Shown: piece after piece, positions 1 to 64,000 of the stretch
How the letters are laid out: each line of letters begins with the position of its first letter
How positions within the stretch are numbered: the first letter of the stretch is position 1
Assembly: GCA_041653395.1 (NCBI GenBank)
Contig: JBAZFK010000002.1
Span: forward strand, 33,215-97,214
DNA: 64,000 nt
Direction: 5' to 3'
Origin: Candidatus Nanoarchaeia archaeon
GTDB lineage: Archaea; Nanobdellota; Nanobdellia; Tiddalikarchaeales; Tiddalikarchaeaceae
Position numbers and translations under genes: made by a program
The notes under the pieces: model-generated
Told to the model about the DNA's origin: nothing
Seen by the model: only the letters and a program-made list of their open reading frames with translations
Databases searched by the model: none

Positions 1-199
1 GTGTTGGATTGGAATATGAATCCTTGCTTTTAGGGTCAAATCTGCTTTTTCCGGATAGCACTATTTTATTATTTGAAAATGTTTTAATATGGGAATTTTT
101 TGACGAAACTCCAGAATAATAACCTATTAAAATAAGCTTTTTTAAATATCTTTTAATATCTTCAGGATCATTTTTATGTTTTCCCCTAACTAGTGACAT
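1..199 (-). CDS. possible 5' portion of a hypothetical protein. The open frame runs off the window start and begins at the ATG at 199
   Basis: 66 stop-free codons from ATG (plus-strand CAT at 197-199) to position 1. No recognisable motif. Confidence 0.2.
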   Translation of the reverse strand, partial: MSLVRGKHKNDPEDIKRYLKKLILIGYYSGVSSKNSHIKTFSNNKIVLSGKSRFDPKSKDSYSNPT

Positions 200-311
200 G
201 CCAATTTTTTTTCCCTGCTCAAAATTAAGGTCAGAAGAAGCATTTTCGCCAATAACTCTTTTAAGCTCTTTGCTAAGAAACTCATGCACTTTTATTGGAA
301 TTATAACCATT

Positions 312-836
312 TCAATTTTGTTTTTTGATTCTGAACTCACAGCAATCATCACCTCTTGCCAAGCATTTTACTTCATTGCATAAAAACCCCTTATATTCCG
401 AATAGCTTAGTATTTTTTTAATAAACCCTTCAATAAAGCTGCATACACAATAATTTTTTATTGAATGGTTTTTTGATTGCAATGTCCACTCACAAGTCAA
501 TATTGCAGAATCCTCACTCAATTTCAGACTTTTCATTTTAATCCATTTTCTTTGCTCTGCAAATTCTGTAAATTCCTTTATTATTCCTACATAGTTCTTG
601 TTTCTTATTTTTCTTTCTTTTGCCATTAATTCAGCGCTCATTTCTCCATAATTAAAAAAAAGTAAAAGCGCAGCTTTTCCAGTATATTTTTCTAGTATTT
701 CCTGACTCAATGAAAATGTTTCAACTCTCATGATTCTTGAATTCTTGAATTTGTTAAAACTGTTTTTTAAAACAGCTGTGGAAGCATCCAAGAAAAAATC
801 TAAACTTATGACTTTTTCAACAAAATCCAAATTCAT
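312..836 (-). CDS. hypothetical protein, possibly V4R-like with a C-terminal Cys cluster
   Basis: 174-aa ORF. C-terminal CxxxxxC...CC pattern. Weak resemblance only. Confidence 0.35.
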   Translation of the reverse strand: MNLDFVEKVISLDFFLDASTAVLKNSFNKFKNSRIMRVETFSLSQEILEKYTGKAALLLFFNYGEMSAELMAKERKIRNKNYVGIIKEFTEFAEQRKWIKMKSLKLSEDSAILTCEWTLQSKNHSIKNYCVCSFIEGFIKKILSYSEYKGFLCNEVKCLARGDDCCEFRIKKQN

Positions 837-869
837 ACATTAATTTAATGTTACTAATAAATTATAAAC

Positions 870-2114
870 TTATTGAAAAAAATTGCTTAAAACCAAATTT
901 CTAACCTCAATATGCCTGTTAATATTTTTTAAATATAATTTATCATCATAACCTTTGAATTCTTCAAGGTATCCTTTTTCATAAGATTTATACAAATATT
1001 CATCATGATATTTTAATATTTTGCTTGAAATTATTTTATCAATAAAATTAATTCTTTTGTGTCTTGAATAAGTAATTGAATCTATTCCATTTCCTGCTCC
1101 GCCAGGTATAAAAATTATTGGCTTAAAACCTTTCTCAATCAATATTTTTTGCCTATACAAATTTTCGGCATTTTGTGGCATTTTTGTTTGAAGCATTCTA
1201 GTGTTTTTATTAGATTTAAGGATTGATTCAAGTAGGCTTTTAAAGAATGAATCCTTGGTACAGTTTGAAAAATCCAAATAAGATGAATTGTCATTAATGT
1301 TTTTTAATGCATAAGCCCACTCATTTTCTTGGGTTCTAAATGCCTGCTTTGTTTGGTAAAACAATGCATCAACCGGTTCGGCTTTTAAAATCTGAACATG
1401 GCTTTTTATTTCTTTATATTCTTGAGGCATTTTAACTTTTGGAGGACTTATTCCCGCAAATGATGAAACCCTTTCAGCCAAAGGAAAGACTTCAGCCAAA
1501 GAACAATTATCCTTTCTCAAAGGCCTATTGTCTTCACAAGTTATTTCATCTTTTCTGTAATAATGATTCCTGTCAAACATGCATGCATCCAAATCCCCTT
1601 TAAATTCCTTAAACTTGAATTTTGGAGTCTGTATAAGTATATGATTTGGAGCATATCCTATTGGAAAAGCATCTGTTGCAGCAGTATGGGATAAAACTTG
1701 GGGAGAAAATATTATTGGCTCAGCAATAACTCTATAAATCTTAGGATTATTCAAAAACTCCAAAACAGCATTGCTTAAATAATCCCCCATTGATAAAGTA
1801 TAATTTTTTTTCTCTTTTCTTGCGCTAATTGTATTTACCAAGGCTTTGATTTCAAGTTCATTTCCTTCTAAATATCCCATTAATGAAGAAAGAGGAGTGT
1901 TATTTTTTTCTATATAATCCCAAAAAACGGATTTGGAATGGTTTTTGGTTGAGTTGATAATTTCTTTAGGATGATATACAAAATCATGAGGATAAAACCC
2001 TCTCCCTTTTTTAGGATTAAAAAAATATCCATCTCTATAGATTTCTGAAACTCGCAAGGAATATTCATTGACATTATTTTCATCTAATCTAGTTACCTTA
2101 ATAACATCTTTCAC
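870..2114 (-). CDS. hypothetical protein
   Basis: 414-aa ORF with coding-like composition. No confident motif. Confidence 0.45.
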   Translation of the reverse strand: MKDVIKVTRLDENNVNEYSLRVSEIYRDGYFFNPKKGRGFYPHDFVYHPKEIINSTKNHSKSVFWDYIEKNNTPLSSLMGYLEGNELEIKALVNTISARKEKKNYTLSMGDYLSNAVLEFLNNPKIYRVIAEPIIFSPQVLSHTAATDAFPIGYAPNHILIQTPKFKFKEFKGDLDACMFDRNHYYRKDEITCEDNRPLRKDNCSLAEVFPLAERVSSFAGISPPKVKMPQEYKEIKSHVQILKAEPVDALFYQTKQAFRTQENEWAYALKNINDNSSYLDFSNCTKDSFFKSLLESILKSNKNTRMLQTKMPQNAENLYRQKILIEKGFKPIIFIPGGAGNGIDSITYSRHKRINFIDKIISSKILKYHDEYLYKSYEKGYLEEFKGYDDKLYLKNINRHIEVRNLVLSNFFQ

Positions 2115-2260
2115 TTATAATATGTATATAATTCTATTTAAATATTCTTTTATTTTTGGACTTTTTAAAAACGAACAAAAAAAACAGAAAAGAATTTTAC
2201 AAGTTTATTCTTAAAGATTCATAAAAAACTATAAAAACCAAGAGATAATTAGTTTAATTC

Positions 2261-2659
2261 ATGGCAACAATACTAATTGTTGATGATGACGAAAAAATAA
2301 GGGCAGTATTGGAGATTTTTTTGAAATCAAAAAATCACAAAATATTAAGCGCTGATAATGGAAAAATTGCAATAAATGTTTTAAAAAAAATGCAGCAAAT
2401 GCCTGATTTAATAATTATGGATGTAATGATGCCCGAACTTGATGGATATAGCACAAGTAGAATAATAAGAAAAGAGATAACAAAAACAGTTCCAATATTA
2501 TTCTTAACAGTTAGGGATTCAAGTAATGATTTAGTGACCGGCTTTGATGCAGGTGGCACTGAATTCATGACAAAGCCTTTTGAATATGAAAAACTTGAAG
2601 CAGTAATTAAAAAGCTTTTATCCTCACCATCCAGCCAAAAAAGAATAATGAGATATTAA
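2261..2659 (+). CDS. response regulator receiver (CheY-like REC) protein
   Basis: LIVDDDE acidic pocket, phospho-acceptor context IIMDVMMPELDG, downstream T (LTVRD) and K (MTKPF) of the REC fold. Stop overlaps the start of the kinase gene (TAAATG). Confidence 0.85.
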   Translation: MATILIVDDDEKIRAVLEIFLKSKNHKILSADNGKIAINVLKKMQQMPDLIIMDVMMPELDGYSTSRIIRKEITKTVPILFLTVRDSSNDLVTGFDAGGTEFMTKPFEYEKLEAVIKKLLSSPSSQKRIMRY

Positions 2660-4348
2660 ATGAAAAATGATTCCGACTTTGAAAAAGTAAATAAGATACT
2701 AAAATCTTTAATTCAAGGAAAAGATATAAAAATTGAAGACACCAAAAATGAAATATATTTTAATCTTAATATAATATCTAAAAAACTTCAGGAAAATAAA
2801 GAAAATCTCAACAAGATAGTTAATTTTAATGAAAAAATAGTTGAAAATGCATTAACAGAATCAAAAGAAAAATTAGCAATAGTTTTCGAATCTTCAAGAG
2901 ATGGAATAGTAATACTTAATAAAAATTCTGAAATAATTGAAATAAACAACAGGCTTACTGAAATAATGGAATACAAAAAAAATGAAATATTAGGCAAAAA
3001 AATCTCACAACTCAAGTCTTTCAAAAAAAATGATTTAAATGAAATGAAGAAAGATTTTTTGGAAATACTCTCAGGGAAAAAATATATTGTAAAAGAATAT
3101 GTAATACACACAAAAAACGGAAAAGAATTAAGCGTTGAAATCCACTCTTCTTCAATAAAAAAAGGGGATGAAGTAACTGGGGTTGCAAGCATTTTAAGGG
3201 ACATAACTGAACAAAAAACTGCAGAAATTGCGCTTAAAAAAAGTGAAGAAAAATTTAAAAACCAATTTCTTTACTATAAAGAAATTGATGATATAAAAAA
3301 TGATTTTATAAGTTTACTGAGTCATGAATTAAAAAGCCCATTAGTTCCAATAATAAGCTATTCTGATTTATTCTTAACAAAAATACTTGGGCCTATAAAC
3401 ACTGAGCAAAAAAAAGCAATATTATCAATTAAAGAAAGTGCTCAAGAATTGCTTAATATGATTGAAGAAATACTTGATATAAGTAGAATAGAAAGAGACA
3501 CAATGAAATATTATTATTCAGATGTTGAAATCAACCAATTAATAAATGAAATTATTAATTCAGAAAAAGGATTTGCTTCAAGTAAAGGATTAAAAATAAT
3601 ATACAAACAAACAAGTAAAAACTTAGTCATTAATACTGACAAGACAAAATTATCAAGAGTTATACATAATTTGTTAAATAATGCCATTAAATTCACAGAA
3701 AAAGGGGGCATAGAAATAAATGTTTTAAAAGAAAAAAATGATTTAATAATAAAAGTAAAAGATTCAGGTATTGGTATTTCTGAGGATAAAAAAGATAAGA
3801 TATTTACAAAATTTTTTCAAATAGATTCATCATTATCAAGAAAATATAAAGGAACAGGAATAGGATTATACAATACTAAAATAGTTGTTGAAAATTTAAA
3901 CGGAAAAATTTCTTTTGAAAGCAAAAAAAACAAGGGAACAACTTTTATTGTCAAACTTCCAATAAAACCAGCCCCCGAAAACAACGTTATTGCAATAATA
4001 GGCGCAAGCCCAAACAAAAGCAGAATGAGCAATAAAGCCATAAGAGCTTATTTAAAAAAAGGATTCAAGGTTTTTCCAATAAACCCCAAATATTCAGAGA
4101 TTGAAGGGCTAAAAGTTTACCCTTCACTTAAAGCCCTTAGCATAAAACCTAAAATAATAAGCGTTTATACAAACCCTGAAATCACTGAAACTTTAATTGA
4201 GGATATTGTAAAAATTGGGCCAAAAAAAGTGTTTTTCAATCCAGGCTCAACAGACAAGCAACTCCTGCAGGAGCTTGACAAAACAAAGCTTAACTATGAA
4301 AGATTATGCAGCATAATGGCATTAGGGGAAAATCCTCAAGATTACTAA
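2660..4348 (+). CDS. sensor histidine kinase (PAS, HisKA, HATPase) with a C-terminal CoA-binding (CoA_binding_2/YccU-like) domain
   Basis: H-box LSHELKSPL, N-box LLNNAIKFT, G1 DSGIGI, G2 GTGIGL. C-terminal ~125 aa IGASPNKSRMSNKAIRAYLKKGFKVFPINPK...GSTD is a typical small CoA-binding Rossmann domain. Confidence 0.8.
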   Translation: MKNDSDFEKVNKILKSLIQGKDIKIEDTKNEIYFNLNIISKKLQENKENLNKIVNFNEKIVENALTESKEKLAIVFESSRDGIVILNKNSEIIEINNRLTEIMEYKKNEILGKKISQLKSFKKNDLNEMKKDFLEILSGKKYIVKEYVIHTKNGKELSVEIHSSSIKKGDEVTGVASILRDITEQKTAEIALKKSEEKFKNQFLYYKEIDDIKNDFISLLSHELKSPLVPIISYSDLFLTKILGPINTEQKKAILSIKESAQELLNMIEEILDISRIERDTMKYYYSDVEINQLINEIINSEKGFASSKGLKIIYKQTSKNLVINTDKTKLSRVIHNLLNNAIKFTEKGGIEINVLKEKNDLIIKVKDSGIGISEDKKDKIFTKFFQIDSSLSRKYKGTGIGLYNTKIVVENLNGKISFESKKNKGTTFIVKLPIKPAPENNVIAIIGASPNKSRMSNKAIRAYLKKGFKVFPINPKYSEIEGLKVYPSLKALSIKPKIISVYTNPEITETLIEDIVKIGPKKVFFNPGSTDKQLLQELDKTKLNYERLCSIMALGENPQDY

Positions 4349-4382
4349 ACAATTTTAAATTATAATAAATACTATAATACTT

Positions 4383-5156
4383 ATGAATAAGGAGCTGGAA
4401 AACAAAATAAAAGAAGATATAAAAAAATCAGGATTTCCGCTGGAAATTGATTCCTCAATTGAGCTAAACAAAAAAGGCTGGAGTGTTGTAAACAGCTCAA
4501 GATATTATGATGAGAACAAGAAAGATTACTCTGAAATAGACATTGTTGCCACAAAAGACCAGGGAATAAAAGGAGTAAAAAATATTCTAATAATTGAATG
4601 CAAAAAATTTAGTGAAGGCCAATGGGTTTTTTTCAAGCAAGAGATAAGCAAGCCAAGCGTTTATAACCTAAACATTGTTGAAAATGGCAGGAATATCTCT
4701 TCATACAGCTGGTTTGACAAGAACTTGATGGCAAATCATCATTATTCAAAAAATCCAGTATGCACATACTCAATAGTTCCCCACACTAAAGGCAAAGGTG
4801 AAGTGAATGAGAAAAAGCAAAGAATGATTTATAATGCAGTAAGCCAAGTTGTCAATGCATTAATGTTTTATTTGATCAGGGACAACAAAATGCTTAATCA
4901 GAACAACATTAATGATATTTACTTATTGTATCCAGTTATTATTTTTGACGGCCCATTATTTTCAGCCCAAATGAAAGATGATGAGATTATATTAAAGGAG
5001 GAGAATCATGTGCAATTGCTTTTCTCGCTGCAGCTGAATACTCCATTTCAGATACAATGGGACTATAAAAGCAGGAAAGTAATAAAACAAAAAAACATCA
5101 TAATAGACATTGTCAAAAAAGAATACTTGAACGAATATCTAAAAAATTTTAATTGA
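4383..5156 (+). CDS. hypothetical protein with a PD-(D/E)xK nuclease-like motif
   Basis: EIDIV...IIECKK arrangement (D...ExK) resembles the restriction-endonuclease-like fold. Confidence 0.4.
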   Translation: MNKELENKIKEDIKKSGFPLEIDSSIELNKKGWSVVNSSRYYDENKKDYSEIDIVATKDQGIKGVKNILIIECKKFSEGQWVFFKQEISKPSVYNLNIVENGRNISSYSWFDKNLMANHHYSKNPVCTYSIVPHTKGKGEVNEKKQRMIYNAVSQVVNALMFYLIRDNKMLNQNNINDIYLLYPVIIFDGPLFSAQMKDDEIILKEENHVQLLFSLQLNTPFQIQWDYKSRKVIKQKNIIIDIVKKEYLNEYLKNFN

Positions 5157-5164
5157 TGATTTTT

Positions 5165-5497
5165 TCAGGCATTAAGCGCTGAAATGTTTGCCACTTTTTC
5201 TTTTTTAGAAACAGTGATAGTGCTTTGCTTTTCAAGGAACCTGTAATATTCTTCAGTTTTTTTGTCGGACAAGTCATATTTTAGCTTAATCCATATTTTT
5301 ATGATTTCGCTAGTTGGCATCATTCCTTGGGTTTCATAATATTTTTGAATGTCAGCTTTAACAATGTTTATTCTTTCAACCTTATTTTCAGCAGGGTTTC
5401 TTCTGCAGAAAATGCAGGTCTTAATTCTGCTGACATTTTTTGGAATATAAGGTATTTTGCATCTTTTGCATCTGACTAAATAATCCCGAAAAACCAT
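5165..5497 (-). CDS. zinc-ribbon hypothetical protein
   Basis: N-terminal CKRCK...CIFC pattern. Confidence 0.4.
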   Translation of the reverse strand: MVFRDYLVRCKRCKIPYIPKNVSRIKTCIFCRRNPAENKVERINIVKADIQKYYETQGMMPTSEIIKIWIKLKYDLSDKKTEEYYRFLEKQSTITVSKKEKVANISALNA

Positions 5498-5558
5498 ACT
5501 TAAAGATTACAGAATTCTTTATAAAAAGCTTTCGCAAAAAATTGTTACTCCTTAACAA

Positions 5559-6128
5559 TTAATATATGCCTTTTATGGAAATATCCTTTAAAGTGTATTT
5601 ATTTATTAAATGTTTAACCCTATTTACAATCTCTTTATTTGCCAACTCCCCTTTTGAGACATTAATAGTTATGCGCACTTTTTTTGAAAACAATAAAGAA
5701 ACTTTGTTCGAAAAATCCTGCACTGAAAAAAATTTATCAAAATTATTGATCTTAAGAAATACTGAAGCAAATAAGTCTGATGAATAACTCGCTTTTTGAT
5801 TCTTAATGATAAAAATGGATGCATCTATAACCTCTTTCCATTCAATCAAGCCGAATTTGCTGAAAATTCCACTGCTGTTTATAACTAATGCAGGAACCTT
5901 TTTTTTCATATTATTTAATGCTTTAATACTTGTAATAAAAAGAGGCAAGCCTCCAAGTATTAACATTATTGAAAATACATACTCTGCAATTGCAATTGGC
6001 AAACTATAAACTATTGAATTACACTTTGAAATTATCAAAAAACTTCCTAGAACTATTAACATTATAGAGGCTAAAAAATAAAAAAAACTGTTTATATTAT
6101 ACTCAATAATTAATTCATCATTATCCAT
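5559..6128 (-). CDS. hypothetical membrane protein
   Basis: multiple hydrophobic helices. Confidence 0.4.
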   Translation of the reverse strand: MDNDELIIEYNINSFFYFLASIMLIVLGSFLIISKCNSIVYSLPIAIAEYVFSIMLILGGLPLFITSIKALNNMKKKVPALVINSSGIFSKFGLIEWKEVIDASIFIIKNQKASYSSDLFASVFLKINNFDKFFSVQDFSNKVSLLFSKKVRITINVSKGELANKEIVNRVKHLINKYTLKDISIKGIY

Positions 6129-6235
6129 TCATTTTTTTAATTACTAATAATATATAAATAAGTATTGCAAAAAATGTTACCACTCACTAATTAAACAACA
6201 CCTTTTTTAAAAAAATAAATGCTAATATATTTATA

Positions 6236-6916
6236 ATGAATCATTATTACGAAAAAGTTTTGCATTCAATGAAAAATACTAAAAGATATGAATCAAGAAT
6301 AGGATGCCTTCACGAAGCCCTGCCATGCCACTGCTTTTCATTAATAGAGCTAGCTGAGCTTTATCACTCAAAATATGAGCTTAATTTAGATGTTAATGTC
6401 GCAAAAAACATTGCGCAAAATCATGATTTAGGTGAGTATTTGAAAGGAGACATTGATGCTGGAAAAATAGCTCATGGCAAAGTTTCTGAAAAAGAAAAGC
6501 ATGAACAAGAACTAGCTGCATGGGCTGAGATTAAAAAATTAGTTCCTGAAAAATTATACGAACAAAAATATGCTTATTGGGAAATGTTTGAAAAATTAGA
6601 CACATTAGAAGCAAAATATGTGAAATCACTTGACAAATTAGAAGCAATCTTATACATGTGCGAGATTGGAGCTGAAGGTTTTATCAATAAAGAAATTGAC
6701 AACGCTTGCGGAATGGATGAAAAAGACTATGATTTAACTGCCAAGTATATGGATGAAGCTTTTAATAATTTTTTATTAGCAATTAAAATTAAAGAAAATC
6801 CAGGTGATTTGAATGGCTTTTTAGGAGAGTTAAAACATGTCAAAGAAAAATTAAAACTAATCTATGAAAAAGTCAAAGCTCCATGGAAAGAAGAATACAA
6901 TTATGGAATGGAATAA
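6236..6916 (+). CDS. HD-domain phosphohydrolase (YfbR-like)
   Basis: H...HD...D spacing: LHEALPCH ... AQNHDLGE ... D. Confidence 0.55.
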   Translation: MNHYYEKVLHSMKNTKRYESRIGCLHEALPCHCFSLIELAELYHSKYELNLDVNVAKNIAQNHDLGEYLKGDIDAGKIAHGKVSEKEKHEQELAAWAEIKKLVPEKLYEQKYAYWEMFEKLDTLEAKYVKSLDKLEAILYMCEIGAEGFINKEIDNACGMDEKDYDLTAKYMDEAFNNFLLAIKIKENPGDLNGFLGELKHVKEKLKLIYEKVKAPWKEEYNYGME

Positions 6917-7109
6917 ATTATTAAATATCTCCTAATTAATCTAAACATATGGCAATAAACAAGGAATGGCATCTAAAGAATAAGATGCCTGATAAAGCAA
7001 CATTTGAGCAAAGGCTGAAATGGCATATTGAGCACAACAATAATTGCTCATGCCACCCAGGGCTGCCGAAAAAACTAGTGCAAGAGGCAAAAAAGAAAGG
7101 TGTAAAGAT

Positions 7110-7460
7110 ATGAATAATTTAGTTGATGAATACATTGGCAAGCAAAACTCCATGCAAAAAAAGATACTGAAAGAATTAAGAGAATTAATCAAGAAATCTT
7201 TGCCTACTATTAGTGAAGAAATGAAAGGTGGTGTACCATGTTATGGAGTCAGCCCAAAAACACCCTATGGCATTTGCTACATTGTGGGATTAAAAGACCA
7301 TGTTAACATTGGATTCTTAACAATCAATTTGAACTCTGAAGAGCTTAAATTATTAAAAGGCAACGGCAAAACAATGAGACCTATAGAAATTAACTCCTTA
7401 AAAGAGCTAAATAAGGAAGAGATTACAAAATTATTACAATCTGTAAATAAAAAAAATTAA
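7110..7460 (+). CDS. DUF1801 (YdhG-like) domain protein
   Basis: Start adjusted to the internal ATG at 7110 (MNNLVDEY) preceded by aaaggtg. Matches the conserved YdhG-like core. The longer 7044 start overlaps an antisense ORF. Confidence 0.5.
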   Translation: MNNLVDEYIGKQNSMQKKILKELRELIKKSLPTISEEMKGGVPCYGVSPKTPYGICYIVGLKDHVNIGFLTINLNSEELKLLKGNGKTMRPIEINSLKELNKEEITKLLQSVNKKN

Positions 7461-7469
7461 TTAACCAAA

Positions 7470-7742
7470 TTACTTGGTTAATTTTTTAGCGCTATTTTCA
7501 AGCAACAAAGCCATTTTTTTCAAATTATTAGAAACATCTGACTTGATTTTTTTAATAGCCTTTCCTTCAGAGTACTTAATCTTGATTTTTCCAAACTGGG
7601 TTGTCAAATTATTCTTTAAGATATTATATTCTTTCTCTAATTTTTTTATATTATTCTTAATTTCTGCTTCTTTAGGATTTGGCTTAATTGTTTTTTTGCC
7701 TAAAACTTTTTTTTTAATCATTGTTTTCTTTTTAGTAACCAT
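7470..7742 (-). CDS. lysine-rich small hypothetical protein
   Basis: 90 aa, about 30% Lys, coiled-coil like. Confidence 0.35.
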   Translation of the reverse strand: MVTKKKTMIKKKVLGKKTIKPNPKEAEIKNNIKKLEKEYNILKNNLTTQFGKIKIKYSEGKAIKKIKSDVSNNLKKMALLLENSAKKLTK

Positions 7743-7781
7743 AGATAAAATAAGCAGTTGTTAATATTTAAATTTAATTAA

Positions 7782-8156
7782 TTATTTTATTTTATCTGAA
7801 AAATCAAGTTGATAATCAGGAATGCCTAAAGATAATCCATACTTAATGACATTATTATACTCATTTTTAGTTCTATTAATTTTGAAGACTTTATTTTTAA
7901 AAATAATAAAATGAATTAAGTCATTTTTGAAATCACTATACCAGTTGTGCTCATAATCTAATGACTCGCTTAATTTTTTAGCAACTAAATCAGCAAATTT
8001 TTCTTTAACAAGTATTGTGTGCAGAGTCCACTTTTTAATCCAAGGAGTCTTGTGCTCACTAGTAACTTTTTCAACTTTAGTGTCAATAATTTTAATTAAT
8101 TTAAGGACTCCTTTATTATCTAAGCTTTCTTCAATAATTACTCCAATAAAATCCAT
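7782..8156 (-). CDS. hypothetical protein
   Basis: 124-aa ORF immediately downstream of radA, 2-nt gap. Confidence 0.4.
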   Translation of the reverse strand: MDFIGVIIEESLDNKGVLKLIKIIDTKVEKVTSEHKTPWIKKWTLHTILVKEKFADLVAKKLSESLDYEHNWYSDFKNDLIHFIIFKNKVFKINRTKNEYNNVIKYGLSLGIPDYQLDFSDKIK

Positions 8157-8158
8157 TA

Positions 8159-9193
8159 TTAATCCCTTATGCCTTCAGGAGTTACTCTAAAGACGCATTC
8201 AGCTTCTGGCAAGCAGGGTGAGTCTATCATTCTTGCAACCCTTTTGTCGCCCTTGCTTTTTCTTAAATATACTCTAAAAGTGCTAGCATGGCCCACAATA
8301 TTTCCTCCAATAGCAGCAGTTGGGTCACCAAAGAAAACATCAGGCCTGCTCATAACCTGATTAGTAATATAAACAGCTAGATTATACCTATCTGATAATC
8401 TTTGTAAATCATGCAAGTGTCTGTTAAGCTTTTGCTGCCTGTCTGCCAGTGTGCCTCGTCCAGCGTACTCGCTTCTAAATAAGCCCATTAGGCTGTCAAC
8501 AATAACCAATTTTACTGGAACTTTTTCCTTTTCAATTAAATCGCTGACTCTTTCAACTAACAGCATTTGATGATCAGAAGAGTAAGCTCTTGCAACTTTA
8601 ATTTTGCTTAGTGCAGTTTTAACATCCATTCCTAAGCTCTCAGCTAATTGCACTATTCTTTCAGGCCTGAAAGTATTTTCAGTGTCAATGATTACAGCAT
8701 AACCATCTAACCCTCCCTTATCTTTAGGCAGCTGAACATTTAATGCCAATTGAAGAGCTATCTGTGTCTTTCCTGAGCCGAATTGGCCAAAACACTCAGT
8801 TAAAGCTTGGGTTTCAATTCCTCCTCCAAATAAATTATTCAGCTCAACGCTCTGGAATTTAATCTTTCCAATTTCATCCCTTCTTGCAAGCAAAGTGTCC
8901 CCTCCAATGAAACCCATTTTAAGAGCGCTTCTTGCAGCAGTTATAATCTTAGTAGCAGTAGCTGAGCCTAGCTCTGTTGCTTCAGCAATTAATGAAGCTG
9001 GAGTTACAGCTATGCTCATTAAATCATTAAATCCTGCTTCCCTTAGTTTTTCAGCAGTTTTTTCGCCAACACCAGGCAGTTCTTCAATGCATTTAATGTC
9101 TGATTTTACCTCATCGCTTCTTTCATCAAGCTCTTTTTCAATGCATTCAGGATCATTTTCTTCAATTACTTCAGCAGTATCTTTTTTTTTCAT
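8159..9193 (-). CDS. radA: DNA repair and recombination protein RadA
   Basis: N-terminal HhH LPGVGEKTAEKLREAGF, Walker A GQFGSGKTQ, and RadA/Rad51-type core through C-terminal FRVTPEGI. Confidence 0.95.
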   Translation of the reverse strand: MKKKDTAEVIEENDPECIEKELDERSDEVKSDIKCIEELPGVGEKTAEKLREAGFNDLMSIAVTPASLIAEATELGSATATKIITAARSALKMGFIGGDTLLARRDEIGKIKFQSVELNNLFGGGIETQALTECFGQFGSGKTQIALQLALNVQLPKDKGGLDGYAVIIDTENTFRPERIVQLAESLGMDVKTALSKIKVARAYSSDHQMLLVERVSDLIEKEKVPVKLVIVDSLMGLFRSEYAGRGTLADRQQKLNRHLHDLQRLSDRYNLAVYITNQVMSRPDVFFGDPTAAIGGNIVGHASTFRVYLRKSKGDKRVARMIDSPCLPEAECVFRVTPEGIRD

Positions 9194-9313
9194 AAAAGAA
9201 TAGTATCAGATGTTTATTAAAATCCTTTTGGATAACCTTTCCCCTAATATTTTAAGGAGATTTAAGGAATCTTTATCTTAAATATTATTTAAATAAGATT
9301 TATTCAATATATT

Positions 9314-10432
9314 ATGAGTACTTTAGAAAAATTAAGAATCTTAGGCGAGGCTGGAAAATATGATATTTGCGCAAGCAGCTCAAGCAAAAGAGCAACATCC
9401 ACCACAGGAATAGGCAATCCATCAAGCCCAGGAATATGCAATAGTTTCACTCCGGACGGCAGGTGCATAACATTATTTAAAGTTTTATTTTCCAATTCTT
9501 GCACGCATGACTGCAAATATTGCCAAAATAGCAATAATTGCAATAAGCAAAAAGCCATATTTGAACCTGAAGAATTAGCAAAAATTTTCATGAACTTATA
9601 TGTTAAAAATTATGTTGAAGGATTTTTTTTAAGCAGCGGAATAATAAAAAATGCAGATTATACAATGGAATTAATGCTAGATTGCGTCAGATTACTTCGA
9701 AGTAAATACTTATACAATGGATATATTCATCTTAAAATTATTCCAGGAGCAAGCAGGGAAAAAATCAAGCAAGCAGCAGAATTAGCAGATAGATTAAGCC
9801 TTAACCTAGAAGTTCCAAACAAATCAAGCATGAGAGAGATAAGCACTGTAAAAGACTACAAATTAGACATAATCAAAAGGTTCAGATACATGAAAAAATT
9901 AGACTTGCCCAGTGGCTCAACAACACAATTTGTTGTAGGAAGCGCTGATGACACTGATTATAGAATAATGAAAAGGGTTAACTGGATGTATAGCAATATG
10001 AACCTAAAAAGAGCATATTTTAGCGCTTTTATCCCAATAAAAAACACAGCTTTTGAAAATAAGATAAAAGAGAAATTAGACAGGGAGCATAGGCTTTACC
10101 AGACTGATTTCTTGATGAGAAAATATAATATTGGATTCTCAGAGATAAAGCAAATTTTTGAAGATGAAATGATGCCTCATGAGGACCCTAAAATATTGCT
10201 AGCAAATAAGCTTTTAAAAAAAGCTGTCAATATAAACTCAGACAATTATGATTTACTCTTGAAAGTTCCAGGTATTGGTCCAATCAGCGCAAAAAGAATT
10301 ATTGATTGCAGAAAAAATGCAAAAATAAAAAGCATTGATGCTTTGAAGCAATTAGGGGTTATTGTAAAAAGAGCAAGAAACTATATTGAAATCAATAATA
10401 ATTACCAGTCAAAAATAGGTGAATATAATTGA
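9314..10432 (+). CDS. radical SAM protein with C-terminal HhH, putative DNA modification/repair radical-SAM family (TIGR03916-like)
   Basis: CTHDCKYC (Cx3Cx2C) cluster. C-terminal VPGIGPISAKRII helix-hairpin-helix. Paired with a DUF4130-like gene. Confidence 0.65.
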   Translation: MSTLEKLRILGEAGKYDICASSSSKRATSTTGIGNPSSPGICNSFTPDGRCITLFKVLFSNSCTHDCKYCQNSNNCNKQKAIFEPEELAKIFMNLYVKNYVEGFFLSSGIIKNADYTMELMLDCVRLLRSKYLYNGYIHLKIIPGASREKIKQAAELADRLSLNLEVPNKSSMREISTVKDYKLDIIKRFRYMKKLDLPSGSTTQFVVGSADDTDYRIMKRVNWMYSNMNLKRAYFSAFIPIKNTAFENKIKEKLDREHRLYQTDFLMRKYNIGFSEIKQIFEDEMMPHEDPKILLANKLLKKAVNINSDNYDLLLKVPGIGPISAKRIIDCRKNAKIKSIDALKQLGVIVKRARNYIEINNNYQSKIGEYN

Positions 10433-10863
10433 TAATGTATCATCACATGATTGCATATACAAGACTAGAATATTCAAGCAAAGAAATACTTTATGCTAAG
10501 CTTCCCGATGAGTTTAATCCATTAATCATTAATCATTTTTCAAACAAATTTCCTTTATTTTACATAATGCTTGAGCATAAAAACAAAACTTATGTCTTAA
10601 AAAATAATGAAAATCTCAAAGTGTACAGTGAAAAAGTTGAAAACATTTTAAAAAAATATAATTCTTTCTTGCCTGACTCTTTTGAATTATCAGAGGATTC
10701 AAAAGAAGTTTGGAGCACTTTTTATGATTCCCAATATATTAAGCAAAGAAGGAATGTTAAATTATTCCATCATTTCATCCCAAAAAAGCTCAAAAATCTG
10801 GGAATATTAAATAAGGAGTTTGAAAGCATTAAAAAAAACAAGAAATTGAATGAGTTAATTTAA
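10429..10863 (+). CDS. DUF4130-like protein (partner of the DNA-modification radical SAM protein)
   Basis: 4-nt overlap with upstream gene. C-terminal W..FY.S..I..RRN.KL....IP signature resembles TIGR03915/DUF4130. Confidence 0.5.
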   Translation: MIMYHHMIAYTRLEYSSKEILYAKLPDEFNPLIINHFSNKFPLFYIMLEHKNKTYVLKNNENLKVYSEKVENILKKYNSFLPDSFELSEDSKEVWSTFYDSQYIKQRRNVKLFHHFIPKKLKNLGILNKEFESIKKNKKLNELI

Positions 10864-10897
10864 AAAAAAATAAAATAAAAAACAATTTTAAATATTT

Positions 10898-11371
10898 TTA
10901 AATAGATACAGTACAATATTCTGATTGCACTATTCCGTTTACATCAGTTTTAAGCTGGTATCTAGTTCCATTCATTATTGATGGAAACTCTGTGTCTGCA
11001 TCAAAAGTTATAGTTCCAATGCTGCTCATTCCACTAGTTCCTAAAGCTGTTGATAAACTTTTTATAGTACTATCTAATTCTACTCCAGTTGAATCTAACA
11101 ACTTAATTAAGAATATTTCAGTAGTTGAAATATCTGATAATCCATTGTTTCTTAATTGTATAGTAATGTTCGCACTTTTGTTACAAGTTAAACTTACTAT
11201 GCTGTATTGTATATTACCCATTTGTGTTGTTGATTCGATTCCTTGAGCTGAACTTGCTTCTAAATTAGCTTGTAGTCCGTTAACCCAGTACCATGCTGTT
11301 GCACTTACTGCAATTGTAAGCATGATAAGCAGAATTACAGAAATTACAGGCGTAATAGTTTTATTCATCAT
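10898..11371 (-). CDS. archaeal type IV pilin-like protein (class III signal peptide)
   Basis: N-terminus MMNKTITPVISVILLIMLTIAVSATAWYW matches the archaeal pilin/DUF1628 N-terminal motif. Ser/Thr-rich remainder. Confidence 0.55.
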   Translation of the reverse strand: MMNKTITPVISVILLIMLTIAVSATAWYWVNGLQANLEASSAQGIESTTQMGNIQYSIVSLTCNKSANITIQLRNNGLSDISTTEIFLIKLLDSTGVELDSTIKSLSTALGTSGMSSIGTITFDADTEFPSIMNGTRYQLKTDVNGIVQSEYCTVSI

Positions 11372-11421
11372 ATTTTAAAAAAAGATGTTCATGATTTATA
11401 AAGATTTTTCTAGAAAACAAT

Positions 11422-11574
11422 TTAAGGCTTAAATACTCCGCAATGACATTTTTTATTAAAAACGAACTCATAGCAAGGGCATTTAGTGTTTAATTTGCAT
11501 AAACAATTTCCATCATTGTCAAAAACATCTTTTAACAGCTTGAAATTAATCTTAAAACCTTCATACTCTTCCAT
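11422..11574 (-). CDS. small Cys-rich protein (three CxC pairs), putative metal-binding
   Basis: 50-aa ORF not in the track. Start overlaps the stop of the upstream methyltransferase gene (TAATG). CLC..CPC..CHC. Confidence 0.3.
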   Translation of the reverse strand: MEEYEGFKINFKLLKDVFDNDGNCLCKLNTKCPCYEFVFNKKCHCGVFKP

Positions 11575-12317
11575 TAATCAGTCACCTCTATTTTCCTAAA
11601 GCACATAATGAATCCAGTATGGCCAAGCATGTCAAACTTTGGATGGCACACCAAATCATTAACATCCCACTCCCTTAATATTAGCTCAAAAACATGGTCT
11701 AATTTAAATTTTTTTGTTGAGAACTCTTTTTGGCTAAGAGTCAATTGAGTTGTATTAGGCACATAAACAGTCAATCTTGAGCCGTTCTTTAACAAGCTAC
11801 TAATTTTGTCAGAGTAATCCCAAGGGTTAGGCAAGTCAATATTTATAGCATCAAATAACTTCCTTGAAGAATACTCCTTTAACTCTTTGTTAATGACTTC
11901 AATGTTTTCAAAACCGAACAAACTAGCATTATTTTTTATTATATTGCAAAACTTTTCATTCTTTTCAACGCTAACAATCCTGCCTTTTGCTCCAACGATG
12001 TTGGCAAAAAAGCAGCTAATAGAGCCGCTGCCTCCTCCACAGTCAAGAACCCTGAAACCTTGCATTAAACCTAGCTGCGATGCAATGAATCCTGCATCTT
12101 TTAAAGTGATTATTTGAGGGCCTCTTTTAATGCTGAACAATAAATCCTTAAAATCAGGTTTTTTAATCAAAAAACTTTTGCCTTTATGAGTCCTAATTAA
12201 ACCTTCATTAATGGAATTATATTCCTCCTTTTTTATCAATCCATAATTAATGTTTAAATCCTGATCAATCTTATCAGAATAGATTTTCTTGTACTCATCA
12301 TTCAATAAAAGTTTCAT
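11574..12317 (-). CDS. class I SAM-dependent methyltransferase, TrmI (tRNA m1A) family-like
   Basis: GFRVLDCGGGSGSIS motif I. Size and layout resemble TrmI/Gcd14. Confidence 0.55.
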   Translation of the reverse strand: MKLLLNDEYKKIYSDKIDQDLNINYGLIKKEEYNSINEGLIRTHKGKSFLIKKPDFKDLLFSIKRGPQIITLKDAGFIASQLGLMQGFRVLDCGGGSGSISCFFANIVGAKGRIVSVEKNEKFCNIIKNNASLFGFENIEVINKELKEYSSRKLFDAINIDLPNPWDYSDKISSLLKNGSRLTVYVPNTTQLTLSQKEFSTKKFKLDHVFELILREWDVNDLVCHPKFDMLGHTGFIMCFRKIEVTD

Positions 12318-12547
12318 TTCATTAAACCTATAATATACAGTATTAGCAAGAATAATGCAGCCAAGCCTAAAGTAATATAAGAGATTAAATTAATAATTCC
12401 AAATACATTAATTTCTTTTTTTGGAATAATCAAATCTTCAGGCAAAGAAGTGATTGCTTTAGGAGCAGAGTTAACTGTACTCTCTTGTGAACTCATAGGC
12501 TCAATAGAGGGATTCTCAATGCTGTCAATTAAATCATCCTGTTGCAT
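12314..12547 (-). CDS. small tail-anchored membrane protein
   Basis: 77 aa with a C-terminal TM helix. ATGA overlap with the downstream gene. Confidence 0.3.
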   Translation of the reverse strand: MQQDDLIDSIENPSIEPMSSQESTVNSAPKAITSLPEDLIIPKKEINVFGIINLISYITLGLAALFLLILYIIGLMK

Positions 12548-12581
12548 AACTATTTTAATCCCTCGCTTCTTTTTAATATTT

Positions 12582-13205
12582 ATGAAAATAATTTACGAGC
12601 CGGTGAAATTTAAAGTTAATACAAAAAAATTGCTGGAAGCATTGAAAAACCACAAAAACTGCTTTATAACTTATACTGCGCAGTACGCGCACTTATTCAA
12701 GGAGTTGAGAAATTCGGCATTAGTTCTAGGGTGCAATGTCAAAAAAACAAAGAGTTTCAAAGGCAAAACAATCATATTTGTTGGAGATGGAGTGTTTCAT
12801 GCATTAATGATTAAAAAGGAAAATTTAAGCAAGAAAGTCATAATACTTAACCCTAAAGACTTGACTGAAAAAGAAGTGCTTGAAAGCGATGTTAAAAACT
12901 TCATTAACAGGGAATTCATTGCTTTGGAAAGATTAAAGCATGCAAAAAACGTCGGAATAATTGCAAGCACTAAGCCTGGGCAGGAAAGGATAAAAGCCTG
13001 CGAGCTTATTAAAAAAAAGCTTGAAGCTCAAGGAAAAATCGTATACTTATTCATTGCTGACTCAATCAACCCTGAAGAATTCATGAATTATTCAGGATTG
13101 GATATTTTAATCAATACTGCATGCCCAAGAATTGGCTTAGATGACTATTCTAAATTCAATAAGCCAGTAATTAACTATGAATTAGTCTTATCCAAGTATT
13201 TTTAA
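12582..13205 (+). CDS. diphthamide synthase Dph2-like protein (short)
   Basis: FVGDGVFHAL and NTACPRIG motifs are typical of Dph2. Start moved to the internal ATG (MKIIYEPVKF) to avoid overlap with the divergent gene. The protein is short for Dph2, so it may be partial or degenerate. Confidence 0.4.
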   Translation: MKIIYEPVKFKVNTKKLLEALKNHKNCFITYTAQYAHLFKELRNSALVLGCNVKKTKSFKGKTIIFVGDGVFHALMIKKENLSKKVIILNPKDLTEKEVLESDVKNFINREFIALERLKHAKNVGIIASTKPGQERIKACELIKKKLEAQGKIVYLFIADSINPEEFMNYSGLDILINTACPRIGLDDYSKFNKPVINYELVLSKYF

Positions 13206-13745
13206 TATTAATGAAAACACTGGAGGGATTATTAAATTGTCATTAATATCAGTGAATAATTCAACAGCTGTAAGAAGAATTCCAGTCAATAAAGCAACAA
13301 GTTTTCCATAACCTGACAGGTAAACAATCAAAAAGCATGAAAATAAAAAAGCGCTTGAGCCTTCAACAGTCTTTTTCTTATACAGCTTGTTCTTTCCATG
13401 AACTCCAAAAATTGTGGCAAGCCCATCGCAAACCCCTAAAACCAAAGCTGATAATGCAACTATCTGCTGCTCAAAAAAAATGCTGGACAAGAATATGCTT
13501 AAAACATAATAAAAAGATGCTTCAATTCCTTCACCTTCCCTGCCAATAGTTTTAATCAAATACTCAATCCAGCCAATTTGTATCTTCTTTCTCCTTATGA
13601 TTATTATGCAAACTCCAAAAATCAGCATTGAAATCATTACTAATTGGTAAAAATTTTTATAACTAAACATGATAAGCATATAAAAAAATACTCCCCACAA
13701 GATATGCCAAACTTTCCTTTTAATTTCAATCCAGTTGATTTTCAT
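13188..13745 (-). CDS. CdsA-family CTP transferase membrane protein (CarS or dolichol-kinase-like)
   Basis: CDGLATIFGVHGKNKLYKKKTVEGS matches the CdsA motif DxxAyfvG..GK.KL...KTwEG. Multi-TM. Confidence 0.55.
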   Translation of the reverse strand: MKINWIEIKRKVWHILWGVFFYMLIMFSYKNFYQLVMISMLIFGVCIIIIRRKKIQIGWIEYLIKTIGREGEGIEASFYYVLSIFLSSIFFEQQIVALSALVLGVCDGLATIFGVHGKNKLYKKKTVEGSSAFLFSCFLIVYLSGYGKLVALLTGILLTAVELFTDINDNLIIPPVFSLILKILG

Positions 13746-13796
13746 ACTTGTAAAAATTATTAATCCATTGTTTTTAAATCTTTTTTAGCTTAAGCC

Positions 13797-14369
13797 TTAA
13801 ATTAGCTTAACAAAAGAGATTAAAAGAGTTCCAGCAGTAGGTATTAATAAGTTGTCATCTATTGGGCTGAAAAGCTCAAGAGCTGTTAAAACTAGCGAAA
13901 CCCCTAAAGATGACATTATTGAATTCATTCCAATAATCAAAATCAGGTAGCTAGTTGTGAAAAAGGCAATAGTGCCTGAAAAAGTCTTGTTTTTATAAAT
14001 TTTATACCTAGAGTTTATCCCTATTATTGTTGCCAAGCCATCGCTTACCCCTAATATTAACACGCTAATTGCTGAATATTCCCTTGGAAATGGAAAAATT
14101 AGTGATAACAACATTCCAATAAAATAATTCATTGCACCCATTCCAACCTCCATTGGCCTTCCGAAATTAAGCAAGAATGATTCAATTAACCTGAACTTGA
14201 AACCCTTGAGAATTAAGAGCCTTATGATAATTCCTATGCAAATGATTCCAGTCAAAAAAGTCACCAAATAAATTTTTCTGATGTTAAAAATCATAACAGA
14301 CATGGCTATTCCAAGAAGCATGTGAAATATTTTCCTTTTATACTCAAATTGCATAAAATTAAAAAACAA
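13797..14369 (-). CDS. CdsA-family CTP transferase membrane protein, paralog of the upstream gene
   Basis: SDGLATIIGINSRYKIYKNKTFSGT. Paralogous to 13188..13745. Confidence 0.55.
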   Translation of the reverse strand: MFFNFMQFEYKRKIFHMLLGIAMSVMIFNIRKIYLVTFLTGIICIGIIIRLLILKGFKFRLIESFLLNFGRPMEVGMGAMNYFIGMLLSLIFPFPREYSAISVLILGVSDGLATIIGINSRYKIYKNKTFSGTIAFFTTSYLILIIGMNSIMSSLGVSLVLTALELFSPIDDNLLIPTAGTLLISFVKLI

Positions 14370-14388
14370 AGCAAGTTTTTATAAAATT

Positions 14389-15369
14389 ATGTTATTAATA
14401 GTTCAGTTCAAAAAAGAGCTTAAAGAATTCGTAAAAAAAGAGATTCAGCCCTTCTGCAAATCAATCAAAGACTTGGATGGCTCCAGATTGCTCGTTGATT
14501 CAGACTATAAAGAGCTAATTATTAATTCATTCTTGCCTGAAAAGATATGCTTATTAGTACTGGAATTTTTAAGCATAAAAAACATTAATGCTAATTTTAA
14601 GAATTACCTGAAAAGCGATGAATCATTCAAAGTGAAATGCAGCGAAAAGCAAATTTGCATAGAATTAGGCCAAATCATAAAGGATTCAGCAAATGCCCAG
14701 GTTTCATTGGACAATCCTGACAAAACTTTTTTTGTTGAAAAAATAAGCGAAAACTATTACTGCTATTTGGACATTGCCGGGGCTGACAACTTAATCAAAA
14801 GAGGTTACTCAACAAACAACAATGAATTCATAACAGCAGATTACTGCAAAGCAATGGTTGATTACTCAGGATACAGTGACAATGGAAACCTGCTAGATGC
14901 TTTCAGCCATGAAGGTTACATAATAATAGAATGCGCATTAAAGCTGCTTAAAGTTGGGCCAGCTTATTTCAATTCAAAAAATTATGATTTTGAAATTTTA
15001 GAGCCAAAAGTCAAGCCGCTGAAGAATAAACTATTCTGCTATTCTGATTCAATGGCTGACTTGAAATTTGCAAAGCAAAATGCGAAGCTGTCAAAAACAT
15101 CCAAATTCATAGAATTCGGTTTCAGCACACTAAATGACATTGACTATACTTTAAAGGAAGATAAATTTGACTATTTTGTTTCAGCGCTCCCAAAAAACAT
15201 TGACATGGAAAAGTTTTTCTTCCAAATGGATTATATAATGAAAAAGAAATGCACAATAGTAATATTAACAAATCAGGAGATAGCCGGCAAATTTGAAGAA
15301 TTCAGCTTTAAAATAACAGGAAGCATAAAATGCAATGATAAAATCATGATTAAGCTAGTGAGACAATGA
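14389..15369 (+). CDS. hypothetical protein, possibly a degenerate THUMP/methyltransferase-like protein
   Basis: The layout resembles Trm11-type enzymes, but motifs I and IV are degenerate (LLDAFSHEGYIIIE). Low-confidence product. Confidence 0.35.
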   Translation: MLLIVQFKKELKEFVKKEIQPFCKSIKDLDGSRLLVDSDYKELIINSFLPEKICLLVLEFLSIKNINANFKNYLKSDESFKVKCSEKQICIELGQIIKDSANAQVSLDNPDKTFFVEKISENYYCYLDIAGADNLIKRGYSTNNNEFITADYCKAMVDYSGYSDNGNLLDAFSHEGYIIIECALKLLKVGPAYFNSKNYDFEILEPKVKPLKNKLFCYSDSMADLKFAKQNAKLSKTSKFIEFGFSTLNDIDYTLKEDKFDYFVSALPKNIDMEKFFFQMDYIMKKKCTIVILTNQEIAGKFEEFSFKITGSIKCNDKIMIKLVRQ

Positions 15370-16103
15370 AACCTAAATTAAGCCAAATATTCCTGAAAGA
15401 TGAATCAGTCCTGAAAAAAATTGCAGAGACTATAAATGCAACAAAAAAAGACACTGTGTTTGAAATAGGCCCAGGAAAGGGAGCTTTGACAAAATACCTT
15501 GTAAACAATGCAAGAAAAGTTATTGCCTGCGAGATAGACAAATCATTAATCCCATATATTAATGGTTTAGGAGCAGAGATAATAAATAAAGACTTCTTAG
15601 ATTTAGCAATACCTAATAAAGTGACTCTTATAGTTGGAAATATTCCATATCATCTTAGCGGCAAGATTACTGAGAAAATTTTAAGGGAGAAAAAAAGATG
15701 CGTTATACTTTACCAAAAAGAGTTCGCCCAAAGAATAATAGGAAAACCAGGCACCAAGGATTACTCAAGATTAACAGTTCTTGCGAATCACTTGTCAACC
15801 CCAAAGATTAAGCTAATAGTTTCAAAGCAAAGCTTTAATCCTAAGCCTAAAGTTGACAGCGCATTAGTAGAATTTTTGCCAACAGGCAATGATTATAATG
15901 AAGGCTTTTTCAGATTCATAAAAACTTTGTTCGAGTTCAAAAATAAGAGCGTCAAGAATGCGCTTATCTATGGAAGAAGGGAATGGACTAATGAATTAGA
16001 CAAGAGAAAATTGAAAGACAAAGTCAGCAAGTGCACTGACAAGAAAGTAGTGACTTTAAGCATACCTGAACTATTAAAAGAATATGAGAACTTCAGAAAT
16101 TAA
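15366..16103 (+). CDS. ksgA: 16S rRNA (adenine1518/1519-N6) dimethyltransferase KsgA/Dim1
   Basis: QIFLKD, EIGPGKGALT motif I, GNIPYHLS motif IV. Confidence 0.9.
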   Translation: MKPKLSQIFLKDESVLKKIAETINATKKDTVFEIGPGKGALTKYLVNNARKVIACEIDKSLIPYINGLGAEIINKDFLDLAIPNKVTLIVGNIPYHLSGKITEKILREKKRCVILYQKEFAQRIIGKPGTKDYSRLTVLANHLSTPKIKLIVSKQSFNPKPKVDSALVEFLPTGNDYNEGFFRFIKTLFEFKNKSVKNALIYGRREWTNELDKRKLKDKVSKCTDKKVVTLSIPELLKEYENFRN

Positions 16104-16454
16104 TCCTGGTATCCAGTCCTTGCATTGTCATGGTTGAACGTATTCCAAATATTGTTAGAAGCGCTCATCATTCCCTGCCTGATATTGGCAATTTCTTCAT
16201 TGTCAATGTTAATTATCTCAATTAATCCGTCATAGTCAATATCATCAATTATGAACATCTGCCCAGGGCAATACCCTGTGTAGTCAAAATATAACTCTTC
16301 TCCCGAATAGTTTAACACCTGGAAAGTGTCAAGATTAATAATATTACACTGATGACTGGAGTGATAGACTTCATTAAGAGTGAATAATAATTAGATTATT
16401 TATAAAATTACTCAAAAAAAAGGTTTTTATACTCTTAAATAATAATTTATAGCT

Positions 16455-17309
16455 ATGAATATTTTTAATAATAAAACAAATGTTGAGAAAATAGAGAAGA
16501 ATTTTGAAACCAAAAAAATGGAAAATCATGAAGTATTTCATGAATTAAACATAAGAGGCCAGGATCCTGAATTGCTTAGAACACAGGTTTTAGAGCTGCT
16601 TGAAGCAATGGATTATGATATTACTATTAATAAATTCGCAAAGTTCGAGGATTCGGAATTTGAGAATATTTTCCAGGCAGGAAGGTTAAAGCCTTTAAGA
16701 GCAGTGCTTCATGCGCAAAAAAGAGTGCAAACAGGCTCAAAATATCCATGGTTATGGAAGCTGATAGGTATAATAGGGCTAGTTTCATTGACAATATTTT
16801 TCCTACCAAATGAATCAATAAGTGCCTTGAATGTAACTTTAAACAAAACTTATTTTCTTATCTTAAGTATAATATTACTTTTAATCAGCATTTTAATCTG
16901 GATAACCAGAAAGTTTGACACAATAAATATTTGGTTCAAATCCAGCGGAATCTACAATGTTGAGGATAAAACAAGCGATTTTAAAATAATACTAAGCGGA
17001 GAATCAACAAGCAAGATTTTAAAATCAAAGCTAGACAATGAAATAACCCAAGTTTTCAGCCTGATAAGCTCAAAATATGTTAAGTCAAGGGACAATGAAG
17101 AAAGGTCATTGCTTGATTTGCCAAGAAGCTCCAAAAACTTGGATGTTAAAATAATAAAAGAGATAAATCAGATAGAAAATGATTCAAAAAATTTGGACTC
17201 AAGGCTTGCAAACAAGGACATTACTGAAAAAACTTATGTTGAACTGAAGGAAAAATTCAGCCAAAGAAAGCTTAAGCTTGAAACAATACTTGATTTAATA
17301 AACGCTTAA
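16455..17309 (+). CDS. hypothetical membrane/coiled-coil protein
   Basis: two central TM helices and a C-terminal coiled coil. Confidence 0.4.
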   Translation: MNIFNNKTNVEKIEKNFETKKMENHEVFHELNIRGQDPELLRTQVLELLEAMDYDITINKFAKFEDSEFENIFQAGRLKPLRAVLHAQKRVQTGSKYPWLWKLIGIIGLVSLTIFFLPNESISALNVTLNKTYFLILSIILLLISILIWITRKFDTINIWFKSSGIYNVEDKTSDFKIILSGESTSKILKSKLDNEITQVFSLISSKYVKSRDNEERSLLDLPRSSKNLDVKIIKEINQIENDSKNLDSRLANKDITEKTYVELKEKFSQRKLKLETILDLINA

Positions 17310-17312
17310 GCC

Positions 17313-17750
17313 ATGAACAAAAAAACCCAAGTTCAAGCAATCAGGGAAGTTTTTCAATTCGGAATAGGGGTAATATTTTTGGTTTCAATTTTTTATTTCT
17401 TGTACAACTTCTTAATACCACAAATTCAAGATTATGCCCTTGGATTGCAGCTTAATAATGTTGCAGAGCATGCGAATTATCTCATTTCAGAATTTTATCA
17501 ATCAAGCAGCCAATCATTAAGCTCATTTGCTGAAGGCAAATACTTAATGCCTGAAAAACTAGGGGACTATTCTTATTCAGTATTTTTCAGCGGCAATGAA
17601 ATCTGCTCTTTAATACAAGACTTAAACATTGAAAGATGCGTTTTTATGCTTATTGATTCCTCCTATCAAGGTTTTTTTTATAGTGGAGGAGAAATGAAAA
17701 TCAGCATTAACTACACTGAAAGCAGTTCAAATATTATGATTGGAAACTAA
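17313..17750 (+). CDS. hypothetical membrane protein
   Basis: N-terminal TM helix. Confidence 0.4.
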   Translation: MNKKTQVQAIREVFQFGIGVIFLVSIFYFLYNFLIPQIQDYALGLQLNNVAEHANYLISEFYQSSSQSLSSFAEGKYLMPEKLGDYSYSVFFSGNEICSLIQDLNIERCVFMLIDSSYQGFFYSGGEMKISINYTESSSNIMIGN

Positions 17751-18025
17751 AAAATAATACGAAGCAGCAGCGCTATCAATAACAAAATTATTGCCAATTT
17801 TATGAATTTGAAAGCGAATTTTCCGATAAAATAACCAAGGCTTAAGCCTATTATCACTGCAATCAAGCCTGAATTATCAGAGCTTAAAAACTTGTCAGCA
17901 TAATTAGAATACCATGGCTTAATTATAGAATCATTCACTAATGTTTCATTGTATGAATAATTTAATTCATCGCAAAAAGCAATGCTGCTTAAAAAAATGA
18001 ATGAAAAAAGAATCAAACGCTTCAT
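17747..18025 (-). CDS. small secreted/membrane hypothetical protein
   Basis: signal peptide plus a C-terminal TM helix. Confidence 0.35.
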   Translation of the reverse strand: MKRLILFSFIFLSSIAFCDELNYSYNETLVNDSIIKPWYSNYADKFLSSDNSGLIAVIIGLSLGYFIGKFAFKFIKLAIILLLIALLLRIIF

Positions 18026-18588
18026 ATTACAAATAACCTATATTTATCCTCCTCATTAAGCTCTATTTTTATTCGTTTTATTATAAGCTCTTTAGGGTTA
18101 GGAATTGAAGGAACTCTTGAAGAGATATCCTCAAAGCTTTTAAATAAAGCTTCCTGCCTGGCATCTAAGATTGCCCACATGTGCTTGTTTCCAATCCCTG
18201 GCAATAACTCTAACTGGTGCAATCTCTTGCTAATAGGCCCTGATTTGTTAAAAAAATTAATCCATTTCTCGCTGCTTTCTTCAATGATTTTATTAATAGC
18301 CAAATCCAGATTCATTCTTGCAGTGCTTGTGAGCTTTGAATAAGGAATCTTTCCTGAAACATGATGAATCTCATCCCTTTTGTCATTCCCAATATAAACA
18401 TTGCTTAATGGAGCTAAACTGACATCTTTTTTAGGTATTACTTCAAGCAAAAACAAATGGCTCTTTCCAATCACTTGCCCAACAGGCATTCTTCTGTTTT
18501 CCATAGGATAACCATTTGATAAATAATCAAGAACTATTGCATAGTCCTCTTTTAATACAGGTTTTTGGAAATTGTTTGGTGGAATCAT
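18022..18588 (-). CDS. DUF655 family protein (OB fold plus HhH)
   Basis: C-terminal LPGIGNKHMWAILDAR HhH. Conserved archaeal position downstream of L21e-RpoF. Confidence 0.55.
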   Translation of the reverse strand: MIPPNNFQKPVLKEDYAIVLDYLSNGYPMENRRMPVGQVIGKSHLFLLEVIPKKDVSLAPLSNVYIGNDKRDEIHHVSGKIPYSKLTSTARMNLDLAINKIIEESSEKWINFFNKSGPISKRLHQLELLPGIGNKHMWAILDARQEALFKSFEDISSRVPSIPNPKELIIKRIKIELNEEDKYRLFVI

Positions 18589-18625
18589 AGTTAATCAGCT
18601 CTCCTTATTAAAGGAATTATTTGTA

Positions 18626-18961
18626 TTATAAATTAGGTTTTACTACTTCAAATACTTTTTCAATTTCCTCATCACTGAAAGGAATTAAACTCATCTGCAA
18701 AACAACCCTTAATTCATCAATGCTTGCAGGAAGAATATCAATAATTTTAACAATTAAGTCATCTTGCAGTTTAATATTATTCAAATTTTTCAAATCCTCT
18801 TTTAATTTCAAAGCCTTATCTGCCTTAAGCTTTTTATAATTGCCAGTATGCTCTTTTGTAAGCTTTTGCTCCATTTCCAAATCCTTCCTTTCGCTAAGGA
18901 TTTTTTTAATCTCAGCTTTAGTCACATACTCTTCGTTTATTAATTTATAATTCATAATCAA
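18626..18961 (-). CDS. rpoF: DNA-directed RNA polymerase subunit F (Rpo4)
   Basis: Size, the LP.SIDELRVV...SDEEIEKV C-terminal pattern, and the conserved position after L21e. Confidence 0.55.
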   Translation of the reverse strand: MIMNYKLINEEYVTKAEIKKILSERKDLEMEQKLTKEHTGNYKKLKADKALKLKEDLKNLNNIKLQDDLIVKIIDILPASIDELRVVLQMSLIPFSDEEIEKVFEVVKPNL

Positions 18962-19252
18962 TCACAACTTTTTCAGATGAACTGGCAAAACCATCACATC
19001 TTTTTCCTTATTCATATCTTTTACCCTAACCCTATAAGCGTTTCCTCTTTTTTCAACAATTATTCCAGTCTTATTCAAGAACCTTTTATGGATAAGATTC
19101 TTTTTAACCATTGGCTCAATCTTAACCAAAACATTGTCCCCAATTTCATAGTTTTTTAACTGCTTAACAATGCTAACTTTTCCCTTATTTCTAGGAGTTC
19201 TGGTTAATATTTTTCTGCATCCAGACTGCTTTCCATGGCTTCTTTTTGGCAT
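18962..19252 (-). CDS. rpl21e: 50S ribosomal protein L21e
   Basis: MPKRSHGKQSGCRKILTRTPRNKG...N-terminus typical of L21e. Confidence 0.85.
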   Translation of the reverse strand: MPKRSHGKQSGCRKILTRTPRNKGKVSIVKQLKNYEIGDNVLVKIEPMVKKNLIHKRFLNKTGIIVEKRGNAYRVRVKDMNKEKDVMVLPVHLKKL

Positions 19253-19253
19253 C

Positions 19254-19409
19254 TCATTTCACCTTTTTTTTCAATTCATCAATAGTATGTATCTTTTGAC
19301 AATTACAGCATATTTTAAATACTTTTTTGCCAACCCTTAAGTAAGTGCCGTTAATCTTGCCAATCAAACCCTCTTTGATTTCTTTTTTGCAAAGATCGCA
19401 CTTGCTCAT
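19254..19409 (-). CDS. small zinc-ribbon protein (CxxC...CxxC), hypothetical
   Basis: 51-aa ORF not in the track, MSKCDLCKKEI...KICCNCQK. Ends 2 nt before the L21e start. Confidence 0.3.
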   Translation of the reverse strand: MSKCDLCKKEIKEGLIGKINGTYLRVGKKVFKICCNCQKIHTIDELKKKVK

Positions 19410-19724
19410 TTAAAATTAAAAATAAAACCCAGCCCTTTAAAAAGATTTACATAACTTGACTTTGGACAATCGGCATAAACATTGCGCCAAATTAAAAACG
19501 TAGCTGCTGTTTAGTAATATTTTTAAACAGATTTTTTTCTATTATTAATTATGAAAGAAACTCAAGATAATCAAGACTTAAGCAAATTAGAGGCAATAAT
19601 TCTTGATGAAAAACTTGAGATACAAGCAAAGGATTAAGCAAAAATTTCATTTAAACCCCAGCCAAATAAATTACTACTATAAAATAGTAATATTTATAAA
19701 AAGATTTTTTTCTAATAATTTTTT

Positions 19725-20828
19725 ATGAGTGGACTACTTGAATCAATAATTAAATCAAAAAGTGTCAAATTAACATATGAATTTGTTTCTTCTGAAGGAT
19801 TTCCCATGAAAGTAAATAATGAATGGGTTCTTGAATACTTGCCTGATTCTGAAGTGTTTTGCTTTCATGATGGAGGAAGATACTATTTTGATGCCAAAAA
19901 TGGAAATTATTTAGGGCAAACAACACCAAAATTAAACAAAAAAACAAATACTTATTTTAAAACTCCGCAAAAGCTTAATGGAGATGCAGCAAATAAATTC
20001 ATACAAATCTATGATACATTGCTGAAATCAATAGTTGATGTTGGGATAAAAGCAAAAAAAGCAGGATATTTTAAAAATGATATCAGCAATGAATGCGGAG
20101 AATTTTTGGGAAAAATGAGAGAAGAAAGAAGCAATATCTTTTACTATCTTTTAGAGAATGCATACAATGATTACAGCAAAGGGATTGAATGGAATAAATC
20201 TTCACTTTCCGGAAATGAAGAGATAAATTTGTATAAAGGATTCAAAGATGACGAGCAAGTATTCGGAATCAAGCTATCAGGGAAACATTTTGATAACAGA
20301 AAAAAATCAGTAATTCCATTATTTGCTTCAAACCAAACAAGGTATAATTTAGAGGATATAAAAACTATTACAGAGGATGTTTTAGGTCCTGAATGCGATG
20401 ATGTAAAAAATGCATCATTACTTTCAATAGTGAACTTAGAAAAAATACTTTCAAGCTTTAAGCCAAGCATTAAAGAAGAAGATAAAAAACAGCTATTAAT
20501 AAATAAATTATCAAAAATGTATAAGCAAAACAAAGCCTATTCTAAAGAGCTTTTAAGCGAAACTCCAACACTCACACAAAACGAAATGGCTGAATACAAA
20601 ACAAGCTATGAGTTTTATAAGCAAAGAGCTTCATTAAGTTTATTAAAAAGTGTTTTAGTAATAGATAATTGCCGTGAAATAGTTGACGAAAAAGTTGAAA
20701 AAAAATCCACCTCTGCATCTTCAAAAAAAGGTGGAATTAAAGGCCCTGCATTAAATGGCGCGCAGAAAAACTTTAAAGAATGCCTAAATGAATTGAAAGG
20801 AGTATTAGGGAAAATAAAAGTTGACTAA
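19725..20828 (+). CDS. hypothetical protein
   Basis: 367 aa, no recognisable motif. Confidence 0.45.
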   Translation: MSGLLESIIKSKSVKLTYEFVSSEGFPMKVNNEWVLEYLPDSEVFCFHDGGRYYFDAKNGNYLGQTTPKLNKKTNTYFKTPQKLNGDAANKFIQIYDTLLKSIVDVGIKAKKAGYFKNDISNECGEFLGKMREERSNIFYYLLENAYNDYSKGIEWNKSSLSGNEEINLYKGFKDDEQVFGIKLSGKHFDNRKKSVIPLFASNQTRYNLEDIKTITEDVLGPECDDVKNASLLSIVNLEKILSSFKPSIKEEDKKQLLINKLSKMYKQNKAYSKELLSETPTLTQNEMAEYKTSYEFYKQRASLSLLKSVLVIDNCREIVDEKVEKKSTSASSKKGGIKGPALNGAQKNFKECLNELKGVLGKIKVD

Positions 20829-20836
20829 TCAAAGTT

Positions 20837-22171
20837 TTACATTAATCCCTTGAATTTTGACAAGTCAAAATTCTTTTCAAGCATCTTAAGCTTTCTGGGA
20901 TTAATTTTACTGCTTAACTTGCCAATCTGCCTGAAACTGTCAAGCAACGCCTTGACATCAGCTTCGCTAACACCTGCTCCGAAAGCAATTCTTTGAATCC
21001 TGGTTCCTGAAATCATCTTAGGATTAGTCAACTCCTTATAAGTCATGCTTGAAAGTATTGGCTCAAACTTTTTCAGCTTACTTTCCTGCATGCCTAATAA
21101 TTCATTTGACACTTTTCCGGAAACTCCTGGAATAAGATTAACAACGCTTGAAAGGCTTCCCATCTTCTTAATGCCTTTTAATTGGTCATAAAAATCAATC
21201 AAGTTAAACTCTCCGCTAAAAAACTTCTCAGAAGCTTTCTTTGCATCCTCTTCGCTGAAAGCCTCCTGCGCTTTTTTTAATAATGCATTCAAATCTCCTA
21301 AACCCAATAATCTGCTGATAAAACCTTTATTGTCAAACTCCTCAAAATCATCAACTTTTTCACCAGTTCCAATAAAAACAATAGGAGAATCAGACTCAAA
21401 GCAAGCTGTAAGAACGCCGCCACCTTTTGCAGTGCCATCCATCCTAGTGATAATAACGTTTTTGACATTAACTAATTCCTTAAAGGTTTTAGCCTGAAGC
21501 TTTGCACTTTGCCCAATATCAGCAGGAAGAACTAAAATGCTTTCAGTAGGCCTAAACTCCCTTTTAATCTCCTTAATTTCCTTAGCTAATTCCTTGTCCA
21601 AAGCGTCCCTTCCTGCGCTGTCAGCAATAATGATATCAAACTTATTCAATTCTTTGTCAAATTTTTTAATAACATCACTAGGATTCTTCAAAGACTCATC
21701 AACAAAAACTGGAACCTGAATCCTGTCACCTAACTGCCTTAACTGCTCCCTTGCAGCAGCCCTGAAAGTGTCAAGGCCAAGCAAAGCAACCTTGAAACCC
21801 CTTTTTTTGTAATACTTTGCCAATTTAGCGCTAGTAGTAGTTTTTCCAGAACCAAATAGTCCAACTAATAAAATCTTGTAAGGCTTCTCATTAATATTCA
21901 AAGACTTGCCTTTTCCAACAATCTTGGTTAGCTCATCATAAATAACATAAATGAACTGCTCTTTTACAGTGAACTTTAATCCTTTCTCTTCCTTAACCCT
22001 TTTTTTAACATGCTCAATGAACGAGAAAGCTAAGATTGGCTCAACATCGCTAGCAATCAAAGTCTTAGACAAATCCCTTAAAATGCTGTCTAATAACTCG
22101 TCATCAAAATGGCTAGTGCCTTCAATTCTCTTAATAATGCTTTTCAAAGCATTCTCAAAACCGCCAAGCAT
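20837..22171 (-). CDS. srp54: signal recognition particle protein SRP54
   Basis: GLFGSGKTTT, DSAGRD, C-terminal Met-rich M domain. Confidence 0.95.
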   Translation of the reverse strand: MLGGFENALKSIIKRIEGTSHFDDELLDSILRDLSKTLIASDVEPILAFSFIEHVKKRVKEEKGLKFTVKEQFIYVIYDELTKIVGKGKSLNINEKPYKILLVGLFGSGKTTTSAKLAKYYKKRGFKVALLGLDTFRAAAREQLRQLGDRIQVPVFVDESLKNPSDVIKKFDKELNKFDIIIADSAGRDALDKELAKEIKEIKREFRPTESILVLPADIGQSAKLQAKTFKELVNVKNVIITRMDGTAKGGGVLTACFESDSPIVFIGTGEKVDDFEEFDNKGFISRLLGLGDLNALLKKAQEAFSEEDAKKASEKFFSGEFNLIDFYDQLKGIKKMGSLSSVVNLIPGVSGKVSNELLGMQESKLKKFEPILSSMTYKELTNPKMISGTRIQRIAFGAGVSEADVKALLDSFRQIGKLSSKINPRKLKMLEKNFDLSKFKGLM

Positions 22172-22276
22172 GACTTAGATTAACAAATCATTTTTTTTAA
22201 AACTTGCTTAACAAAGAAATAACCCCTGAGCAGAGACAAAAAGGTTTTTAAAGAGAATATATTCTTATAAGGAACT

Positions 22277-22888
22277 ATGGCTAATGAATATTTTAAATTA
22301 AATGATTCAACTAAAGAAAAATCAAAAAATCTAGCTTACGGAGTAGTTGGCTCAGCACTGTCAACAATTCTGCTATTCGGAGTTAACCCAATATTAGGAT
22401 TAATAAGCTATGCTTTAACAGGGGGAGTGACTTTAGGGAAATACGTAAAAGACAAATCCTCAACCAAAGATATAGTGAATGAATATTTTTCAAGCGTTGA
22501 AGCAGATGATGATCTTGAATTAATAATTGACAAAAAAGGAAGACTGCAAACAGACCTTCCTAATTATCTATCAAAACCCATACAAAATTACATAAACACT
22601 AACGGGCTCACATCAGACTATAACTTAATAATAAGAAAAAATAATAACGGAAAATATAATATAGGTCACAAGCACTCAACCTGCTTAGGGAATTATATTT
22701 TATCCCCCGACTTTGACATAAAAACTGTGAAAAATTACTCTAACACTCGCCAGAACACTCAAGCAAACAGCGGGCAAAATAATCAAAGCGCAACAAACAC
22801 AAAAAGAAGGGAAGCGCTAAGAAGAATGAGACACAAACTTATACCTGCTCATAGAGATCCAGCAGGTGATGCAGCAAGAGATTTTTAA
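22277..22888 (+). CDS. hypothetical membrane protein
   Basis: two N-terminal TM helices, Asn/Gln-rich middle, basic C-terminus. Confidence 0.4.
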   Translation: MANEYFKLNDSTKEKSKNLAYGVVGSALSTILLFGVNPILGLISYALTGGVTLGKYVKDKSSTKDIVNEYFSSVEADDDLELIIDKKGRLQTDLPNYLSKPIQNYINTNGLTSDYNLIIRKNNNGKYNIGHKHSTCLGNYILSPDFDIKTVKNYSNTRQNTQANSGQNNQSATNTKRREALRRMRHKLIPAHRDPAGDAARDF

Positions 22889-22903
22889 AGAGGTGAAAAA
22901 AAA

Positions 22904-23365
22904 ATGGTTTTAAACTATAAAGGAAGTGATTTAGAAACAGCACTTATAGAAGGTGAATATACCTATGGTGTGGGTAATACTGTTCCTGATAAAGTTTATG
23001 GAGCTATTCCAGATCCAGCACCAGGAATTAACGGAGGAGGCGTATTTACTCCATTAACTTACGGGCTAGCAGATGCTAATGCAAACACAGTTCTTAAAGT
23101 TACATTAGAAGGCGCAACTTACATAAACGCAGCAACTTTAATGTATCAAATGTCCTATATTGCCAAGTATATAACCTTTAATGAAAAGTTACCAACTGAC
23201 GGTGAAATAACTTCAGCAACAAATAAATATACTTTAGATATTCAAAAGAAATCAAAAGAATTATTTGATGAGTTTTCAAAACAAAGTACTGAAAACAAAT
23301 CAGAACAAATTGAAAAGGATATTGAAAAAATAAAACAAGTTATTACAGAAAGTCCACACTTTTAA
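22904..23365 (+). CDS. hypothetical protein, family A short form
   Basis: Its N-terminal ~115 aa are paralogous to 23403..24638: shared GGVFTP, YGL..ANA, NAATLM.QMS. Confidence 0.45.
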   Translation: MVLNYKGSDLETALIEGEYTYGVGNTVPDKVYGAIPDPAPGINGGGVFTPLTYGLADANANTVLKVTLEGATYINAATLMYQMSYIAKYITFNEKLPTDGEITSATNKYTLDIQKKSKELFDEFSKQSTENKSEQIEKDIEKIKQVITESPHF

Positions 23366-23402
23366 TTTTTTTTAATTTTTAATTTTTTTTTAGGTAAAGA
23401 TA

Positions 23403-24638
23403 ATGGTATATATTCATAAAAATACGGATTTGGAACAGGCTTTAATACAAGGTTTTAATACTTTGGGTCCTGGCAATGCTATTCCAAATAAGGTTTATGG
23501 AATTATTCCTAATCCATCTCCAAGAATTAGGAGTGGAGGAGTATTTACTCCAGGGTTATACGGATTAGTAAGTGCTAATGCAGGCACTATTCTTCAAGTT
23601 GTATTGGAGAATCAGACTTATTTAAATGCAGCAACTTTAATGAATCAAATGTCTTTTATTAATAAATATCTTATATTTAGAGAAGAATTGCCAAATGATA
23701 ATGATATAGCCTCTAATCAAAATAATAATACAGTTTTTATACATAAACAAGCATGTGATTTATTTGATATCTATGGACCTCAGATTGTTGCACCTGTGCC
23801 TGTTCCAATTCCTGCACCCATCCCTGCTCCAGTTTTAATTAACAGATGTAATAGAACTGCATTAAATACTTATATTTTTGATCCTTTAAATCAAGCAGTA
23901 GTTGGAAATCCTATTCAAGGAAATTTAAGGGTTCATTTAAATGCTATTGGAACTCCAGTAGATTTTGGAATAATTCGCGGATCTAAAAAAATTAATTATT
24001 TAGAAAATAATTTAATAATCTATGATCAATTAAGAGGTGCAGCTGCTGTTCCAGTTAATACTGCTCTTGAAAATTCAGGAAGATTTGATGCTTATTTCTT
24101 TAATGGAATTATAAGTATTGATGGAAGAGTTCTTCCAGCAGGAAATGATTTTAGGCAAAATTTCTGCCCACAAAACAACCCATTTAACATGACTAATTTA
24201 GGGCAAATTCAAAATTTATTTAATACTGTTTATACTCCACTTAGAATTGCAGGAGTAAAAGTTCAAGATATAGCTCAAACAATCAGGGCTGTAACTAATC
24301 CAGTAATTACAACACATGCAAGAAAAATTTCAGCTAACTTATTTAGTGTACCAACTATTAACCCTAATGAATATAACCAATATTATTGCATTTTTTCAGA
24401 AGACAGAGCACTACCAAATAATGCTGCAATTTTGAATAACTTACAAGTTGTTAATGCAGGAAGAAAAGTAAGGCATGACATTTTAAGAAATCTTAATACT
24501 CCTAATTTAATATTTAACCATAAAGAAGACCCTTATTCAAGTACTGCAATTACAACATATTATCATCATATTTTAAATACTTTTGAAACAATGTACCAAT
24601 ATGAAAGAATTAATGGATTTAATAGCATTGTTTGGTAA
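23403..24638 (+). CDS. hypothetical protein, family A long form with Pro-rich linker and an Asn/Thr-rich C-terminal domain
   Basis: N-terminal domain paralogous to 22904..23365. APVPVPIPAPIPAPV linker. C-terminal ~260 aa beta-rich. Confidence 0.45.
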   Translation: MVYIHKNTDLEQALIQGFNTLGPGNAIPNKVYGIIPNPSPRIRSGGVFTPGLYGLVSANAGTILQVVLENQTYLNAATLMNQMSFINKYLIFREELPNDNDIASNQNNNTVFIHKQACDLFDIYGPQIVAPVPVPIPAPIPAPVLINRCNRTALNTYIFDPLNQAVVGNPIQGNLRVHLNAIGTPVDFGIIRGSKKINYLENNLIIYDQLRGAAAVPVNTALENSGRFDAYFFNGIISIDGRVLPAGNDFRQNFCPQNNPFNMTNLGQIQNLFNTVYTPLRIAGVKVQDIAQTIRAVTNPVITTHARKISANLFSVPTINPNEYNQYYCIFSEDRALPNNAAILNNLQVVNAGRKVRHDILRNLNTPNLIFNHKEDPYSSTAITTYYHHILNTFETMYQYERINGFNSIVW

Positions 24639-24643
24639 AATTT

Positions 24644-25546
24644 TTATTTGGTGATTATTTTCTCAATTATTTCAGCTTTATTAAATTCTTTCAAATCCTT
24701 ATATTCTTGGCCTGTGCCTAAGAATAGTATTGGTTTTTTGACGCTGTAGCTTGCTGAAATTATAGCCCCACCCTTGGTGTCAACATCAGCTTTTGATAAT
24801 ATTAAGTAATCAATGCCTATTTCAGCGTTGAACTTGTCAACTTGAAGTGTAACATCAGCTCCAGTGATTGAGTCAGCAACGAAGATGCATGAATCAGGCA
24901 TTATAACGCGCTTCATTTTTTTTAATTCATCCATTAAATTAGAGTTGGACTGAAGCCTTCCTGCAGTGTCAATGATTACTACATCAATATTGTTCTTTTC
25001 TGCATGCTTTTTTGCATCATATGCAATGCTGGTTGAGTCAGAGCCGTACTCAGAGCTTATTAGCTCAACACCTAATTTGTCAGCATGAGCCCTTAATTGC
25101 TCAATGCTTGCAGCCCTGAAAGTGTCGCAAGCTGCAAGCAAAACGCTTAATTTTTTTGCCTTGAAATAATTAACAAGCTTCCCTATAGTGGTTGTTTTGC
25201 CGCTGCCGTTGACTCCAATAATCATTATTATATATGGCTTTTTTGCCTTGATTTTTTTCAAAAACTCGCCAGGAACTTCCTCAATCAATACATTATCAAG
25301 CGTGCTTTTCAATGAGTCATTGATGACTTTTTTCAAATCTTTTTTAACGCTTTTTCCAACTAGCTCCAGCTTCAAATTCTTCTTGATTTTACTAACCACT
25401 TCCGAGCTGACATTGCTTTGTAGAAGATTAAGCTCTATATCAAAGAAGATTTTTTCAAAATCTTTCTCATTCATCACTTTTTGTGTAAAAACTTTCTCAA
25501 CTTTGTTGATTGCTTCGCTTATCTTTTTTTTAAAAAACTCAAACAC
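24644..25546 (-). CDS. ftsY: signal recognition particle receptor FtsY
   Basis: GVNGSGKTTTIGKL, DTAGRLQ, NG-domain layout. Confidence 0.9.
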   Translation of the reverse strand: MFEFFKKKISEAINKVEKVFTQKVMNEKDFEKIFFDIELNLLQSNVSSEVVSKIKKNLKLELVGKSVKKDLKKVINDSLKSTLDNVLIEEVPGEFLKKIKAKKPYIIMIIGVNGSGKTTTIGKLVNYFKAKKLSVLLAACDTFRAASIEQLRAHADKLGVELISSEYGSDSTSIAYDAKKHAEKNNIDVVIIDTAGRLQSNSNLMDELKKMKRVIMPDSCIFVADSITGADVTLQVDKFNAEIGIDYLILSKADVDTKGGAIISASYSVKKPILFLGTGQEYKDLKEFNKAEIIEKIITK

Positions 25547-25553
25547 TTCAGAT

Positions 25554-26033
25554 TCACTTCTTGCTTCTTTTTTCTTTCTTTTGAAGCTCTTCTAGTTCAT
25601 CTTTTTTTTCATTTTCTTCTTCATTAGTCAATCCGATTAGTTCATGCTCAAGCTTCTTCAATTTGTCAGTAATCTTACCTGCTTCCTCATTGAATCTGGC
25701 TAATAATGAATCAGCTTCATCAATCCTTTCCTTGATGTATTTGTCGCACTCCTCTGAATTCTTTTCAATGATTATTTTATTGCCTATGCCTATCAAGGCC
25801 TTGTCAGGATCTTTAATGTAAACTTTAAGCATTAATCCTTCGCTTAAAGGCATGACCATTTCCTGATTAGGCTTGGCTTTTTTAACCTGGCTTATTATTT
25901 CAAGAGCTGATTTGAATTCAGCCATTCTGGAATTAACCTCCTGATTCTGGGCATCAATACTTTCAAGCTCCTGCCTAAGCATCTCGAATTCGGATGATTT
26001 TTCTTCAATTATTTCTCTTCTGTTATTTTTCAT
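25554..26033 (-). CDS. pfdA: prefoldin alpha subunit
   Basis: coiled-coil / beta hairpin / coiled-coil layout and the conserved position next to ftsY. Confidence 0.55.
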   Translation of the reverse strand: MKNNRREIIEEKSSEFEMLRQELESIDAQNQEVNSRMAEFKSALEIISQVKKAKPNQEMVMPLSEGLMLKVYIKDPDKALIGIGNKIIIEKNSEECDKYIKERIDEADSLLARFNEEAGKITDKLKKLEHELIGLTNEEENEKKDELEELQKKEKRSKK

Positions 26034-26680
26034 TTCATTAATTCCTCCAAAGCCATTATTTCACTTCCATTCATCTCTTTTGAAATAATTATTCCATGCT
26101 TATTTTTTACAAAACCAGCCTTAATAATCGGGCTGCTGCCATTAACAGTGCCTAATTCTAACTCGATTTTAAAAAACTCCTTGATTTTTTCAATCTCATT
26201 GTCCCTTGCCTGCTTATTAATAAGCCCTTTTTTGCTAAAAACAATCAAGTTTGCTCCAACAGTTTCTATGCTTGCAATCTTTGATTTCATAACCTCTAAT
26301 CCTAAATCTTCCAATTGTTTTAGTGCTGAATCCTCAAAGTTAGGGTTAACAAGAGCTTTATTTTTATAAACAACAATATTATTGCCTAAAGCATTGGATT
26401 TAGTGTCAATTATTGCAATTTTTAGCTTCATCTTTTCAAGCTCCTTAAGGGAGTCTTTGCTTATCCCTTTAGGCACTAATAATAATTCCTCATTTCCTGC
26501 CAAGAATATGCCGTTAACGCTGGAGTTCATAACATCCGCTTTAATAATTTCTGTCTTAAGCTCATTCTTTATTGTTTTAATGACCTCATCGCTGGTTATT
26601 CTTGGAACAACAGTGAACTTATCTGTTGAATAAAAAAACAGTCCAATATTGGGGTTTCCTAAAAAATTAATTATTTGCAT
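26030..26680 (-). CDS. eif6: translation initiation factor 6 (aIF6)
   Basis: MQIINFLGNPNIGLF and the pentameric-repeat pattern. Confidence 0.85.
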   Translation of the reverse strand: MQIINFLGNPNIGLFFYSTDKFTVVPRITSDEVIKTIKNELKTEIIKADVMNSSVNGIFLAGNEELLLVPKGISKDSLKELEKMKLKIAIIDTKSNALGNNIVVYKNKALVNPNFEDSALKQLEDLGLEVMKSKIASIETVGANLIVFSKKGLINKQARDNEIEKIKEFFKIELELGTVNGSSPIIKAGFVKNKHGIIISKEMNGSEIMALEELMK

Positions 26681-26682
26681 AA

Positions 26683-27162
26683 TTATAACTTGTTTAAATT
26701 TTTATCAAATTTAGCCACTGGTTTTTTTATAGCTTCATCTTTGACTTTTTTTGTTGAATTTATTTCTTCTTTTTTATCAGCTTTAATATTATCCTCTTTT
26801 TTTGATTCAGCAGTTAACTCCTCAAGAGATTTTTCTTTTTCCTTATCTTTCTTATCAGCCTTTTTTTCAACTTCAATCCTTAAAGGCTTTCCTTCAAGGT
26901 TAACAAAGGCTTTTCCGCTTTTTAATTTTTGAACAAAAACGCTTACTTTAGTTGGAGGATTCTTGATGCCTCTATTCCATACTGCATTGTTTAACTCTTC
27001 GCCAATTAAAACATCGCCTTTTTTAGCCCTTGTATTCTTTTCAATGAATTGCTTAATAGTGACAATAGCCCTTTTGCTTCTTTCATCACTAGGGGCTTTA
27101 AGCCCGTTCTTTTTTAGCCTTATTACATATTTTCTTGTTTCAAAATCCTTCATTATACTCAC
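26683..27162 (-). CDS. rpl31e: 50S ribosomal protein L31e
   Basis: YVIRLKK...APSDERSKRAI...LNNAVWNRGIKNPP. Confidence 0.8.
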   Translation of the reverse strand: MSIMKDFETRKYVIRLKKNGLKAPSDERSKRAIVTIKQFIEKNTRAKKGDVLIGEELNNAVWNRGIKNPPTKVSVFVQKLKSGKAFVNLEGKPLRIEVEKKADKKDKEKEKSLEELTAESKKEDNIKADKKEEINSTKKVKDEAIKKPVAKFDKNLNKL

Positions 27163-27347
27163 CTATTGATTCCTATCTTAGTTTTTCTCCAGTTCCTTCT
27201 CATCTTAGGGTTAAGAGTCCAGCTGCTGACATGAACCCCTCTTTTTAAGCCGTATTTTTTAACAATAATCCATCTAGGAGCAACTCTGTTCTTTTTCATT
27301 GCGCTTTCTAGCTTAGCTTTTAATGAGCCGAATTTATTTTTTGTCAT
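27159..27347 (-). CDS. rpl39e: 50S ribosomal protein L39e
   Basis: KKNRVAPRWIIVK...RRNWRKTKI. Confidence 0.8.
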   Translation of the reverse strand: MTKNKFGSLKAKLESAMKKNRVAPRWIIVKKYGLKRGVHVSSWTLNPKMRRNWRKTKIGINR

Positions 27348-27771
27348 TTTTTATCACTTTATAAGCAGTATTATCCATTAATTTCATTGCTTTAGGGGTT
27401 AATTCTCTTCCTTTTCTTTTTCCTCTCATAACTTTTTTAAGCAACCCCTCATCCTCTAATTGCTGCATAATAACCCTAATAATTTTTCCAGAGCCTTTAA
27501 AGGCTTTTTCTTGCCTTGTTCCCCTGTTTTTTCTTGAACCATACTTAGTTCTTAGCCTTGAAACTCCTTTTGGTCCGTGAACATAAATATACCTTAAAAT
27601 GCTGGCAGTTCTTATATGCCAAAAATCCTCTTGAGTTGGAGATTTTTCCTTGCTAACTGAAGTCTTAACAAACATTGCCCACTGGGGAGCAGCAATCTTT
27701 GGAAACTCCTTTAATTCAACCTTTAAAGCATCAATAAATTTGTTCGCATCCGCATCAAATACATTAACCAT
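27334..27771 (-). CDS. rps19e: 30S ribosomal protein S19e
   Basis: PQWA..VKT...DFWHIRTASILRYIY...GV..LRTKYG. Confidence 0.8.
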   Translation of the reverse strand: MVNVFDADANKFIDALKVELKEFPKIAAPQWAMFVKTSVSKEKSPTQEDFWHIRTASILRYIYVHGPKGVSRLRTKYGSRKNRGTRQEKAFKGSGKIIRVIMQQLEDEGLLKKVMRGKRKGRELTPKAMKLMDNTAYKVIKNDKK

Positions 27772-27895
27772 ATTAACACAAAAAACTATTATTATTTTAA
27801 AAACTTTCCTATTAACAAGCTAAAATAATGTTTTTAACAGGCATAAGACTTCATTTTTAAAAACTTTTTTAAATCAAAACTTGCTTGTAATTGTT

Positions 27896-28057
27896 ATGTC
27901 TGAAAAAAGGTTGCCTTCCAGTTCTGGAGGAATAATGCAATATTATGATGATTATAAGACTAATTTTTCAGTAACTCCTATGCATGTAATAATAGCTACA
28001 GGAGTGCTTGTTGTTTTAGTCATACTGTTTAATTTCATAAACCCTTTCGGTTTTTAA
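27896..28057 (+). CDS. preprotein translocase Sec61-beta (archaeal SecG) subunit
   Basis: 53-aa ORF not in the track. SSSGGIMQYYDD motif followed by a single C-terminal TM helix. Confidence 0.6.
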   Translation: MSEKRLPSSSGGIMQYYDDYKTNFSVTPMHVIIATGVLVVLVILFNFINPFGF

Positions 28058-28102
28058 GAGACTCTTAAAAGTTTTTAAAATATTAAGTAATTATTTTAGT
28101 TA

Positions 28103-29419
28103 ATGGAATCATTTTTCAGCCCGAAAACAATTGCGCTAATAGGGGCAAGCAACAAGAAAGGAAAGATTGGAAATGATATATTCAATAATCTTAAAGTTTC
28201 TAAATCAAAAATTATTCCTGTTAATATCAATAAAGAAAAGATTATGGGCCAAAAATCTTACGAGAAAGTGAGTGATTATTCTGGAAAAATTGACTTGGCA
28301 ATAATTGTCATACCTGCAAAATTTGTTTTGGAGGTTTTAAAAGAATGCGGTGAAAAAAAAATAAAGTCAGCAATTATAATAAGCGCTGGTTTTGGAGAAG
28401 TGGGCAATAAAGAGCTTGAAGCTCAGGTTTTTGACCTTTGCAAAAACTATAATATTAAGCTTTTAGGCCCCAATTGCTTAGGCATACTTAATATAAACAA
28501 TAACTTAAATGCCAGTTTTTACAAAGGAAGAATACTTAAGGGAGGTATTTCATTCGTTTCGCAGTCGGGAGCAATAGGTGTTTCAGTTTTGGATAAGTCA
28601 GCAAGTGAAAATATTGGTTTCAGCAAATTCATCAGTGTTGGAAACATGCTTAACACTGATTTTTCTGACTGCATAAAATATTTGAGCAAGGATAAGGATA
28701 CAAAAGTTATTTGTTTATATATTGAAGGGATTAAGGATGGTGAAAGCTTCATTAAAGCAGTAAAAAGCTGCAAAAAGCCAATAATTACCCTGAAAGCAGG
28801 ATTTACAATTACTGCAATGAAAGCGATTTCCAGCCATACTGGAAGCTTGGCGGGAAATAGCAGGATTTATGACAGCATATTCAGGCAATTCGGAATAATT
28901 AAGGTTAATAACCTTAGTGAAATGTTTAATCTTGCAAAATATTTAAGCAATAATCCTATGCCAAAATCAAGAAATGTTTGCATAATAACTAATGCTGGAG
29001 GAATGGGAGTTCTTTGCAGCGATGCCTGCGAAAGCAACGGCTTAACAGTTGCAAAATTGCCTGATGCGGTTGAAAAAGAAATAAGCACATTTCTTCCAAA
29101 TCACTGGAACAAAAGCAACCCTATTGATATTTTAGGCGATGCTTTAGCTGACAGGTATGCTTTGGCATTAAAAACTTTGTCAGGCAAAAAATTTTATGAC
29201 ATATTATTGGTTATTCTTACTCCTCAAAGCAACACTGAAGTTGAAAAAAGCATGAAAGCATTGATTAATTTCAAAGCAAAGAATCATAGCATAGCCATTT
29301 TTTCATGCTTTGTTGGCGGAGAAAAAATTGATAAAGCATTAAAATTGGCTAATAGGCACAATATTATCAATTTTGATGAGCCTTATTTTTTTGCAAAATC
29401 CGTATCAAAATTATTCTAA
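28103..29419 (+). CDS. acetyl-CoA synthetase (ADP-forming) alpha subunit, CoA-binding plus CoA-ligase domains
   Basis: KTIALIGASNKKGKIG CoA-binding start, GPNCLGI, QSGA, phospho-His context SHTGSLAG. Confidence 0.75.
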   Translation: MESFFSPKTIALIGASNKKGKIGNDIFNNLKVSKSKIIPVNINKEKIMGQKSYEKVSDYSGKIDLAIIVIPAKFVLEVLKECGEKKIKSAIIISAGFGEVGNKELEAQVFDLCKNYNIKLLGPNCLGILNINNNLNASFYKGRILKGGISFVSQSGAIGVSVLDKSASENIGFSKFISVGNMLNTDFSDCIKYLSKDKDTKVICLYIEGIKDGESFIKAVKSCKKPIITLKAGFTITAMKAISSHTGSLAGNSRIYDSIFRQFGIIKVNNLSEMFNLAKYLSNNPMPKSRNVCIITNAGGMGVLCSDACESNGLTVAKLPDAVEKEISTFLPNHWNKSNPIDILGDALADRYALALKTLSGKKFYDILLVILTPQSNTEVEKSMKALINFKAKNHSIAIFSCFVGGEKIDKALKLANRHNIINFDEPYFFAKSVSKLF

Positions 29420-30022
29420 ATTTATCCTTGCATCAACCAAGAAATAAGCATTGCCTGAAAAAATCACAGGGTTTAAGTCCATCTCCAAAATTTTTTCTGC
29501 AATTGCTAAATCTCCTATTTTTATCAGTAATTCAGCTAATTTTTCCTTATCAATGCCAGAATTTCCCCTAAAGCCTTCCAGTATTTTTTTGAACTTTAAT
29601 TCATCAATCATGCCATAAGCATCTTTCTTGTTTAATGGAGCCTTTCTGAAGCTCACATCCTTAATTAATTCAACAAAGACTCCGCCTATGCCAAGCATCA
29701 CCATCCTGCCAAAAACTTCATCATTGCTGATTCCTAAAATTAATTCTGTTCCTTTTTTTTGCTCCTGCAGCACAATAGTTTTTGACAGTTTCTTAAGGGA
29801 ATTATAAGCTTTTAGCAGGTCTTTTTTGTCAAGTATGTTCAAAAACAAGCCTCCAACATCACTTTTATGCGAGTATTTTTCGCTGCTAATCTTGATAACC
29901 ACAGGCTTAGTTAGCCTGTCAAATGCTGAAAGCAATTCGTTCTTGTTTGAGCATTCGTAAAATTCAGCCAGGTCAAAATTCCTTGTTTTCATGAACCTCA
30001 ATGAATCGCTTAAGTTTAGCAT
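29411..30022 (-). CDS. acetyl-CoA synthetase (ADP-forming) beta subunit, ATP-grasp domain
   Basis: ATP-grasp fold motifs, convergent with the alpha subunit gene. Confidence 0.65.
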   Translation of the reverse strand: MLNLSDSLRFMKTRNFDLAEFYECSNKNELLSAFDRLTKPVVIKISSEKYSHKSDVGGLFLNILDKKDLLKAYNSLKKLSKTIVLQEQKKGTELILGISNDEVFGRMVMLGIGGVFVELIKDVSFRKAPLNKKDAYGMIDELKFKKILEGFRGNSGIDKEKLAELLIKIGDLAIAEKILEMDLNPVIFSGNAYFLVDARINLE

Positions 30023-30095
30023 AATAGATAAATTAATTATTTAATCATTTTAAAACATTACTTTTAAAAATAAATACTAATCTAATTATTCTTAT

Positions 30096-30170
30096 GGTCC
30101 GTTAGCTCAGCTTGGATAGAGCGCCTGCCTTCTAAGCAGGAGGTCGTGGGTTCAAATCCCATACGGACCA
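30096..30170 (+). tRNA. tRNA-Arg (anticodon TCT)
   Basis: Cloverleaf: acceptor ggtccgt/acggacc, anticodon stem cctgc/gcagg, loop cTTCTaa, T-loop ttcaaat. Confidence 0.85.
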
Positions 30171-30646
30171 ATAGTTGACAATCTGGGGAATAAATACCAA
30201 GAAATTTCTTCAACTGTTTTATGAGTTCTTGATTCAATGTTTTTTATTAAAGATTCAATATCTTCCCATTTCCATCCGGTTCTAAAATTAATTTTATCTA
30301 GATTCAAATTAGGTGATGTGCTGATTAGATAATTATTTGCATAGTTGTGGGGGTCTTGTATAAAAAAGCTTTGATGGGCTTCAATCACTTCATGGGCAAG
30401 CATAGGCTTTCTGAATTCCGTAAAATAAATATTGCCTTCTTTCAGCAAATCAACGCATTTTTTTGAATAAATTATGGATAAGCATGTGATTTTTTCATTA
30501 AAATCATAAGTTGCAACATAATTCATGTTTACCTTATCTGAAATGTTCATAGGACCTAGTTCTATTGTTTTAAAATAAGAATTCGCATATTTTTTGTTAA
30601 ACTCATTCAATAATTCTAGCTCAGAGTCTATTAAACAGGATTCCAT
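30152..30646 (-). CDS. hypothetical protein (its 3' end overlaps the tRNA by about 19 nt)
   Basis: 164-aa ORF. The overlap with the tRNA lowers confidence in the exact stop. Confidence 0.35.
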   Translation of the reverse strand: MESCLIDSELELLNEFNKKYANSYFKTIELGPMNISDKVNMNYVATYDFNEKITCLSIIYSKKCVDLLKEGNIYFTEFRKPMLAHEVIEAHQSFFIQDPHNYANNYLISTSPNLNLDKINFRTGWKWEDIESLIKNIESRTHKTVEEISWYLFPRLSTIGPYGI

Positions 30647-30691
30647 GAGTTATTCTTTAAATCTTTATTTTTTTAAAGCTTTACTTTATCA

Positions 30692-30934
30692 TTATTCTGG
30701 AATATATACTATTGTTTTATCATTGTCTTGTTTAATAGCATAGTTTATTGAAAATTCATCATTTTCAGTATAAAACTTTACTTTTAGCAAGGAGTCTGTA
30801 TGAATTCCATCTGTGCTTCCAATATTTTGTATTTTATATGAAACTTCACAACCTTTTTCTTTAGCTGCATGTTTCATGAATCCGATTGTCTCTTCTAAAG
30901 ACAATTCTTTTATTTTAATTTCATTGGTGTTCAT
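30692..30934 (-). CDS. small hypothetical protein
   Basis: 80-aa ORF. Confidence 0.3.
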   Translation of the reverse strand: MNTNEIKIKELSLEETIGFMKHAAKEKGCEVSYKIQNIGSTDGIHTDSLLKVKFYTENDEFSINYAIKQDNDKTIVYIPE

Positions 30935-31004
30935 GAGTAATAACTGAAGAAATTCTCTTTAAAAATGTTACTATCTATTAGTGACAAATACTTGCAACTG
31001 TTAA

Positions 31005-31517
31005 TCAATCATAAACATTCATGTTCAGCCTTTCCATTAATTTCTCTTTTATTGAATTAAGCTCTTCCATATAAAGTGCAGCATAAGTCAAAAGCTTTGA
31101 CTGATAATTAGTCCTTAAATAGATTGGCAGAATCATTTTAGTAAAAGAATTTCTTCTCCAAGTTTTAGTGTAGTCAAGTTCAATATTATATTTTATTACA
31201 AATATACCCATTACAGTGTCTCCAGCAATTCTGTAAGCATTTGTTGACAAAATAAAGGAGATTCTTGCAAAATCATCAATGTTTTTATAGGCAACCCAAT
31301 CCCATAACATAGTCTTGGCTGTCTGGTCTATATCTGTCTGAGTGAATGAGGTTTCAGTGCATTTTAATCCCCATTTTTCAATCAAATCATTGTAAAAATT
31401 TATATAAAAATCACTTATTTTCATTATGCTTCCTTTATTTTTAATTGTAAGCCAGTTAATATTGATTATTATTGGCTCATCTGGTTTTGCATCCTCAACC
31501 ATTTGCTTAAAATTCAT
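31005..31517 (-). CDS. hypothetical protein
   Basis: 170-aa ORF. Confidence 0.4.
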   Translation of the reverse strand: MNFKQMVEDAKPDEPIIININWLTIKNKGSIMKISDFYINFYNDLIEKWGLKCTETSFTQTDIDQTAKTMLWDWVAYKNIDDFARISFILSTNAYRIAGDTVMGIFVIKYNIELDYTKTWRRNSFTKMILPIYLRTNYQSKLLTYAALYMEELNSIKEKLMERLNMNVYD

Positions 31518-31596
31518 AGATTAAATATTGTCATCCTTTAATTAAAAAAGTTATGAATAAATAATTCTTATAAAACCTAGAATATTAAAAATTTGT

Positions 31597-32133
31597 ATGG
31601 TTTATGAGGTTGAAATCAGAAGCTTTATCTCTAAAGACGAATATTCAGAGCTGATTAATTTTTTTGATAAGCACGCCAACTTTTTAAGCGAGAGCGACCA
31701 AGAAACCCATTACTTTGACTGCAATAAGGATTTAAGGATTCAAAAAAATAACAATTACTCAAAGATTTGGCTTAAATTAGGAAAAATGCATGATGAAAAA
31801 AGAAAAGAGATAGAGCTCATGCTAAAAAAAGAGGATTTTTCTAAAGCTCAGGAATTGTTTAATGAGTTAGGGTTTAATGTTAAAATAAAATGGTTAAGGA
31901 AAAGGCGCGAATATGAATGGGGAGAATTCAGCGTCTGCATAGATTACACAAAAGGATATGGTTACATTATTGAGGTTGAAAAGCTCTGCGAAGAAAAAGA
32001 CAAGGATTATTATGAAAACCTGATCAAATCAAAGTTTGATGAGCTTAATGTAAAAATTACTTCTAAGGAAGAGTTTAGCCAAAAGTTCAATGATTATGAA
32101 AAGAATTGGAAATCATTAATTAACAAGAATTAG
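31597..32133 (+). CDS. CYTH-domain protein (CyaB / thiamine-triphosphatase-like)
   Basis: N-terminal YEVEIR..F and alternating acidic pattern typical of CYTH. Size about 178 aa. Confidence 0.45.
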   Translation: MVYEVEIRSFISKDEYSELINFFDKHANFLSESDQETHYFDCNKDLRIQKNNNYSKIWLKLGKMHDEKRKEIELMLKKEDFSKAQELFNELGFNVKIKWLRKRREYEWGEFSVCIDYTKGYGYIIEVEKLCEEKDKDYYENLIKSKFDELNVKITSKEEFSQKFNDYEKNWKSLINKN

Positions 32134-32174
32134 TTAAGTTTTAAAAAACCTGATTTTCTATTTTTATTTGTCAA

Positions 32175-32321
32175 GAGTCCGTGGCTCAGCTTGGATAGAG
32201 CGACTGCCTCCTAAAAAATTGTGATGATGAGAAGGTCAACTGAAAATTATGTGATGAGACTGACCTACCCTGAGTTTTTGGAGATAGCAGTAGGTCGGGG
32301 GTTCAAATCCCCTCGGGCTCG
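32175..32321 (+). tRNA. tRNA-Arg (anticodon CCT) with a ~72-nt intron at the canonical 37/38 position (exon 1 about 32175-32213, exon 2 about 32286-32321)
   Basis: acceptor gagtccg/cgggctc, D-arm gctc/gagc, anticodon stem actgc...gcagt split by the intron, loop cuCCUaa, T-arm ggggg ttcaaat cccct. Confidence 0.8.
32221..32273 (+). ncRNA. box C/D sRNA embedded in the tRNA-Arg(CCT) intron
   Basis: C gtgatga (32221-27), 12-nt guide, D' ctga (32240-43), 7-nt spacer, C' gtgatga (32251-57), 12-nt guide, D ctga (32270-73). Confidence 0.6.
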
Positions 32322-32344
32322 CTTATTAATATTATAAGTTTTAG

Positions 32345-32400
32345 TTTCCCCCAGGGCTTTGCCTTGCAAAGGGCTGGTTCTAAATCCCCTCGGGCTCGCT
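32345..32400 (+). other. tRNA-trailer element A: conserved hairpin with GG/GG internal loop plus a degenerate copy of the tRNA 3' T-arm/acceptor strand
   Basis: tttcccc CAGggctttgc ctt gcaaagggCTGg ttctaaatcccctcgggctcgct. One of three copies in the window. Confidence 0.6.
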
Positions 32401-32591
32401 TATTATTAAATTAATTCATTAACATAAGTTGTCAATATTTGAGTTGTCTTGAAGGATTTTCCAAAGTACTGCTCGATATTAAAAGCTGCATATTTTTGCA
32501 TAATTTATTTATAATGATTTATTTTTAAAAAACTATATGACATCTTTTGAGTAGTGAAATATTTAAATTGCAGCCAATTAATTATTAAACA

Positions 32592-32954
32592 ATGGAAAAG
32601 AAGAATTATTTGATGATAATAATAGCAATCGTTATTTTTGGGATAATAATGTCTTTGGCTTACAGCGGAATTTTAGGATTTATCAACATAATCCCCTCCA
32701 ATGATGAGATTTCCACAAGCCAGCTTTTGGCAGAATGCGGAAGAGCTGCTTCTTTATATACCACCATAAAAACAGAGGCCAATAGGAAGAATTTTTGCTG
32801 CACAACTCTTGATTTAAACGGCAATGATATGATTGACAGCAATGAATATTGCGCAAAAATTTATGACAAAAACATTGAAGGAAACAGTGCTGCAATGCTG
32901 TGCAGCAGCCCAGTAAATTATTACAGTAATTATTCGGAGTGTGAAAACAAATGA
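32592..32954 (+). CDS. secreted Cys-rich small protein
   Basis: N-terminal TM/signal helix and 8 Cys in the mature part. Confidence 0.4.
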   Translation: MEKKNYLMIIIAIVIFGIIMSLAYSGILGFINIIPSNDEISTSQLLAECGRAASLYTTIKTEANRKNFCCTTLDLNGNDMIDSNEYCAKIYDKNIEGNSAAMLCSSPVNYYSNYSECENK

Positions 32955-33100
32955 TTGATGGAGTTATATTATTAATGGTTTTTGTGTTCATATTCTCATT
33001 CATTGCAGCATATTTTTTTCTAGATGACAGGAATTCGAATCGCGTGCTTTTAAAATCCTTTTTTTCAAGCTTGGTGATATTTTTAGCAATACTTTTTTTT

Positions 33101-33748
33101 CTAATAATTAGCTAATAGCAATGAAGCACTAAATGGCAGTGTGAAATCGTCTATTTTGCTAGGGCTTATTAGTTCAACAACTGAAATTATGAAGCTTATT
33201 GCCAAAGCTTTCATTGAAAATCCGAAAAATGATGATATTATCATTAAGTTTGATATTAGCATTGCAAGCGAGCCTTCAAAAGTCCTGTTATTTCCCAATA
33301 TTGAAAAAACGTTTTTTCCGTAGTTTTTACCTATAATTGCAGCCAAAGGGTCCGATACTATTAATACTAATGCGCTTATTAATGGAACAATATTGTCATT
33401 GGTTACTATTGAAAAAAGTATCAGGTAAGTTATGGAGACTCCGTAAAGCGCTGGGCCTTGCAGGTAATTTTTTTCAAACTCATCATTCATTGAATAAAAC
33501 ACATGTTTTAGCAAAGGGGTTGATTTTCTTGACAAAAAAACTATCAATGTGATTATTGATGAGGCAATAAAATAAAGCCATTTATTGCTAGCAAAAAACA
33601 ATGAGATTATGCTTAATCCTGAGAAGAAATGAATAATCATTCTTGCAGTTCTTTTCCCTATCTTCTTTTTTTTGTACAAAACTATCGGGACTGCATAAAC
33701 AATTGCTATATATATTGAAACTAATAATATAATGATTAAGTCATTCAT
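33101..33748 (-). CDS. CdsA-family CTP transferase membrane protein (third paralog)
   Basis: SDPLAAIIGKNYGKNVFSILGNNRTFEGS motif. Multi-TM. Confidence 0.5.
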   Translation of the reverse strand: MNDLIIILLVSIYIAIVYAVPIVLYKKKKIGKRTARMIIHFFSGLSIISLFFASNKWLYFIASSIITLIVFLSRKSTPLLKHVFYSMNDEFEKNYLQGPALYGVSITYLILFSIVTNDNIVPLISALVLIVSDPLAAIIGKNYGKNVFSILGNNRTFEGSLAMLISNLMIISSFFGFSMKALAISFIISVVELISPSKIDDFTLPFSASLLLANY

Positions 33749-33812
33749 AGGTTATTCTGTGAACTTAGGGAATTATAAAATTTTTTAATGAGCAATTGTT
33801 CAATTATTTAAT

Positions 33813-33886
33813 GGGCTTATAGTATAACTTGGATAGTACAGTGGCCTTCGGAGCCGAAAATCAGGGTTCAAATCCCTGTAAGCCCT
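33813..33886 (+). tRNA. tRNA-Arg (anticodon TCG)
   Basis: acceptor gggctta/taagccc, anticodon arm gtggc cTTCGga gccga (one mismatch), T-arm caggg ttcaaat ccctg. Confidence 0.75.
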
Positions 33887-33907
33887 TTAGAGTTTTTTTT
33901 GTTTAAA

Positions 33908-33961
33908 TTTCCCCTGGGGCTTTGCTTACAGCAAAGGGCCAGTTCTAAATCCCTGTAAGCC
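33908..33961 (+). other. tRNA-trailer element B (same family as 32345..32400)
   Basis: tttcccc TGGggctttgc ttaca gcaaagggCCAg ttctaaatccctgtaagcc. The outer stem covaries with elements A and C. Confidence 0.6.
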
Positions 33962-34022
33962 TTCAGACTCCAAGATTTTTTAGAAAAATTATTTAAATAA
34001 AAAGATTGAATAGATTACTATA

Positions 34023-34496
34023 ATGGGCAAAAAAAATGATGAATGCAAGGATTGCATTGAAAACATGAAAAAGTTTGAAGAGCTGAAAAAGGATTACGTT
34101 TTGCTTAATAATCAATTAAGGCTGCTTCAGGCAGATTTTGACAACTACAAAAAAAGGGTTATTAAAGAAAAAATTGACTTGTCTGATTTGTCAAAAACAG
34201 AATTAATACTTGATTTATTGCCTGATTTGGAGGCTTTCAAAAAAGCCAGCGAGTTAAGCAAGGAAGAGGGTTTTAAATTATTATATAAAAATTTCATGAA
34301 AGTGCTGGCAAAAGCAGGGCTAAAAGAGATTAAATGCGTTGGCGAAAAATTTGACATTAATTTGCATGAGGCAATGCTTTCTGTTAGGGATGAAACCAAA
34401 GAGGATGGAATAATAATTGATGAAATAGAAAAAGGCTACACTTTCAATGATAAATTAATCAAGCCAAGCAAAGTGATTGTGAATAAGAAACAATAA
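34023..34496 (+). CDS. grpE: nucleotide exchange factor GrpE
   Basis: LRLLQADFDNYKKR, LLPDLEAF, FD...HEAM, C-terminal beta domain. Confidence 0.85.
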   Translation: MGKKNDECKDCIENMKKFEELKKDYVLLNNQLRLLQADFDNYKKRVIKEKIDLSDLSKTELILDLLPDLEAFKKASELSKEEGFKLLYKNFMKVLAKAGLKEIKCVGEKFDINLHEAMLSVRDETKEDGIIIDEIEKGYTFNDKLIKPSKVIVNKKQ

Positions 34497-34528
34497 CTTT
34501 ATTAATATCACTCCTTTATGTTATTTTT

Positions 34529-35008
34529 ATGATTTTTGAAGATTTTAAAAAGAAGCATTCTGATTTAGGGCTTACTGACAAGGATTTCAAGGAGTTTTAT
34601 TGCTTAATTTCTAATTACATACTTTTGAGGATTTTTCCAAATGAGAATGATTTTTATATGGTGACTGGGGAGGATGCTGACTCTTACTTTGACTATTTTG
34701 CCAGAGGGCTGCTTATAATAAAGGACAAATTTCATGTCAAGTTCAACAAGAAATTTTACGAGGCTTTGAACTTCATAATCTCTTATAATCAAACTTTTCA
34801 TTATACAGTTCTTTTTAATGAATTGGATGTTGATATCAAAAAAGAGATTATTAACTATGTGTCTATTAACAAGAAGAAATACAGGATGCCTTATTTGGTC
34901 AGGAATTTCTTGACCGAGCTAATCTATTGCTTTGAGCCTGAAAGGCTTGTAAAAATAGAGATGTACAAAAGCTTTGTAAATTCAAACGGGAAATACTTGT
35001 TTGATTGA
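34529..35008 (+). CDS. hypothetical protein between grpE and dnaK
   Basis: 159-aa ORF. Confidence 0.4.
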   Translation: MIFEDFKKKHSDLGLTDKDFKEFYCLISNYILLRIFPNENDFYMVTGEDADSYFDYFARGLLIIKDKFHVKFNKKFYEALNFIISYNQTFHYTVLFNELDVDIKKEIINYVSINKKKYRMPYLVRNFLTELIYCFEPERLVKIEMYKSFVNSNGKYLFD

Positions 35009-35143
35009 GCTACAACAAGTTTTATAAAAACATTTTATTCTTATATCTGCTACATGGGAAAGTACTCTGAAAGCCTTGATGAGATAATTACTAAGGAAGA
35101 TGAAACTCATAAATAATATATGGGCTTGCCTATAATTTAATCT

Positions 35144-35236
35144 ATGTTGGCATTTTACCACAACATTTATAAATAACTATTGTTGGTATATTACACTAAC
35201 AATAAATGTTGGTGTCAAACACTAACAATAAATGGT
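35144..35236 (+). promoter_or_regulatory. dnaK upstream region: TATA-like box tttataaata and alternating inverted repeats ttgttggt / cactaacaa / tgttggtg / cactaacaa
   Basis: Repeated half-sites, 8-9 nt with 4-6 nt spacers, within 100 nt of the dnaK start. Candidate operator for a heat-shock regulator. Confidence 0.4.
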
Positions 35237-35244
35237 GATAATTA

Positions 35245-37161
35245 ATGGCAAGAACAATAGGTATTGATTTAGGAACAACAAAATGCTGTATGGCATATAT
35301 TGAAGGCGGAAGGCCTCAAGTAATTCCAACCTCAGAAGGAGACAGAATAATGCCTTCAATGGTTGCGTTCACAAAAGAAGGGGAAAGATTAATCGGAACA
35401 CCTGCAAAAAGGCAGGCAGTTGTAAATGCTGAAAACACAGTATTTCACATTAAAAGATTCATGGGAAGAAAATATAATGACCCAGCAATCAAATTCGACT
35501 TAACTCATGCCCCTTATAAAATAGTTAAAGCTCCAAATGGAGATGTAAGGGTTGAGCTTAAAGGAAAGCAATACTCACCACCAGAGATAAGCGCAATGCT
35601 TCTCAGCAAATTAAAAAAAGACGCTGAAGCCTTCTTAGCTGAAGAGGTTGACAGCGCAGTAATAACTGTTCCAGCATATTTTAATGACTCCCAAAGGCAA
35701 GCAACAAAGCAGGCAGGAGAGATAGCAGGGCTTAAAGTTTTAAGAATAATAAATGAACCAACAAGCGCAAGCTTAGCCTACGGATTAGACAAAAAAGGAA
35801 GCAAAAAAATAGCAGTCTATGACTTAGGAGGAGGAACCTTTGATATAAGCATACTAGAATTAAGCGACGGAATCTTCGAAGTCAAATCAACAAACGGAGA
35901 CACCCACTTAGGAGGAGCTGACTGGGACCAAAGAATAATGGACTACATTGTTGAAGAATACAAAAAAAAGCACAATATTGACTTATCAAAAGACAAAACA
36001 GCCATTCAAAGGCTAAAAGAAGCTGCTGAAAAAGCAAAAATAGAGCTTTCAACAACAACTAACACTGAGATTAATATTCCATATATTACAATGGTGGATG
36101 GCAATCCAATTCATGTGAATATGCAGCTATCAAGAGCTAAATTTGAGGATTTGGTGAAAGATTTGCTTGAAAAAACAGTAAGCCCTTGCGAAAAAGCAAT
36201 CAAGGATGCAGGAATAACAAAATCGCAAATTGATGAAATAATATTAGTTGGTGGACCAACAAGAACCCCATCAATCTATGAAAAAGTCAAGAAATTTTTC
36301 GGAAAAGAGCCTAACAAAGGAGTTAACCCTGATGAAGTTGTTGCAGTAGGAGCAGCAATACAAGCAGGAGTGCTAGGAGGAGAAATAAAAGATGTATTAT
36401 TGTTAGATGTTACTCCATTAAGCTTAGGAATTGAAACCTTAGGAGGAATATTTACAAAAATGATTGACAGAAACACCACTGTTCCAATCAAAAAAAGCCA
36501 AGTCTACAGTACTGCAGCTGACAACCAGCCAGCAGTAAGCATACACGTGCTTCAAGGAGAAAGGCCAATGTCAGCAGACAACCATTCTCTTGGAAGATTT
36601 GACTTAGTCGGAATACCTCCAGCCCCAAGAGGAATACCACAAATAGAGGTAACCTTTGACATTGATGCAAATGGAATAATCAATGTCAGCGCGAAAGACT
36701 TAGGAACCGGAAAACAGCAGGCAATAAGCATCAAATCCTCAACAGGACTTAGTGACTCAGAGATTGAAAGAATGAAAGAACAGGCAAAGCAATACGAAGA
36801 GGATGACAGGAAAAAAGCTGAGCAAGTTGAAATATTAAACAAAGCTGAAACAATGACTTACACTGTTGAAAAAACCATAAAAGAAATGGGAGACAAAATG
36901 GACGCTGACACAAAGAAGAATTTGGAAGAAAAATCCGCAGAATTAAAAGCAGTTATTCCAAGCGAGAATCTTGAAGATATAAAGAAAAAAATGGAAGAAC
37001 TAGAAACAATGATTCAGGAATTCACAACAAAACTTTACCAAAAAGCTGCAGCTGAACAGCAAGCCCAACAACCTAATGAAGAAAAGGCAAAGAAACCAAA
37101 AAAAGACAACAAGAACTCAGAAGATGAAGTAGTTGATGGAGACTTTGAGGAAAAGAAATAA
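35245..37161 (+). CDS. dnaK: molecular chaperone DnaK (Hsp70)
   Basis: [10 protein letters not shown]-type start, DLGGGTFD, full Hsp70 NBD and SBD. Confidence 0.97.
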
Positions 37162-37231
37162 AAATTTCTTTTCTTTTTTCTTATTTTTTTTATTAACTTT
37201 TTTAAATAAAGGAAGAGTGAACTGAATTATT

Positions 37232-38365
37232 ATGCCTAAAAATTATTATGAAACATTAGGAGTTAGCAAGGATGCAAGCCAAGAAGAGATAAAAAAAGCT
37301 TACAGAAAAATGGCAATGAAATACCACCCTGATGTCAATAAAGAGAAAGGTGCAGAGGATAAGTTCAAGGAACTAAACGAAGCTTTCAGCGTGATAGGTG
37401 ATGAATCTAAAAGGCAGCAATATGACATGTTCGGCACCACTAGGGACCAGCAAAACCAGGGAGGATTCCAGCAAGGAGCTCAAGGAGGATTTAATGGAGC
37501 AGGATTTGAGGACATGTTCGGAGGCTTTGAAGATATCTTCGGCAGCTTCTTTGGCCAAAGAAGCCATAGGCAAGAAGATGAATCAGGCGAAGATTTAAGG
37601 TACGACTTAGAGATAGAGTTAGAGGAGGTTTACTTTGGGGCAGAAAAAGAGATAAGCTATTATGCTTATGTTGAATGCAGCAAGTGCGACGGCTCAGGAG
37701 CGAGCAATAAATCAAAAATACATGTTTGCAGCACTTGCCACGGCAAAGGATTTATAACCCAAATGGTGAATTTAGGGCCAATAAGAATGCAAAACCAAGG
37801 AGTATGCCCAACCTGCAGAGGAAAAGGTAAAACAATAAAAGATCCTTGCAGCCAATGCGATGGAAAAGGCAGAATAAAAGATAAAGTAAAAATTAAGGTA
37901 AAAATACCCAAAGGGATAAACGAAGGGCAAAGAATAAAGATTAAAGGAAAAGGAAACGCCGCAAAAAACAACAATGCTCCAGGAGACTTATATGTATTTA
38001 TCAGCATTAAGGAGCATTCCAGATTTGAAAGATACAATGAAAACCTTCTAACAACTGTTGATATAAATTTCACGCAAGCAGTGCTTGGAGACAAAGTAAG
38101 CATTAAAACTTTTGACTCAGAAGTCATGCTAAAAATACCTGCAGGCACTCAGCCAAACACTGTATTCAGGTTAAGAGATAAAGGACTTCCAATACTTAAT
38201 CATGATGATTTCGGAGACTTGCTTGTAAAAGTGAACATTGTAGTCCCGACAAAACTAAGCAGCAAAGAAAAGGAGTTGATACAAGAATTGTCAGAGCTTG
38301 AAGGCAAAAAAAACAATACAAGAAAAGGATTCTTTGAACGCTTAAAGGAAGAGTTCAACAAATAA
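37232..38365 (+). CDS. dnaJ: molecular chaperone DnaJ
   Basis: J domain with HPD (KYHPDVN), Gly/Phe-rich region, four CxxCxGxG zinc-finger repeats. Confidence 0.95.
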
Positions 38366-38398
38366 AAATATAAAACCTAATAATTTATTAAATTATTA

Positions 38399-39028
38399 AT
38401 GATTAAGGAATTCTGCATGTACAATAAATCAATAAATGATTTAAAAAAAGCGATTAGTTTAGACAAAAAATTAGTGATTACTGATATCTGGAGCGATTTA
38501 AAAAATTATAAAGAGATAGAATCTTTACTGTTAAGCAATGGATTTAAGCTGAACTATAAAAGGCCTGTTTTTTACAAAAAAGTCAGCGTTCCTGAAAAAT
38601 CAAAGCTGATTTTTAAGACTGAAAAAAAAATAATCAAAGGATTGTTTTTTGAAATGCTTAAAAAAACTGAAAATGCTGACTTTTTAAGCTGGAAAGAAAC
38701 CCCTGCCAAAGGATTTAGGGAGATTTATTCACCTGTCAAGGAATGGAACTTATGCGCTTACAATGAATCAAATAAGCTAATAGGTTTTTTCACTTTAGAA
38801 CATAATAAAATAGGGTATGGAACTTTTTTATTAATTTATATTAAGGATGAATTCAGGGGAAAAAATTATGCAATTGAATTGCTAAAAAAAGCTGAGGAGT
38901 TGTTCATGAAATCAGGAATAAGGGACTGGTATGAATCATCCCATGAATCAAACACTGCAATGATTAAAACATTTATTAGATATGGTTTTATTCACAAACG
39001 AGACTTAATGTTTTTTATAAGAAATTAA
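38399..39028 (+). CDS. GNAT-family N-acetyltransferase-like protein
   Basis: C-terminal GYGTFLL...RGKNYAIELLKKAEE acetyl-CoA-binding-like core. Confidence 0.4.
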   Translation: MIKEFCMYNKSINDLKKAISLDKKLVITDIWSDLKNYKEIESLLLSNGFKLNYKRPVFYKKVSVPEKSKLIFKTEKKIIKGLFFEMLKKTENADFLSWKETPAKGFREIYSPVKEWNLCAYNESNKLIGFFTLEHNKIGYGTFLLIYIKDEFRGKNYAIELLKKAEELFMKSGIRDWYESSHESNTAMIKTFIRYGFIHKRDLMFFIRN

Positions 39029-39528
39029 TCAGTTTCATCAGTCTTGCCTTTTAACAGCTCAAACTTTTTCTTTAATTCATTCATCAAATCATTATGGGAA
39101 GGCTTATCATTAATAGGCAATTCAGTGTTATTTTGGATAATTGGAGCTTTTGGAGGGGGAGGTGGCAAGGGAGGATTATTTGCTGGTTTAACTGGATTAT
39201 ATAAATCAGTCAATAATCCAATAGCCATGCTTCTTACCGAGTCCTTTTCAGCAGCATTTGAAAGACTCTCTTTTGGCAAAACAGTCTCTAAATTATTAAT
39301 TTGAGTTTCAATAAGAGCATATTTATTCTCCAATGAATAAACTCTCTGGTCTAATGAGTTAACTTGAGTGTATAAGTCGCTGAATTTTTCATCAAGGTAT
39401 CCTGCCATGCTTATTATGTTTTTAGCAATCAACTCTATTGTTTCTTCAAGATAAACAAGTTTTATGCGAGTCTCATCATCATTAGAGCTGGAATTCAAAG
39501 CATCAATTAAACCAGAACCTTCTCCCAT
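39025..39528 (-). CDS. hypothetical coiled-coil protein with PPLPPPPPK tract
   Basis: 167-aa ORF. Confidence 0.4.
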   Translation of the reverse strand: MGEGSGLIDALNSSSNDDETRIKLVYLEETIELIAKNIISMAGYLDEKFSDLYTQVNSLDQRVYSLENKYALIETQINNLETVLPKESLSNAAEKDSVRSMAIGLLTDLYNPVKPANNPPLPPPPPKAPIIQNNTELPINDKPSHNDLMNELKKKFELLKGKTDETD

Positions 39529-39718
39529 AATAACTTATAATGTCTCTGAAAACTTATATACTTTTTTCAAACAAAAAATTATATAAATATAACAGGCTAA
39601 TTTAAATCTATAAACATGAAGCCAAGTACTATTTTAATAAGAGAAAGCAAAGCTTTAGTCTTATTAGTCAAGTATTAGGTTTCACTTTTTTAAAAATTTT
39701 TTTGCAGGTGAAACAATA

Positions 39719-40027
39719 ATGAACAGTGATAACTATAAAAAAAATAAGATAAAAAACTTGGAAGAGCAATTAATCAATAAAGGTATAAACGAGTGTTTCA
39801 TAACTTCGGTTTACGAAGTGAACAATAATCCAATACAAACTTTCAGGAATATCTACCTTGAACTTAAAAAAAATGAGCAATCTGTGCAGAGCTATAATTC
39901 ATTAGAGCTTGAGCTTATTAAAAAAGGTGTTAAAGAAAATACAATAAATGTTTTAAAGAGAGCTTTAAAAGACTACATTAAATATATGGGCCTTTTGAAA
40001 AAAATTTATGAAAAATACAAGAGTTAG
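39719..40027 (+). CDS. small hypothetical protein
   Basis: 102-aa ORF. Confidence 0.35.
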   Translation: MNSDNYKKNKIKNLEEQLINKGINECFITSVYEVNNNPIQTFRNIYLELKKNEQSVQSYNSLELELIKKGVKENTINVLKRALKDYIKYMGLLKKIYEKYKS

Positions 40028-40028
40028 A

Positions 40029-40361
40029 TTATTGTTTTTTTGATTCTATTTTTTTTATCTGCTTAACACATTTTTTAAGGCTTTGTGTGTAAACATTGAA
40101 AGTTTCATGGAAATAGTTGAATGAAATCAAAGGATTTGTTTGGCTTAGCACATAAAAGACTGCAGCATTTGCAACAGTATTGTATTGCCTTTGATGAGTA
40201 ATGCTTGCGTAATAATCAGAGATTATGCCTTTAATTTTAGATAATTGAGCCTCGTCTTTCAGGTTAAAATCCTCACAAGTAACCAAAGCAATTTCGTAGG
40301 TTTTTTTAATGTGATTGTTCAATAATTCACCCAAATCCTTTAAAATTGCATCTTTTACCAT
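40029..40361 (-). CDS. small hypothetical protein
   Basis: 110-aa ORF. Confidence 0.35.
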   Translation of the reverse strand: MVKDAILKDLGELLNNHIKKTYEIALVTCEDFNLKDEAQLSKIKGIISDYYASITHQRQYNTVANAAVFYVLSQTNPLISFNYFHETFNVYTQSLKKCVKQIKKIESKKQ

Positions 40362-40425
40362 AATTTAATAGTAAATTATTCTATTTAAAAAACTTATTAA
40401 AAACCCAAATCTCATTAATATTTAT

Positions 40426-40499
40426 GCCCCTGTAGTATAGCTTGGATAGAACAAGAGATTGCGGATCTTTAGACCCGGGTTCAAATCCCGGCAGGGGCA
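40426..40499 (+). tRNA. tRNA-Arg (anticodon GCG)
   Basis: acceptor gcccctg/caggggc, anticodon arm agaga uuGCGga ucuuu (one G-U), T-arm ccggg ttcaaat cccgg. Confidence 0.7.
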
Positions 40500-40550
40500 T
40501 TGGAAGAAAGGTGTAACACCCTAGTCTTTGCTTTATAAATAACTTTGGAG
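40487..40550 (+). repeat. att-like direct repeat copy 1: tRNA-Arg(GCG) 3' end plus 51 nt of trailer
   Basis: 64 nt nearly identical to 43029..43092 (1 mismatch). The first 14 nt are also at 49753..49766. Confidence 0.6.
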
Positions 40551-40600
40551 ATAAATTAATTTAAATTATAAATATATTGTAACTAAAGAAGTATTAATTA

Positions 40601-40681
40601 AATACTAATATCTACTAAAATGTACTAAATTAGTAGATACTTTTATAAATACTAATTTGCATTAAATTAGTAGATAACTAT
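40601..40681 (+). promoter_or_regulatory. Fic promoter/operator: perfect TATA box tttataaata flanked by palindromes (t)cTACTAAaTTAGTAga
   Basis: Palindrome copies at about 40621-40639 and 40661-40679. Related copy downstream of the gene at 42020-42044. Confidence 0.45.
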
Positions 40682-41990
40682 GAATATTCCTGAATTTCCA
40701 AAAGAAAAATTAGTATCTCCCAATGAAATAATGCCTTTTCTAAGTGATAAAAAATTAATGGAAATTATAAAAAAATTTAATGAAGAATACATCCCTTTTG
40801 AAAAACTAAAAAGAAAAGTTTTGCCTAAGGAAGTAAATGTTGAGCAATTGTGGACTATAATGAAAATCTTCAGAAGAAGCAATTATAAAACTGTTAAAAT
40901 AAAAAGTTATGAATTTAATTATTCCTTAAATGATGATTTTCAAAGCAAAATTCATAATTTAGACATGAGCTGCGGAGGAAAATCATTAAACATTAATTTT
41001 CCGCATATAAGCAGCCAAGAGAAAGAAAGATACATTATTAGCTCTTTAATGGAGGAAGCCATTGCATCAAGTCAGCTTGAAGGAGCATCAACAACCAGGA
41101 AAGTGGCAAAAGAAATGCTTAGAAGCAACGCAAAACCAAAATCTTATTCAGATAAAATGATACTCAATAATTATAATACTATGCAAGAAATAGTCAAAAT
41201 GAAGGATGAAAATCTCACAATGAATATGATTTTAAAAATTCATAAATTAATAACTAAAGGCACATTAGAAAGTGAAAAAATGGAAGGTTCTTTTAGGGAT
41301 ACCGATGAAATTGTGGTGGGTGACCCTATAAATATTGAAATAATTTATCATCATCCGCCTAAAAATAGTGAAATAAAAGAGCTTATTGAAGTATTATGTT
41401 ATTTTATAAACAATGATTCAGAATTTATTCATCCGATAATAAAAGCAATAATGCTTCATTTTTTTATAGGTTATATACATCCTTTTTATGACGGAAATGG
41501 AAGAACAGCAAGGGCCTTATTTTATTGGTATATCATAAAGAAAGGATATTGGTTATTTGAATACATGTCTGTTTCAAGGATAATATTAAGGTCAAAAGTT
41601 GATTATGGTATGGCTTATTTATATACTGAACATGATGAAAATGACTTGAATTATTTTATAAAATATAATATTGACTGCATAGAAGAAGCTGTAAAAAATA
41701 CGGAAGAATATATATTAAAAAAACAAAGAGAACAAAGAGAACTTCTTAATATAATACAGCAAACAAAGGGGCTGAATTTAAGGCAAGCTGAAATAATTAA
41801 GGATGCAGCAAAAAATAAAAAACCAATAATAATAAATGAAGTAATAAACACTTTTGGAGTAACTTATCAGACAGCAAGAACTGATCTTTTAGGTTTAGAA
41901 AAAAAAGGATTTTTATCAAAAATTAAGATACAAAAAATGTTCATTTTTAAACTAAATGAAGATAAATTTAAAGAAATAATAAATAAATAG
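40680..41990 (+). CDS. Fic/Doc family protein (AMPylase), class II with N-terminal inhibitory helix motif, C-terminal wHTH
   Basis: Fic motif HPFYDGNGRTARAL. Inhibitory S-x-x-x-E-G (SSQLEG) motif about 120 aa upstream. C-terminal HTH-like segment. Confidence 0.85.
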   Translation: MNIPEFPKEKLVSPNEIMPFLSDKKLMEIIKKFNEEYIPFEKLKRKVLPKEVNVEQLWTIMKIFRRSNYKTVKIKSYEFNYSLNDDFQSKIHNLDMSCGGKSLNINFPHISSQEKERYIISSLMEEAIASSQLEGASTTRKVAKEMLRSNAKPKSYSDKMILNNYNTMQEIVKMKDENLTMNMILKIHKLITKGTLESEKMEGSFRDTDEIVVGDPINIEIIYHHPPKNSEIKELIEVLCYFINNDSEFIHPIIKAIMLHFFIGYIHPFYDGNGRTARALFYWYIIKKGYWLFEYMSVSRIILRSKVDYGMAYLYTEHDENDLNYFIKYNIDCIEEAVKNTEEYILKKQREQRELLNIIQQTKGLNLRQAEIIKDAAKNKKPIIINEVINTFGVTYQTARTDLLGLEKKGFLSKIKIQKMFIFKLNEDKFKEIINK

Positions 41991-42148
41991 TTTATAAGCC
42001 TCATTCAAATACTAATATTTACTAATATCTACTAAATTAGTATTTAAGCATCATTTCTCTTTTCATGTGCCCTAAGGCTTTGAAAAGCAGTTTTTCTTTA
42101 TGGTTTATCTTTGTAGCAATTATGAAAGACTCTCGGGAACTAGCATCT

Positions 42149-42880
42149 TTATTGTGAAGATTTTTTTATAAGAGATTTTAAAAAAGAATATTCTTTTTGT
42201 AATTCACTAATATAATCCTTATTTTCAAAGGGAATCACACTCTCAATTATTGTTGGAATATTAGGGACTAAATGAGAAATCATCTCTTTTTGCTGTGTTA
42301 TATAAATAGGATAATGCTGTTGTTCATCTTTGCCATGTTTTTTATAACCGCTAACATGAATTTCTTTTATTGAATTATTATAATTTTTTAACAAATTATT
42401 AGATAAATTCATATTTTTATCAACAATATAATCATGAGTTAAGTCAAGGACTAGCTTATGATTATTTTCTATTATCTTAATAATTTCATCTAATTTATAA
42501 CCAAAACCATCTTTTCTTCCAATATTTTCAAATAAAAATGGCAGGTCATAATCTTTGAATATGTTCCAATCATCCACAATATCAGAATGAATTATAATAT
42601 TATCAAATTTGAAAATCTTATTGTATTTAACAATAGTATTTAATAATTTTCTTGTTTCAACATTATTTGCATATCTTAATTCTTCAGATGAATGCAATGA
42701 AACATAATTAAACTTTTTAAGCTTATTAATATCTAAAATATTTAATAATTCAATTCTGTAATTAAAAAGTGCGCATAATTCAATGGCATTGCAACCCGTT
42801 GAACTTATTGCATCAACCGCTTCATTGGACAAAGGTTCCAAATGTTTATATAAACTTCCAGTGCTAAAACCCAAAATCAT
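42149..42880 (-). CDS. sugar phosphate isomerase/epimerase (xylose isomerase-like TIM barrel) family protein
   Basis: N-terminus MILGFSTGSL...AIEL matches the family start. Length 243 aa. Confidence 0.45.
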   Translation of the reverse strand: MILGFSTGSLYKHLEPLSNEAVDAISSTGCNAIELCALFNYRIELLNILDINKLKKFNYVSLHSSEELRYANNVETRKLLNTIVKYNKIFKFDNIIIHSDIVDDWNIFKDYDLPFLFENIGRKDGFGYKLDEIIKIIENNHKLVLDLTHDYIVDKNMNLSNNLLKNYNNSIKEIHVSGYKKHGKDEQQHYPIYITQQKEMISHLVPNIPTIIESVIPFENKDYISELQKEYSFLKSLIKKSSQ

Positions 42881-43010
42881 TTAAAATAAGAATAAATCGG
42901 TATTTAAATATTTATTTAATATTGCTTTAGGGAGTAATAATAATTATTTAAATAAGGAGTTATAAATAATAAAATTGTTTTTATTTATATTTAATAAAAA
43001 ATAGGGGCAG

Positions 43011-43092
43011 TTAACCTTTTCTTTGTCGCCCGGCAGGGGCATTGGAAGAAAGGTGTAACGCCCTAGTCTTTGCTTTATAAATAACTTTGGAG
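43011..43092 (+). repeat. att-like direct repeat copy 2, with element-side arm ttaaccttttct
   Basis: cccggcaggggcattggaagaaaggtgtaacGccctagtctttgctttataaataactttggag. Arm motif shared with copy 3. Confidence 0.6.
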
Positions 43093-43470
43093 GTATTTAA
43101 ATTTATGAAAGACGCATGGGAATTGCACCATTACTATGAAGACTTAGAAAGAAAAGTAAAAAGCAGTTATTATTCAAAATATTATTTAACAATGTTTGGA
43201 GTAGTAAACGAATTCATTTTTTTATTAAGTAAATTTGTTGCACTTATTAATAAAGAAAATTTAAAGGGCTGGTTTAGTTCTGTTAAAAAATGCTCATCAA
43301 TGAAAAAAACAATAAAAGAGTTTTTACCTTTAACTGAATTAATATTAAATAGTAGAACTCCTGAAATTATGTTTGATTCATGCGAAAAATTATGGAAAAA
43401 CTGCAATGAATTAGCTAATAATAAACAAGTAGAAATAAAAAATGTAAATAATTTAAAAGAAATAATTTAA
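43087..43470 (+). CDS. hypothetical protein
   Basis: 127-aa ORF starting inside att copy 2. Confidence 0.35.
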   Translation: MEVFKFMKDAWELHHYYEDLERKVKSSYYSKYYLTMFGVVNEFIFLLSKFVALINKENLKGWFSSVKKCSSMKKTIKEFLPLTELILNSRTPEIMFDSCEKLWKNCNELANNKQVEIKNVNNLKEII

Positions 43471-43519
43471 TTAAAACACAATAAATAGTTTTTTAAAAAG
43501 AATTTTTTCAAGTTAATTT

Positions 43520-44800
43520 ATGGGAAAACATAAAACTTTGGATTTTAAGTATTATACTTTAGATAATGGTTTAATAGTTGCTTATAAAAAAACAGGGAAT
43601 AATACTGTTTCAATAGACTTAAATGTTGGAAGCGGTTCATTAACTGAAAAAGATAATGAAAAAGGATTATGCCATTTGTTGGAGCATTGTTTATATAATG
43701 GAGCAACTGCAAAATATGATGTCTCCCAATTAAGTGAAATTAAGTCAAATTTTGGATACACTAATGCTTTTACTGCAGTTAAACCAATATGTTTTTCAGG
43801 AGAAATGCTAAAAGAAGATGCTGAAATTTATTTAGATTTTATATCTCAGGTCGCTTTTAATTCAAGATTTGATGAATCTACTTTAAATCAGGAGAAAGAA
43901 AGAGTTTTAAGGGAGATTTCAGACAGAAAAATAAACATTTCATCTGAGCATATTCAATTATTTGATAAGGCTTTTTTTGGAGATTTGAAGAATGCTTACA
44001 ATGTTTTAGGAGATGAAGAAACTGTAAAAAATGCTTCAGTTATTGATTTAAACAATATATATGGTAGAAATTTTAATGCAAGCAATATGGGTTTGTTTCT
44101 TTATGGAGGATTGCCAGATAATATAGAAAATCTTATTAAAACCTATTTTGGAGGATATCCTAAAGGAAAAAGATTTATGTTTAATACCCAAAAATATACA
44201 CCTAATCCTACTGAATCATTTCTTTATTTTAAAGTGCCTTATTTTTTAAATAAAGAAAATCCTAAATTAAGCAGCGCTGAACTAAATTTAAGAGTTATTG
44301 CCCCAAATTCAGATGAAAAATATTTCTATGAAATGCAAATACTAAATGATATACTTGGAAATTCTTATAATTGCCTTCTTTTTAATGAAATAAGCAAAAA
44401 AAAAGGATTGGCATATAACATAAATTCAAAATTTATTGAGTCCCAATATAATTTTATAAGCATATCTGGCATGGTTTCTGCAATGAAATATGAAGAAGCA
44501 ACCTCTTCAATATTTGATATATTTTCAAAGTTAAGAAGTGAATTAATACCTGAAGATTTATTAATAAAAAATATAAAGAGCAACAAGTTTCAGCTTTCAA
44601 AAATTTACGAATCAAACCAAGGCAATATTAATATGATGAAGGCAAATATTTATGATAATTTTGACATAAATGATGTATTTGATATTATGAAAAATATTAA
44701 TTCAGAAAGCATAAGGGAAGCCGCCAATATTTATTTGCCTGAAAATATTAATGACAAAAAGTATACCTTAATGATAAGAAGCCCATTTGATGAAAAATAA
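43520..44800 (+). CDS. M16-family (pitrilysin/insulinase-like) zinc peptidase-like protein
   Basis: Inverted zinc motif HLLEH near the N-terminus and a downstream Glu region. Two-domain size. Confidence 0.55.
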   Translation: MGKHKTLDFKYYTLDNGLIVAYKKTGNNTVSIDLNVGSGSLTEKDNEKGLCHLLEHCLYNGATAKYDVSQLSEIKSNFGYTNAFTAVKPICFSGEMLKEDAEIYLDFISQVAFNSRFDESTLNQEKERVLREISDRKINISSEHIQLFDKAFFGDLKNAYNVLGDEETVKNASVIDLNNIYGRNFNASNMGLFLYGGLPDNIENLIKTYFGGYPKGKRFMFNTQKYTPNPTESFLYFKVPYFLNKENPKLSSAELNLRVIAPNSDEKYFYEMQILNDILGNSYNCLLFNEISKKKGLAYNINSKFIESQYNFISISGMVSAMKYEEATSSIFDIFSKLRSELIPEDLLIKNIKSNKFQLSKIYESNQGNINMMKANIYDNFDINDVFDIMKNINSESIREAANIYLPENINDKKYTLMIRSPFDEK

Positions 44801-44825
44801 AATTTTTATTTTAAAAAAACTTATT

Positions 44826-45080
44826 TTATAACTTTTTTTCTTGCATTTTTTCTAAAAATATTTGCCCTTCTCTTTCTATATCATAATCATTAATTCCATC
44901 ACTAAATTTTCTATATTCGATAAAATGTATATTTTCTAATTTTTTTAAAATGTTTTTTAATTCAATTTCATTAAATTTTGATTTATTTAATAATTCATTA
45001 AAAGTAATACCTTTGCATGCTTTTTTATTAATAATTTTTAAAATTCTTATTTCTTTAACATTTAACTTTAAAAGTTCCAT
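44826..45080 (-). CDS. small hypothetical protein, possibly wHTH
   Basis: 84-aa ORF. Confidence 0.3.
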   Translation of the reverse strand: MELLKLNVKEIRILKIINKKACKGITFNELLNKSKFNEIELKNILKKLENIHFIEYRKFSDGINDYDIEREGQIFLEKMQEKKL

Positions 45081-45101
45081 AAAATTATGATTACTTCAAT
45101 A

Positions 45102-45380
45102 TTAATATTTCTTTCTTTTCATCTTAAATTCTTCATTTTTTCTTTTTACATATTCTATTATTTCAATAGGCACTCTTTTGTCTATGTATCTGATGATTTC
45201 AGGCCTGACTTTGCCGTTTACTCTTATGCTCATTGCTACATAGTAGTAGACTCCGAGTTTTCCGTTTTTTAGTGTGACTATTTTCTTTTTTATATACATA
45301 AAAAATATTGGGATTAAAGAAATATTTAAGCAACTATTTTTTGCAAATAAAGAATAAGAATGTTTCTTTAAAATTGTCAA
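45102..45380 (-). CDS. small basic hypothetical protein
   Basis: 92-aa ORF overlapping the 3' end of the methyltransferase gene. Uncertain. Confidence 0.25.
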   Translation of the reverse strand: MTILKKHSYSLFAKNSCLNISLIPIFFMYIKKKIVTLKNGKLGVYYYVAMSIRVNGKVRPEIIRYIDKRVPIEIIEYVKRKNEEFKMKRKKY

Positions 45381-46074
45381 AAAATGAATATTTTTTATTG
45401 TGTATTATTTTATTTTTTGGAATTAGGGTTATTTCACTAAATCCTGCTTTTTTTAATTTATTAATGTAATAATTAGGCATTGCAAAATGAGCATATAAAT
45501 CTTTGCCGTAATCATTCCAGTGCAAGTCACCAAAATATTTCTCGTTATTTTTTACTCCAAATATTTTTTTTAAGTAAAATGAAAAAAGCTTTTTAATCCA
45601 AATATTCCAATATTTAAACCCTTTACCTGGATATAAAAAAGTGTGGGTTGTGAAGACAAAATATCCTCCTTTTTTCAATGATTTTGACACATTATTTAAA
45701 GACTTTTGAATATCATCTGGAGAGATATGTTCAATACCATTAAAAGAGAATAAAGCATTATCAAAAAAGTTTTCAGGATAATCTATTTCAGTTAAACTAA
45801 TTGTTTCAAATTCAATATTTATTTTATTCTTTTTAGCATTATTCTTAGCAATTTTAATCATTGAAGGAGTAATATCAATTGCATAAACTTTATTGCCTTT
45901 TTTTGCCAATGGAATTGAGGTTCTTCCTCCACCGCAACCAATATCAAGTATTTTGGACCCTTTTTTAAATAATTTATTAAATAATTTCTCTTCTTCGGGC
46001 CATAAACCTATTTTAGAATAAATATCTTGTGCCTTCTTCGTACTATAACCTTCAGTGATTTCCTTTGAGTCCAT
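45334..46074 (-). CDS. class I SAM-dependent methyltransferase (small-molecule/UbiE-like)
   Basis: ILDIGCGGGRTSIPLAKKG motif I, acidic loop, FSFNGIEH. Confidence 0.7.
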   Translation of the reverse strand: MDSKEITEGYSTKKAQDIYSKIGLWPEEEKLFNKLFKKGSKILDIGCGGGRTSIPLAKKGNKVYAIDITPSMIKIAKNNAKKNKINIEFETISLTEIDYPENFFDNALFSFNGIEHISPDDIQKSLNNVSKSLKKGGYFVFTTHTFLYPGKGFKYWNIWIKKLFSFYLKKIFGVKNNEKYFGDLHWNDYGKDLYAHFAMPNYYINKLKKAGFSEITLIPKNKIIHNKKYSFFDNFKETFLFFICKK

Positions 46075-46110
46075 ATTAGTTATTTAATTAAAAGTAATTT
46101 ATAACTGTTT

Positions 46111-46251
46111 CTTTGTATTCTTATTGTTCTAAATTGCGGATTTACGGATTTGCTAAATTGAAGGCTTGCTGTTTAATTTTGTTCGCTTTTAACAAATTCG
46201 CGACTCGCGAATTTCTTATTTTTGCATAAAATAAACAATCAAGCCTTACTG
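46111..46251. repeat. about 140-bp nested long inverted repeat, MITE-like or large hairpin
   Basis: Arms ttgcggattt / aaatccgcaa and aaggcttg / caagcctt, plus a central perfect palindrome aaattcgcgaCtcgcgaattt (46174-46194). Confidence 0.5.
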
Positions 46252-46362
46252 CTAAGAAATCCGCAAATACGAGAAAATAAAGTGTAAGATTTGTAAAAAA
46301 TTAATTAATAAATATTTTCCATAGCATTCTATACTCCATAGGATGTTGGATAATATTTTTAA

Positions 46363-46539
46363 TTATTCATTCTTTTTTTCAATGCTCATTATTTCTTCAG
46401 GAGCATTTGTGAATACTATTATACTATTGCATTTTGAGCATTGCATCACATAAGTTGCACATATCAATTTAGCATTTGAGGTTAATGCTTTGTTGCTTAT
46501 ATTTATTTCATTTCCGCAATTGTTGCATTTTATTGGCAT
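46363..46539 (-). CDS. small zinc-ribbon protein
   Basis: 58-aa ORF not in the track. CNNC ... CSKC. 7 nt downstream of the 46530..46940 gene. Confidence 0.35.
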   Translation of the reverse strand: MPIKCNNCGNEINISNKALTSNAKLICATYVMQCSKCNSIIVFTNAPEEIMSIEKKNE

Positions 46540-46940
46540 GATTTTTCACCTGAACAATATTGTACTTCTTTTTTTCTGTAAGGAATAGTTATAACTGATT
46601 TTATTACTGTTTCTTTTTTTGTTTCTTCATTAAATCTTGCCATATTAAGAGAATAATCAAGATTTATTAAAAATTTTACAAATTCATTTTTAGTATTTAA
46701 CTTATAAAGTATCATGTTTCCTTTTTTTTCACTAATTAATACTTTTTGTTTTACTAAATCATCACATATTTGTTGTAATGTTGTTCTTGATACTTTAGTT
46801 TCGTTGTTAATTTCTACTTTTGAGTAGCTTCCAAAAAGGTTTTCTATAAAGAAATCAATAACTTTAATTTTTGGAGATTCTCCTAAATATTCTAATAATA
46901 AACTTGCCATAATATCAACCTTAACTAATAAATAAGACAA
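46530..46940 (-). CDS. winged-helix DNA-binding protein (putative transcriptional regulator)
   Basis: N-terminal wHTH-like segment. Start possibly at an internal Met. Confidence 0.4.
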   Translation of the reverse strand: MSYLLVKVDIMASLLLEYLGESPKIKVIDFFIENLFGSYSKVEINNETKVSRTTLQQICDDLVKQKVLISEKKGNMILYKLNTKNEFVKFLINLDYSLNMARFNEETKKETVIKSVITIPYRKKEVQYCSGEKSCQ

Positions 46941-46966
46941 AGGTATTTATAAAAGTATGGTCATAT

Positions 46967-47296
46967 TTGTCCAATTATTGGACAATGTTTTTAAATAATC
47001 TCTTTTTTAAAAAACATATGGAATTATCAAAAGATGACCTTGAAGCGCAGATAGTGTGGAAATTATTTCACAATGGAAAATTTGGAAAAGGCCATTTTAC
47101 TGAAGAAACTATTCTGAAAGGTATTCCCAAGAATATGTGGGGAGATGCAAGAGCAACAATAAAAGACTTAATAAAAAAAGATATTATTCAATACAAAGAC
47201 CATGATCATGGAGGAGCATATTCACTAAACAATCAAAACAAAATTTTATGGAAAGATATAATTGACAAGAAAATGAAAGAATTGGGAATAATTTAA
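46967..47296 (+). CDS. small hypothetical protein
   Basis: 109-aa ORF. Confidence 0.4.
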   Translation: MSNYWTMFLNNLFFKKHMELSKDDLEAQIVWKLFHNGKFGKGHFTEETILKGIPKNMWGDARATIKDLIKKDIIQYKDHDHGGAYSLNNQNKILWKDIIDKKMKELGII

Positions 47297-47366
47297 TACC
47301 TCATTTATATATTTCTTTGTTCCTAATCTTTTCATGCTTTCAGTTAATAATGAGCAATTGACTGAA

Positions 47367-48317
47367 TTATTGGATTTTTTCAAAAGTTTCTACGAATTTA
47401 TCAGGACCTGATTTTATTAATTCTTTTACTTTTTCATTTCCCAATTTTTCGCTTATATCTTTCCACATAACATACCCTACATGATATATTGGGCCGTTTC
47501 CATTGTAAAGAACATTATTAAGATTCTTTGAAAAATTAGAGCTAGGATCATTTAATGCTGATTCAAGGTTTATAAAAAGATTTTTAGCGCTCTCTTTTGA
47601 CATTATGTAGTCGCTTTTTTTAATTTTATCAACTATTTCGAAATTTGTTAATTCATCCTTGATTAATCCAAGAATTATCTCTTGCCATAATTTTTTTTCT
47701 TTAAGAACCTCATAATATGCATCGTAATGCTCTGATTCTATGAATGTTGCCAAGCCTTCGCCAAAAAGCGTTTCTTTAAAATGATTTTCTGATTTAGTGT
47801 ATCCAATCTGATCCAAGTATAAATGGCTTGCTTCATGTGAAACCATGGATTCTAATGATTTTAAAGCCTGCTCTATTCCTTTCTTTTTTAATTCCTGCAT
47901 AGTTATTTCTTTAGGTTTAGGCATTTTCATTATTTGATGGTATAAGTGTGTGAAGTTTATTCCAAAAGAATTATCTCCAATTATTCTTGCAGAAGTTCCT
48001 ATATCTGCTAAGAATACTATTTCAGGAGATTTATAGTTCATATTAGGCATTGCTGATTTAGCAGTGTTTAATCCTTTAATTATTGCTTTTTCATATTTGC
48101 TTTCCAATATGTCTCTAAAAATGTATCCTTGAATCATTCTTTTTTCAGGGTTTAATTCTGATAAATATTTATAAAATTCGCAGTCAACAGTTTTATCTAA
48201 AAAACCGATTCTGCCTTCAGATTTAAGCTTTTTTTCAAGAACTGGCAAAACATTTGAAATATCTGAATGGTAAGCCTCTAAAATGCTGCTTATTTCATCT
48301 TTTATTACAAATTCCAT
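47367..48317 (-). CDS. HExxH-motif protein, putative zinc-dependent peptidase
   Basis: MVSHEASHLYLD plus downstream GEGLATFIESE. Possible third ligand. Confidence 0.45.
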   Translation of the reverse strand: MEFVIKDEISSILEAYHSDISNVLPVLEKKLKSEGRIGFLDKTVDCEFYKYLSELNPEKRMIQGYIFRDILESKYEKAIIKGLNTAKSAMPNMNYKSPEIVFLADIGTSARIIGDNSFGINFTHLYHQIMKMPKPKEITMQELKKKGIEQALKSLESMVSHEASHLYLDQIGYTKSENHFKETLFGEGLATFIESEHYDAYYEVLKEKKLWQEIILGLIKDELTNFEIVDKIKKSDYIMSKESAKNLFINLESALNDPSSNFSKNLNNVLYNGNGPIYHVGYVMWKDISEKLGNEKVKELIKSGPDKFVETFEKIQ

Positions 48318-48567
48318 AATAATTAACAGGAAAAAATCTCTTTAAATATGTTTCTTAATTTTTAAAATAATAAAAAAAAGTTTATAAATAGATTATTTTC
48401 ATTTAGTTTATTATGGATAATGATATTGTTTCTAAAAAAATAAAGAATGCTCTTTTAAAGCTAGGGATTAATGAAGAGGATAAGATTGAAAATATATTAA
48501 AAGATTATAATTCTTGCGCAAATAAAAAATTTTTTAGGGATATTCAAAGGATTCTTATATTGGCGCT

Positions 48568-48981
48568 TTGATTTATAATTATTATAAACCTTTAATTAAT
48601 ATGGAATCAGTGTCAAGTGCAGTTAATTGTAGCGTTTTTTATTTAAAAAATGCATATTCCAGGTATTTAAGGGAAGAATATGTAATTCGAAAACCTAGAA
48701 ATAATTCTCTGGATGAAGTAATAAATTTTTACTCAAAAGATTTTTCAATCAATAAAGAATCTTTTATAAAAAAGCTTGAAAGTTTCACTAAGCCAAAATA
48801 TGAATTGGCAGTAAAAAGCATAAATAATGGCAATAAAGGAGCTATAGCTGCCTCCATTTATTTATTCACTGAAGACAAAATTCATGATAACCAAACAAAA
48901 ATATCCAGGCTTGTAGGAGTCACGGAAGTAACATTAAAAAATTGGGTGAAAAAAATAAAACCTAAATATTATAAAAGATAA
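48568..48981 (+). CDS. HTH DNA-binding protein
   Basis: C-terminal ISRLVGVTEVTLKNWVKK helix-turn-helix. Start may be an internal Met. Confidence 0.4.
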   Translation: MIYNYYKPLINMESVSSAVNCSVFYLKNAYSRYLREEYVIRKPRNNSLDEVINFYSKDFSINKESFIKKLESFTKPKYELAVKSINNGNKGAIAASIYLFTEDKIHDNQTKISRLVGVTEVTLKNWVKKIKPKYYKR

Positions 48982-49148
48982 TTCTAATAAAAAAAATACT
49001 AGATTATTACCTTATGAATGAAAAATTAAAGCAATTTTTCCAACCCTGGGAACTAAAACTAATAGAGATAATAGAAGAAGCTAAGAAAGAGAAGACAAAA
49101 AAGATAAAATTGAAATTAAAAATACATTATTGGAATAAATTAAATTAA

Positions 49149-49586
49149 TTATTTTTTAGCTAAGCTTTCACTTAAAGTTTCGTTTGGAAAGTATATTAAT
49201 ACTTTTTCGGTTTTGAATTCAATCATTTCATATTCTTTTCTAATTATTACTTTTAAATTATTATATTTTTTTTTGAAAAATTCATAATTATTCACTTTAA
49301 AATCTGGTGCACCCCTTTGTGTGCGTGTTTCATCATAAATTCTTATTTTTATTAAATTTAAAGGTCCATAAATAGTTTTAATTGGAATATTTAACCTAAA
49401 TATTTCTCCAGTTTTAACAGAGTCTATTAATTTACTAACTTTTTTTATTTCTTCTAGTAGTTTTTTTCTTTCAACTTCATCTTTTGGAAAAATATCAACA
49501 AAATCAATTAATAATTTTTCGGATATTACATTTTTAATTGCATTATTTGTTTCTTTAACAATTTCATTAACAATCTCATTTATCAT
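49149..49586 (-). CDS. hypothetical protein
   Basis: 145-aa ORF. Confidence 0.4.
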   Translation of the reverse strand: MINEIVNEIVKETNNAIKNVISEKLLIDFVDIFPKDEVERKKLLEEIKKVSKLIDSVKTGEIFRLNIPIKTIYGPLNLIKIRIYDETRTQRGAPDFKVNNYEFFKKKYNNLKVIIRKEYEMIEFKTEKVLIYFPNETLSESLAKK

Positions 49587-49734
49587 TCTTTAAACTATTA
49601 ATAGTTACTATAAAATTTTTTCTTTTTAACAAAAAATAAGTATTCTATTAATAGAAAATTCGGGAAAAGTTTATATAAAATCTCTGCCTCACTTAATCTT
49701 TGTAAATAAAAAAACGAGCAAAAATTAAGGGTGA

Positions 49735-49766
49735 TTGACCTTTTCTCAGACTCCCGGCAGGGGCAT
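49735..49766 (+). repeat. att-like repeat copy 3: element-side arm plus 14-nt tRNA-Arg(GCG) 3' core
   Basis: ttgaccttttctcagactcccggcaggggcat vs copy 2 ttaaccttttctttgtcgcccggcaggggcat. Confidence 0.55.
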
Positions 49767-49801
49767 AGAATCTTTATTAAAATATAAGAGTAACTTGAAT
49801 A

Positions 49802-49972
49802 ATGATGAATTTGCTTAAGAGTTTGATACTTGAAGAGGAGCGTAAAGGAAAATGCATTGTTTGCTACAGGGTTTTGGAGAATGAAGACTTATTCTGCATT
49901 GATAATGATAAGAAAGCCTGTTTTTGCTGCAATAATTGCAGGATTGAATGGCTAATGAAAAATAATAAATAA
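49802..49972 (+). CDS. small Cys-rich (TRASH/zinc-ribbon-like) protein
   Basis: 56-aa ORF not in the track. CIVC...C...CFCCNNC. Confidence 0.3.
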   Translation: MMNLLKSLILEEERKGKCIVCYRVLENEDLFCIDNDKKACFCCNNCRIEWLMKNNK

Positions 49973-50020
49973 TGCTGATTTAAGCAGATTTTTAAATAAA
50001 AAATCTTCAATATATTAATT

Positions 50021-50539
50021 ATGAATTTAAGCAATTATTGCGCTGAATTATCCAGATGGCTGCCTACAAAATATCATCCTGAAGTATATTTTGTTGGAGG
50101 AGTATTATTAAACAGGCAAATAACTGATGTTGATATCTTTGTTTATGGAAAACATGCTTCAGCTATAGAGATGAAGCTTTATGGTAAGTTTTTTTCAGAC
50201 AATAAGGAGCTTGAAGTCTTAACTTCTTTGTCAACAGATGATTTTGAAGACTCAAAGGGTAATAATTTAACTGAGTATATCCTTACTCAAGGACTAACCA
50301 AAAATATTTCAAGCTTCGGATTTAATAGATTAACTGTTGAGGGCTTGTTTTTGTCAAAGCTTGCAGCTTTTGAGCAGAGAGGGGATGAAACCTTAAAGGA
50401 TTTGGCTGATATTGAGTTTCTTCTTAAAAGATTTGAGAATAAAATTCCAGAAACTCTTATAACTATTATGAATGATTTTGATTTACATGAAACTTACTTA
50501 AGGATTGAAGAGTATGGCCAAAGATTCGACTATTATTAA
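50021..50539 (+). CDS. hypothetical protein
   Basis: 172-aa ORF. Confidence 0.4.
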   Translation: MNLSNYCAELSRWLPTKYHPEVYFVGGVLLNRQITDVDIFVYGKHASAIEMKLYGKFFSDNKELEVLTSLSTDDFEDSKGNNLTEYILTQGLTKNISSFGFNRLTVEGLFLSKLAAFEQRGDETLKDLADIEFLLKRFENKIPETLITIMNDFDLHETYLRIEEYGQRFDYY

Positions 50540-50605
50540 CACCCTTAATATATGTTTAAATAAGTATAATAAACTATATAAATCATAAGTTTTTATAATT
50601 ACACC

Positions 50606-50893
50606 ATGGGGGAAGAGAAAAGGAATAATCTAGTTAACTTATTTTTAAGAAATAAACCAGCATTTATTCTTATGAAAATACATGCTTGCTCAAGCAAATG
50701 CTACGCAAGCAACATCGCAAAAGAAGTTGACTGCACTTACTCCCATACAGTTAGGATTATCCAGCAATTAGAAAAGGAAGGGCTATTGACATTTGACAAA
50801 GCAGGAAGAATAAAGACTATAATTTTAACAAAGAAAGGAAAAGATATTTCAGAGAACTTAAAAAAACTAATGACTTTGTTTCACTTGGAATAA
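50606..50893 (+). CDS. winged-helix transcriptional regulator
   Basis: IAKEVDCTYSHTVRIIQQLEKEGLL recognition-helix plus wing pattern. Confidence 0.5.
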   Translation: MGEEKRNNLVNLFLRNKPAFILMKIHACSSKCYASNIAKEVDCTYSHTVRIIQQLEKEGLLTFDKAGRIKTIILTKKGKDISENLKKLMTLFHLE

Positions 50894-50896
50894 GAC

Positions 50897-51334
50897 TTAC
50901 CTAATTTCATCAATTTTTTCGCAGTATTCAAGTATCCTGTTAATTGAAGGCTCAATGAACTCTTGGATTATCTCTTTTTTGAACAACTCCTTTAAGCTCA
51001 TGAATTCAAAAATTCTGTAGCCGTAATCAGTTCTTTCAATCAAACCATAATCCTTAAGCCTTAATAAGTGCCTTCTTATATTATTAGGAGTCCCTCCGTC
51101 ATAATCTTTAAATGTTTTAATTATTAAATCAATGGGCAAATATTCATTGTTTTTGGCTGAAACAACGAAACTGTAAAATATCTCACTTATTATATCCCTT
51201 CCGTCTCCTGTTTGCAAAAGCCCTGTTGATATCAAGAATTTTCTGCATAGTTCCTTTAAATTTTCATCGCTTGGTTTTTCAAATCGCCTTAGAGTAATTT
51301 CGCTTAAAGGCTTATCATTGAACACCTTTTTCAT
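50897..51334 (-). CDS. winged-helix transcriptional regulator
   Basis: NNIRRHLLRLKDYGLIERTDYGYRI wHTH pattern. Confidence 0.45.
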   Translation of the reverse strand: MKKVFNDKPLSEITLRRFEKPSDENLKELCRKFLISTGLLQTGDGRDIISEIFYSFVVSAKNNEYLPIDLIIKTFKDYDGGTPNNIRRHLLRLKDYGLIERTDYGYRIFEFMSLKELFKKEIIQEFIEPSINRILEYCEKIDEIR

Positions 51335-51368
51335 AATCTTTTAATATAACACAGTATTATTTAATATT

Positions 51369-51719
51369 ATGGCTCAAGTGTCAACTGATAAGCTAATTAT
51401 AGGAGCTTCACTGATTTTCTTTGTAGGAATCTTTGTATTCGCAATAATTTTCAAGGCATTGACATTAATAGGCAGCGTGGAGGATTCAATAAGCGTGCTG
51501 GTTGGAAATGACCCTGAATCAATAGGTTACTATGTTGAAGTTTTCAGGATTTTGCCATGGATACTTGGATTTTTGTATGTTATTTTTGTAGGGGGAATAA
51601 TCTATGTGGTTGTTGCCAAAGGAAAGAAAGAGGAAGAGCCTCAAGAGATTGGGTTATTTGGAGAGAATCCCTCAGAAACAGTGGATGAGACTTTTGAGGA
51701 TATTTTTTATAAGAATTAA
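51369..51719 (+). CDS. small membrane protein
   Basis: two TM helices, acidic C-terminus. Confidence 0.4.
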   Translation: MAQVSTDKLIIGASLIFFVGIFVFAIIFKALTLIGSVEDSISVLVGNDPESIGYYVEVFRILPWILGFLYVIFVGGIIYVVVAKGKKEEEPQEIGLFGENPSETVDETFEDIFYKN

Positions 51720-52762
51720 GCGCAATAATAATAGCTTAGCCATTCAATCATTAGTATATAGATTGGGGATAAAATTATGTCGTTTCTTTTGCCTTCTTTG
51801 CTGAAAGTGATGAAACTTGAAGGATCAATAACTATTATCCTGTTTTTGTCAAATTTTTCAGAGATCATTAAATGCATTTCATTAAACCTGTTCATTGCTT
51901 GAACGCTTACAAATTGTTCAATTGGTTTTAAAAGAATCCACATTTGGTTTAAATTCTTAACCAAATACTCTTCAAGTATTAAGTTAATGAATTCTTCAGA
52001 CTGGACAGCGCAGCTTACTAATTTGCACTGCTCTAAAAACTGTATTTGGGCAGCTTTCTTGCATGAAGGGTACCTTGGGCCGTCACCTATAAAAAAAAGC
52101 ATTGGGATGTTTAATTCTTTAATCTTTTTAGAGGATTCAATGCACCACTCATGAAAGCTTTTGCTTTTGCTTAAGGCATTGAAATAAACAGGCAAATCAA
52201 CTAATTGGGACATTAATAAGGGTTCAATATTGATTTTATCCTCTAGTGAGTAAATAATAATAGTATTTAATACTGATAGGAAAGTGTTTGATGTTGTAGT
52301 GCTAGGAATAGTGATTGTTTCATTCTTTACTGGAATAAAAATCTCGTAGTTCTTATAGCCTTTAAGGCTTGAATAGATGCTGTCTTTGTCTCTGCTTTCA
52401 AGCTGAGTAATAATGATTATTGTTGCATTCTTTTTCTTTACCTCCTTAATTGCGTCAAGGATGTCAATATTTTTTCCCCTAACAGTTAAAAAAATCACTA
52501 AGGACTCCTTGCTTATTGATTCTGGAGTGTAATTCGCAAGAACTCTAGCATTGTAAACCTCGAATTTTTTGTCAGAATAAGCGTCAATTAAGTATTTTGA
52601 AATCAGTGGAATTATGAACTTATCCCCTTCTCCGCTGACTATGACATTGCTTGCAGAGTTAAGCATTCCAGCTAATTTTTTTAATTGCTCCTCATTTTCA
52701 GTGGAAATTCTTATTTTTTCATCCTGCATTTCCAGCAGTTTTTTCAAATCAGCAGATTTCAT
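51716..52762 (-). CDS. SIS-domain protein (sugar isomerase/aminotransferase-like)
   Basis: two SIS-like Rossmann segments (VIVSGEGDKFI..., LFFIGDGPRYP). Confidence 0.45.
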   Translation of the reverse strand: MKSADLKKLLEMQDEKIRISTENEEQLKKLAGMLNSASNVIVSGEGDKFIIPLISKYLIDAYSDKKFEVYNARVLANYTPESISKESLVIFLTVRGKNIDILDAIKEVKKKNATIIIITQLESRDKDSIYSSLKGYKNYEIFIPVKNETITIPSTTTSNTFLSVLNTIIIYSLEDKINIEPLLMSQLVDLPVYFNALSKSKSFHEWCIESSKKIKELNIPMLFFIGDGPRYPSCKKAAQIQFLEQCKLVSCAVQSEEFINLILEEYLVKNLNQMWILLKPIEQFVSVQAMNRFNEMHLMISEKFDKNRIIVIDPSSFITFSKEGKRNDIILSPIYILMIEWLSYYYCA

Positions 52763-52793
52763 AATTTAACATTATAAATCTATTATTAATAAA

Positions 52794-54092
52794 TTATTCT
52801 TTTTTCTTTTTTTGCTCTTTCTTCTTGGAATAAACCCTGAAATGATAATTTATTGGGTTCTTTATAGTTTCGCAAATGCTGTCTTTTTTGCACACTCCCA
52901 AATCCTGATAATACATTAAGTTGTCGCAATTAGGAGCTAAATATTCAGTTGATTTAAGGTTCCAATTAATTTGAGTTTTAACATATGATTCTTTTAAGGG
53001 CTCAGAGTTTTTGCTGTTCCATTCATTAATTATTTGCTCAATCTCTTCCTTTGAATAATTAGCGCTTTTGAAATAATTAATAAGTATAAACAATGCTCTT
53101 TTTTTGCCGTCTTCTAAGCCTTTCAATATTATCTTAATGCAAGGAGGGTACTTCTCAGGAGGTATTTTTTCATAATTTTTTTCAAAAACCTTTCTTTTGA
53201 AAACAGGCTCTGAAATTTTTTCTTCAATTTTTTTGGAAAAATCAAAGGCTTGCATGAATAATTCATTTGCTTCATTGGCAAAAGCTTTATCTCTTTGTAT
53301 AAAAGGCAGTATTTTTTTCACATTCTTAGGCTTAGCTTTTTCAGTTTCAAACCCCTCTATTTCATCTTTTTTTATTGGAACAGAAACCAGCCCTTTTTTT
53401 TCATTAATGCTGTAAGGCATTCTTATCAAATGCCTTGAAGATAAAGCTGCTGCATCAATTTCAAGAACAGAGTATGGATTAAATTCCTCCCCTTCAAATA
53501 ACTCTTTTTCGGATTTCGAAGTTTTGTCCATTATTTGCTCTACTGAATTGAGCTCAAGAATCATTTCTGACAGCTTTTTTCGCACAAAGGCTCTCAGATA
53601 AGACGCTATTTTTTGCGCAGCTTCAGGGAAAAGCTTTTCAACACCTAAGCCGTTCACTGTTTTTGGAAAGCATTCATAAGGAACTGCTATATGAAACCCT
53701 GAGCCTCCGCTGTATTTTACTGCATAATTTTTTATGCCATGATATTCTAATGCGTGGCATAATAGCTTTGCGCAAATTTTTGCATAATCAAACACTTTTG
53801 TGTCAATATCTATTATTAAGTCCCACCCTATTCTTAGCTCATCCATTTCAATCTTCGTGTTTGTTGCATTAAGGCTCATTGGATTTTTCCATCTTTCAAC
53901 GCTCATATGAAAGCTTACTGCACCATTCCTGACTTGGTCAATTATTTCCTGCTTATACATTAGAATTGACGGCCTCTGCCCGAAGAATCCTTTAAAAAAC
54001 ATTGTTGCAACTTCCCTGTCCTTTCCCTGGCTGATAAGCTCTGCCAAGATGTCATCATTATTGTAATATTTAAGCAGTTCGGCAATATTCAT
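52794..54092 (-). CDS. priS: DNA primase small subunit PriS (archaeo-eukaryotic primase)
   Basis: AEP motif I LIIDIDTK, motif II YSGGSGFHIAVP, PriS-like N-terminus, C-terminal Cys cluster. Confidence 0.7.
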   Translation of the reverse strand: MNIAELLKYYNNDDILAELISQGKDREVATMFFKGFFGQRPSILMYKQEIIDQVRNGAVSFHMSVERWKNPMSLNATNTKIEMDELRIGWDLIIDIDTKVFDYAKICAKLLCHALEYHGIKNYAVKYSGGSGFHIAVPYECFPKTVNGLGVEKLFPEAAQKIASYLRAFVRKKLSEMILELNSVEQIMDKTSKSEKELFEGEEFNPYSVLEIDAAALSSRHLIRMPYSINEKKGLVSVPIKKDEIEGFETEKAKPKNVKKILPFIQRDKAFANEANELFMQAFDFSKKIEEKISEPVFKRKVFEKNYEKIPPEKYPPCIKIILKGLEDGKKRALFILINYFKSANYSKEEIEQIINEWNSKNSEPLKESYVKTQINWNLKSTEYLAPNCDNLMYYQDLGVCKKDSICETIKNPINYHFRVYSKKKEQKKKKE

Positions 54093-54191
54093 TAAGTAGT
54101 TTGTTATAAGTTATTGAGTTAAAAGTTTTTATTTACTCAAAGTAGTAGTGATTTTAAGCGAAAAGAGCAATAAAAACAAAGGTTTTGCCAA

Positions 54192-56264
54192 TTACCTTAA
54201 ATACACTTTTTTTATAGCAGAAACTGATAAATTAAGGTTTTCTAAGAATTTTTTCGCATTTTTTGAATTATCAATGTCTTTTGAGAAAATTTTAGAGTCA
54301 ACTTCATTAATCTCAAGAGGCAGTTTGAAGTCAAATGCAGAATAATCATATAATGGCAATATTTTTCCATTCACTATACTAATGTAACCTTTATTTGTCA
54401 AATCCTTTAGTATAAAATCAAGGTCTTGGAATGAATAATTAAGGGCATTGAATAAGTAGGCAATGTTTGTCTGGCCTTTAGACATTATTAAATCAATCAC
54501 TGATTTAGATTTAGGACTAAAATTTGCATAAAATTCAGCTTCTTTTATTTTATTGTTTTCAATGTTTAATATTTTGCTTGCGTTTTCATTGATTAATAAA
54601 GAATATTCTTTGCTTGCCTGCATCACTTTTGCCAAATAAGCAGGAGTTAATTTATTTGAATTGTTAAGGTTTATTATTTCAATCTTCATTAAGTTTTTAG
54701 ATTCTTCTTCTTTTTCAATTATTTTTTTCTCAGCCACAACCTCATTTTTTTCAATTATTTGCTTTTCTGGCTTTATTTGCTTAATTGGCTCAATTATTTT
54801 TCTCTCTGCCTTTAACTTTTTTTCAGCAATGTATTCAGCTTCAGCCTTGAATGACACGCTTTTCCCTCCATGCAATGATTTTTTCACCCTAATGCGAGCA
54901 ATTAAAGGCCTTGGGCTTGCGCCAATTATTAATGCAGTTCCTATTGCAATGTTAGGTATATCATTTATTACATTAATATTAAGGTTTTCTGCACTGCTGC
55001 TTATTGCCTTAATATCATTAGGGTTTGTTACTTTATGGATTATTTGGGTATTACATTGGCTTAAAACATTCTTGTCAATTCTTGCAGGCCTTTGGGTTAC
55101 AACCCCTAAACCTAAGCCGAATTTTCTTCCTTCGCTTGCAATATTTCTTAAAATATAACTTGAGGGGCTTTCTCCGAAGCTTCTTTCAGGGCAGAAATTA
55201 TGAGCTTCTTCAACTATTAAAAAAAGAGGCGGAATCAACGATTTCTTCCTTTTTTCGAATAAGTCGCTGCATAATTTTGCAACTATTATTTTCTGAATCT
55301 CAGGATCAACGCCTTTAAGGTTAATAAGCGAAGCTTTTCCTGGAGTAACAAGGGATTCAACATTTACTGGATGCTTTGAAAAAATGCCTAAATTTTCCAA
55401 AAAATCAATGCAAGAATAAAGCCCATATTTGGCATTAGAATTAACCTCATCAATGCTTGCTTTAATATCAGCTAAATCATATTCCAAATTGTCCTTTTTT
55501 GCCTCAGAAATAGCATTGTATAGTATTCCTAGCTGCGTGCCTCCTATTTTGATAGGGGTAAGCATTGAGATTTCATGTGCTGACAAGCTGCTTATGTTTA
55601 TGGATAAGGGTATTGCTTCAGGATTAACAATAATATCTGGACTGTATTCAATAATCTTATCCTTGAAGCCTTTGGCTGAAACATCAAAATCCTTCATTTT
55701 ATCAAGCTCTGCAGGGTTATCATTAGGATATTTAAGGCTTGAATATTCTCCATGAGGGTCAATTATTACTATTGGTATGCCTTGCTCTAATAATTCTTCA
55801 ACAATTACTCCTAAAGTATAGCTTTTTCCAGCTCCTGTTTTTGCTAAAACTGCCAAATGCTTTGTTATTAATTTTTTTGCATCAATTTTCACTTTTATAG
55901 AGTTATAATTGTCAAGCATTCCTAAATACAAGCCTTCATTTTTGTCAAGCTCTAAGATTTTCTTAATAAATTCATCATCTGCTTTATAAATCTCAATGCC
56001 ACTGCTAATAGTTGTTTTTGGAACTTTAAGCAATCCTTCATTGTCTTTATAACCAATTACTTCGCAAGTGCAGGTGATTACATTGTTTTCATTGCTTAAA
56101 TCATTAACTTGGCATAATACAAAGCCAACTTCATCATGGTATAATTTTATATAATCAAACTTTTTCACTTTTCCTTGGGCTGTGAATGAAAAATTATTAG
56201 TGCTTATTTTTCCGCTTACAACTCCTAAGAAATCAACCATGTCATTAATGTTAAAATCCAACAT
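54192..56264 (-). CDS. HerA-like (FtsK/HerA superfamily) ATPase with N-terminal HAS-barrel and a ~200-aa C-terminal extension
   Basis: Walker A LAKTGAGKS, Walker B IVEEAH, VVTQRPARIDKNVLSQCNTQIIHKVTN motif. The extra C-terminal domain after the Lys-rich linker is not typical of canonical HerA. Confidence 0.7.
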   Translation of the reverse strand: MLDFNINDMVDFLGVVSGKISTNNFSFTAQGKVKKFDYIKLYHDEVGFVLCQVNDLSNENNVITCTCEVIGYKDNEGLLKVPKTTISSGIEIYKADDEFIKKILELDKNEGLYLGMLDNYNSIKVKIDAKKLITKHLAVLAKTGAGKSYTLGVIVEELLEQGIPIVIIDPHGEYSSLKYPNDNPAELDKMKDFDVSAKGFKDKIIEYSPDIIVNPEAIPLSINISSLSAHEISMLTPIKIGGTQLGILYNAISEAKKDNLEYDLADIKASIDEVNSNAKYGLYSCIDFLENLGIFSKHPVNVESLVTPGKASLINLKGVDPEIQKIIVAKLCSDLFEKRKKSLIPPLFLIVEEAHNFCPERSFGESPSSYILRNIASEGRKFGLGLGVVTQRPARIDKNVLSQCNTQIIHKVTNPNDIKAISSSAENLNINVINDIPNIAIGTALIIGASPRPLIARIRVKKSLHGGKSVSFKAEAEYIAEKKLKAERKIIEPIKQIKPEKQIIEKNEVVAEKKIIEKEEESKNLMKIEIINLNNSNKLTPAYLAKVMQASKEYSLLINENASKILNIENNKIKEAEFYANFSPKSKSVIDLIMSKGQTNIAYLFNALNYSFQDLDFILKDLTNKGYISIVNGKILPLYDYSAFDFKLPLEINEVDSKIFSKDIDNSKNAKKFLENLNLSVSAIKKVYLR

Positions 56265-56276
56265 TTTTAAGTTTTA

Positions 56277-56960
56277 TTAGTACTCTATTATTTTGGTTGC
56301 TACAGTGTCTTTAACCTGGTTTTTCAAAGGAGAGCTTATTGAAATCACTCTTTTAATTTTCAAAGCATCAAATCTTGATAAATTAACCAACTCTTCGCTA
56401 AATCCTGCTTTTCTCGCATTCAACAACACTGCATCATTATTGTTTAATACTACAAAAGGCTCTGAGCATTTTTTTAAAAAAGATTTGGAATAAAGCAAGG
56501 TTATGTTATGAATAGGGTTTATTTCATAGTAAATTATTCCATTCTTTGAGTAGCTTTTTTTGAACCTTTTAAAGATGCCTAACTCATTTATTACCTGCAA
56601 TGCATTGTCTTTAAACATAACAGTCTTGTCTAAAGAGCTGTAGAATAATTTCTCAGGCTCAAATAAGTACTGGGCTAAGTGATTAATAAAGGAGTAAATA
56701 TTAGTATTTTTATTAGCTATCACTAATTCAATAAACCTTAGTTTGGAATCATCCTTCATCCAATCAGGAAAATCATACTGGTTAATTATTGCTAATTTAT
56801 AATCTTTTATTCTGAAAAAATTAGGCTCATCATACATTTTAGCAATTAATAAAATATCTTCATTGCTTTCATACTGCCTTAATATTGCAGAAGGGTTAAA
56901 ATGCTTAATTACAGCGCTAAGCATAACCTCTTCAGCATTATCTGTGAAAAATACAATCAT
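56277..56960 (-). CDS. hypothetical protein co-oriented with the HerA-like gene
   Basis: 227-aa ORF, 12-nt gap to the HerA-like start. No NurA motifs seen. Confidence 0.4.
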   Translation of the reverse strand: MIVFFTDNAEEVMLSAVIKHFNPSAILRQYESNEDILLIAKMYDEPNFFRIKDYKLAIINQYDFPDWMKDDSKLRFIELVIANKNTNIYSFINHLAQYLFEPEKLFYSSLDKTVMFKDNALQVINELGIFKRFKKSYSKNGIIYYEINPIHNITLLYSKSFLKKCSEPFVVLNNNDAVLLNARKAGFSEELVNLSRFDALKIKRVISISSPLKNQVKDTVATKIIEY

Positions 56961-57064
56961 TAAATTAATAAAGGAAGTTTATTTATAAAGAGAATTGGAT
57001 AAAACTTCCCCTAATGCTCTATTAAAAATAAATATTTATATCTTATTAATCAAAATTAAGTATA

Positions 57065-57472
57065 TTAGTATCCTGTTTGTATATAAATTAATTCACCGCA
57101 AACACCACAAAAATGATATGTTCCTTTATAATCATCTGTAACTTTACTCATGTTAACAAGAGATTCAGTGTGCCCTTTTATGATACCGCAATTACTACAT
57201 TCATAAATATCCCATCGAAAATGTTTAAAATCCTGGATTCCATTATTATCTATAGTATAATAAATAAAACGATAAGTGCCAATATCTAAACAATCTTTTT
57301 TTAAGAATCCAATACCATTATATTCCTTTTTTATTAAATCGTCAAGTGATTTAAAAATAGTGCAGTTATTCCTGCTACATTCGAGCTTGTTTTTAACATT
57401 AATAATAACTATTTTAACTTCATTATCAATATGATCAAAAACATTCATCAGATTGTTGAATGTATTAATCAT
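57065..57472 (-). CDS. zinc-ribbon hypothetical protein
   Basis: CSNC ... CGVC pairs. Confidence 0.4.
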   Translation of the reverse strand: MINTFNNLMNVFDHIDNEVKIVIINVKNKLECSRNNCTIFKSLDDLIKKEYNGIGFLKKDCLDIGTYRFIYYTIDNNGIQDFKHFRWDIYECSNCGIIKGHTESLVNMSKVTDDYKGTYHFCGVCGELIYIQTGY

Positions 57473-57528
57473 TTAAATAGATTAACAAAAATAAATTTTC
57501 CCCAATCATTTAATAAAAAAATTGATTT

Positions 57529-57574
57529 GAGTCTGCCCGGATGAGCCCTTTGCTTCGCAAAGCCCTCGGGGAAA
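57529..57574 (-). other. tRNA-trailer element C (same family as 32345 and 33908), downstream of tRNA-Pro on the minus strand
   Basis: tRNA-sense: tttcccc GAGggctttgc gaa gcaaagggCTC atccgggcagactc. Outer stem gag/ctc covaries. Confidence 0.6.
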
Positions 57575-57590
57575 CTCAATTAAATTTATT

Positions 57591-57664
57591 TGAGTCTGCC
57601 CGGATTTGAACCGGGGCCACAAGGTCCCAAACCTCGAATCCTAACCAAGCTAGACTACAGACCC
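57591..57664 (-). tRNA. tRNA-Pro (anticodon TGG)
   Basis: Reverse complement gives acceptor gggtctg/cagactc, anticodon arm cgagg uuUGGga ccuug, T-arm ccggt ttcaaat ccggg. Confidence 0.8.
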
Positions 57665-57751
57665 AAATAATATTTTATATCAATTTTAGTGCTTTTAAAT
57701 ATTACTTTTTTATGATAATAAAAAAGATTAAAAAACAAGCAGTTTATATAA

Positions 57752-58402
57752 TTGGTTATGGGGGATGATTTAATTACTTACCAGAAGATTCGTGAGATTC
57801 AAAGGGATGAAAGAAGCAACACAACATTATGCAAATTGCCAGAAAACCTCCTAGAAATGATTCAATCTTATTTGACTGAAAAAAAGAACTTTTTAGAAAA
57901 GAATTCGGATGAGCACAACATTTTTTCAATGGACAAATTTTCAAGAGCTGAATATGAATTCAAAAACACTAAAGTAAGCATACAAAACATTTTTGACATA
58001 AGGCATAAAAAAATAATAGAAAAAGCCTTCCAAGTCTCAAAAAATAACATGAAAATGAAAGACACAACAAACATGCTTTATTTTGAAACAAGAATCTTTT
58101 TGCAATTAATAGATTTATTTGATAACTATAATAATAACTGCATAAATGCCCTAATAACCAATAAAAAGCCCATATTTGAGTTTTTTAGCACTAAAGATGA
58201 AGGGCAATCTTTAAAAATAGACAAAGATTTTTTAAATAAAGAAAAAGATAAAAAGCTTATAAAAATAATAAATGATGTTCCCTTATTCATATGGGAAGAT
58301 AACAGCAAATTCGGTCCATATAAACCAGAAGATATGGTATTTTTGCCTGATAAAATAAGCGAATTATTAGTTAAGCAAAAAATGGCCCAAGAAGTAGAGT
58401 GA
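57752..58402 (+). CDS. hypothetical protein, possibly a GINS subunit (Gins51-like)
   Basis: N-terminal YQKIREIQRDERSNTTLCKLPENLLEMIQSYL resembles the GINS A-domain start. Unverified. Confidence 0.35.
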   Translation: MVMGDDLITYQKIREIQRDERSNTTLCKLPENLLEMIQSYLTEKKNFLEKNSDEHNIFSMDKFSRAEYEFKNTKVSIQNIFDIRHKKIIEKAFQVSKNNMKMKDTTNMLYFETRIFLQLIDLFDNYNNNCINALITNKKPIFEFFSTKDEGQSLKIDKDFLNKEKDKKLIKIINDVPLFIWEDNSKFGPYKPEDMVFLPDKISELLVKQKMAQEVE

Positions 58403-58409
58403 AAAAAAA

Positions 58410-58721
58410 ATGAAAATACCAAAAAGCATAATGCATTATTGCCCCACATGCAAAAAGCATACTTTACAGAATATTATTCAAAATAAAAGCGGAAAAAAAA
58501 GAGGTTCAATGACCCAAGGTGCAAGAAGGCATGAAAGAAGGGGAGGAATACATGGATATGGAGGATTCCCAAGACCTCAGCCGGAAAAAAGCCCAAGGCA
58601 CAGGAAGAAAACCACTAAAAGGATTGACATGAGGCTTGAATGCTTAACCTGCAAGAAGAAATCAACATTAGTGAATACTTTCAGGATTAAAAAGTTTGAA
58701 ATAGTAAAAACAGGTGTATAA
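58410..58721 (+). CDS. rpl44e: 50S ribosomal protein L44e
   Basis: YCPTCKKHT ... CLTCKK zinc ribbon and Arg/Lys-rich core. Confidence 0.85.
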   Translation: MKIPKSIMHYCPTCKKHTLQNIIQNKSGKKRGSMTQGARRHERRGGIHGYGGFPRPQPEKSPRHRKKTTKRIDMRLECLTCKKKSTLVNTFRIKKFEIVKTGV

Positions 58722-58899
58722 AAATATGAAAAAGAATTCGTCTAATTTTTTAAAAGTGAAATGCAATAAATGCAAAAATGAGCAAATAATCTTCAATAAG
58801 CCCAGTACTCAAGTGAAATGCTTGGTGTGCGGCGAAGAGCTAGGCAAACTATCTGGCGGAAAAATAAAGCTTAACTCAAAGCCTTTGAGCAATTATTGA
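58714..58899 (+). CDS. rps27e: 30S ribosomal protein S27e
   Basis: FLKVKCNKCKNEQIIFNKPSTQVKCLVCGEEL. Confidence 0.85.
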   Translation: MYKNMKKNSSNFLKVKCNKCKNEQIIFNKPSTQVKCLVCGEELGKLSGGKIKLNSKPLSNY

Positions 58900-58910
58900 A
58901 AAATTAAAAA

Positions 58911-59690
58911 ATGGTTTATTACAAAAAATCCGGATTCCCTGGAATAAAAGACATAGTATTATGCAAAGTTAAAAAAATTCTCCCCCATAGCGTTTTTGTT
59001 GAATTAGTTGAATATGAAAATAAGGAAGGCATGATTCACATAAGCGAACTGTCAAACAGGTGGACAAGAAACATAAACGAAATAGTTACACTGAACAGCA
59101 TTATTGTTTGCAGAGTTGAAAAAATTGACCAATTAAAAGGCTATATTGATTTAAGCAAAAAAAGAGTGACAAGCGGGGAAGAGAAAGCAAAAAAAGATGA
59201 GATGCAAAACGAAATCCACATTGAGAAAATCATAGAGCATGCGCTGAAAAAAAACAGCATGACTTTAAAAGAATTTTACGAAAAGCAAGGATACAAATTA
59301 ATCGAAGAATACGGCTCACTTCATAACTTTTATGAATACTATTTAGAAGACCCTAAAACATTAAATGAGCTTGAATTCAGCAAGAAAATAATAGAAAGCA
59401 TCAAGGAATCTTTCGAGTCTTTGATTCAAAAAAACAGGGTTAATCAAAAAAAAAAAATAAAAATCTATGCAAATGGAGAAAAAGGGCTTAAAAATTTAAA
59501 AGAATTCGTAGCTGAATTGCTTAAAATACCGGATGAAGACAGCAAAATGAGCATAAAATATATGAATTCTCCTGAATACTTAGTTTCAATAAACAGCAGT
59601 TCTTACAAAAAAGCTGACATTTTCTTTGACAAAGTACTGGCAAAAATGAAAGAATTAAGCAAAAAATTAGATATAAGCGTGCTGCCATGA
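58911..59690 (+). CDS. eif2a: translation initiation factor 2 alpha subunit (aIF2-alpha)
   Basis: S1 domain GMIHISELS..RW, helical and alpha-beta domains. Confidence 0.85.
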   Translation: MVYYKKSGFPGIKDIVLCKVKKILPHSVFVELVEYENKEGMIHISELSNRWTRNINEIVTLNSIIVCRVEKIDQLKGYIDLSKKRVTSGEEKAKKDEMQNEIHIEKIIEHALKKNSMTLKEFYEKQGYKLIEEYGSLHNFYEYYLEDPKTLNELEFSKKIIESIKESFESLIQKNRVNQKKKIKIYANGEKGLKNLKEFVAELLKIPDEDSKMSIKYMNSPEYLVSINSSSYKKADIFFDKVLAKMKELSKKLDISVLP

Positions 59691-59836
59691 TTCATTATTG
59701 CCTAAAATGCAAAGAATACACTTTGCTTGACACCTGCAGCATCTGCAGTGCAAAAACAACAGTAAAAAAGCCAGCAAAATTCAGCATAAGCAAGGATTAT
59801 TCAAAGCAAAGGCTTAAATCAAAGGGATACTTATGA
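59687..59836 (+). CDS. nop10: H/ACA RNP protein Nop10
   Basis: 49-aa ORF not in the track: MIHYCLKCKEYTLLDTCSICS. ATGA overlaps with both neighbours. Conserved position. Confidence 0.7.
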   Translation: MIHYCLKCKEYTLLDTCSICSAKTTVKKPAKFSISKDYSKQRLKSKGYL

Positions 59837-60594
59837 ATGAGTGCAGCATAAAATGGATAAAAAGGGCTGATTTGGCAGGAGCTAATGTTATTTTAGGCAT
59901 TCCTGGAATCGGAAACGTCTCCAATTTAACTGTTGATTACTTGATTAAGAAATTAAACGCTGAATTAATATGCAAGATTGAATCGATTTATTTGCCAAAT
60001 ATTGCATTAATAACTCCTGAGTCTACGCTTTTGCTTCCGTCTTATGAATTATATTTAAAAAAAATTAAGTCAAAAAAAATAGTTTTTTTAAAAAGCAATT
60101 ATGCTCCAATCAATGAGTATTATAATTATAAATTAACTGATTTTTTAAGCGCTTTTTTAAAAAAGCAAAAAATAAGCCAGGTTTTGACTATTGCAGGAAT
60201 AGCTTACAAGGAAATGCCTAAAACCATTAAGCTTCATGCTGCAACTAATGATTTAAGGCTAAGGAAAAAATTGGAAAAAACAGGGCTGATATTTGATGGA
60301 AACAAAAGCGTTAATTTAATAATAGGCTCAGCAGGATTACTATTAACGTCTTGCAGCAATTTTAAAATCCCAGGTGCCTGCATCTTGGCTTCAACTTTCG
60401 GCCACCCCCAGCATTTAGGAATTAAAGAGAGCAGGGAAGTGATTAATTTCCTAAACAACTATTTTGATTTAAAAATGGACATCTCTGATTTAGATAAAGA
60501 AATAAAGAAAATAAATGCTGAAATCAAAAAAATTGAATTAAGCAATAAAATTGATGAAGAATCAAGCCAAAGAATGAGCAGATATATTGGATAA
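59833..60594 (+). CDS. PAC2 (proteasome assembly chaperone) family protein
   Basis: ILGIPGIGNVSNLTVDYLI N-terminal motif. Conserved position after nop10. Confidence 0.55.
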   Translation: MNECSIKWIKRADLAGANVILGIPGIGNVSNLTVDYLIKKLNAELICKIESIYLPNIALITPESTLLLPSYELYLKKIKSKKIVFLKSNYAPINEYYNYKLTDFLSAFLKKQKISQVLTIAGIAYKEMPKTIKLHAATNDLRLRKKLEKTGLIFDGNKSVNLIIGSAGLLLTSCSNFKIPGACILASTFGHPQHLGIKESREVINFLNNYFDLKMDISDLDKEIKKINAEIKKIELSNKIDEESSQRMSRYIG

Positions 60595-60597
60595 ACC

Positions 60598-61695
60598 TTA
60601 ACCTGTTCCGTAAACTACTGCTCCAAAGCCGTTTCCGCCAAAATCCTGAGAATAAGAATAATCAATTCTTGCCTGAATATTAAGCTCAGTGTCATACTCA
60701 ACAGTTCTTGCGCCGAACCTTAAAACATTAATCTTTGTGAAACCCTTAGTCATCCATAATACTCTTTTTTGCATAGTAGTCTGATCAATCAAGGAGTTAA
60801 TATTAGCTGATGTTGATCCTTGCTGAGTTTCTAATAAAAGCCCGCATAAATCATTAAAGCCGTACTCATTTCCATAATTCTCAATTTTCTTGAATTCCAC
60901 ATAGTAATAGTCATAAAAATCCATTGAACCTGGTTGAATATCAAACCTTTCAGGATTCAAAGTTTCAGAGGTTACTTTAATCCAAGGAGAATTAGGCTCT
61001 AAGGCATCATAAAATATTAATTCTTTAGGGACTCCTAAGACTAATGACTTAATGTAGTTGTCCGAATAGTATGAGTTATCATAATAATCAACTACTCCTG
61101 TGTATTCATTGTAAAGAACTAAATTGACTGTGAAATTCTTAGTCTGATTGTTAGGTAAAGTGGTTACTGATTCATAGCTAGTGTCAAAGTATAGTTTAAT
61201 AGGGCTTTTTGAAGACTCAGAATAGGTGGGAATATAAGTCCTGTCACCCGGAGTTTTTAACAAAATAGTTTTAAGGGCAGTTGAATAAGTTTCATAATAA
61301 GTCCTTACTTTTATATCATTTAATACCAATACTTCTCCAACCCCTAATCTTGGAGCTGTTAATTCCCATTCAAAAGTATTGCTCCTGTTAGGCTGAATGA
61401 ATTCAATATAATCATAGTCTATTGTTGGATTCAAATCATCAGCATTGATTAAAACAGCCATTATATTGTTAAAATAAACCTCAGCAAGATTAATTAAATT
61501 AAGAGTTAGCTTAGTCATTTCACCGCTAAAAATAGTGCTTCTTCTTATTGCTAGATTATCAGTAACCATTATGCTAAGGTTCAAAATTTGGGCAGTTTCT
61601 AAATCATTAGCTGACTGCCTTTGAGTAGTTGTTTGAGTGCATCCTGAAGCTATAATAATTAGTAAAAAAAAAAATGAATAAAGACTCTTATTCAT
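60598..61695 (-). CDS. putative lipoprotein / cell-surface protein
   Basis: signal peptide plus lipobox-like IIASGC. Thr/Asn/Tyr-rich. Confidence 0.5.
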   Translation of the reverse strand: MNKSLYSFFFLLIIIASGCTQTTTQRQSANDLETAQILNLSIMVTDNLAIRRSTIFSGEMTKLTLNLINLAEVYFNNIMAVLINADDLNPTIDYDYIEFIQPNRSNTFEWELTAPRLGVGEVLVLNDIKVRTYYETYSTALKTILLKTPGDRTYIPTYSESSKSPIKLYFDTSYESVTTLPNNQTKNFTVNLVLYNEYTGVVDYYDNSYYSDNYIKSLVLGVPKELIFYDALEPNSPWIKVTSETLNPERFDIQPGSMDFYDYYYVEFKKIENYGNEYGFNDLCGLLLETQQGSTSANINSLIDQTTMQKRVLWMTKGFTKINVLRFGARTVEYDTELNIQARIDYSYSQDFGGNGFGAVVYGTG

Positions 61696-62591
61696 TGCGC
61701 TTTCACCACTGTTAACACTAGATCAGAAACAGGCTTTAAGCAAATAGTGTAATTAATAGTATTAAGGAAATAAGTCTCTAATTCTGATTCAAGAGTCTTT
61801 GATACATTTATTCTGAAACCAAATTGGGAATTAGCATAAACTGTTGTTCCAGTTGCTGGAAACTCGCAAGCGCTTATTCCGCTAGACCTGGCCCTGCAAT
61901 AATTATCTAACCCTATTGTTGTGTTTTTAATCCTTGTTGAACCCTGCAAAGCCCTTAAATTTAAGTCTGTTGAATCAATTTCAAATAATCCATAGCTTAA
62001 AGATTGATCATCTATTGATGTATAATTAGTTAATCCCTGGAAATTATTGTTATAATCATAAGTAATAGTTATATCTAATGAATTAAAGTCTTGCTTTGCA
62101 TTAATCCCCCTTAAATTGCTGAAAGTTATTATCATAGGCCCTACATCAGATGTTGAATAGTCAACTTCGCTGGTTGAAGGAGTCTCTGGAGCAACCCTAA
62201 AATATGCTTTTTTATCCTGGGAGTAATCAAAACAAATGACTGGCCTAAAAACATAGTTTTTTGCAGCAACCCCTGGAGAGGATAATACATCAATAATCCA
62301 TGTTCCTGTTGCTGTAGGGCTAATTTCACTAGGCCCATCTATTCTGAAATCAACTCCTGAAAAAGTCGGCTCAAGCCTCACTTGAAGATTTTCCAAAGAT
62401 TTTTCATAATAATTAGTAATGCTCATTGTAAGCACTGCAGAATCTCCCTGCCTGATAGATAAAGGATTAAGATTATAAGCAAAATTTATTACCCCTGTTG
62501 GAATCACTGGCTCATTAGTAGCTCCATCATCAGTGCATCCGCTTAAAAGAATTATTGCTCCTATTAAAAAAATTATTTTATTCTTCATCAT
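61692..62591 (-). CDS. putative lipoprotein / cell-surface protein
   Basis: signal peptide ILLSGC lipobox. 4-nt overlap with the downstream gene. Confidence 0.5.
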   Translation of the reverse strand: MMKNKIIFLIGAIILLSGCTDDGATNEPVIPTGVINFAYNLNPLSIRQGDSAVLTMSITNYYEKSLENLQVRLEPTFSGVDFRIDGPSEISPTATGTWIIDVLSSPGVAAKNYVFRPVICFDYSQDKKAYFRVAPETPSTSEVDYSTSDVGPMIITFSNLRGINAKQDFNSLDITITYDYNNNFQGLTNYTSIDDQSLSYGLFEIDSTDLNLRALQGSTRIKNTTIGLDNYCRARSSGISACEFPATGTTVYANSQFGFRINVSKTLESELETYFLNTINYTICLKPVSDLVLTVVKAQ

Positions 62592-62628
62592 TTTTTCACC
62601 ATAGTAATTTTATATTTATCAAACTTTT

Positions 62629-63996
62629 TTAAACTTTGCATATGCTAACAACTCCTTTTACAAAATTAGCTGAAGTGTCTAGTGAGGTTCCTAAAGCTGA
62701 ATTAGCTTCTGCAATGCTATTATAGTCACCAACAATGATTGTTCCCCTTAAGCTGTCCAGGCTTGAAATCTCAATGGCTTGGCCATACTTTATTTCATAA
62801 TCAATTTTCATTACAGGTTTTTTATCAACTTCTTGGTAAAATTGATTATAGTTTTTTGAGCAATCATTAACTCCTGAAACAGATTTAAGATTCATTAAGG
62901 TTGAGATTTGCTCATAATCATCCTTTCTTATTGCTGTTATTTGAGATAATGTGCTGTTTAGCTTAATCATCTCTGAAGTTATCTTACTTCCAGTCAATAA
63001 ACTAATGTTGAAATAATCAGAGCGAACAGGGTTGTTTGGCCCAATATTATTGTCAATTATATAAAACATTAATCTGTCAGTTGAAAGTGTAAGCTGGTCA
63101 GAATAAAGCATAATGAGTGAAAATGCGTTATCCCCTATGTCAAATCTTCTTAAAAATACTGATTCATCCTGATCATAATTCATTAATTTCATATCATAAG
63201 GCATTGTATTAGTGTAAGATGCAGTCAAATAATCATAGTCTTTTAATTGGAAACCTATTAAATCAGAGTCTGAGAAAACATTCACTAATCCTTTTTCAGA
63301 ATCTAAGATGTTAATTTCATTCAATTCTATGAAACTTTTATAATCAATGAATTTGTTAATCTTGTCCACTTTTGTCATAACATCATCCCCTTCTGTTATT
63401 AACTCATGGTTGCTTGAAGCGCTTCTGTCCGAAACGCTTGCTTTTACAGAATAAGGCAAATGATTAACATAATAAGTTTCAGTACTCAAAAGTATATTTA
63501 TAGGGTTATCATAAACTTTTTTCAAAAATCCATCTCTAGGGCTGTATCCTATTTTAATGTTATAAAAATAAGGCTCATAAAATGATTCATTTCTGTAAGT
63601 GATTATTGAGCGGTTCAAAGAATTGAAATTTGAAACAGCAGAATCATTTGTTGAAAAATAAACCACTGCATCTTTTTGCATAGCATCATTGTTTTTGAAA
63701 GTTAAAATAACATTATCCATGTCCGAAGTTGCAGTATAAGTGGAGACTAAATACTGCCAATTAATTGAATTAAGATGATTGTTGGTGGCGTTTAAAGAGC
63801 AATAAATATTGTCTCCGAAAACTATTTTGTATTTTATGTAATGATTGAATACATCCCCTGACTTAAAGCCTACGCTTGAATCAGTCCCAAGAGAATAATA
63901 ATCATGCGAGCCATCCAAATTTAGTTTAAAATAGCCACTTGGTGAGGATTCTCCCCTTGTTAAAAAGTCATCTTTTAGTATTCTTGAATCATTCAA
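62629..63996 (-). CDS. secreted/surface protein, probably 5'-truncated by the window edge
   Basis: No signal peptide at the annotated Met. The frame stays open to the window end. Composition resembles the two downstream genes. Confidence 0.4.
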   Translation of the reverse strand: MNDSRILKDDFLTRGESSPSGYFKLNLDGSHDYYSLGTDSSVGFKSGDVFNHYIKYKIVFGDNIYCSLNATNNHLNSINWQYLVSTYTATSDMDNVILTFKNNDAMQKDAVVYFSTNDSAVSNFNSLNRSIITYRNESFYEPYFYNIKIGYSPRDGFLKKVYDNPINILLSTETYYVNHLPYSVKASVSDRSASSNHELITEGDDVMTKVDKINKFIDYKSFIELNEINILDSEKGLVNVFSDSDLIGFQLKDYDYLTASYTNTMPYDMKLMNYDQDESVFLRRFDIGDNAFSLIMLYSDQLTLSTDRLMFYIIDNNIGPNNPVRSDYFNISLLTGSKITSEMIKLNSTLSQITAIRKDDYEQISTLMNLKSVSGVNDCSKNYNQFYQEVDKKPVMKIDYEIKYGQAIEISSLDSLRGTIIVGDYNSIAEANSALGTSLDTSANFVKGVVSICKV

Positions 63997-64000
63997 AATC

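Follow-up and report, generated by a model that had tools for sequence, protein, structure and literature searches.

Why a histidine kinase should end in a small CoA-binding domain is the question raised by the only two-component pair encoded in a 64-kb stretch of DNA from an uncultivated Candidatus Nanoarchaeia archaeon (DPANN). Here we refer to this whole stretch as the window. The pair consists of a response regulator (RR) and a histidine kinase (HK), which are listed with their domains and neighbours in Table 1. As far as can be read from the sequence, the combination suggests that what the kinase senses is the CoA status of the cell.

The two reading frames had been described as overlapping; in the TAAATG at 2657–2662, the RR stop codon (2657–2659) and the HK start codon (2660–2662) abut with no gap between them. 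The co-translation proposed in the same preliminary description is in line with the gap of 0–1 nt found in all orthologs, which fits a single operon, while the translational coupling itself is possible and is what we infer from this spacing. The region between the RR gene and the divergent 414-aa gene is a putative promoter region, with a TATA-like 'TATAAAAA', read by eye, some 25 nt before the ATG of the RR. Response_reg was the sole Pfam match of the RR and no output domain was detected by Pfam. Its translation showed the acidic pocket D8–D10, the phospho-acceptor D54 (codon 2420–2422), T83 and K105, the last three of which are invariant. RR orthologs were found upstream of the kinase in five loci (L001, L002, L003, L004 and L086). 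A gene for a receiver (REC) domain alone, with a phosphorylatable Asp, is thus adjacent to the HK and kept with it in orthologous loci, as is expected of the cognate RR.

Table 1. Coordinates of the two-component pair, the domains of its kinase, the neighbouring genes and the acetyl-CoA synthetase genes (window positions)
Feature	Position	Strand	Basis or remark
174-aa Cys-rich V4R-domain protein	312–836	-	Downstream of 414-aa gene; Pfam V4R E 5e-7
414-aa protein	870–2114	-	Divergent from RR–HK pair
Intergenic, AT-rich	2115–2260	.	Between divergent 414-aa gene (-) and RR gene (+)
Response regulator, receiver domain only	2261–2659	+	132 aa; Pfam Response_reg E 8e-27
Histidine kinase, whole ORF	2660–4348	+	562 aa
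N-terminal helical region, HK residues 1–70	2660–2869	+	AF2 helices 4–18, 31–45, 47–78
PAS domain, HK residues 71–186	2870–3217	+	Pfam PAS_9 (81–184) E 5e-14, also PAS, PAS_4; pLDDT ~90–95
HisKA/DHp, HK residues 213–278	3296–3493	+	Pfam HisKA E 3e-12; H-box SHELKSPL
HATPase_c catalytic domain, HK residues 327–436	3638–3967	+	Pfam E 5e-28
6-residue linker, HK residues 437–442	3968–3985	+	Catalytic domain's last strand to CoA-binding strand 1
CoA_binding_2 (YccU/PH1109-type) Rossmann-like domain, HK residues 443–562 and stop	3986–4348	+	Pfam, AF2, Foldseek
ADP-forming acetyl-CoA synthetase alpha	28103–29419	+	CoA_binding_2, Succ_CoA_lig, Ligase_CoA_2
ADP-forming acetyl-CoA synthetase beta	29411–30022	-	ATP-grasp_5

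By its domains, the 562-aa protein is a class-I (HisKA) sensor histidine kinase, for which ATP-dependent autophosphorylation and phosphotransfer are predicted. The putative phospho-acceptor His222 (codon 3323–3325) is invariant in 10 orthologs, and so are the N (HNLLNNAIKF), G1 (DSGIGI), F (FTKFFQ) and G2 (GTGIGL) boxes of the HATPase_c domain. The AF2 model contained a long helical hairpin (residues 183–239 and 248–278), and Foldseek matched the catalytic part to WalK, VicK and HK853. As no transmembrane segment was predicted in the HK and its translation has no hydrophobic stretch, the kinase is cytoplasmic and soluble. The linker to the CoA-binding domain is ungapped in the ortholog alignment, with an identity of 0–50% vs 67–90% for the flanking domains (the near-identical ortholog P0001 excluded). 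Such fixed length with variable sequence points to a constraint on the relative geometry of the catalytic and CoA-binding domains, whose arrangement is unreliable in the full-length AF2 model (pTM 0.51).

That the kinase ends in a CoA-binding domain, as had been proposed, is borne out by the profile-HMM match, the predicted fold and the conserved motifs. CoA_binding_2 (PF13380) matched residues 443–550 with 94.2 bits (E 9.8e-27, cutoff 22.8 bits) over profile positions 2–110 of 116, and the strings quoted in the preliminary description were found at residues 447–460 (IGASPNKSRMSNKA), 470–477 (KVFPINPK) and 529–532 (GSTD). Sequence matches in PDB were 1Y81 (5e-18) and 2D59 (2e-16). Modelled alone by AF2, the domain reached a pLDDT of 93 and a pTM of 0.86. 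Foldseek placed 1Y81 first (E 3e-9, TM 0.76/0.84) and 2D59 second (4e-9), followed by 2D5A (the PH1109 entry that we take to hold bound CoA), 3FF4, 1IUK and 2DUW, with TM values of 0.74–0.84 for 1Y81 and 2D59/2D5A; after these stand-alone proteins came the CoA-binding domains of ADP-forming acetyl-CoA synthetase (ACD), PatZ and succinyl-CoA synthetase (SCS).

Most family-conserved positions are retained in the fused domain, which has G448-A-S450, N458-K459, R462, P473, N475-P476, E482-G483, Y503, P506, N527-P-G529 and C550 (codon 4307–4309). The glycine-rich loop and pocket motifs, whose loss the preliminary description took as counter-evidence, are therefore kept (GAS 448–450, NP 475–476, Y503/P506 and NPG 527–529), and these ligand-site motifs are invariant in the fusion orthologs. 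Compared with the 97% identical ortholog, the codons of the domain showed 25 synonymous changes vs 1 non-synonymous change; purifying selection on the domain is strong. Its identity in the most distant orthologs (68–69%) is close to that of the catalytic domain (67%), while that of the PAS domain is 56–57%.

Looking for the same architecture in other archaea showed that the fusion is real and kept in nine ortholog clusters (64–97% identity, 559–562 aa, with the same Pfam set as the HK), all of them from Nanoarchaeia (DPANN) assemblies of independent samples and assemblers and sharing a common neighbourhood. An NCBI MAG protein matches the HK itself with 100% identity. DPANN and CPR genomes commonly carry stand-alone homologs of 120–135 aa, and a kinase gene and a small CoA-binding gene could in principle have been merged by sequencing, assembly or frameshift error. 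However, with an uninterrupted frame of 559–562 aa in at least 9 such clusters, a junction that lacks both Met and start codon, and a constant linker length, this explanation is effectively refuted.

In the full-length protein search, the HK–CoA fusion was seen only in the nine close orthologs and in no other lineage. With the CoA domain alone, HMMER against 1.84 billion representatives gave 2487 matches, the best 150 of which include 1 fusion representative, and a single-domain word-index search returned 13 candidates. The fusion was found in 1 species representative of the scanned GTDB genomes, and a metagenome scan gave 2 near-identical fragments and 1 stand-alone homolog (L087). A junction profile, made from real junctions and artificial HK/CoA chimeras, retrieved stand-alone proteins only, and the known fusions themselves were not recovered by it. 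Two loci (L045 and L046), with matches seemingly extending past residue 440, were rejected as ordinary hybrid kinases with REC. No published combination of a histidine kinase with a CoA-binding domain was found in a literature search, nor was a function for YccU, PH1109 or TT1466. From these searches, the HK–CoA_binding_2 fusion appears to be rare and undescribed.

The preliminary description had also noted acetyl-CoA synthetase subunits encoded 24 kb from the kinase. The alpha and beta genes were both confirmed; ACD alpha matched TIGR02717 with 504 bits (E 3e-151), below the 567-bit cutoff of that model, and the organism appears to make ATP through an ADP-forming acetyl-CoA synthetase. A functional link between the kinase and these genes was considered and rejected, given the 24 kb and ~25 unrelated housekeeping genes between them (RadA, SRP54, FtsY, prefoldin, eIF6 and ribosomal proteins are encoded there) and the low similarity of the domains. 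The fused domain is 41–56% identical to stand-alone YccU-type proteins vs 34%, over 44 aa, to the ACD alpha N-terminus, and an HMM of the stand-alone family scored ACD alpha with 64 bits vs 189 bits for the fused domain. Neither PF13607 nor PF00549 matches the kinase, whose last residue is 562; the Succ_CoA_lig/phosphohistidine domain and ligase partner domains, which the window's true ACD alpha has, are absent from it. Descent of the domain from a duplicated ACD gene, or an enzyme of the ACD type, was likewise rejected, as the ligase domains are absent and the similarity is low.

No CoA-related gene was found adjoining the RR–HK pair. The 414-aa protein showed no match in Pfam, NCBIfam or PDB, and L001, L002 and L004 each have a gene of 411–414 aa at the corresponding place. 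The V4R-protein gene is also present in these three loci; the V4R match of the 174-aa protein, with 30.3 bits, is just under the 31-bit cutoff.

The reading that we favour, and to which we give about an even chance of being right, is that of a cytoplasmic two-component system in which the YccU/PH1109-like domain binds CoA or a derivative and steers the kinase, the RR works through protein contacts, and the PAS domain adds a second input. We infer ligand binding, the identity of the ligand, allosteric coupling, the direction of regulation and the output of the kinase along the following lines. CoA or a CoA derivative would be held in the pocket made of the GAS, NP, Y..P and NPG motifs. Through the direct tether of the CoA-binding domain to the catalytic domain, the ligand state of the former would be felt by the latter and may alter the mobility of the catalytic domain or its docking on the DHp helices. 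This would change how His222 autophosphorylation is balanced against phosphotransfer to RR Asp54 or dephosphorylation of that residue. Having no output domain, the RR would act through protein–protein contacts, and the PAS input would be independent of that from the C-terminal domain. In PatZ, the regulatory region that responds to acetyl-CoA includes a PF13380-type domain.

Sensory domains of histidine kinases normally lie N-terminal to the DHp, and the modules typically found at a C-terminal place are receivers or HPt; since the CoA domain occupies such a place, a non-sensory role is possible. The Rossmann domain would in that case serve for dimerisation, stabilisation or docking of a partner (the RR or a CoA-using enzyme), with CoA at most a structural cofactor that is bound constitutively, and the finding would be a lineage-specific architectural curiosity. 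In hybrid kinases, such as those of L045 and L046, the slot after the catalytic domain is taken by protein-interaction or phosphorelay modules, and stand-alone members of the CoA-binding family crystallise as oligomers. A new interface could be formed by Y478, I495-K496-P497, Y546-E547-R548 and M553, which are invariant in the fusions and not conserved in the family. However, a pure scaffold would have no need of the pocket motifs, which are kept under strong purifying selection, and we regard this role as unlikely. It is also conceivable, but quite improbable in our view, that the domain is a thiol-redox sensor, in which the thiol of bound CoA lies beside Cys550 and a Cys550-S-S-CoA mixed disulfide, formed in an oxidising environment (or the binding of CoA disulfide), locks the domain in one state, so that the kinase reports the CoA thiol/disulfide state and not the abundance of CoA or acyl-CoA. 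All 10 fusion proteins have Cys550, which shows 96% conservation among the nearest stand-alone proteins. In alignment it corresponds to the Cys of 1Y81 and to that of GPNC in the ACD alpha of the window, a position that is presumably that of Cys123alpha of E. coli succinyl-CoA synthetase, near the CoA thiol. The C123aT mutant entry 2NU8 was among the structural matches of the domain, and several archaea have CoA as their main low-molecular-weight thiol. The conserved Cys-rich V4R protein nearby weakly resembles MsvR, a redox-sensitive regulator. On the other hand, the equivalence of Cys550 and Cys123alpha is one of sequence alignment only, and the NCBIfam MsvR match lies far under its cutoff (30 vs 220 bits).

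The domain might instead be retuned to bind a different ADP-containing ligand (NAD(P)H, like Rex-type sensors, ADP/ATP, dephospho-CoA or a specific acyl-CoA), in which case redox or energy charge, and not CoA itself, would be the signal. Three positions differ from the stand-alone family in every fusion ortholog, namely the aromatic 456 (Y/F), which is replaced by Met, Glu531 by Thr and Gly543 by Lys; position 531 is Glu in 72% of the stand-alone proteins. The substitutions at 456 and 531 sit beside the ligand-site motifs, and with all three fixed in the fusion orthologs, the specificity of the domain may have changed. Generic NAD(P)-Rossmann proteins and Rex were among the weaker structural matches (E ~1e-2). 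However, the top 27 structural matches all belong to the CoA family, with NAD(P) enzymes orders of magnitude worse (TM ~0.5–0.6), and the loop of the fused domain is of the GAS type seen in the CoA-binding family, while NAD(P) binders have a GxGxxG loop. We hold such retuning to be still less probable than a redox sensor.

If the domain of the kinase transmits CoA, acyl-CoA or CoA-redox status, a central cofactor would be linked directly to a His–Asp phosphorelay, and the sensory input would reach the kinase from the C-terminal side of its catalytic domain. Such transmission would further reveal what is monitored by a DPANN archaeon with a reduced genome, and would open a way towards the function of the YccU/PH1109 family, a large one with solved structures. 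Perhaps, although this is doubtful, the YccU/PH1109 domain is a portable sensor of the CoA pool, possibly of its thiol/disulfide state through the conserved Cys, with the present kinase as its clearest natural example. The C-terminal-side input route, which is not described for histidine kinases, would form part of this broader reading. PF13380 was also found fused to MarR/TrmB wHTH, to CsrA and, in a partial sequence, to GGDEF, all three being singletons on short contigs. These fusions offer a precedent for a regulatory role, and under a portable sensor they would be other outputs of the same module.

Among known systems, the kinase is like the PAS class-I HKs (WalK/VicK 4I5S, YF1 4GCZ and HK853) in its PAS–DHp–CA core with all catalytic boxes, and this core is 30–36% identical to archaeal PAS kinases from Methanosarcinales and Asgard archaea. 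Beyond the nine orthologs, the PAS HK relatives listed by the full-length search are without a CoA_binding_2 domain. Soluble HKs and REC-only RRs are described in a census of archaeal two-component systems, which the present pair fits, and the term CoA does not occur in the text of that census (PMC5847659). As in hybrid histidine kinases, an alpha/beta domain directly follows the catalytic domain; however, Pfam detected no Response_reg within the 562-aa kinase, and the structural neighbours of the CoA domain are CoA-binding, not CheY-like.

The stand-alone PF13380 proteins (the E. coli YccU type; Pyrococcus PH1109, 2D59/2D5A; P. furiosus 1Y81; Thermus TT1466, 1IUK) share HMM family, fold, motifs and Cys with the fused domain, with 30–33% identity to the solved structures in Foldseek alignments; the 41–56% given above is for metagenomic stand-alone proteins. 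They are single-domain proteins of ~120–145 aa, whereas here the domain is attached to a histidine kinase and carries M456, T531 and K543. This family is widely distributed and its structures have been solved, and to our knowledge no physiological role has been assigned to it. The CoA-binding domains of ACD alpha and SCS alpha (ACD1 4XYL/4XYM; SCS 1SCU) belong to the same superfamily and fold, and the Cys of the fused domain aligns with the GPNC Cys. PatZ, which is regulated by acetyl-CoA, comes near in another respect, since by structural match (Pat, 9ISQ/9IT0) a CoA-binding domain of the same superfamily lies in its regulatory, non-catalytic part. In PatZ, however, this domain belongs to a full ACS-like region joined to a GNAT domain and the process under regulation is acetylation, whereas here it would be His–Asp phosphotransfer.

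Two ORFs on the same strand encode the only histidine kinase–response regulator (HK–RR) pair in the 64-kb window, which belongs to the classical HisKA-type two-component family. The preliminary description had read PAS, HisKA and HATPase_c domains and a C-terminal CoA-binding domain in the kinase; Pfam matched all four, the last as a member of CoA_binding_2 (PF13380), and the quoted peptide strings were found in the HK translation. TAAATG had been taken as an overlap of the RR stop with the HK start, and the two genes as co-translated. TAAATG is present at 2657–2662, but the stop (2657–2659) and start (2660–2662) codons abut rather than overlap. As the gap at orthologous loci is 0–1 nt, co-transcription, possibly with translational coupling, is plausible.

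Features of the RR–HK locus and the ADP-forming acetyl-CoA synthetase (ACD) genes
Feature	Position	Strand	Remarks
V4R-domain protein	312-836	-	174 aa, Cys-rich, weakly MsvR-like
Orphan protein	870-2114	-	414 aa
RR	2261-2659	+	132 aa; Pfam Response_reg alone, E 8e-27
HK	2660-4348	+	562 aa
HK PAS_9	residues 81-184		Pfam E 5e-14
HK HisKA	residues 213-278		Pfam E 3e-12
HK HATPase_c	residues 327-436		Pfam E 5e-28
HK CoA_binding_2 (PF13380)	residues 443-550		Pfam E 9.8e-27, 94 bits, cutoff 22.8
257-aa ORF	4383-5156	+	34 nt downstream of HK
ACD alpha	28103-29419	+	
ACD beta	29411-30022	-	short ORF, 203 aa

RR carries D54, T83 and K105, and His222 and every catalytic box of HK were invariant in the ortholog alignment. 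The full-length HK model (pLDDT 85, pTM 0.51) comprised N-terminal helices, a PAS fold, a long DHp hairpin and a Bergerat-fold catalytic domain; none of its structural neighbours (WalK, VicK, YF1 and HK853) covered the extra CoA domain. Having no transmembrane segment, HK is predicted to be cytoplasmic.

The CoA domain matched stand-alone proteins of solved structure, 1Y81 (5e-18) and PH1109/2D59 (2e-16), and, more weakly, ACD alpha, TT1466 and PatZ. Its domain-only AlphaFold2 model was confident (pLDDT 93, pTM 0.86), with 1Y81, 2D59/2D5A, 3FF4, 1IUK and 2DUW as Foldseek neighbours (TM 0.73–0.84); CoA-binding domains of ADP-forming acyl-CoA synthetases, PatZ and succinyl-CoA synthetase (SCS) formed the next tier, and NAD(P) enzymes and Rex appeared only at E about 1e-2. 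On alignment against 148 stand-alone relatives, most family-conserved positions (at least 60% conserved) were kept in the fusion, namely A445, G448-A449-S450, N458, K459, A460, R462, G468, V471, P473, N475, P476, E482, G483, Y503, P506, V524, N527-P528-G529 and C550. Thus, the glycine-rich loop and pocket motifs, whose absence the preliminary description had allowed for, are retained within a modelled CoA-family fold. Glu531 to Thr, Gly543 to Lys and Val553 to Met were fixed off the family consensus in all fusion orthologs, and position 456, Tyr/Phe in 88% of the family, was Met in every fusion; Val474 to Ile and Asp498 to Lys/Glu were further departures.

Cys550 (codon 4307–4309) did not vary among the fusion orthologs and was 96% conserved across the closest CoA-binding proteins of the stand-alone kind. 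In sequence alignment it fell on the Cys of 1Y81 (PDB) and on the GPNC Cys of ACD alpha from the window. We take its position to be that of Cys123alpha of E. coli SCS, presumably adjoining the CoA thiol; this conservation and alignment suggest possible CoA mixed-disulfide chemistry.

Among 5.8 billion protein clusters, the architecture was found in nine (559–562 aa, 64–97% identity), those with a source name being all Nanoarchaeia, and the next best matches (32–36% identity) were without PF13380. The junction was gap-free in the ortholog alignment, and the six-residue linker kept its length while varying in sequence. Identity of the CoA domain to its counterparts in the most divergent orthologs was 68–69%, on a par with the catalytic domain (67%) and above PAS (56–57%). 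Against the 97% ortholog (L005), codon differences were 25 synonymous to 1 non-synonymous in the CoA domain and 18:1 in the DHp region, the strongest purifying signals in the gene. The order V4R protein (-), 411–414-aa orphan (-), RR (+), HK (+) was common to four independent contigs. Because of these clusters, the junction and its fixed linker length, conservation, codon changes and synteny, a merge artefact, for which the abundance of stand-alone homologs is the sole basis, is highly improbable and excluded for practical purposes.

In the databases searched, the fusion turned up in a single narrow lineage of uncultivated archaea, and it may have arisen independently elsewhere. It was found in one species representative in a GTDB scan, and a JGI metagenome scan returned two near-identical fragments and one stand-alone homolog. 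Exhaustive HMMER with the CoA domain against 1.84 billion representatives gave 2487 matches, and the only kinase among the best 150 was the ortholog representative. In other long matches (proteins P0222, P0167, P0277, P0228, P0255 and P0136), stand-alone-type CoA_binding_2 was fused to a MarR/TrmB winged helix, CsrA, a DnaJ J-domain, an HhH-GPD glycosylase, a dCTP-deaminase-like domain or GGDEF (partial, on a truncated contig). Since all are singletons, mostly on short metagenomic contigs, they are treated as leads only: each may be a true regulatory fusion or an artefact of gene calling. The closest stand-alone relatives (49–56% identity) include Woesearchaeota, 'Ca. Tiddalikarchaeum' and Patescibacteria proteins, which would fit recruitment of a local stand-alone gene. 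HK is 100% identical to NCBI MFA5333078.1 from a Candidatus Nanoarchaeia (DPANN) MAG, labelled only 'ATP-binding protein'. 'CoA' has zero occurrences in a 2018 census of two-component architectures in archaea (PMC5847659), and a full-text literature search returned no paper on an HK with such a domain; the combination is in public databases under generic annotation and, so far as the search reached, undescribed.

The window (about 30% G+C) is archaeal, with genes for eIF6, L31e, S19e, prefoldin, eIF2-alpha, RadA, diphthamide synthase and a fused PriS-PriL primase. The last joins small- and large-subunit domains in a single 432-aa ORF (52794–54092, -); this fusion has been described in Nanoarchaeota and DPANN and fits the taxonomic assignment. 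An Rfam tRNA match of 147 nt (32175–32321, +), on which ARAGORN made no call, is probably an intron-containing archaeal tRNA. A 436-aa Fic/DOC-family protein (40680–41990, +) lies in a low-GC stretch (about 25–27% G+C over 40–50 kb) that may represent an accessory-gene island.

Divergent from RR–HK, the V4R and orphan genes hold the same position in orthologous contigs L001, L002 and L004, and the receiver-only RR could act with or on their products; the orphan had no match in Pfam, NCBIfam or PDB. In the 257-aa ORF, an 'EIDIVATKD...IIECKK' motif and a weak UPF0102 match (E 0.09) suggest a PD-(D/E)XK nuclease-like fold. It occurs in L001, L002 and L003 and is absent from L004, and is therefore no fixed part of the unit. 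The ACD genes noted earlier 24 kb from HK are indeed present, but as metabolic context rather than linkage, because unrelated housekeeping genes fill the intervening 24 kb or so and the CoA domains are only distantly similar. ACD alpha holds the only other PF13380 domain in the window (34% identity to that of HK over 44 residues; 64 versus 189 bits with the stand-alone-family HMM). The two ACD genes are convergent, with a 9-nt overlap of their 3′ ends, and not a co-directional operon.

Architecture, motifs, fold, selection and synteny are established here. The best-supported reading, to which we give roughly even chances on sequence grounds, takes the appended domain as a regulatory input that binds a ligand. 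We infer that CoA or one of its derivatives would be this ligand, and that the short tether of fixed length between the appended and catalytic domains would let ligand binding shift the balance of kinase and phosphatase activity on the REC-only RR, with PAS as a putative second input; the sign and output of such coupling are likewise conjectural. The C-terminal position and the invariant residues specific to the fusion would also suit a scaffold or docking element, which we consider rather unlikely. Somewhat less probable is CoA-thiol redox sensing through Cys550, with which the conserved Cys and the weak similarity of the V4R neighbour to MsvR are consistent, and slightly less probable again is a retuned nucleotide specificity, to which the fixed M456 and T531 substitutions could point.

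The unusual architecture suggests a testable link from metabolite to phosphorelay, as well as a function for the stand-alone PF13380 proteins, an orphan family from structural genomics. Among known systems, HK differs from ACD/SCS alpha subunits, an identity ruled out by its lack of a ligase domain, and from hybrid kinases, ruled out likewise as it carries no REC.

Follow-up and report, generated by a model that had tools for sequence, protein, structure and literature searches.

In the 64-kb window, that is, the whole stretch of 64,000 nucleotides that was analyzed, three co-oriented open reading frames (ORFs) encoding proteins of 203, 153, and 411 aa lie on the plus strand between the genes for SRP54 and FtsY, as the initial annotation had placed them. 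They are referred to here as the anchor, short, and long genes. Two further loci were available for comparison. The closest is that of the sister, a Nanoarchaeia MAG, whose locus L001 consists of SRP54 (minus strand), genes for 201, 134, and 359 aa (plus strand; anchor, short, and long), and FtsY (minus strand). The other, L007, belongs to a far more distant relative and lies on a short contig with no upstream context, where the anchor and short genes are followed by a gene starting MVFNYKGQDLDTYLING. The features of the window locus are as follows:

20837..22171, minus strand: SRP54 gene, the conserved left flank, outside the module (ORF list, and Pfam on the syntenic L001 gene)
22239..22255, plus strand: BRE/TATA-like element AAAAGGTTTTTAAAGAG, read from the sequence, ~25 to 35 nt 5' of the anchor ATG and identical in L001
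22277..22888, plus strand: anchor gene, a 203-aa basic membrane protein (pI 9.4)
22331..22438, plus strand: transmembrane (TM) hairpin of the anchor, residues ~19 to 54 (hydropathy; invariant columns in the three-way alignment A3)
22834..24572, plus strand: replacement island, DNA unalignable with L001 (blastn, boundary alignments, and flank identity profile)
22835..22885, plus strand: swapped anchor tail KLIPAHRDPAGDAARDF, residues 187 to 203, which follows the cassette type and not the anchor body
22890..22896, plus strand: Shine-Dalgarno sequence GAGGTGA, followed by an A-run, 7 nt 5' of the short-gene ATG
22904..23365, plus strand: short gene, a 153-aa acidic protein (pI 4.7) with an N-domain and then a helical tail
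23366..23402, plus strand: oligo-T intergenic spacer of 37 nt between the short and long genes
23403..24638, plus strand: long gene, a 411-aa two-domain protein
23403..23783, plus strand: N-domain of the long protein, residues 1 to 127, paralogous to the short protein
23784..23837, plus strand: Pro-rich (VP/IP/AP)n linker IVAPVPVPIPAPIPAPVL, residues 128 to 145 (from the translation)
23838..24638, plus strand: C-domain of the long protein, basic (pI 9.1)
24644..25546, minus strand: FtsY gene, right flank, conserved; it converges on the long gene, 5 nt away

The flanking genes are conserved, with a dN/dS against the sister genome of 0.03 for SRP54, whose syntenic counterpart in L001 carries the Pfam domains SRP54_N, SRP54, and SRP_SPB, and of 0.065 for FtsY. 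Upstream of the anchor gene, AAAAGGTTTTTAAAGAG is a putative archaeal promoter, from which the anchor transcript would be leaderless or near-leaderless. The Shine-Dalgarno sequence of the short gene has counterparts in L007 (AGGTGA) and L001 (GGAGG), and oligo-T runs occupy the same place as the spacer at both loci. The two paralogs had been described as lying 37 bp apart behind a poly-T/poly-A tract; the gap is exactly 37 nt and rich in oligo-T, and the A-run precedes the short gene. This spacer is possibly an archaeal terminator, a TATA-like promoter of the long gene, or both, and it suggests that the anchor and short genes may be transcribed separately from the long gene. By the evidence of sequence conservation, the ORFs are true coding genes, because the distant relative keeps the short ORF in frame with a dN/dS of ~0.44 for the N-domain, at a dS near saturation.

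The proposed paralogy of the short and long proteins is borne out. The 153-aa protein and residues 1 to 127 of the 411-aa protein are 55% identical in a gapless alignment (E=2e-46; DNA identity, 70.6% over 303 nt), and the GGVFTP, YGL..ANA..L.V.LE, and NAATLM.QMS blocks are all found in the pair. The (VP/IP)n linker that was said to follow the shared domain is likewise present as residues 128 to 145; its hydropathy peak is Pro-rich and thus not a TM helix. The domain behind the linker had been called Asn/Thr-rich; overall, the 411-aa protein contains 13% Asn and only 6% Thr. AlphaFold2 returned an unusable model for this protein (pLDDT 28). For the 153-aa protein (3 sequences), the pLDDT was 54.5, with helices predicted at residues 73 to 149 at moderate confidence, and a Foldseek search of this model against the PDB and BFVD gave no match at E<=0.001.

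The anchor had been described as a two-TM protein with an Asn/Gln-rich middle and an Arg-rich tail. A single hydrophobic hairpin and an Arg-rich segment, KRREALRRMRHK, are indeed present, but the N/Q/T-rich stretch is short (residues 155 to 175) and lies nearer the tail than the middle. The hairpin is the best-conserved part of the protein (LLFGVNPILG.ISYALTG.VT.GKY), and the anchor body is 88.6% identical to that of the sister genome and 41.6% identical to that of L007. The anchor dN/dS of 0.18, like the value for the N-domain, indicates purifying selection. By the positive-inside rule (Lys/Arg-rich termini), the ~150-aa C-terminal part and its Arg-rich tail are predicted to be cytoplasmic. 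In the short and long proteins of the three loci, no signal peptide (Sec, Tat, or class III), TM segment, or known archaeal C-terminal anchor was found. The N termini of the paralogs (MVLNYKGSDLE and MVYIHKNTDLE) are hydrophilic, and their maximal 19-residue hydropathy stays under the TM range, the Pro-rich linker excepted.

These properties bear on the idea of surface or adhesin proteins raised in the initial annotation. On such a view, the products would be exported surface or host-attachment subunits or adhesins of an episymbiotic cell, diversified to evade viruses or to match hosts. DPANN archaea depend on cell-cell contact, and an Asn-rich long protein with a rigid Pro-rich linker would suit such a role. 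In addition, replacement islands usually code for exposed, virus-targeted structures (PMC4033161). However, the paralogs lack export and anchoring signals at all three loci and carry just 1 to 6 N-glycosylation sequons per protein, the anchor termini are predicted to be cytoplasmic, and pilin, S-layer, adhesin, and PGF-CTERM models (Pfam and NCBIfam) are unmatched. A surface function is distinctly improbable. In the reading that we prefer, the three proteins would form a co-adapted, membrane-tethered, and probably cytoplasmic set.

Comparison with the sister genome delimits the replacement island. The flanks align over >18 kb at 91 to 92% DNA identity, with blastn matches from 12006 to 22833 (90 to 92%) and from 24573 to 32331 (91.5%) and none between. 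The intervening ~1.7 kb holds the final 17 codons of the anchor gene, the entire short gene, and nearly all of the long gene (2.1 genes), so that both breakpoints are inside coding sequence. Within the final 100 to 200 nt, identity falls from ~0.92 to 0.82 at the left edge and to 0.64 at the right edge; a synonymous-substitution peak would be masked by the 8% divergence of the genomes. The putative left recombination arm starts at the SRP54 gene. Despite the unalignable DNA, the genes keep their order, sizes, and charges, the signals between them are retained as well, and at all loci the short proteins have a pI of 4.7 to 4.9 and the anchors a pI of 9.3 to 9.6.

In the anchor, the breakpoint falls directly after the conserved peptide EALRRMRH, and the ~17 residues that follow it vary. 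The motif DP..GDAA.D[FL] is common to the window allele and the distant L007, and the sister genome has VTPRPRRLGLGGAPGV in the same place. The short protein is 25.6% identical to that of the sister, which is the level of shuffled sequences (24.1 ± 4.0). The long proteins share 29% identity, in the C-domain only (residues 195 to 411 against the 359-aa protein), where the motifs QDIAQ.IR, YYC..E.R.LP, and FE[TS]M.QYER are kept between the alleles. An hhalign comparison of the N-domain profile with the short and long proteins of the sister gave no significant match, and the sharing of an N-domain by the short and long proteins is undetectable in the sister cassette. The two short proteins show a weak co-linear helix match (hhalign E=0.065).

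The distant relative, by contrast with its divergent anchor, carries a window-type cassette with the matching anchor tail. Its short protein, P0005, is 47.7 to 50% identical to that of the window, exceeding the 41.6% of the anchor, and the short-plus-long sharing of the N-domain recurs there. Nucleotide similarity between L007 and the window (71.6%) is confined to a segment that starts at the tail end and extends into the short gene. Because this distant genome has both the window-type cassette and the matching tail, the sequence histories of cassette and anchor disagree, and the block therefore either passes from lineage to lineage or has been retained as an allele of ancient origin. Co-segregation of tail and N-domain is seen at only three independent loci, representing two cassette types. 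Both types occur in JGI sample 3300035208 (L002, sister type; L010/L006, window type), and each allele is 99.8 to 100% identical across samples. Contig L006, an apparent recombinant that switches parent at ~21950 to 21990, may be an assembly chimera.

Alternatively, the genes could be ordinary, fast-evolving, dispensable orphans whose versions in the sister diverged in place under relaxed constraint, without exchange or special function. DPANN genomes contain many orphan genes, the C-domains of the long proteins retain 29% identity and have a pN close to pS, and the helix match between the short proteins points the same way. This explanation is nevertheless very improbable. The housekeeping dS between window and sister is just 0.42 to 0.49 and the anchor body is 88.6% identical, whereas the short protein is at shuffle level against the sister and yet 47.7% identical to that of L007, whose anchor reaches only 41.6%. 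Moreover, identity drops from ~92% to unalignable within 100 to 200 nt or less, and the alleles are stable across samples.

The possibility of a diversity-generating retroelement (DGR) target or another form of in-place hypermutation is effectively refuted. Although DGRs are known in DPANN archaea, no part of the island has a template/variable repeat pair anywhere in the 64-kb window, and the alleles are unalignable and near-invariant across samples rather than differing at adenine positions. A blastn search of the island against the window returned the paralog pair only. A search for att-type and DGR-type repeats was negative, and no silent cassette copies were found in the window, L001, or L007.

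Judged by database searches, the three proteins are true, lineage-restricted orphans, in line with the novelty initially proposed: no family, structure, or viral match was found in any library searched. Scans of all three proteins and the sister alleles against Pfam, NCBIfam, PHROGs, and PADLOC gave nothing significant (the Pfam ORF scan covered the surroundings of the locus and the part of the window between positions 40 and 50 kb). A word-indexed search of 5.8 billion proteins returned only the queries themselves and, for the anchor, also the sister. Exhaustive HMMER phmmer searches of 1.84 billion representatives recovered the query, its paralog, and P0005 of L007, the sole further N-domain relative. 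Sequence and profile searches of the PDB gave no match. The anchor alignment recovered the sister lineage alone from genome, metagenome, and viral contigs, and neither the N-domain and long-protein alignments against viral collections nor tblastn against phages and plasmids gave a match. Among about 15 billion proteins, the module is known from three loci. An exact-match look-up of the SRP54 and FtsY proteins of the window, for other cassettes beside identical flanks, found neither on record, and searches of the literature for the motifs, and for this locus in a survey of Nanobdellota genomes, were negative. A PADLOC match of residues 323 to 388 of the 411-aa protein to PD-DExK (E=0.013) was rejected as chance level for six proteins against 5027 models; the alleles have no conserved nuclease motif in common.

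The viral structural proteins suggested in the initial annotation find no counterpart either, since searches of IMG/VR, INPHARED, PHROGs, and BFVD gave no match. A remnant of an integrated virus or mobile element with structural genes would account for orphan proteins and for a GC3 far under that of the neighbors (0.13 to 0.16, the third and fourth lowest values among 74 ORFs; flanking genes, 0.37), and short-plus-long pairs with a common domain occur among viral structural proteins. Such a remnant is extremely improbable, however, given that phages and plasmids also lack a match, that integrase, transposase, and att-like direct repeat are all absent (the closest tRNA is at 30096), and that the three-gene architecture has the same core genes as neighbors, at the same position, in the sister and recurs in L007.

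Among the options listed in the initial annotation, a cassette system fits best, as the pair and the anchor tail are replaced en bloc in the sister. The locus shares several traits with the polymorphic toxin and CDI-type toxin-immunity cassettes reportedly described by Zhang, Aravind et al. in 2012: a protein terminus is inherited en bloc with the downstream gene(s), which here co-vary with the anchor tail; the breakpoint follows a conserved peptide, EALRRMRH; and the alleles are discrete. Unlike those cassettes, it has no secretion/trafficking domain, repeats, or recognizable toxin or immunity domain, its small protein is paralogous to the N-domain of the long one rather than being a distinct immunity fold, and a variable C terminus is found solely on the small anchor (17 aa). 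The classic polymorphic-toxin layout is in fact reversed, with the C-domain of the long protein conserved and the N-domain swapped.

A toxin-antitoxin, abortive-infection, or polymorphic-toxin-like module could still be envisaged, in which the long protein would be the effector, the short protein a neutralizer or immunity decoy of its N-domain, and the hairpin protein a partner or pore. The gene for a small acidic protein just 5' of that for a larger basic one, the en bloc co-inheritance of the pair, the in-gene breakpoints after a conserved motif (compare the CDI/Rhs and VARTIG loci), the atypical codon composition, and the discrete coexisting alleles would all agree with such a module. We rate it as unlikely in view of the reversed domain conservation, the absence of a secretion/trafficking domain, and the lack of any toxin, immunity, or defense family in Pfam, NCBIfam, or PADLOC, the PD-DExK match being insignificant. 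This reading overlaps the one that we prefer and commits to a toxic effector.

In our preferred reading, the locus is, with high probability, a lineage-restricted three-gene module in a miniature replacement genomic island. Replacement flexible genomic islands span tens of kb and classically encode exposed glycans, pili, and flagella (Lopez-Perez, Martin-Cuadrado & Rodriguez-Valera 2014, PMC4033161). Similar to these, the island has a fixed position between syntenic core genes, an equivalent architecture with unalignable genes, and versions that coexist in one habitat; its abrupt edges may reflect exchange through homologous recombination. It differs in its size of ~1.7 kb and 2.1 genes, in breakpoints within coding sequence, and in products without export signals that are, by prediction only, apparently cytoplasmic. 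In addition, the genomes compared are ~92% identical and thus sister species, not strains of one species. A cytoplasmic module fits poorly with replacement islands, given the exposed structures that these classically encode.

An archaeal parallel in layout is VARTIG of the Thermococcales, in which a large upstream protein carries several Ig domains, the C-terminal one being hypervariable (Makarova et al. 2021, PMC8416519). Its variability was ascribed to recombination between lineages, and a role in conflict or self/non-self recognition was proposed (PMC8416519). In both cases, an archaeal locus has a conserved upstream gene with a variable C-terminal end, followed by variable downstream genes. 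The present locus nonetheless lacks Ig domains (Pfam) and is unrelated in sequence; its upstream gene encodes a small TM-hairpin protein of which only ~17 residues vary, it belongs to a DPANN lineage, and only two alleles are known.

The wholesale replacement of the cassette in the closest sister suggests a role in a biological arms race. As a tentative mechanism, plausible though short of even odds in our judgment, the three products would act jointly on the cytoplasmic side of the membrane. There, the N-domain would dock on the variable anchor tail, which would explain the co-inheritance of tail and N-domain. On the anchor, the short and long proteins would either compete with each other or assemble together, and the working end would be the basic C-domain, which is the more conserved part. 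Homologous recombination would swap the alleles, its arms being the conserved anchor body on one side and, on the other, FtsY together with the 3' end of the long gene, and frequency-dependent selection would keep the alleles diverse, in virus-host, symbiont-host, or self/non-self conflict. Docking of a shared N-domain may not generalize, as the short protein and the N-region of the long protein in the sister have no detectable similarity. The complete reading, a replacement-island module together with docking and conflict, is in our view evenly poised. Quite unlikely as stated in full, though worth formulating, is a polymorphic, intracellular, membrane-tethered recognition module of a new kind in DPANN archaea. 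A ~17-residue tail and its cognate N-domain, the latter carried by a short decoy/adaptor and a long effector, would form sets exchanged by recombination within coding sequence, as a cytoplasmic analogue of the polymorphic toxin or VARTIG-type self/non-self or anti-virus systems.

The DPANN archaea live as obligate symbionts, their genomes contain many unannotated genes, and to our knowledge almost nothing is known of how they deal with viruses, hosts, and competitors. The locus offers a small, cleanly delimited orphan module in which the in-gene breakpoint keeps a protein tail together with the presumed partners of that tail. Should the pairing of tail and N-domain be true, it would serve as a compact and testable model of how specificity alleles are co-adapted in an uncultured lineage of archaea and, after VARTIG, a second archaeal hypervariable recognition-type module. 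If the pairing is false, the locus still stands as a well-documented new protein family and marks strain-level recombination in Nanoarchaeia. With a distribution this narrow, its general importance is limited.

The module lies between the genes for SRP54 and FtsY in a stretch of low GC content (30.6%) from a DPANN archaeon, and the conserved archaeal cluster prefoldin-eIF6-L31e-S19e follows beyond FtsY. As the initial annotation proposed, three ORFs are encoded on the same strand between the two flanking genes:

20837-22171, - strand, ORF for SRP54, one flank of the module
22277-22888, + strand, ORF for the anchor, a 203-aa membrane protein
22904-23365, + strand, ORF for the short protein, 153 aa
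23403-24638, + strand, ORF for the long protein, 411 aa
24644-25546, - strand, ORF for FtsY, the other flank

The short protein was also correctly recognized as a paralog of the beginning of the long one: BLASTP aligns them without gaps at 70 of 127 identical positions (55%; E=2e-46), and the paralogous stretch shows 70.6% identity over 303 nt at the DNA level. All motif blocks described as common to both paralogs were retrieved, together with the Pro-rich linker of the long protein (residues 128-145) and the 37-nt, oligo-T gap between the two genes.

The module proteins are new and belong to no described family, in line with the novelty initially suggested. None of the three showed a significant match in Pfam, PHROGs, NCBIfam, or PADLOC, in PDB sequences (single-sequence and profile searches), in phage and plasmid records, or in IMG/VR contigs, and the NCBI product name of the 153-aa protein is hypothetical protein. 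A word-indexed search of 5.8 billion proteins with the short and long proteins returned the queries themselves and nothing else. Among 1.84 billion cluster representatives searched exhaustively with phmmer, the long protein matched three: itself, the short paralog, and a protein of 158 aa (P0005) that is 43% identical over residues 1 to 125. The structure model was unusable for the long protein (pLDDT of 28) and weak for the short protein (pLDDT of 54.5, reaching 70 to 80 in helices 73-149 only), and Foldseek found nothing at an E value of ≤0.001. The proposed search for homologs and their gene neighborhoods delivered an anchor homolog (P0004), a relative of the N-domain (P0005), and a recurring layout, while no known family was matched. 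The reading frame of P0005 is kept over 137 codons at 48 to 50% identity (dN/dS of ~0.44, with dS near saturation), and the anchor has a dN/dS of 0.18 relative to the sister genome. This conservation indicates that the module ORFs are real genes.

P0004, 88% identical to the anchor, is encoded in another Nanoarchaeia metagenome-assembled genome (isolate SO_2017_LW3_51; GenBank JBAZGS010000004), on the 83.9-kb contig L001. Its gene layout matches that of the window, with SRP54 (-), proteins of 201, 134, and 359 aa (all +), and FtsY (-), showing that the three-gene architecture is conserved. Window and L001 align by blastn at 12006-16093 (90.4%), 16414-22833 (92.2%), and 24573-32331 (91.5%), and no alignment was found anywhere in 22834-24572. 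The left edge of this island is sharp and lies within the anchor gene, immediately 3' of the EALRRMRH codons, so that the final 17 residues of the anchor fall within the replaced block. The right edge lies in the final ~22 codons of the long gene, near a conserved FE[TS]M.QYER motif. Flank identity is ~0.92 and falls in the last 100 to 200 nt only, reaching 0.82 at the left edge and 0.64 at the right. A block has therefore been replaced, with breakpoints inside coding sequence. The short proteins of the two genomes are 25.6% identical, compared to 24.1 ± 4.0% for shuffled sequences (34 of 100 shuffles equal or exceed the observed value). The long proteins are similar in their C-terminal ~220 residues only (29%; pairwise E=4e-14), and the sister short protein has no detectable similarity to the N-region of its own long protein.

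P0005 is located on L007, a 1.2-kb contig of a far more distant relative (run SRR22315503), 3' of an anchor homolog and 5' of a gene starting with MVFNYKGQDLDTYLING, again the paralogous N-domain. The arrangement of anchor, short protein, and long protein with a shared N-domain therefore recurs in a distant relative. Anchor and cassette nevertheless have incongruent histories:

Identity to the window proteins
Sister genome (L001): anchor body, 88.6%; short protein, 25.6% (chance level)
Distant relative (L007): anchor body, 41.6%; short protein, 47.7%

DNA similarity between L007 and the window is confined to 292 nt (71.6% identity) that run from the end of the anchor tail into the short gene; the transmembrane hairpin region of L007 matches the sister genome instead. 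The anchor tail goes with the cassette type, ending in RDPAGDAARDF in the window, IDPRAVEDAAGDL in L007, and RRLGLGGAPGV in the sister. Simple fast divergence in place conflicts with this incongruence and with the sharp island edges. SRP54 and FtsY differ from the sister genes by a dS of 0.42 to 0.49 (dN/dS of 0.03 to 0.07); it is not plausible that the short protein lost its similarity within a dS of ~0.45 yet kept ~48% identity over a much deeper split. Either the block was exchanged between lineages, or it is an ancient allele that has been retained across them.

Both alleles were found in JGI sample 3300035208, which holds three relevant contigs. L002 is of the sister type (99.9% identical to L001), and L010 is a stand-alone 1,918-nt contig with the window-type island (99.8% identical to the window), and its span (window 22829-24746) corresponds almost exactly to the divergent block. 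L006 (Ga0376279_0008861) is 100% sister-like up to window ~21950 and 100% window-like thereafter, stopping at 22826. The switch, at contig ~7050-7100 (window ~21950-21990), falls in the 5' region of SRP54 and coincides exactly with the start of L002; L006 is either a true recombinant that arose naturally or an assembly chimera of variants coexisting in the sample. Among contigs from independent datasets, one (L011) matches the window at 100%, and two (L003 and L004) match L001 at 99.9 to 100%. Discrete alleles thus coexist, each nearly invariant across datasets and therefore stable, without hypermutation. The window contains no template/variable repeats, silent copies, or att-like repeats. A diversity-generating retroelement target is effectively excluded by the allele stability and the absence of template/variable repeats. 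A viral or mobile origin, including the viral structural proteins suggested earlier, is not supported, given the lack of an integrase, repeats, or viral homologs and a locus that is syntenic in the sister species.

The anchor is basic at all three loci (pI of 9.3 to 9.6) and has one hairpin (residues ~19-54), whose turn (GVNP) is very short and which is flanked on both sides by Lys-rich segments; a further stretch near the C terminus, KRREALRRMRHK, is Arg-rich. By the positive-inside rule, both termini and the C-terminal ~150 aa are predicted to be cytoplasmic. No signal peptide, transmembrane segment, or known anchor was found in the short and long proteins. A surface or adhesin role, as first suggested, fits neither this absence of export signals nor the predicted topology. 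At all loci, the short proteins are 134 to 158 aa long, Cys-free, and acidic (pI of 4.7 to 4.9), alike in composition between types despite the absent sequence similarity. The long proteins combine an acidic-to-neutral N-region with a basic C-domain. A small acidic protein paired with a large basic one is compatible with a toxin-antitoxin or abortive-infection system, a reading without any family support; a polymorphic toxin would, moreover, vary at the other end of the long protein.

The locus is very probably a replacement island. In replacement genomic islands, alleles that differ widely are maintained at a single locus and exchanged by recombination (PMC4033161), and the same pattern is seen in VARTIG of Thermococcales, a hypervariable module with a proposed role in conflict or recognition (PMC8416519). 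The phenomenon is a small, unusual form of such systems, differing in its intragenic breakpoints, apparently intracellular products, and paralogous short/long pair; the allele evidence is a thin base of three loci and two alleles in a very narrow lineage. By analogy with this pattern of divergent, recombining alleles at one locus, a conflict or recognition role is tentatively favored. With the same real doubt, a docking mechanism can be sketched. The anchor tail would contact the downstream proteins, as co-inheritance of its last 17 residues with their genes would be expected of contact, and the candidate partner in the window allele would be the N-domain common to both. On the membrane anchor, the short protein would compete with the long one or serve as an adaptor that co-assembles with it, and the activity would be carried by the basic, more conserved C-domain.

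At all three loci, a Shine-Dalgarno sequence lies 7 to 10 nt 5' of the short gene and oligo-T runs separate the short and long genes. A BRE/TATA-like AAAAGGTTTTTAAAGAG 5' of the anchor gene (22239-22255) is kept in the window and L001; L007 starts within the anchor gene and is uninformative here. A near-repeat, AAGAGATTTTTAAAGAG, spans the anchor stop codon (22876-22892) inside the swapped block, too near the ATG of the short gene to be its promoter. The GC3 values of the window cassette genes (0.13 to 0.16) are the third and fourth lowest among 74 ORFs, compared to 0.07 to 0.09 for the sister cassette, 0.27 for the anchor, and 0.37 for SRP54 and FtsY. Most other very low-GC3 ORFs, including several orphans (GC3 of ~0.10), lie at ~40000-50000 (GC of 0.24 to 0.27), which may be another flexible region, beyond the reach of the sister contig compared:

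40680-41990, Fic/DOC protein with DeoR-type HTH
43520-44800, M16 peptidase
45334-46074, SAM methyltransferase
47367-48317, DUF5700 putative peptidase

Elsewhere, ~310 nt of the window (16094-16413) are missing from the sister genome (L001 4088-4099). They contain a 72-aa ORF (16100-16318, - strand); inspection by eye shows, in another frame and immediately upstream, a short ORF resembling a signal peptide (MKSITPVISVILLILTLSRC), and together these may be a small frameshifted or strain-specific gene. A second orphan lies beyond SRP54, a Lys-rich ORF of 367 aa (19725-20828, + strand) with no match in Pfam, PHROG, NCBIfam, or PADLOC and 89% identity to a 379-aa sister protein. The segment made up of its first ~25 codons and the sequence 5' of them (19414-19800) is locally hypervariable, with indels and identities of 0.46 to 0.86 per 100 nt. 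Finally, a tRNA match at 32175-32321 (+) spans 147 nt and is probably an intron-containing gene, which fits an archaeal genome.

What the first reader, a model, noticed from the sequence alone, without database searches (positions are those of the whole stretch)
32175..32321. tRNA-Arg(CCT) intron encodes a canonical box C/D sRNA with possible cis target in exon 2
The ~72-nt intron sits between positions 37 and 38. It reads C (gugauga), a 12-nt guide ugagaaggucaa, D' (cuga), a 7-nt spacer, C' (gugauga), a 12-nt guide gacugaccuacc, then D (cuga). Intron-encoded C/D RNAs are established knowledge for tRNA-Trp in several Euryarchaeota, where they methylate the host pre-tRNA. I am not aware of this for a tRNA-Arg, but that is a negative I cannot verify without a search. 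The D guide is complementary to GUAGGUCGG in exon 2 of the same tRNA over 9 pairs including one G-U, spanning the anticodon-stem 3' side and variable loop. By the +5 rule this predicts 2'-O-methylation at the G of the variable loop (about G45). The D' guide has only a 6-7-nt match (CCUUCU) to the anticodon region of the neighbouring tRNA-Arg(TCT), so its target is probably elsewhere.
Basis: partly seen in the sequence, partly recalled or inferred. Interest (0 to 1): 0.6.

Follow-up and report, generated by a model that had tools for sequence, protein, structure and literature searches.

The report
Guide RNA inside a tRNA-Arg intron
An archaeal tRNA-Arg(CCU) gene carries a 72-base intron that is itself a textbook box C/D methylation-guide RNA. 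Its conserved guide fits the small-subunit ribosomal RNA far better than the tRNA that hosts it, so this is a new host for a known arrangement rather than a new mechanism.

Summary
Window 32175-32321 (+) is a tRNA-Arg(CCU) gene with a 72-nt intron at position 37/38. The intron reads C, 12-nt guide, D', 7-nt spacer, C', 12-nt guide, D, inside a bulge-helix-bulge fold. This architecture occurs once in the window and in none of 300 shuffles.

Six further sequence variants keep the boxes, and five of them keep the terminal stem through compensatory changes. The 10-nt D-guide core ACUGACCUAC is invariant.

The proposed cis target in exon 2 is not supported:
- The match is weak, 9 pairs with p about 0.03.
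- Three orthologs carry U47C in the exon with no compensating change in the guide.

The D guide instead pairs by 10-11 contiguous Watson-Crick pairs with GGUAGGUCAGU in the 3' strand of helix 34 of archaeal 16S rRNA (5 of 1000 shuffled guides match as well). The predicted methylated G corresponds to eukaryotic Gm1490/Gm1428.

The D' guide is also conserved, but its target is unresolved. Candidates are 23S helix 69 and the opposite strand of helix 34.

The organism is an uncultured Nanoarchaeia (DPANN) archaeon. The literature I could search describes intron-borne C/D RNAs only for tRNA-Trp and for Nanoarchaeum tRNA-Met. I rate this a new member of a known kind, of moderate interest.

The parts
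32175..32321 (+). tRNA-Arg(CCU) gene including the intron
   Evidence: Rfam RF00005 at 48.1 bits with a 74-nt insertion in the anticodon loop. Identical or near-identical in L001-L003 and L010.
32175..32213 (+). Exon 1 (positions 1-37; anticodon CCU at 32210-32212)
   Evidence: Sequence read directly. C32-C35 (32208-32211) pair with GGAG at 32280-32283 in the fold.
32214..32285 (+). 72-nt intron at canonical position 37/38, equal to the box C/D sRNA plus the splice-motif strands
32214..32220 (+). 5' strand of the outer helix (AAAAAUU). It serves both as the outer stem of the bulge-helix-bulge motif and as the terminal stem of the sRNA.
   Evidence: Pairs with GUUUUU at 32274-32279. The helix is kept in six variants by matched length changes and compensatory pairs: 6, 6, 8, 4, 6 and 5 bp.
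32221..32227 (+). Box C (GUGAUGA)
   Evidence: UGAUGA is invariant in 7 variants.
32228..32239 (+). D' guide (UGAGAAGGUCAA); core AGAAGGUCA conserved
   Evidence: The 9-nt core is identical in the window, L010, L016, L025 and L027. The target is unresolved.
32240..32243 (+). Box D' (CUGA)
32244..32250 (+). D'-C' spacer (7 nt)
   Evidence: The most variable part of the locus. It differs between strains and is 3-7 nt long in orthologs.
32251..32257 (+). Box C' (GUGAUGA; AUGAUGA in strain variants)
32258..32269 (+). D guide (GACUGACCUACC); core ACUGACCUAC invariant
   Evidence: Invariant in 7 variants. 11 contiguous Watson-Crick pairs with Haloarcula 16S helix 34, reached by 5 of 1000 shuffled guides. 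The register to box D is fixed and only N+1 varies.
32270..32273 (+). Box D (CUGA)
32274..32279 (+). 3' strand of the outer helix / terminal stem (GUUUUU)
32280..32285 (+). GGAG (3' strand of the central 4-bp helix of the splice motif) plus AU of the 3-nt 3' bulge AU|A
   Evidence: GGAG is kept in 6 of 7 variants and reads GGCG in L039.
32286..32321 (+). Exon 2 (positions 38-73; no encoded CCA)
32290..32298 (+).
   Evidence: 9 pairs including 1 G-U. Pairs with the guide in the minimum-energy fold of the whole precursor. Not conserved in L025, L027 and L039.

Best explanation
The tRNA-Arg(CCU) gene of this uncultured Nanoarchaeia (DPANN) archaeon is transcribed with a 72-nt intron.

**Excision.** The intron is cut out at a bulge-helix-bulge motif by the archaeal splicing endonuclease. 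The outer helix of that motif is also the terminal stem of a canonical double-guide box C/D sRNA.

**Action (inferred).** The released intron, linear or circular, binds L7Ae, Nop5 and fibrillarin and acts in trans on the ribosome.

**D guide.** The core ACUGACCUAC pairs with GGUAGGUCAGU in the 3' strand of helix 34 of 16S rRNA. It directs 2'-O-methylation of the first G after the unpaired A (E. coli position 1197). This is the counterpart of eukaryotic 18S Gm1490 (human) and Gm1428 (yeast).

**D' guide.** The core AGAAGGUCA directs a second methylation on a C in UGA[C]CUUCU. The most likely sites are the 3' strand of 23S helix 69 (E. coli C1920) or the opposite strand of helix 34.

**Exon-2 match.** The partial complementarity of the D guide to exon 2 of the host tRNA is most likely incidental. 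The tRNA variable-loop sequence AGGUC happens to resemble helix 34.

**Shown:** gene structure, boxes, fold, conservation, compensatory changes, and guide complementarity to real archaeal 16S.

**Inferred:** RNP assembly, excision, the methylation itself, and the 16S sequence of this particular organism.
For: **Architecture.**
- The canonical architecture occurs once in the window and 0 times in 300 shuffles.
- 27 of 32 sub-threshold Rfam matches on the intron are box C/D families.
- The fold gives anticodon stem, AUA bulge, CUCC/GGAG helix, UA(A) bulge and outer helix.

**Conservation.**
- Seven sequence variants come from metagenomes and one GTDB genome.
- Six variants keep all four boxes and both guide cores; L021 keeps box C, the D guide and box D.
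- The terminal stem is kept by compensatory and matched-length changes.
- Strain-level differences fall only in the spacer, in the purine of box C', and at guide position N+1.

**D guide against 16S.**
- 11 contiguous Watson-Crick pairs with Haloarcula marismortui 16S helix 34, matched by 5 of 1000 shuffled guides.
- It is the best rRNA site for 6 of the 7 variants; for L016 it ties with a 23S site.
- The Rfam archaeal SSU consensus at this site reads ACGgcAGGuCAGcaugCCCC.
- Six independent archaeal 16S genes read ACGG[U/C]AGGUCAG[U/C]AUGCCC.
- 45 of 46 ORF clusters derived from 16S encode this stretch.

**Against a cis target.** The exon-2 site mutates (U47C) without any change in the guide.

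**Eukaryotic parallel.** Both strands of helix 34 carry conserved ribose methylations in eukaryotes (PMC2794176 table 1; PMC11542601 table 2).
Against: - No rRNA of this organism or of any Nanoarchaeia could be obtained. The match is therefore to 16S of other archaea.
- Two of the ten paired target positions (E. coli 1195 and 1203) are U in some archaea and C in others. If both were C in this lineage, the duplex would shrink to 7 pairs.
- No fibrillarin, Nop5 or L7Ae gene lies in the window.
- The D' target is not established:
  - The helix 69 site needs a C-to-U change at a position that is conserved in the Rfam archaeal consensus. None of 29 ORFs derived from 23S that cover the site showed that variant.
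  - The opposite strand of helix 34 needs three substitutions or a 1-nt deletion.
- There are no expression or modification data.
Confidence: 0.65

Rival explanations
1. Cis-acting guide, as in pre-tRNA-Trp. Before splicing, the D guide pairs with GUAGGUCGG of exon 2 and directs 2'-O-methylation of G45 in the variable loop of tRNA-Arg(CCU). This could occur in addition to an rRNA role.
For: - 9 contiguous pairs (8 Watson-Crick plus 1 G-U) with N+5 on G45.
- The guide-exon helix appears in the minimum-energy and centroid folds of the whole precursor.
- There is precedent in tRNA-Trp (PMC7994747).
Against: - The match is only weakly unusual, with p about 0.02-0.03.
- In L025, L027 and L039 the exon has U47C with no compensating guide change, which breaks the duplex at N+7.
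- In L016 the pairing is no better.
- The same guide forms a longer, all Watson-Crick duplex with 16S rRNA in every variant except L016.
- From my own knowledge, no 2'-O-methyl at position 45 is known in archaeal tRNAs.
Confidence: 0.12
2. Structural or chaperone role without methylation. The C/D boxes only provide a kink-turn for L7Ae that stabilises the splice motif or the folding of the precursor. On this view the 'guides' are conserved because they pair with each other (AGGUCA/UGACCU) to shape the intron.
For: - The two guide cores are complementary over 6 bp, matched by 203 of 20000 shuffled pairs. They pair in the fold of the isolated intron.
- L021 and the 'hairpin-type' introns replace the D'/C' region by a hairpin.
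Against: - L021 has lost the D' guide yet keeps the D guide intact and in register with box D. The D guide is therefore not conserved merely as the partner of the D' guide.
- The invariant core extends beyond the 6 mutually complementary bases.
- The exact 12-nt spacing and the 10-11-bp match to a conserved rRNA site are what a working guide needs.
Confidence: 0.1
3. Both guides address the two strands of 16S helix 34. The D' guide targets C1059 (E. coli numbering) on the 5' strand, opposite the D target, in a lineage-specific variant of that strand.
For: - The guide-guide complementarity (p about 0.01) is what two strands of one helix would give.
- Its register coincides with the Rfam pairs 1058-1199, 1059-1198 and 1060-1197.
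- The conserved bases C1059, C1060 and C1063 match, and the differences fall on positions that vary in the consensus.
- One archaeal 16S (L172) does show UCUUCAG on this strand.
- Most archaeal double guides hit sites less than 100 nt apart (PMC7994747).
Against: - None of six real archaeal 16S genes has UGACCUUCU here.
- The invariant guide base at N+10 would face the conserved G1064 unless the strand is 1 nt shorter.
- The 23S helix 69 site needs only one transition.
Confidence: 0.3

Closest known systems
Intron-encoded box C/D sRNA of archaeal pre-tRNA-Trp (Haloferax, Pyrococcus sR50 and other Euryarchaeota)
   Same: - A complete C/D'/C'/D guide RNA occupies a long intron at position 37/38.
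- The terminal stem of the sRNA doubles as the outer helix of the bulge-helix-bulge splice motif.
- A guide shows complementarity to the host exon.
   Different: - The host is tRNA-Arg(CCU), not tRNA-Trp.
- The lineage is Nanoarchaeia (DPANN), not Euryarchaeota.
- Neither guide addresses position 34 or 39 of the host.
- The exon match is not conserved.
- The conserved guide fits 16S rRNA.
Nanoarchaeum equitans elongator tRNA-Met intron (66 nt, C/D-like, PMC3491384)
   Same: A stable C/D-like RNA within a tRNA intron, in the same broad archaeal group.
   Different: - The N. equitans intron has a degenerate box C and a GC hairpin, and no assigned target.
- The present one has four consensus boxes, two 12-nt guides and a strong rRNA match.
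- The 'hairpin-type' tRNA-Arg(CCU) introns seen in other metagenomic loci (L041 and others) look more like the N. equitans case.
Free-standing archaeal double-guide C/D sRNAs that target rRNA (Rfam sR families, snoPyro_CD)
   Same: - Box sequences, 12-nt guide spacing and a short D'-C' spacer.
- A 10-11-bp antisense match with the target at N+5.
- Sub-threshold Rfam matches to sR3, sR11, sR14 and snoPyro_CD.
   Different: - Not free-standing: it is produced by tRNA splicing rather than from its own promoter or by co-transcription with a neighbouring gene.
- No Rfam family reaches its gathering score. The best is sR3 at 23 bits against a threshold of 41.
Eukaryotic SNORD25 (U25) and yeast snR56, the guides for 18S Gm1490 and Gm1428 in helix 34
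   Same: - The predicted target is the homologous G of helix 34 (PMC2794176, PMC11542601).
- From memory, the U25 antisense element GACCUGUA-CUGA has the same register as GACCUACn-CUGA here.
- Both are encoded in an intron.
   Different: - No detectable sequence homology beyond the boxes and the antisense element (SNORD25 is not among the matches).
- The host is a tRNA intron removed by the splicing endonuclease, not a spliceosomal intron.
- The table in PMC11542601 lists no Pyrococcus abyssi equivalent of this site.

Membership tests
Archaeal box C/D sRNA | Box C RUGAUGA near the 5' end and box D CUGA near the 3' end | tested here: met
   GUGAUGA at 32221-32227 and CUGA at 32270-32273. UGAUGA and GA are invariant in 7 variants.
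Archaeal box C/D sRNA | Internal D' and C' boxes with a short (3-9 nt) spacer | tested here: met
   CUGA at 32240-32243, GUGAUGA at 32251-32257, 7-nt spacer. The spacer is 3-7 nt in orthologs.
Archaeal box C/D sRNA | About 12 nt between C and D' and between C' and D | tested here: met
   12 and 12 nt in the window. Orthologs have 12-13 nt, and L039 has 16 nt for the D' guide.
Archaeal box C/D sRNA | Terminal stem that brings C and D together (kink-turn context) | tested here: met
   AAAAAU/GUUUUU, 6 bp. Compensatory and matched-length changes occur across 6 variants. The kink-turn itself was not modelled.
Archaeal box C/D sRNA | Guide complementary (9 bp or more) to a stable RNA, with the target opposite the fifth base upstream of D or D' | tested here: met
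   D guide: N+1 to N+11 are Watson-Crick pairs with Haloarcula 16S helix 34, and N+2 to N+11 in five further variants (L016: N+2 to N+10 with one G-U). This was tested on the 16S of other archaea, not of this organism. The D' guide is inconclusive.
Archaeal box C/D sRNA | Assembly with L7Ae, Nop5 and fibrillarin, and methyl transfer | not testable with these tools
   No such genes in the 64-kb window by motif search.
Archaeal box C/D sRNA | Membership of a curated Rfam C/D family | tested here: not met
   The best match is sR3 at 23.0 bits against a gathering score of 41. All matches are below threshold. It belongs to the class but to no named family.
Archaeal tRNA intron with bulge-helix-bulge motif | Two 3-nt bulges that carry the splice sites, separated by a 4-bp helix and flanked by helices | tested here: met
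   Anticodon stem, AU|A bulge, CUCC/GGAG helix, UA|A bulge, outer helix. With maximal pairing the 5' bulge is 2 nt. The canonical 3-nt form requires the terminal A-U pair to open.
pre-tRNA-Trp-type cis-acting intron guide | Host is tRNA-Trp | tested here: not met
   The anticodon is CCU, i.e. Arg.
pre-tRNA-Trp-type cis-acting intron guide | Both guides are complementary to the host pre-tRNA (positions 34 and 39), and this complementarity is conserved | tested here: not met
   The D' guide forms at most 5 pairs with the host. The D guide forms 9 pairs centred on G45, not on 34 or 39. The exon change U47C is uncompensated in 3 orthologs.
Functional equivalent of SNORD25/snR56 (helix 34 Gm) | Targets the G homologous to human 18S G1490 and yeast G1428 | tested here: inconclusive
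   N+5 is the first G of UA[G]GUCAG. The sites are listed in helix 34 by PMC2794176 and PMC11542601. The alignment was not checked on a database sequence.

The most novel reading that the evidence does not exclude
tRNA-Arg(CCU) introns may be a recurrent, possibly ancient, home for box C/D guide RNAs in several uncultured archaeal lineages.
- At least three intron types were seen: the double-guide type here, a hairpin half-guide type, and a compact GC-rich type.
- In the Nanoarchaeia type, the guide is the archaeal counterpart of eukaryotic SNORD25/snR56, and it may methylate both strands of 16S helix 34 next to the decoding site.
- That would be an archaeal example of an rRNA-modification guide produced from the intron of a translation-machinery gene. 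This is the arrangement typical of eukaryotic snoRNAs.
Probability: 0.3. Interest if true: 0.6.

Novelty: new member of a known kind. Interest (0 to 1): 0.45.

Why it matters
**Wider host range.** Intron-borne C/D guide RNAs in Archaea have been treated as a peculiarity of tRNA-Trp, with one degenerate tRNA-Met case. A clean, conserved example in tRNA-Arg(CCU) of a DPANN archaeon widens the host range and the taxonomic range.

**Role of the intron.** A tRNA intron can serve simply as a production site for an rRNA guide, rather than as a device for modifying its own host.

**Cross-domain site.** If confirmed, the predicted target links a mesophilic, genome-reduced archaeon to a ribose methylation next to the decoding site that is conserved in yeast, plants and humans. 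A published cross-domain table lists no Pyrococcus equivalent for it.

**Annotation.** Standard tRNA finders miss the gene. Genomes of this group may therefore appear to lack tRNA-Arg(CCU) and the sRNA.

Tried and rejected
**Attempts to obtain rRNA of this lineage or a related one.**
1. Looked for rRNA in the window and in all fetched loci, to test targets directly. There was none.
2. Scanned viral contigs with a 16S helix 34 motif. All 54 hits were chance matches with no rRNA.
3. Walked beyond the window ends by exact protein look-up. Only short contigs were returned, or nothing was on record.
4. Used spurious ORFs called on archaeal 16S to fetch rRNA genes. This gave five more archaeal 16S genes that confirm the helix 34 3' strand. 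I cannot place any of the five in Nanoarchaeia, and none has the D' target.
5. Did the same for 23S helix 69 with a query carrying the hypothetical GACCUUC variant. No such variant appeared among 53 hits.

**Other scans and searches.**
6. Scanned genome contigs with a strict pattern for the CCU loop plus four boxes. One true hit was the same species. The six others were free-standing sRNAs preceded by a chance CTCCTR. Because the pattern was strict, the rarity among reference genomes is not established.
7. Literature string search for the guide and target sequences returned only unrelated primers.

**Targets and explanations considered and rejected.**
8. tRNA targets in the window for either guide. 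The D' guide gives 7-8 pairs with the anticodon arms of tRNA-Arg(UCU) and tRNA-Arg(UCG), but N+5 falls on position 31 in the stem. This is not convincing.
9. A 12/12 match of the D' guide at Haloarcula plasmid locus L165 3681 lies upstream of the rRNA and was set aside as chance.
10. A chance origin of the boxes is rejected.
11. A pseudogene is rejected, because both exons are intact and conserved.
Full report
**1. What is in the sequence**

The Rfam tRNA model matches window 32175-32321 on the + strand at 48.1 bits, with a 74-nt insertion in the anticodon loop. ARAGORN does not report the gene. The exons fold into a standard cloverleaf:
- acceptor GAGUCCG/CGGGCUC
- D arm GCUC/GAGC
- anticodon stem ACUGC/GCAGU
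- anticodon loop CU-CCU-AA
- T arm GGGGG/CCCCU

The anticodon is CCU (Arg) and no CCA is encoded.

The intron is 72 nt (32214-32285) and lies between positions 37 and 38. It reads aaaaauu-GUGAUGA-ugagaaggucaa-CUGA-aaauuau-GUGAUGA-gacugaccuacc-CUGA-guuuuu-ggag-au.

A regular-expression scan for this architecture finds it once in the 64-kb window on both strands. It finds it in none of 300 shuffled windows. On the intron alone, 27 of 32 sub-threshold Rfam matches are box C/D families. None reaches its gathering score; the best is sR3 at 23 bits against 41.

**2. Splice motif**

The anticodon arm plus intron folds into the following:
- the anticodon stem
- a 3-nt bulge AU|A on the 3' side
- a 4-bp helix between C32-C35 (CUCC) and GGAG (32280-32283)
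- a UA(|A) bulge on the 5' side
- an A/U helix that leads directly into boxes C and D

This is a bulge-helix-bulge motif whose outer helix is also the terminal stem of the sRNA, as in pre-tRNA-Trp. One caveat applies. With maximal pairing the 5' bulge is 2 nt, and the canonical 3-nt bulge requires the terminal A-U pair to open. The run of A residues makes the exact cut site ambiguous, but the mature sequence is unaffected.

**3. Origin and relatives**

Exact look-up of the neighbouring CYTH protein finds the locus in three metagenome assemblies. A scan of 185,579 species-representative genomes gave one true hit. It used a strict pattern of CCU loop, C, 12 nt, D', spacer, C', 12 nt, D. The hit, L010, is Candidatus Nanoarchaeia archaeon SO_2017_LW3_51, which is essentially the same species.

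Strain variants differ from the window at only five positions in 281 nt. All five lie in the intron: the D'-C' spacer, the purine of box C' (G to A, still RUGAUGA), and the guide base next to box D.

A metagenome scan required only the CCU loop, box C and a T loop. It returned 99 loci. Five of these are further distinct orthologs with the same guides: L016, L025 (identical to L034), L027, L039 and L021. L025 also has tRNA-Arg(UCG) about 1.5 kb downstream, as in the window.

Across the seven variants, the invariant intron columns are UGAUGA of box C, ACUGACCUAC of the D guide, and GA of box D. The D' guide core AGAAGGUCA is identical in the window, L010, L016, L025 and L027; in L039 it is partly kept. 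L021 replaces the D'/C' region by a hairpin but keeps the D guide in register with box D.

The terminal stem is maintained at 6, 6, 8, 4, 6 and 5 bp. Length changes are matched on both strands, and there are A-U to U-A, U-G and C-G replacements. The anticodon stem also covaries, ACUGC/GCAGU against ACAGC/GCUGU.

Together this is good comparative evidence for a functional structured RNA.

**4. The cis target does not hold up**

The D guide forms 9 contiguous pairs (8 Watson-Crick plus 1 G-U) with G42-G50 of exon 2. N+5 falls on G45, and this helix appears in the minimum-energy fold of the whole precursor.

However, 118 of 5000 shuffled guides and 172 of 5000 random 12-mers do as well against the 75-nt tRNA. 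In L025, L027 and L039 the exon reads GUAGGCC (U47C) while the guide is unchanged. That leaves 5 pairs, a mismatch at N+7, and 1-3 further pairs. A guide that is invariant while its supposed target drifts is not held by that target.

Neither guide addresses positions 34 or 39 of the host.

**5. A better target for the D guide**

From memory, the complement of the guide (GGUAGGUCAGU) resembled archaeal 16S rRNA. To test this on real data, I used a memory-typed 16S fragment as a BLAST query against plasmid records. I then fetched the rRNA operon of Haloarcula marismortui pHMA288.

The window's D guide pairs with 11 contiguous Watson-Crick pairs at GGTAGGTCAGTA (L165 6153, 16S position 1141). No other rRNA site exceeds 7. 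Only 5 of 1000 shuffled guides reach 11 against these rRNAs. All seven variants pair with this site from N+2; five give 10 Watson-Crick pairs (N+2 to N+11), the window gives 11, and L016 gives 9 pairs with one G-U. It is the best rRNA site for six variants and ties for L016.

The Rfam archaeal SSU model places the site in the 3' strand of helix 34, with consensus ACGgcAGGuCAGcaugCCCC. N+5 is the first G after the unpaired A, which pairs with C1060 in E. coli numbering. The target is therefore E. coli position 1197.

Five further archaeal 16S genes, reached through spurious ORFs called on rRNA, read ACGG[U/C]AGGUCAG[U/C]AUGCCC. Of 46 such ORF clusters that cover the site, 45 encode RSVCP, which corresponds to AGGUCAGUAUGCCC.

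The weak point is that positions 1195 and 1203 are U or C depending on the lineage. I could not obtain the 16S of any Nanoarchaeia. The guide has A opposite both positions, which fits the U/U form seen in three of the six genes.

**6. Relation to eukaryotic sites**

Helix 34 carries conserved ribose methylations on both strands in eukaryotes:
- Gm1271 (snR40), and Gm1428 (snR56), in yeast
- Gm1328 and Gm1490 in human
- Gm1434 in Arabidopsis

These are listed in PMC2794176 table 1 and PMC11542601 table 2. The second table lists no Pyrococcus abyssi equivalent for the Gm1490 site.

On that basis the predicted target is the homologue of Gm1490/Gm1428. This step rests on recalled sequence and should be rechecked.

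**7. The D' guide**

Its 9-nt core is conserved, so it probably has a target of the form UGA[C]CUUCU followed by U or C. Against Haloarcula rRNA it is not significant: the longest Watson-Crick run is 6, reached by 955 of 1000 shuffles. There are two candidates.

(a) **23S helix 69, 3' strand.** Haloarcula reads AUGACCCUCUUA, giving 9 of 10 Watson-Crick pairs for the L016 and L025 guides (8 plus one G-U for the window's guide), with one C where the guide needs U.
- The Rfam LSU consensus is ACUaUGACCCuCuUAAgG.
- N+5 would be E. coli C1920.
- Other archaea vary in this stem, for example GACUCUC in L173.
- A search of ORFs derived from 23S found no GACCUUC variant.

(b) **The 5' strand of helix 34, opposite the D target.**
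- The two guide cores are complementary over 6 bp, matched by 203 of 20000 shuffled pairs.
- The register equals the Rfam pairs 1058-1199, 1059-1198 and 1060-1197.
- None of six archaeal 16S genes has the required sequence. L172 comes closest with UCUUCAG.
- The invariant N+10 base would face the conserved G1064 unless the strand is one base shorter.

I leave this open.

**8. Mechanism proposed**

The sequence of events is:
1. Transcription of the intron-containing pre-tRNA.
2. Recognition of the bulge-helix-bulge motif and excision.
3. Assembly of the excised intron with L7Ae, Nop5 and fibrillarin.
4. Methylation of 16S helix 34 (D guide) and of a second rRNA site (D' guide) in trans.

Steps 2 to 4 are inferred from the established behaviour of archaeal C/D sRNAs and tRNA introns. 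No C/D protein gene lies in the window. The neighbours are the two subunits of an ADP-forming acyl-CoA synthetase, a CYTH protein, GrpE and DnaK.

**9. Comparison with what is known, and novelty**

- Reviews and primary papers in the searchable library describe intron-borne C/D sRNAs only for tRNA-Trp (PMC7994747, PMC3218864).
- The other case is a degenerate, hairpin-containing one in the Nanoarchaeum equitans tRNA-Met intron (PMC3491384).
- No paper combined the terms tRNA-Arg, tRNA intron and C/D sRNA.
- The element meets the sequence-level criteria of an archaeal C/D sRNA and of a bulge-helix-bulge intron.
- It fails the two criteria specific to the tRNA-Trp system, namely host identity and conserved targeting of the host.

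It is therefore a new member of a known kind: a new host tRNA in a new lineage, probably directed at rRNA.

**10. Wider distribution**

In the metagenome scan, other tRNA-Arg(CCU) genes carried different C/D-like introns:
- a hairpin type with RUGAUGA, a GC hairpin and GAGAGUUAG-CAGA (eight loci)
- a compact GC-rich type (two loci)

The scan required box C, so their frequency is unknown. They nevertheless hint that tRNA-Arg(CCU) is a recurrent host.

**11. Verdict**

Interest is moderate at 0.45. The result would interest archaeal RNA biologists and has a clear, cheap decisive test: read the rRNA genes of the same genome. It does not reveal a new mechanism.

Noticed in passing
window 32305-32328 and 32382-32405: A 24-nt direct repeat, AAATCCCCTCGGGCTCGCTTATTA, comprises the last 17 nt of the tRNA plus 7 nt. 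The 77 bp that separate the starts of the two copies include a hairpin-like CCAGGGCUUUGC-CUU-GCAAAGGGCUGG. These 77 bp are present in the window and in L001-L003 but absent from the reference genome copy L010. This looks like the scar of an integration into the tRNA 3' end, or a small indel polymorphism.
   Followed up: partly
window 30095-40500: Four tRNA-Arg isoacceptor genes lie within 10.4 kb on the same strand: UCU at 30095, CCU at 32175, UCG at 33813 and GCG at 40425. The CCU-to-UCG spacing of about 1.5 kb recurs in the ortholog L025.
   Followed up: partly
L035, L041, L042, L045, L028, L017, L029, L086 (match coordinates as): Other metagenomic tRNA-Arg(CCU) genes carry a different intron of about 70 nt. 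Box C (RUGAUGA) lies close to the 5' splice site. A central GC hairpin replaces D'/C', and a conserved GAGAGUUAG is followed by CAGA or CUGA. A terminal stem flanks the boxes. The layout resembles the Nanoarchaeum tRNA-Met intron. Its best rRNA match is only 8 bp.
   Followed up: partly
L098, L058: GC-rich tRNA-Arg(CCU) genes carry a compact intron of about 57 nt, with C, D'-like (UUGA/AUGA), C' and D (CUGA/CAGA) boxes and different guides. In L098 the 3' end of the D guide (GCUAGG) is complementary to the anticodon/intron junction CCUAGC.
   Followed up: no
about 50 loci, e.g. L047 1139-1246 and L038 3553-3661: A conserved element of about 110 nt (GGCAGACAAGCC-CTCCTGTCTCGGGGGTGATGAG...GGTTCGAATCC) lies just downstream of tRNA-Ser(UGA) in tRNA clusters of freshwater metagenomes. 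It was caught only because it matches the search pattern. It is unidentified and unrelated to the finding.
   Followed up: no
L063, L022, L088, L097, L032: tRNA-like genes have a CUCCUAA loop followed by about 60 nt containing RUGAUGA but no clear box D. Their exon 2 is unusual (long variable region). They were not resolved.
   Followed up: no
L165 3681-3692 (Haloarcula marismortui pHMA288): An exact 12/12 complement of the window's D' guide (TTGACCTTCTCA) lies about 1.3 kb upstream of the 16S gene, outside the mature rRNA. It is probably chance, with about 0.0015 such matches expected in 12 kb.
   Followed up: no
window 30152-31517 (- strand): Three ORFs (164, 80 and 170 aa) between the two tRNA-Arg genes have no Pfam match. 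The first overlaps the 3' end of tRNA-Arg(UCU) by 20 nt.
   Followed up: partly
window 32175-32321 and loci L016, L041, L098, L058, L029: ARAGORN in its default mode misses every intron-bearing archaeal tRNA here. Routine annotation of such genomes would report tRNA-Arg(CCU) as missing.
   Followed up: yes
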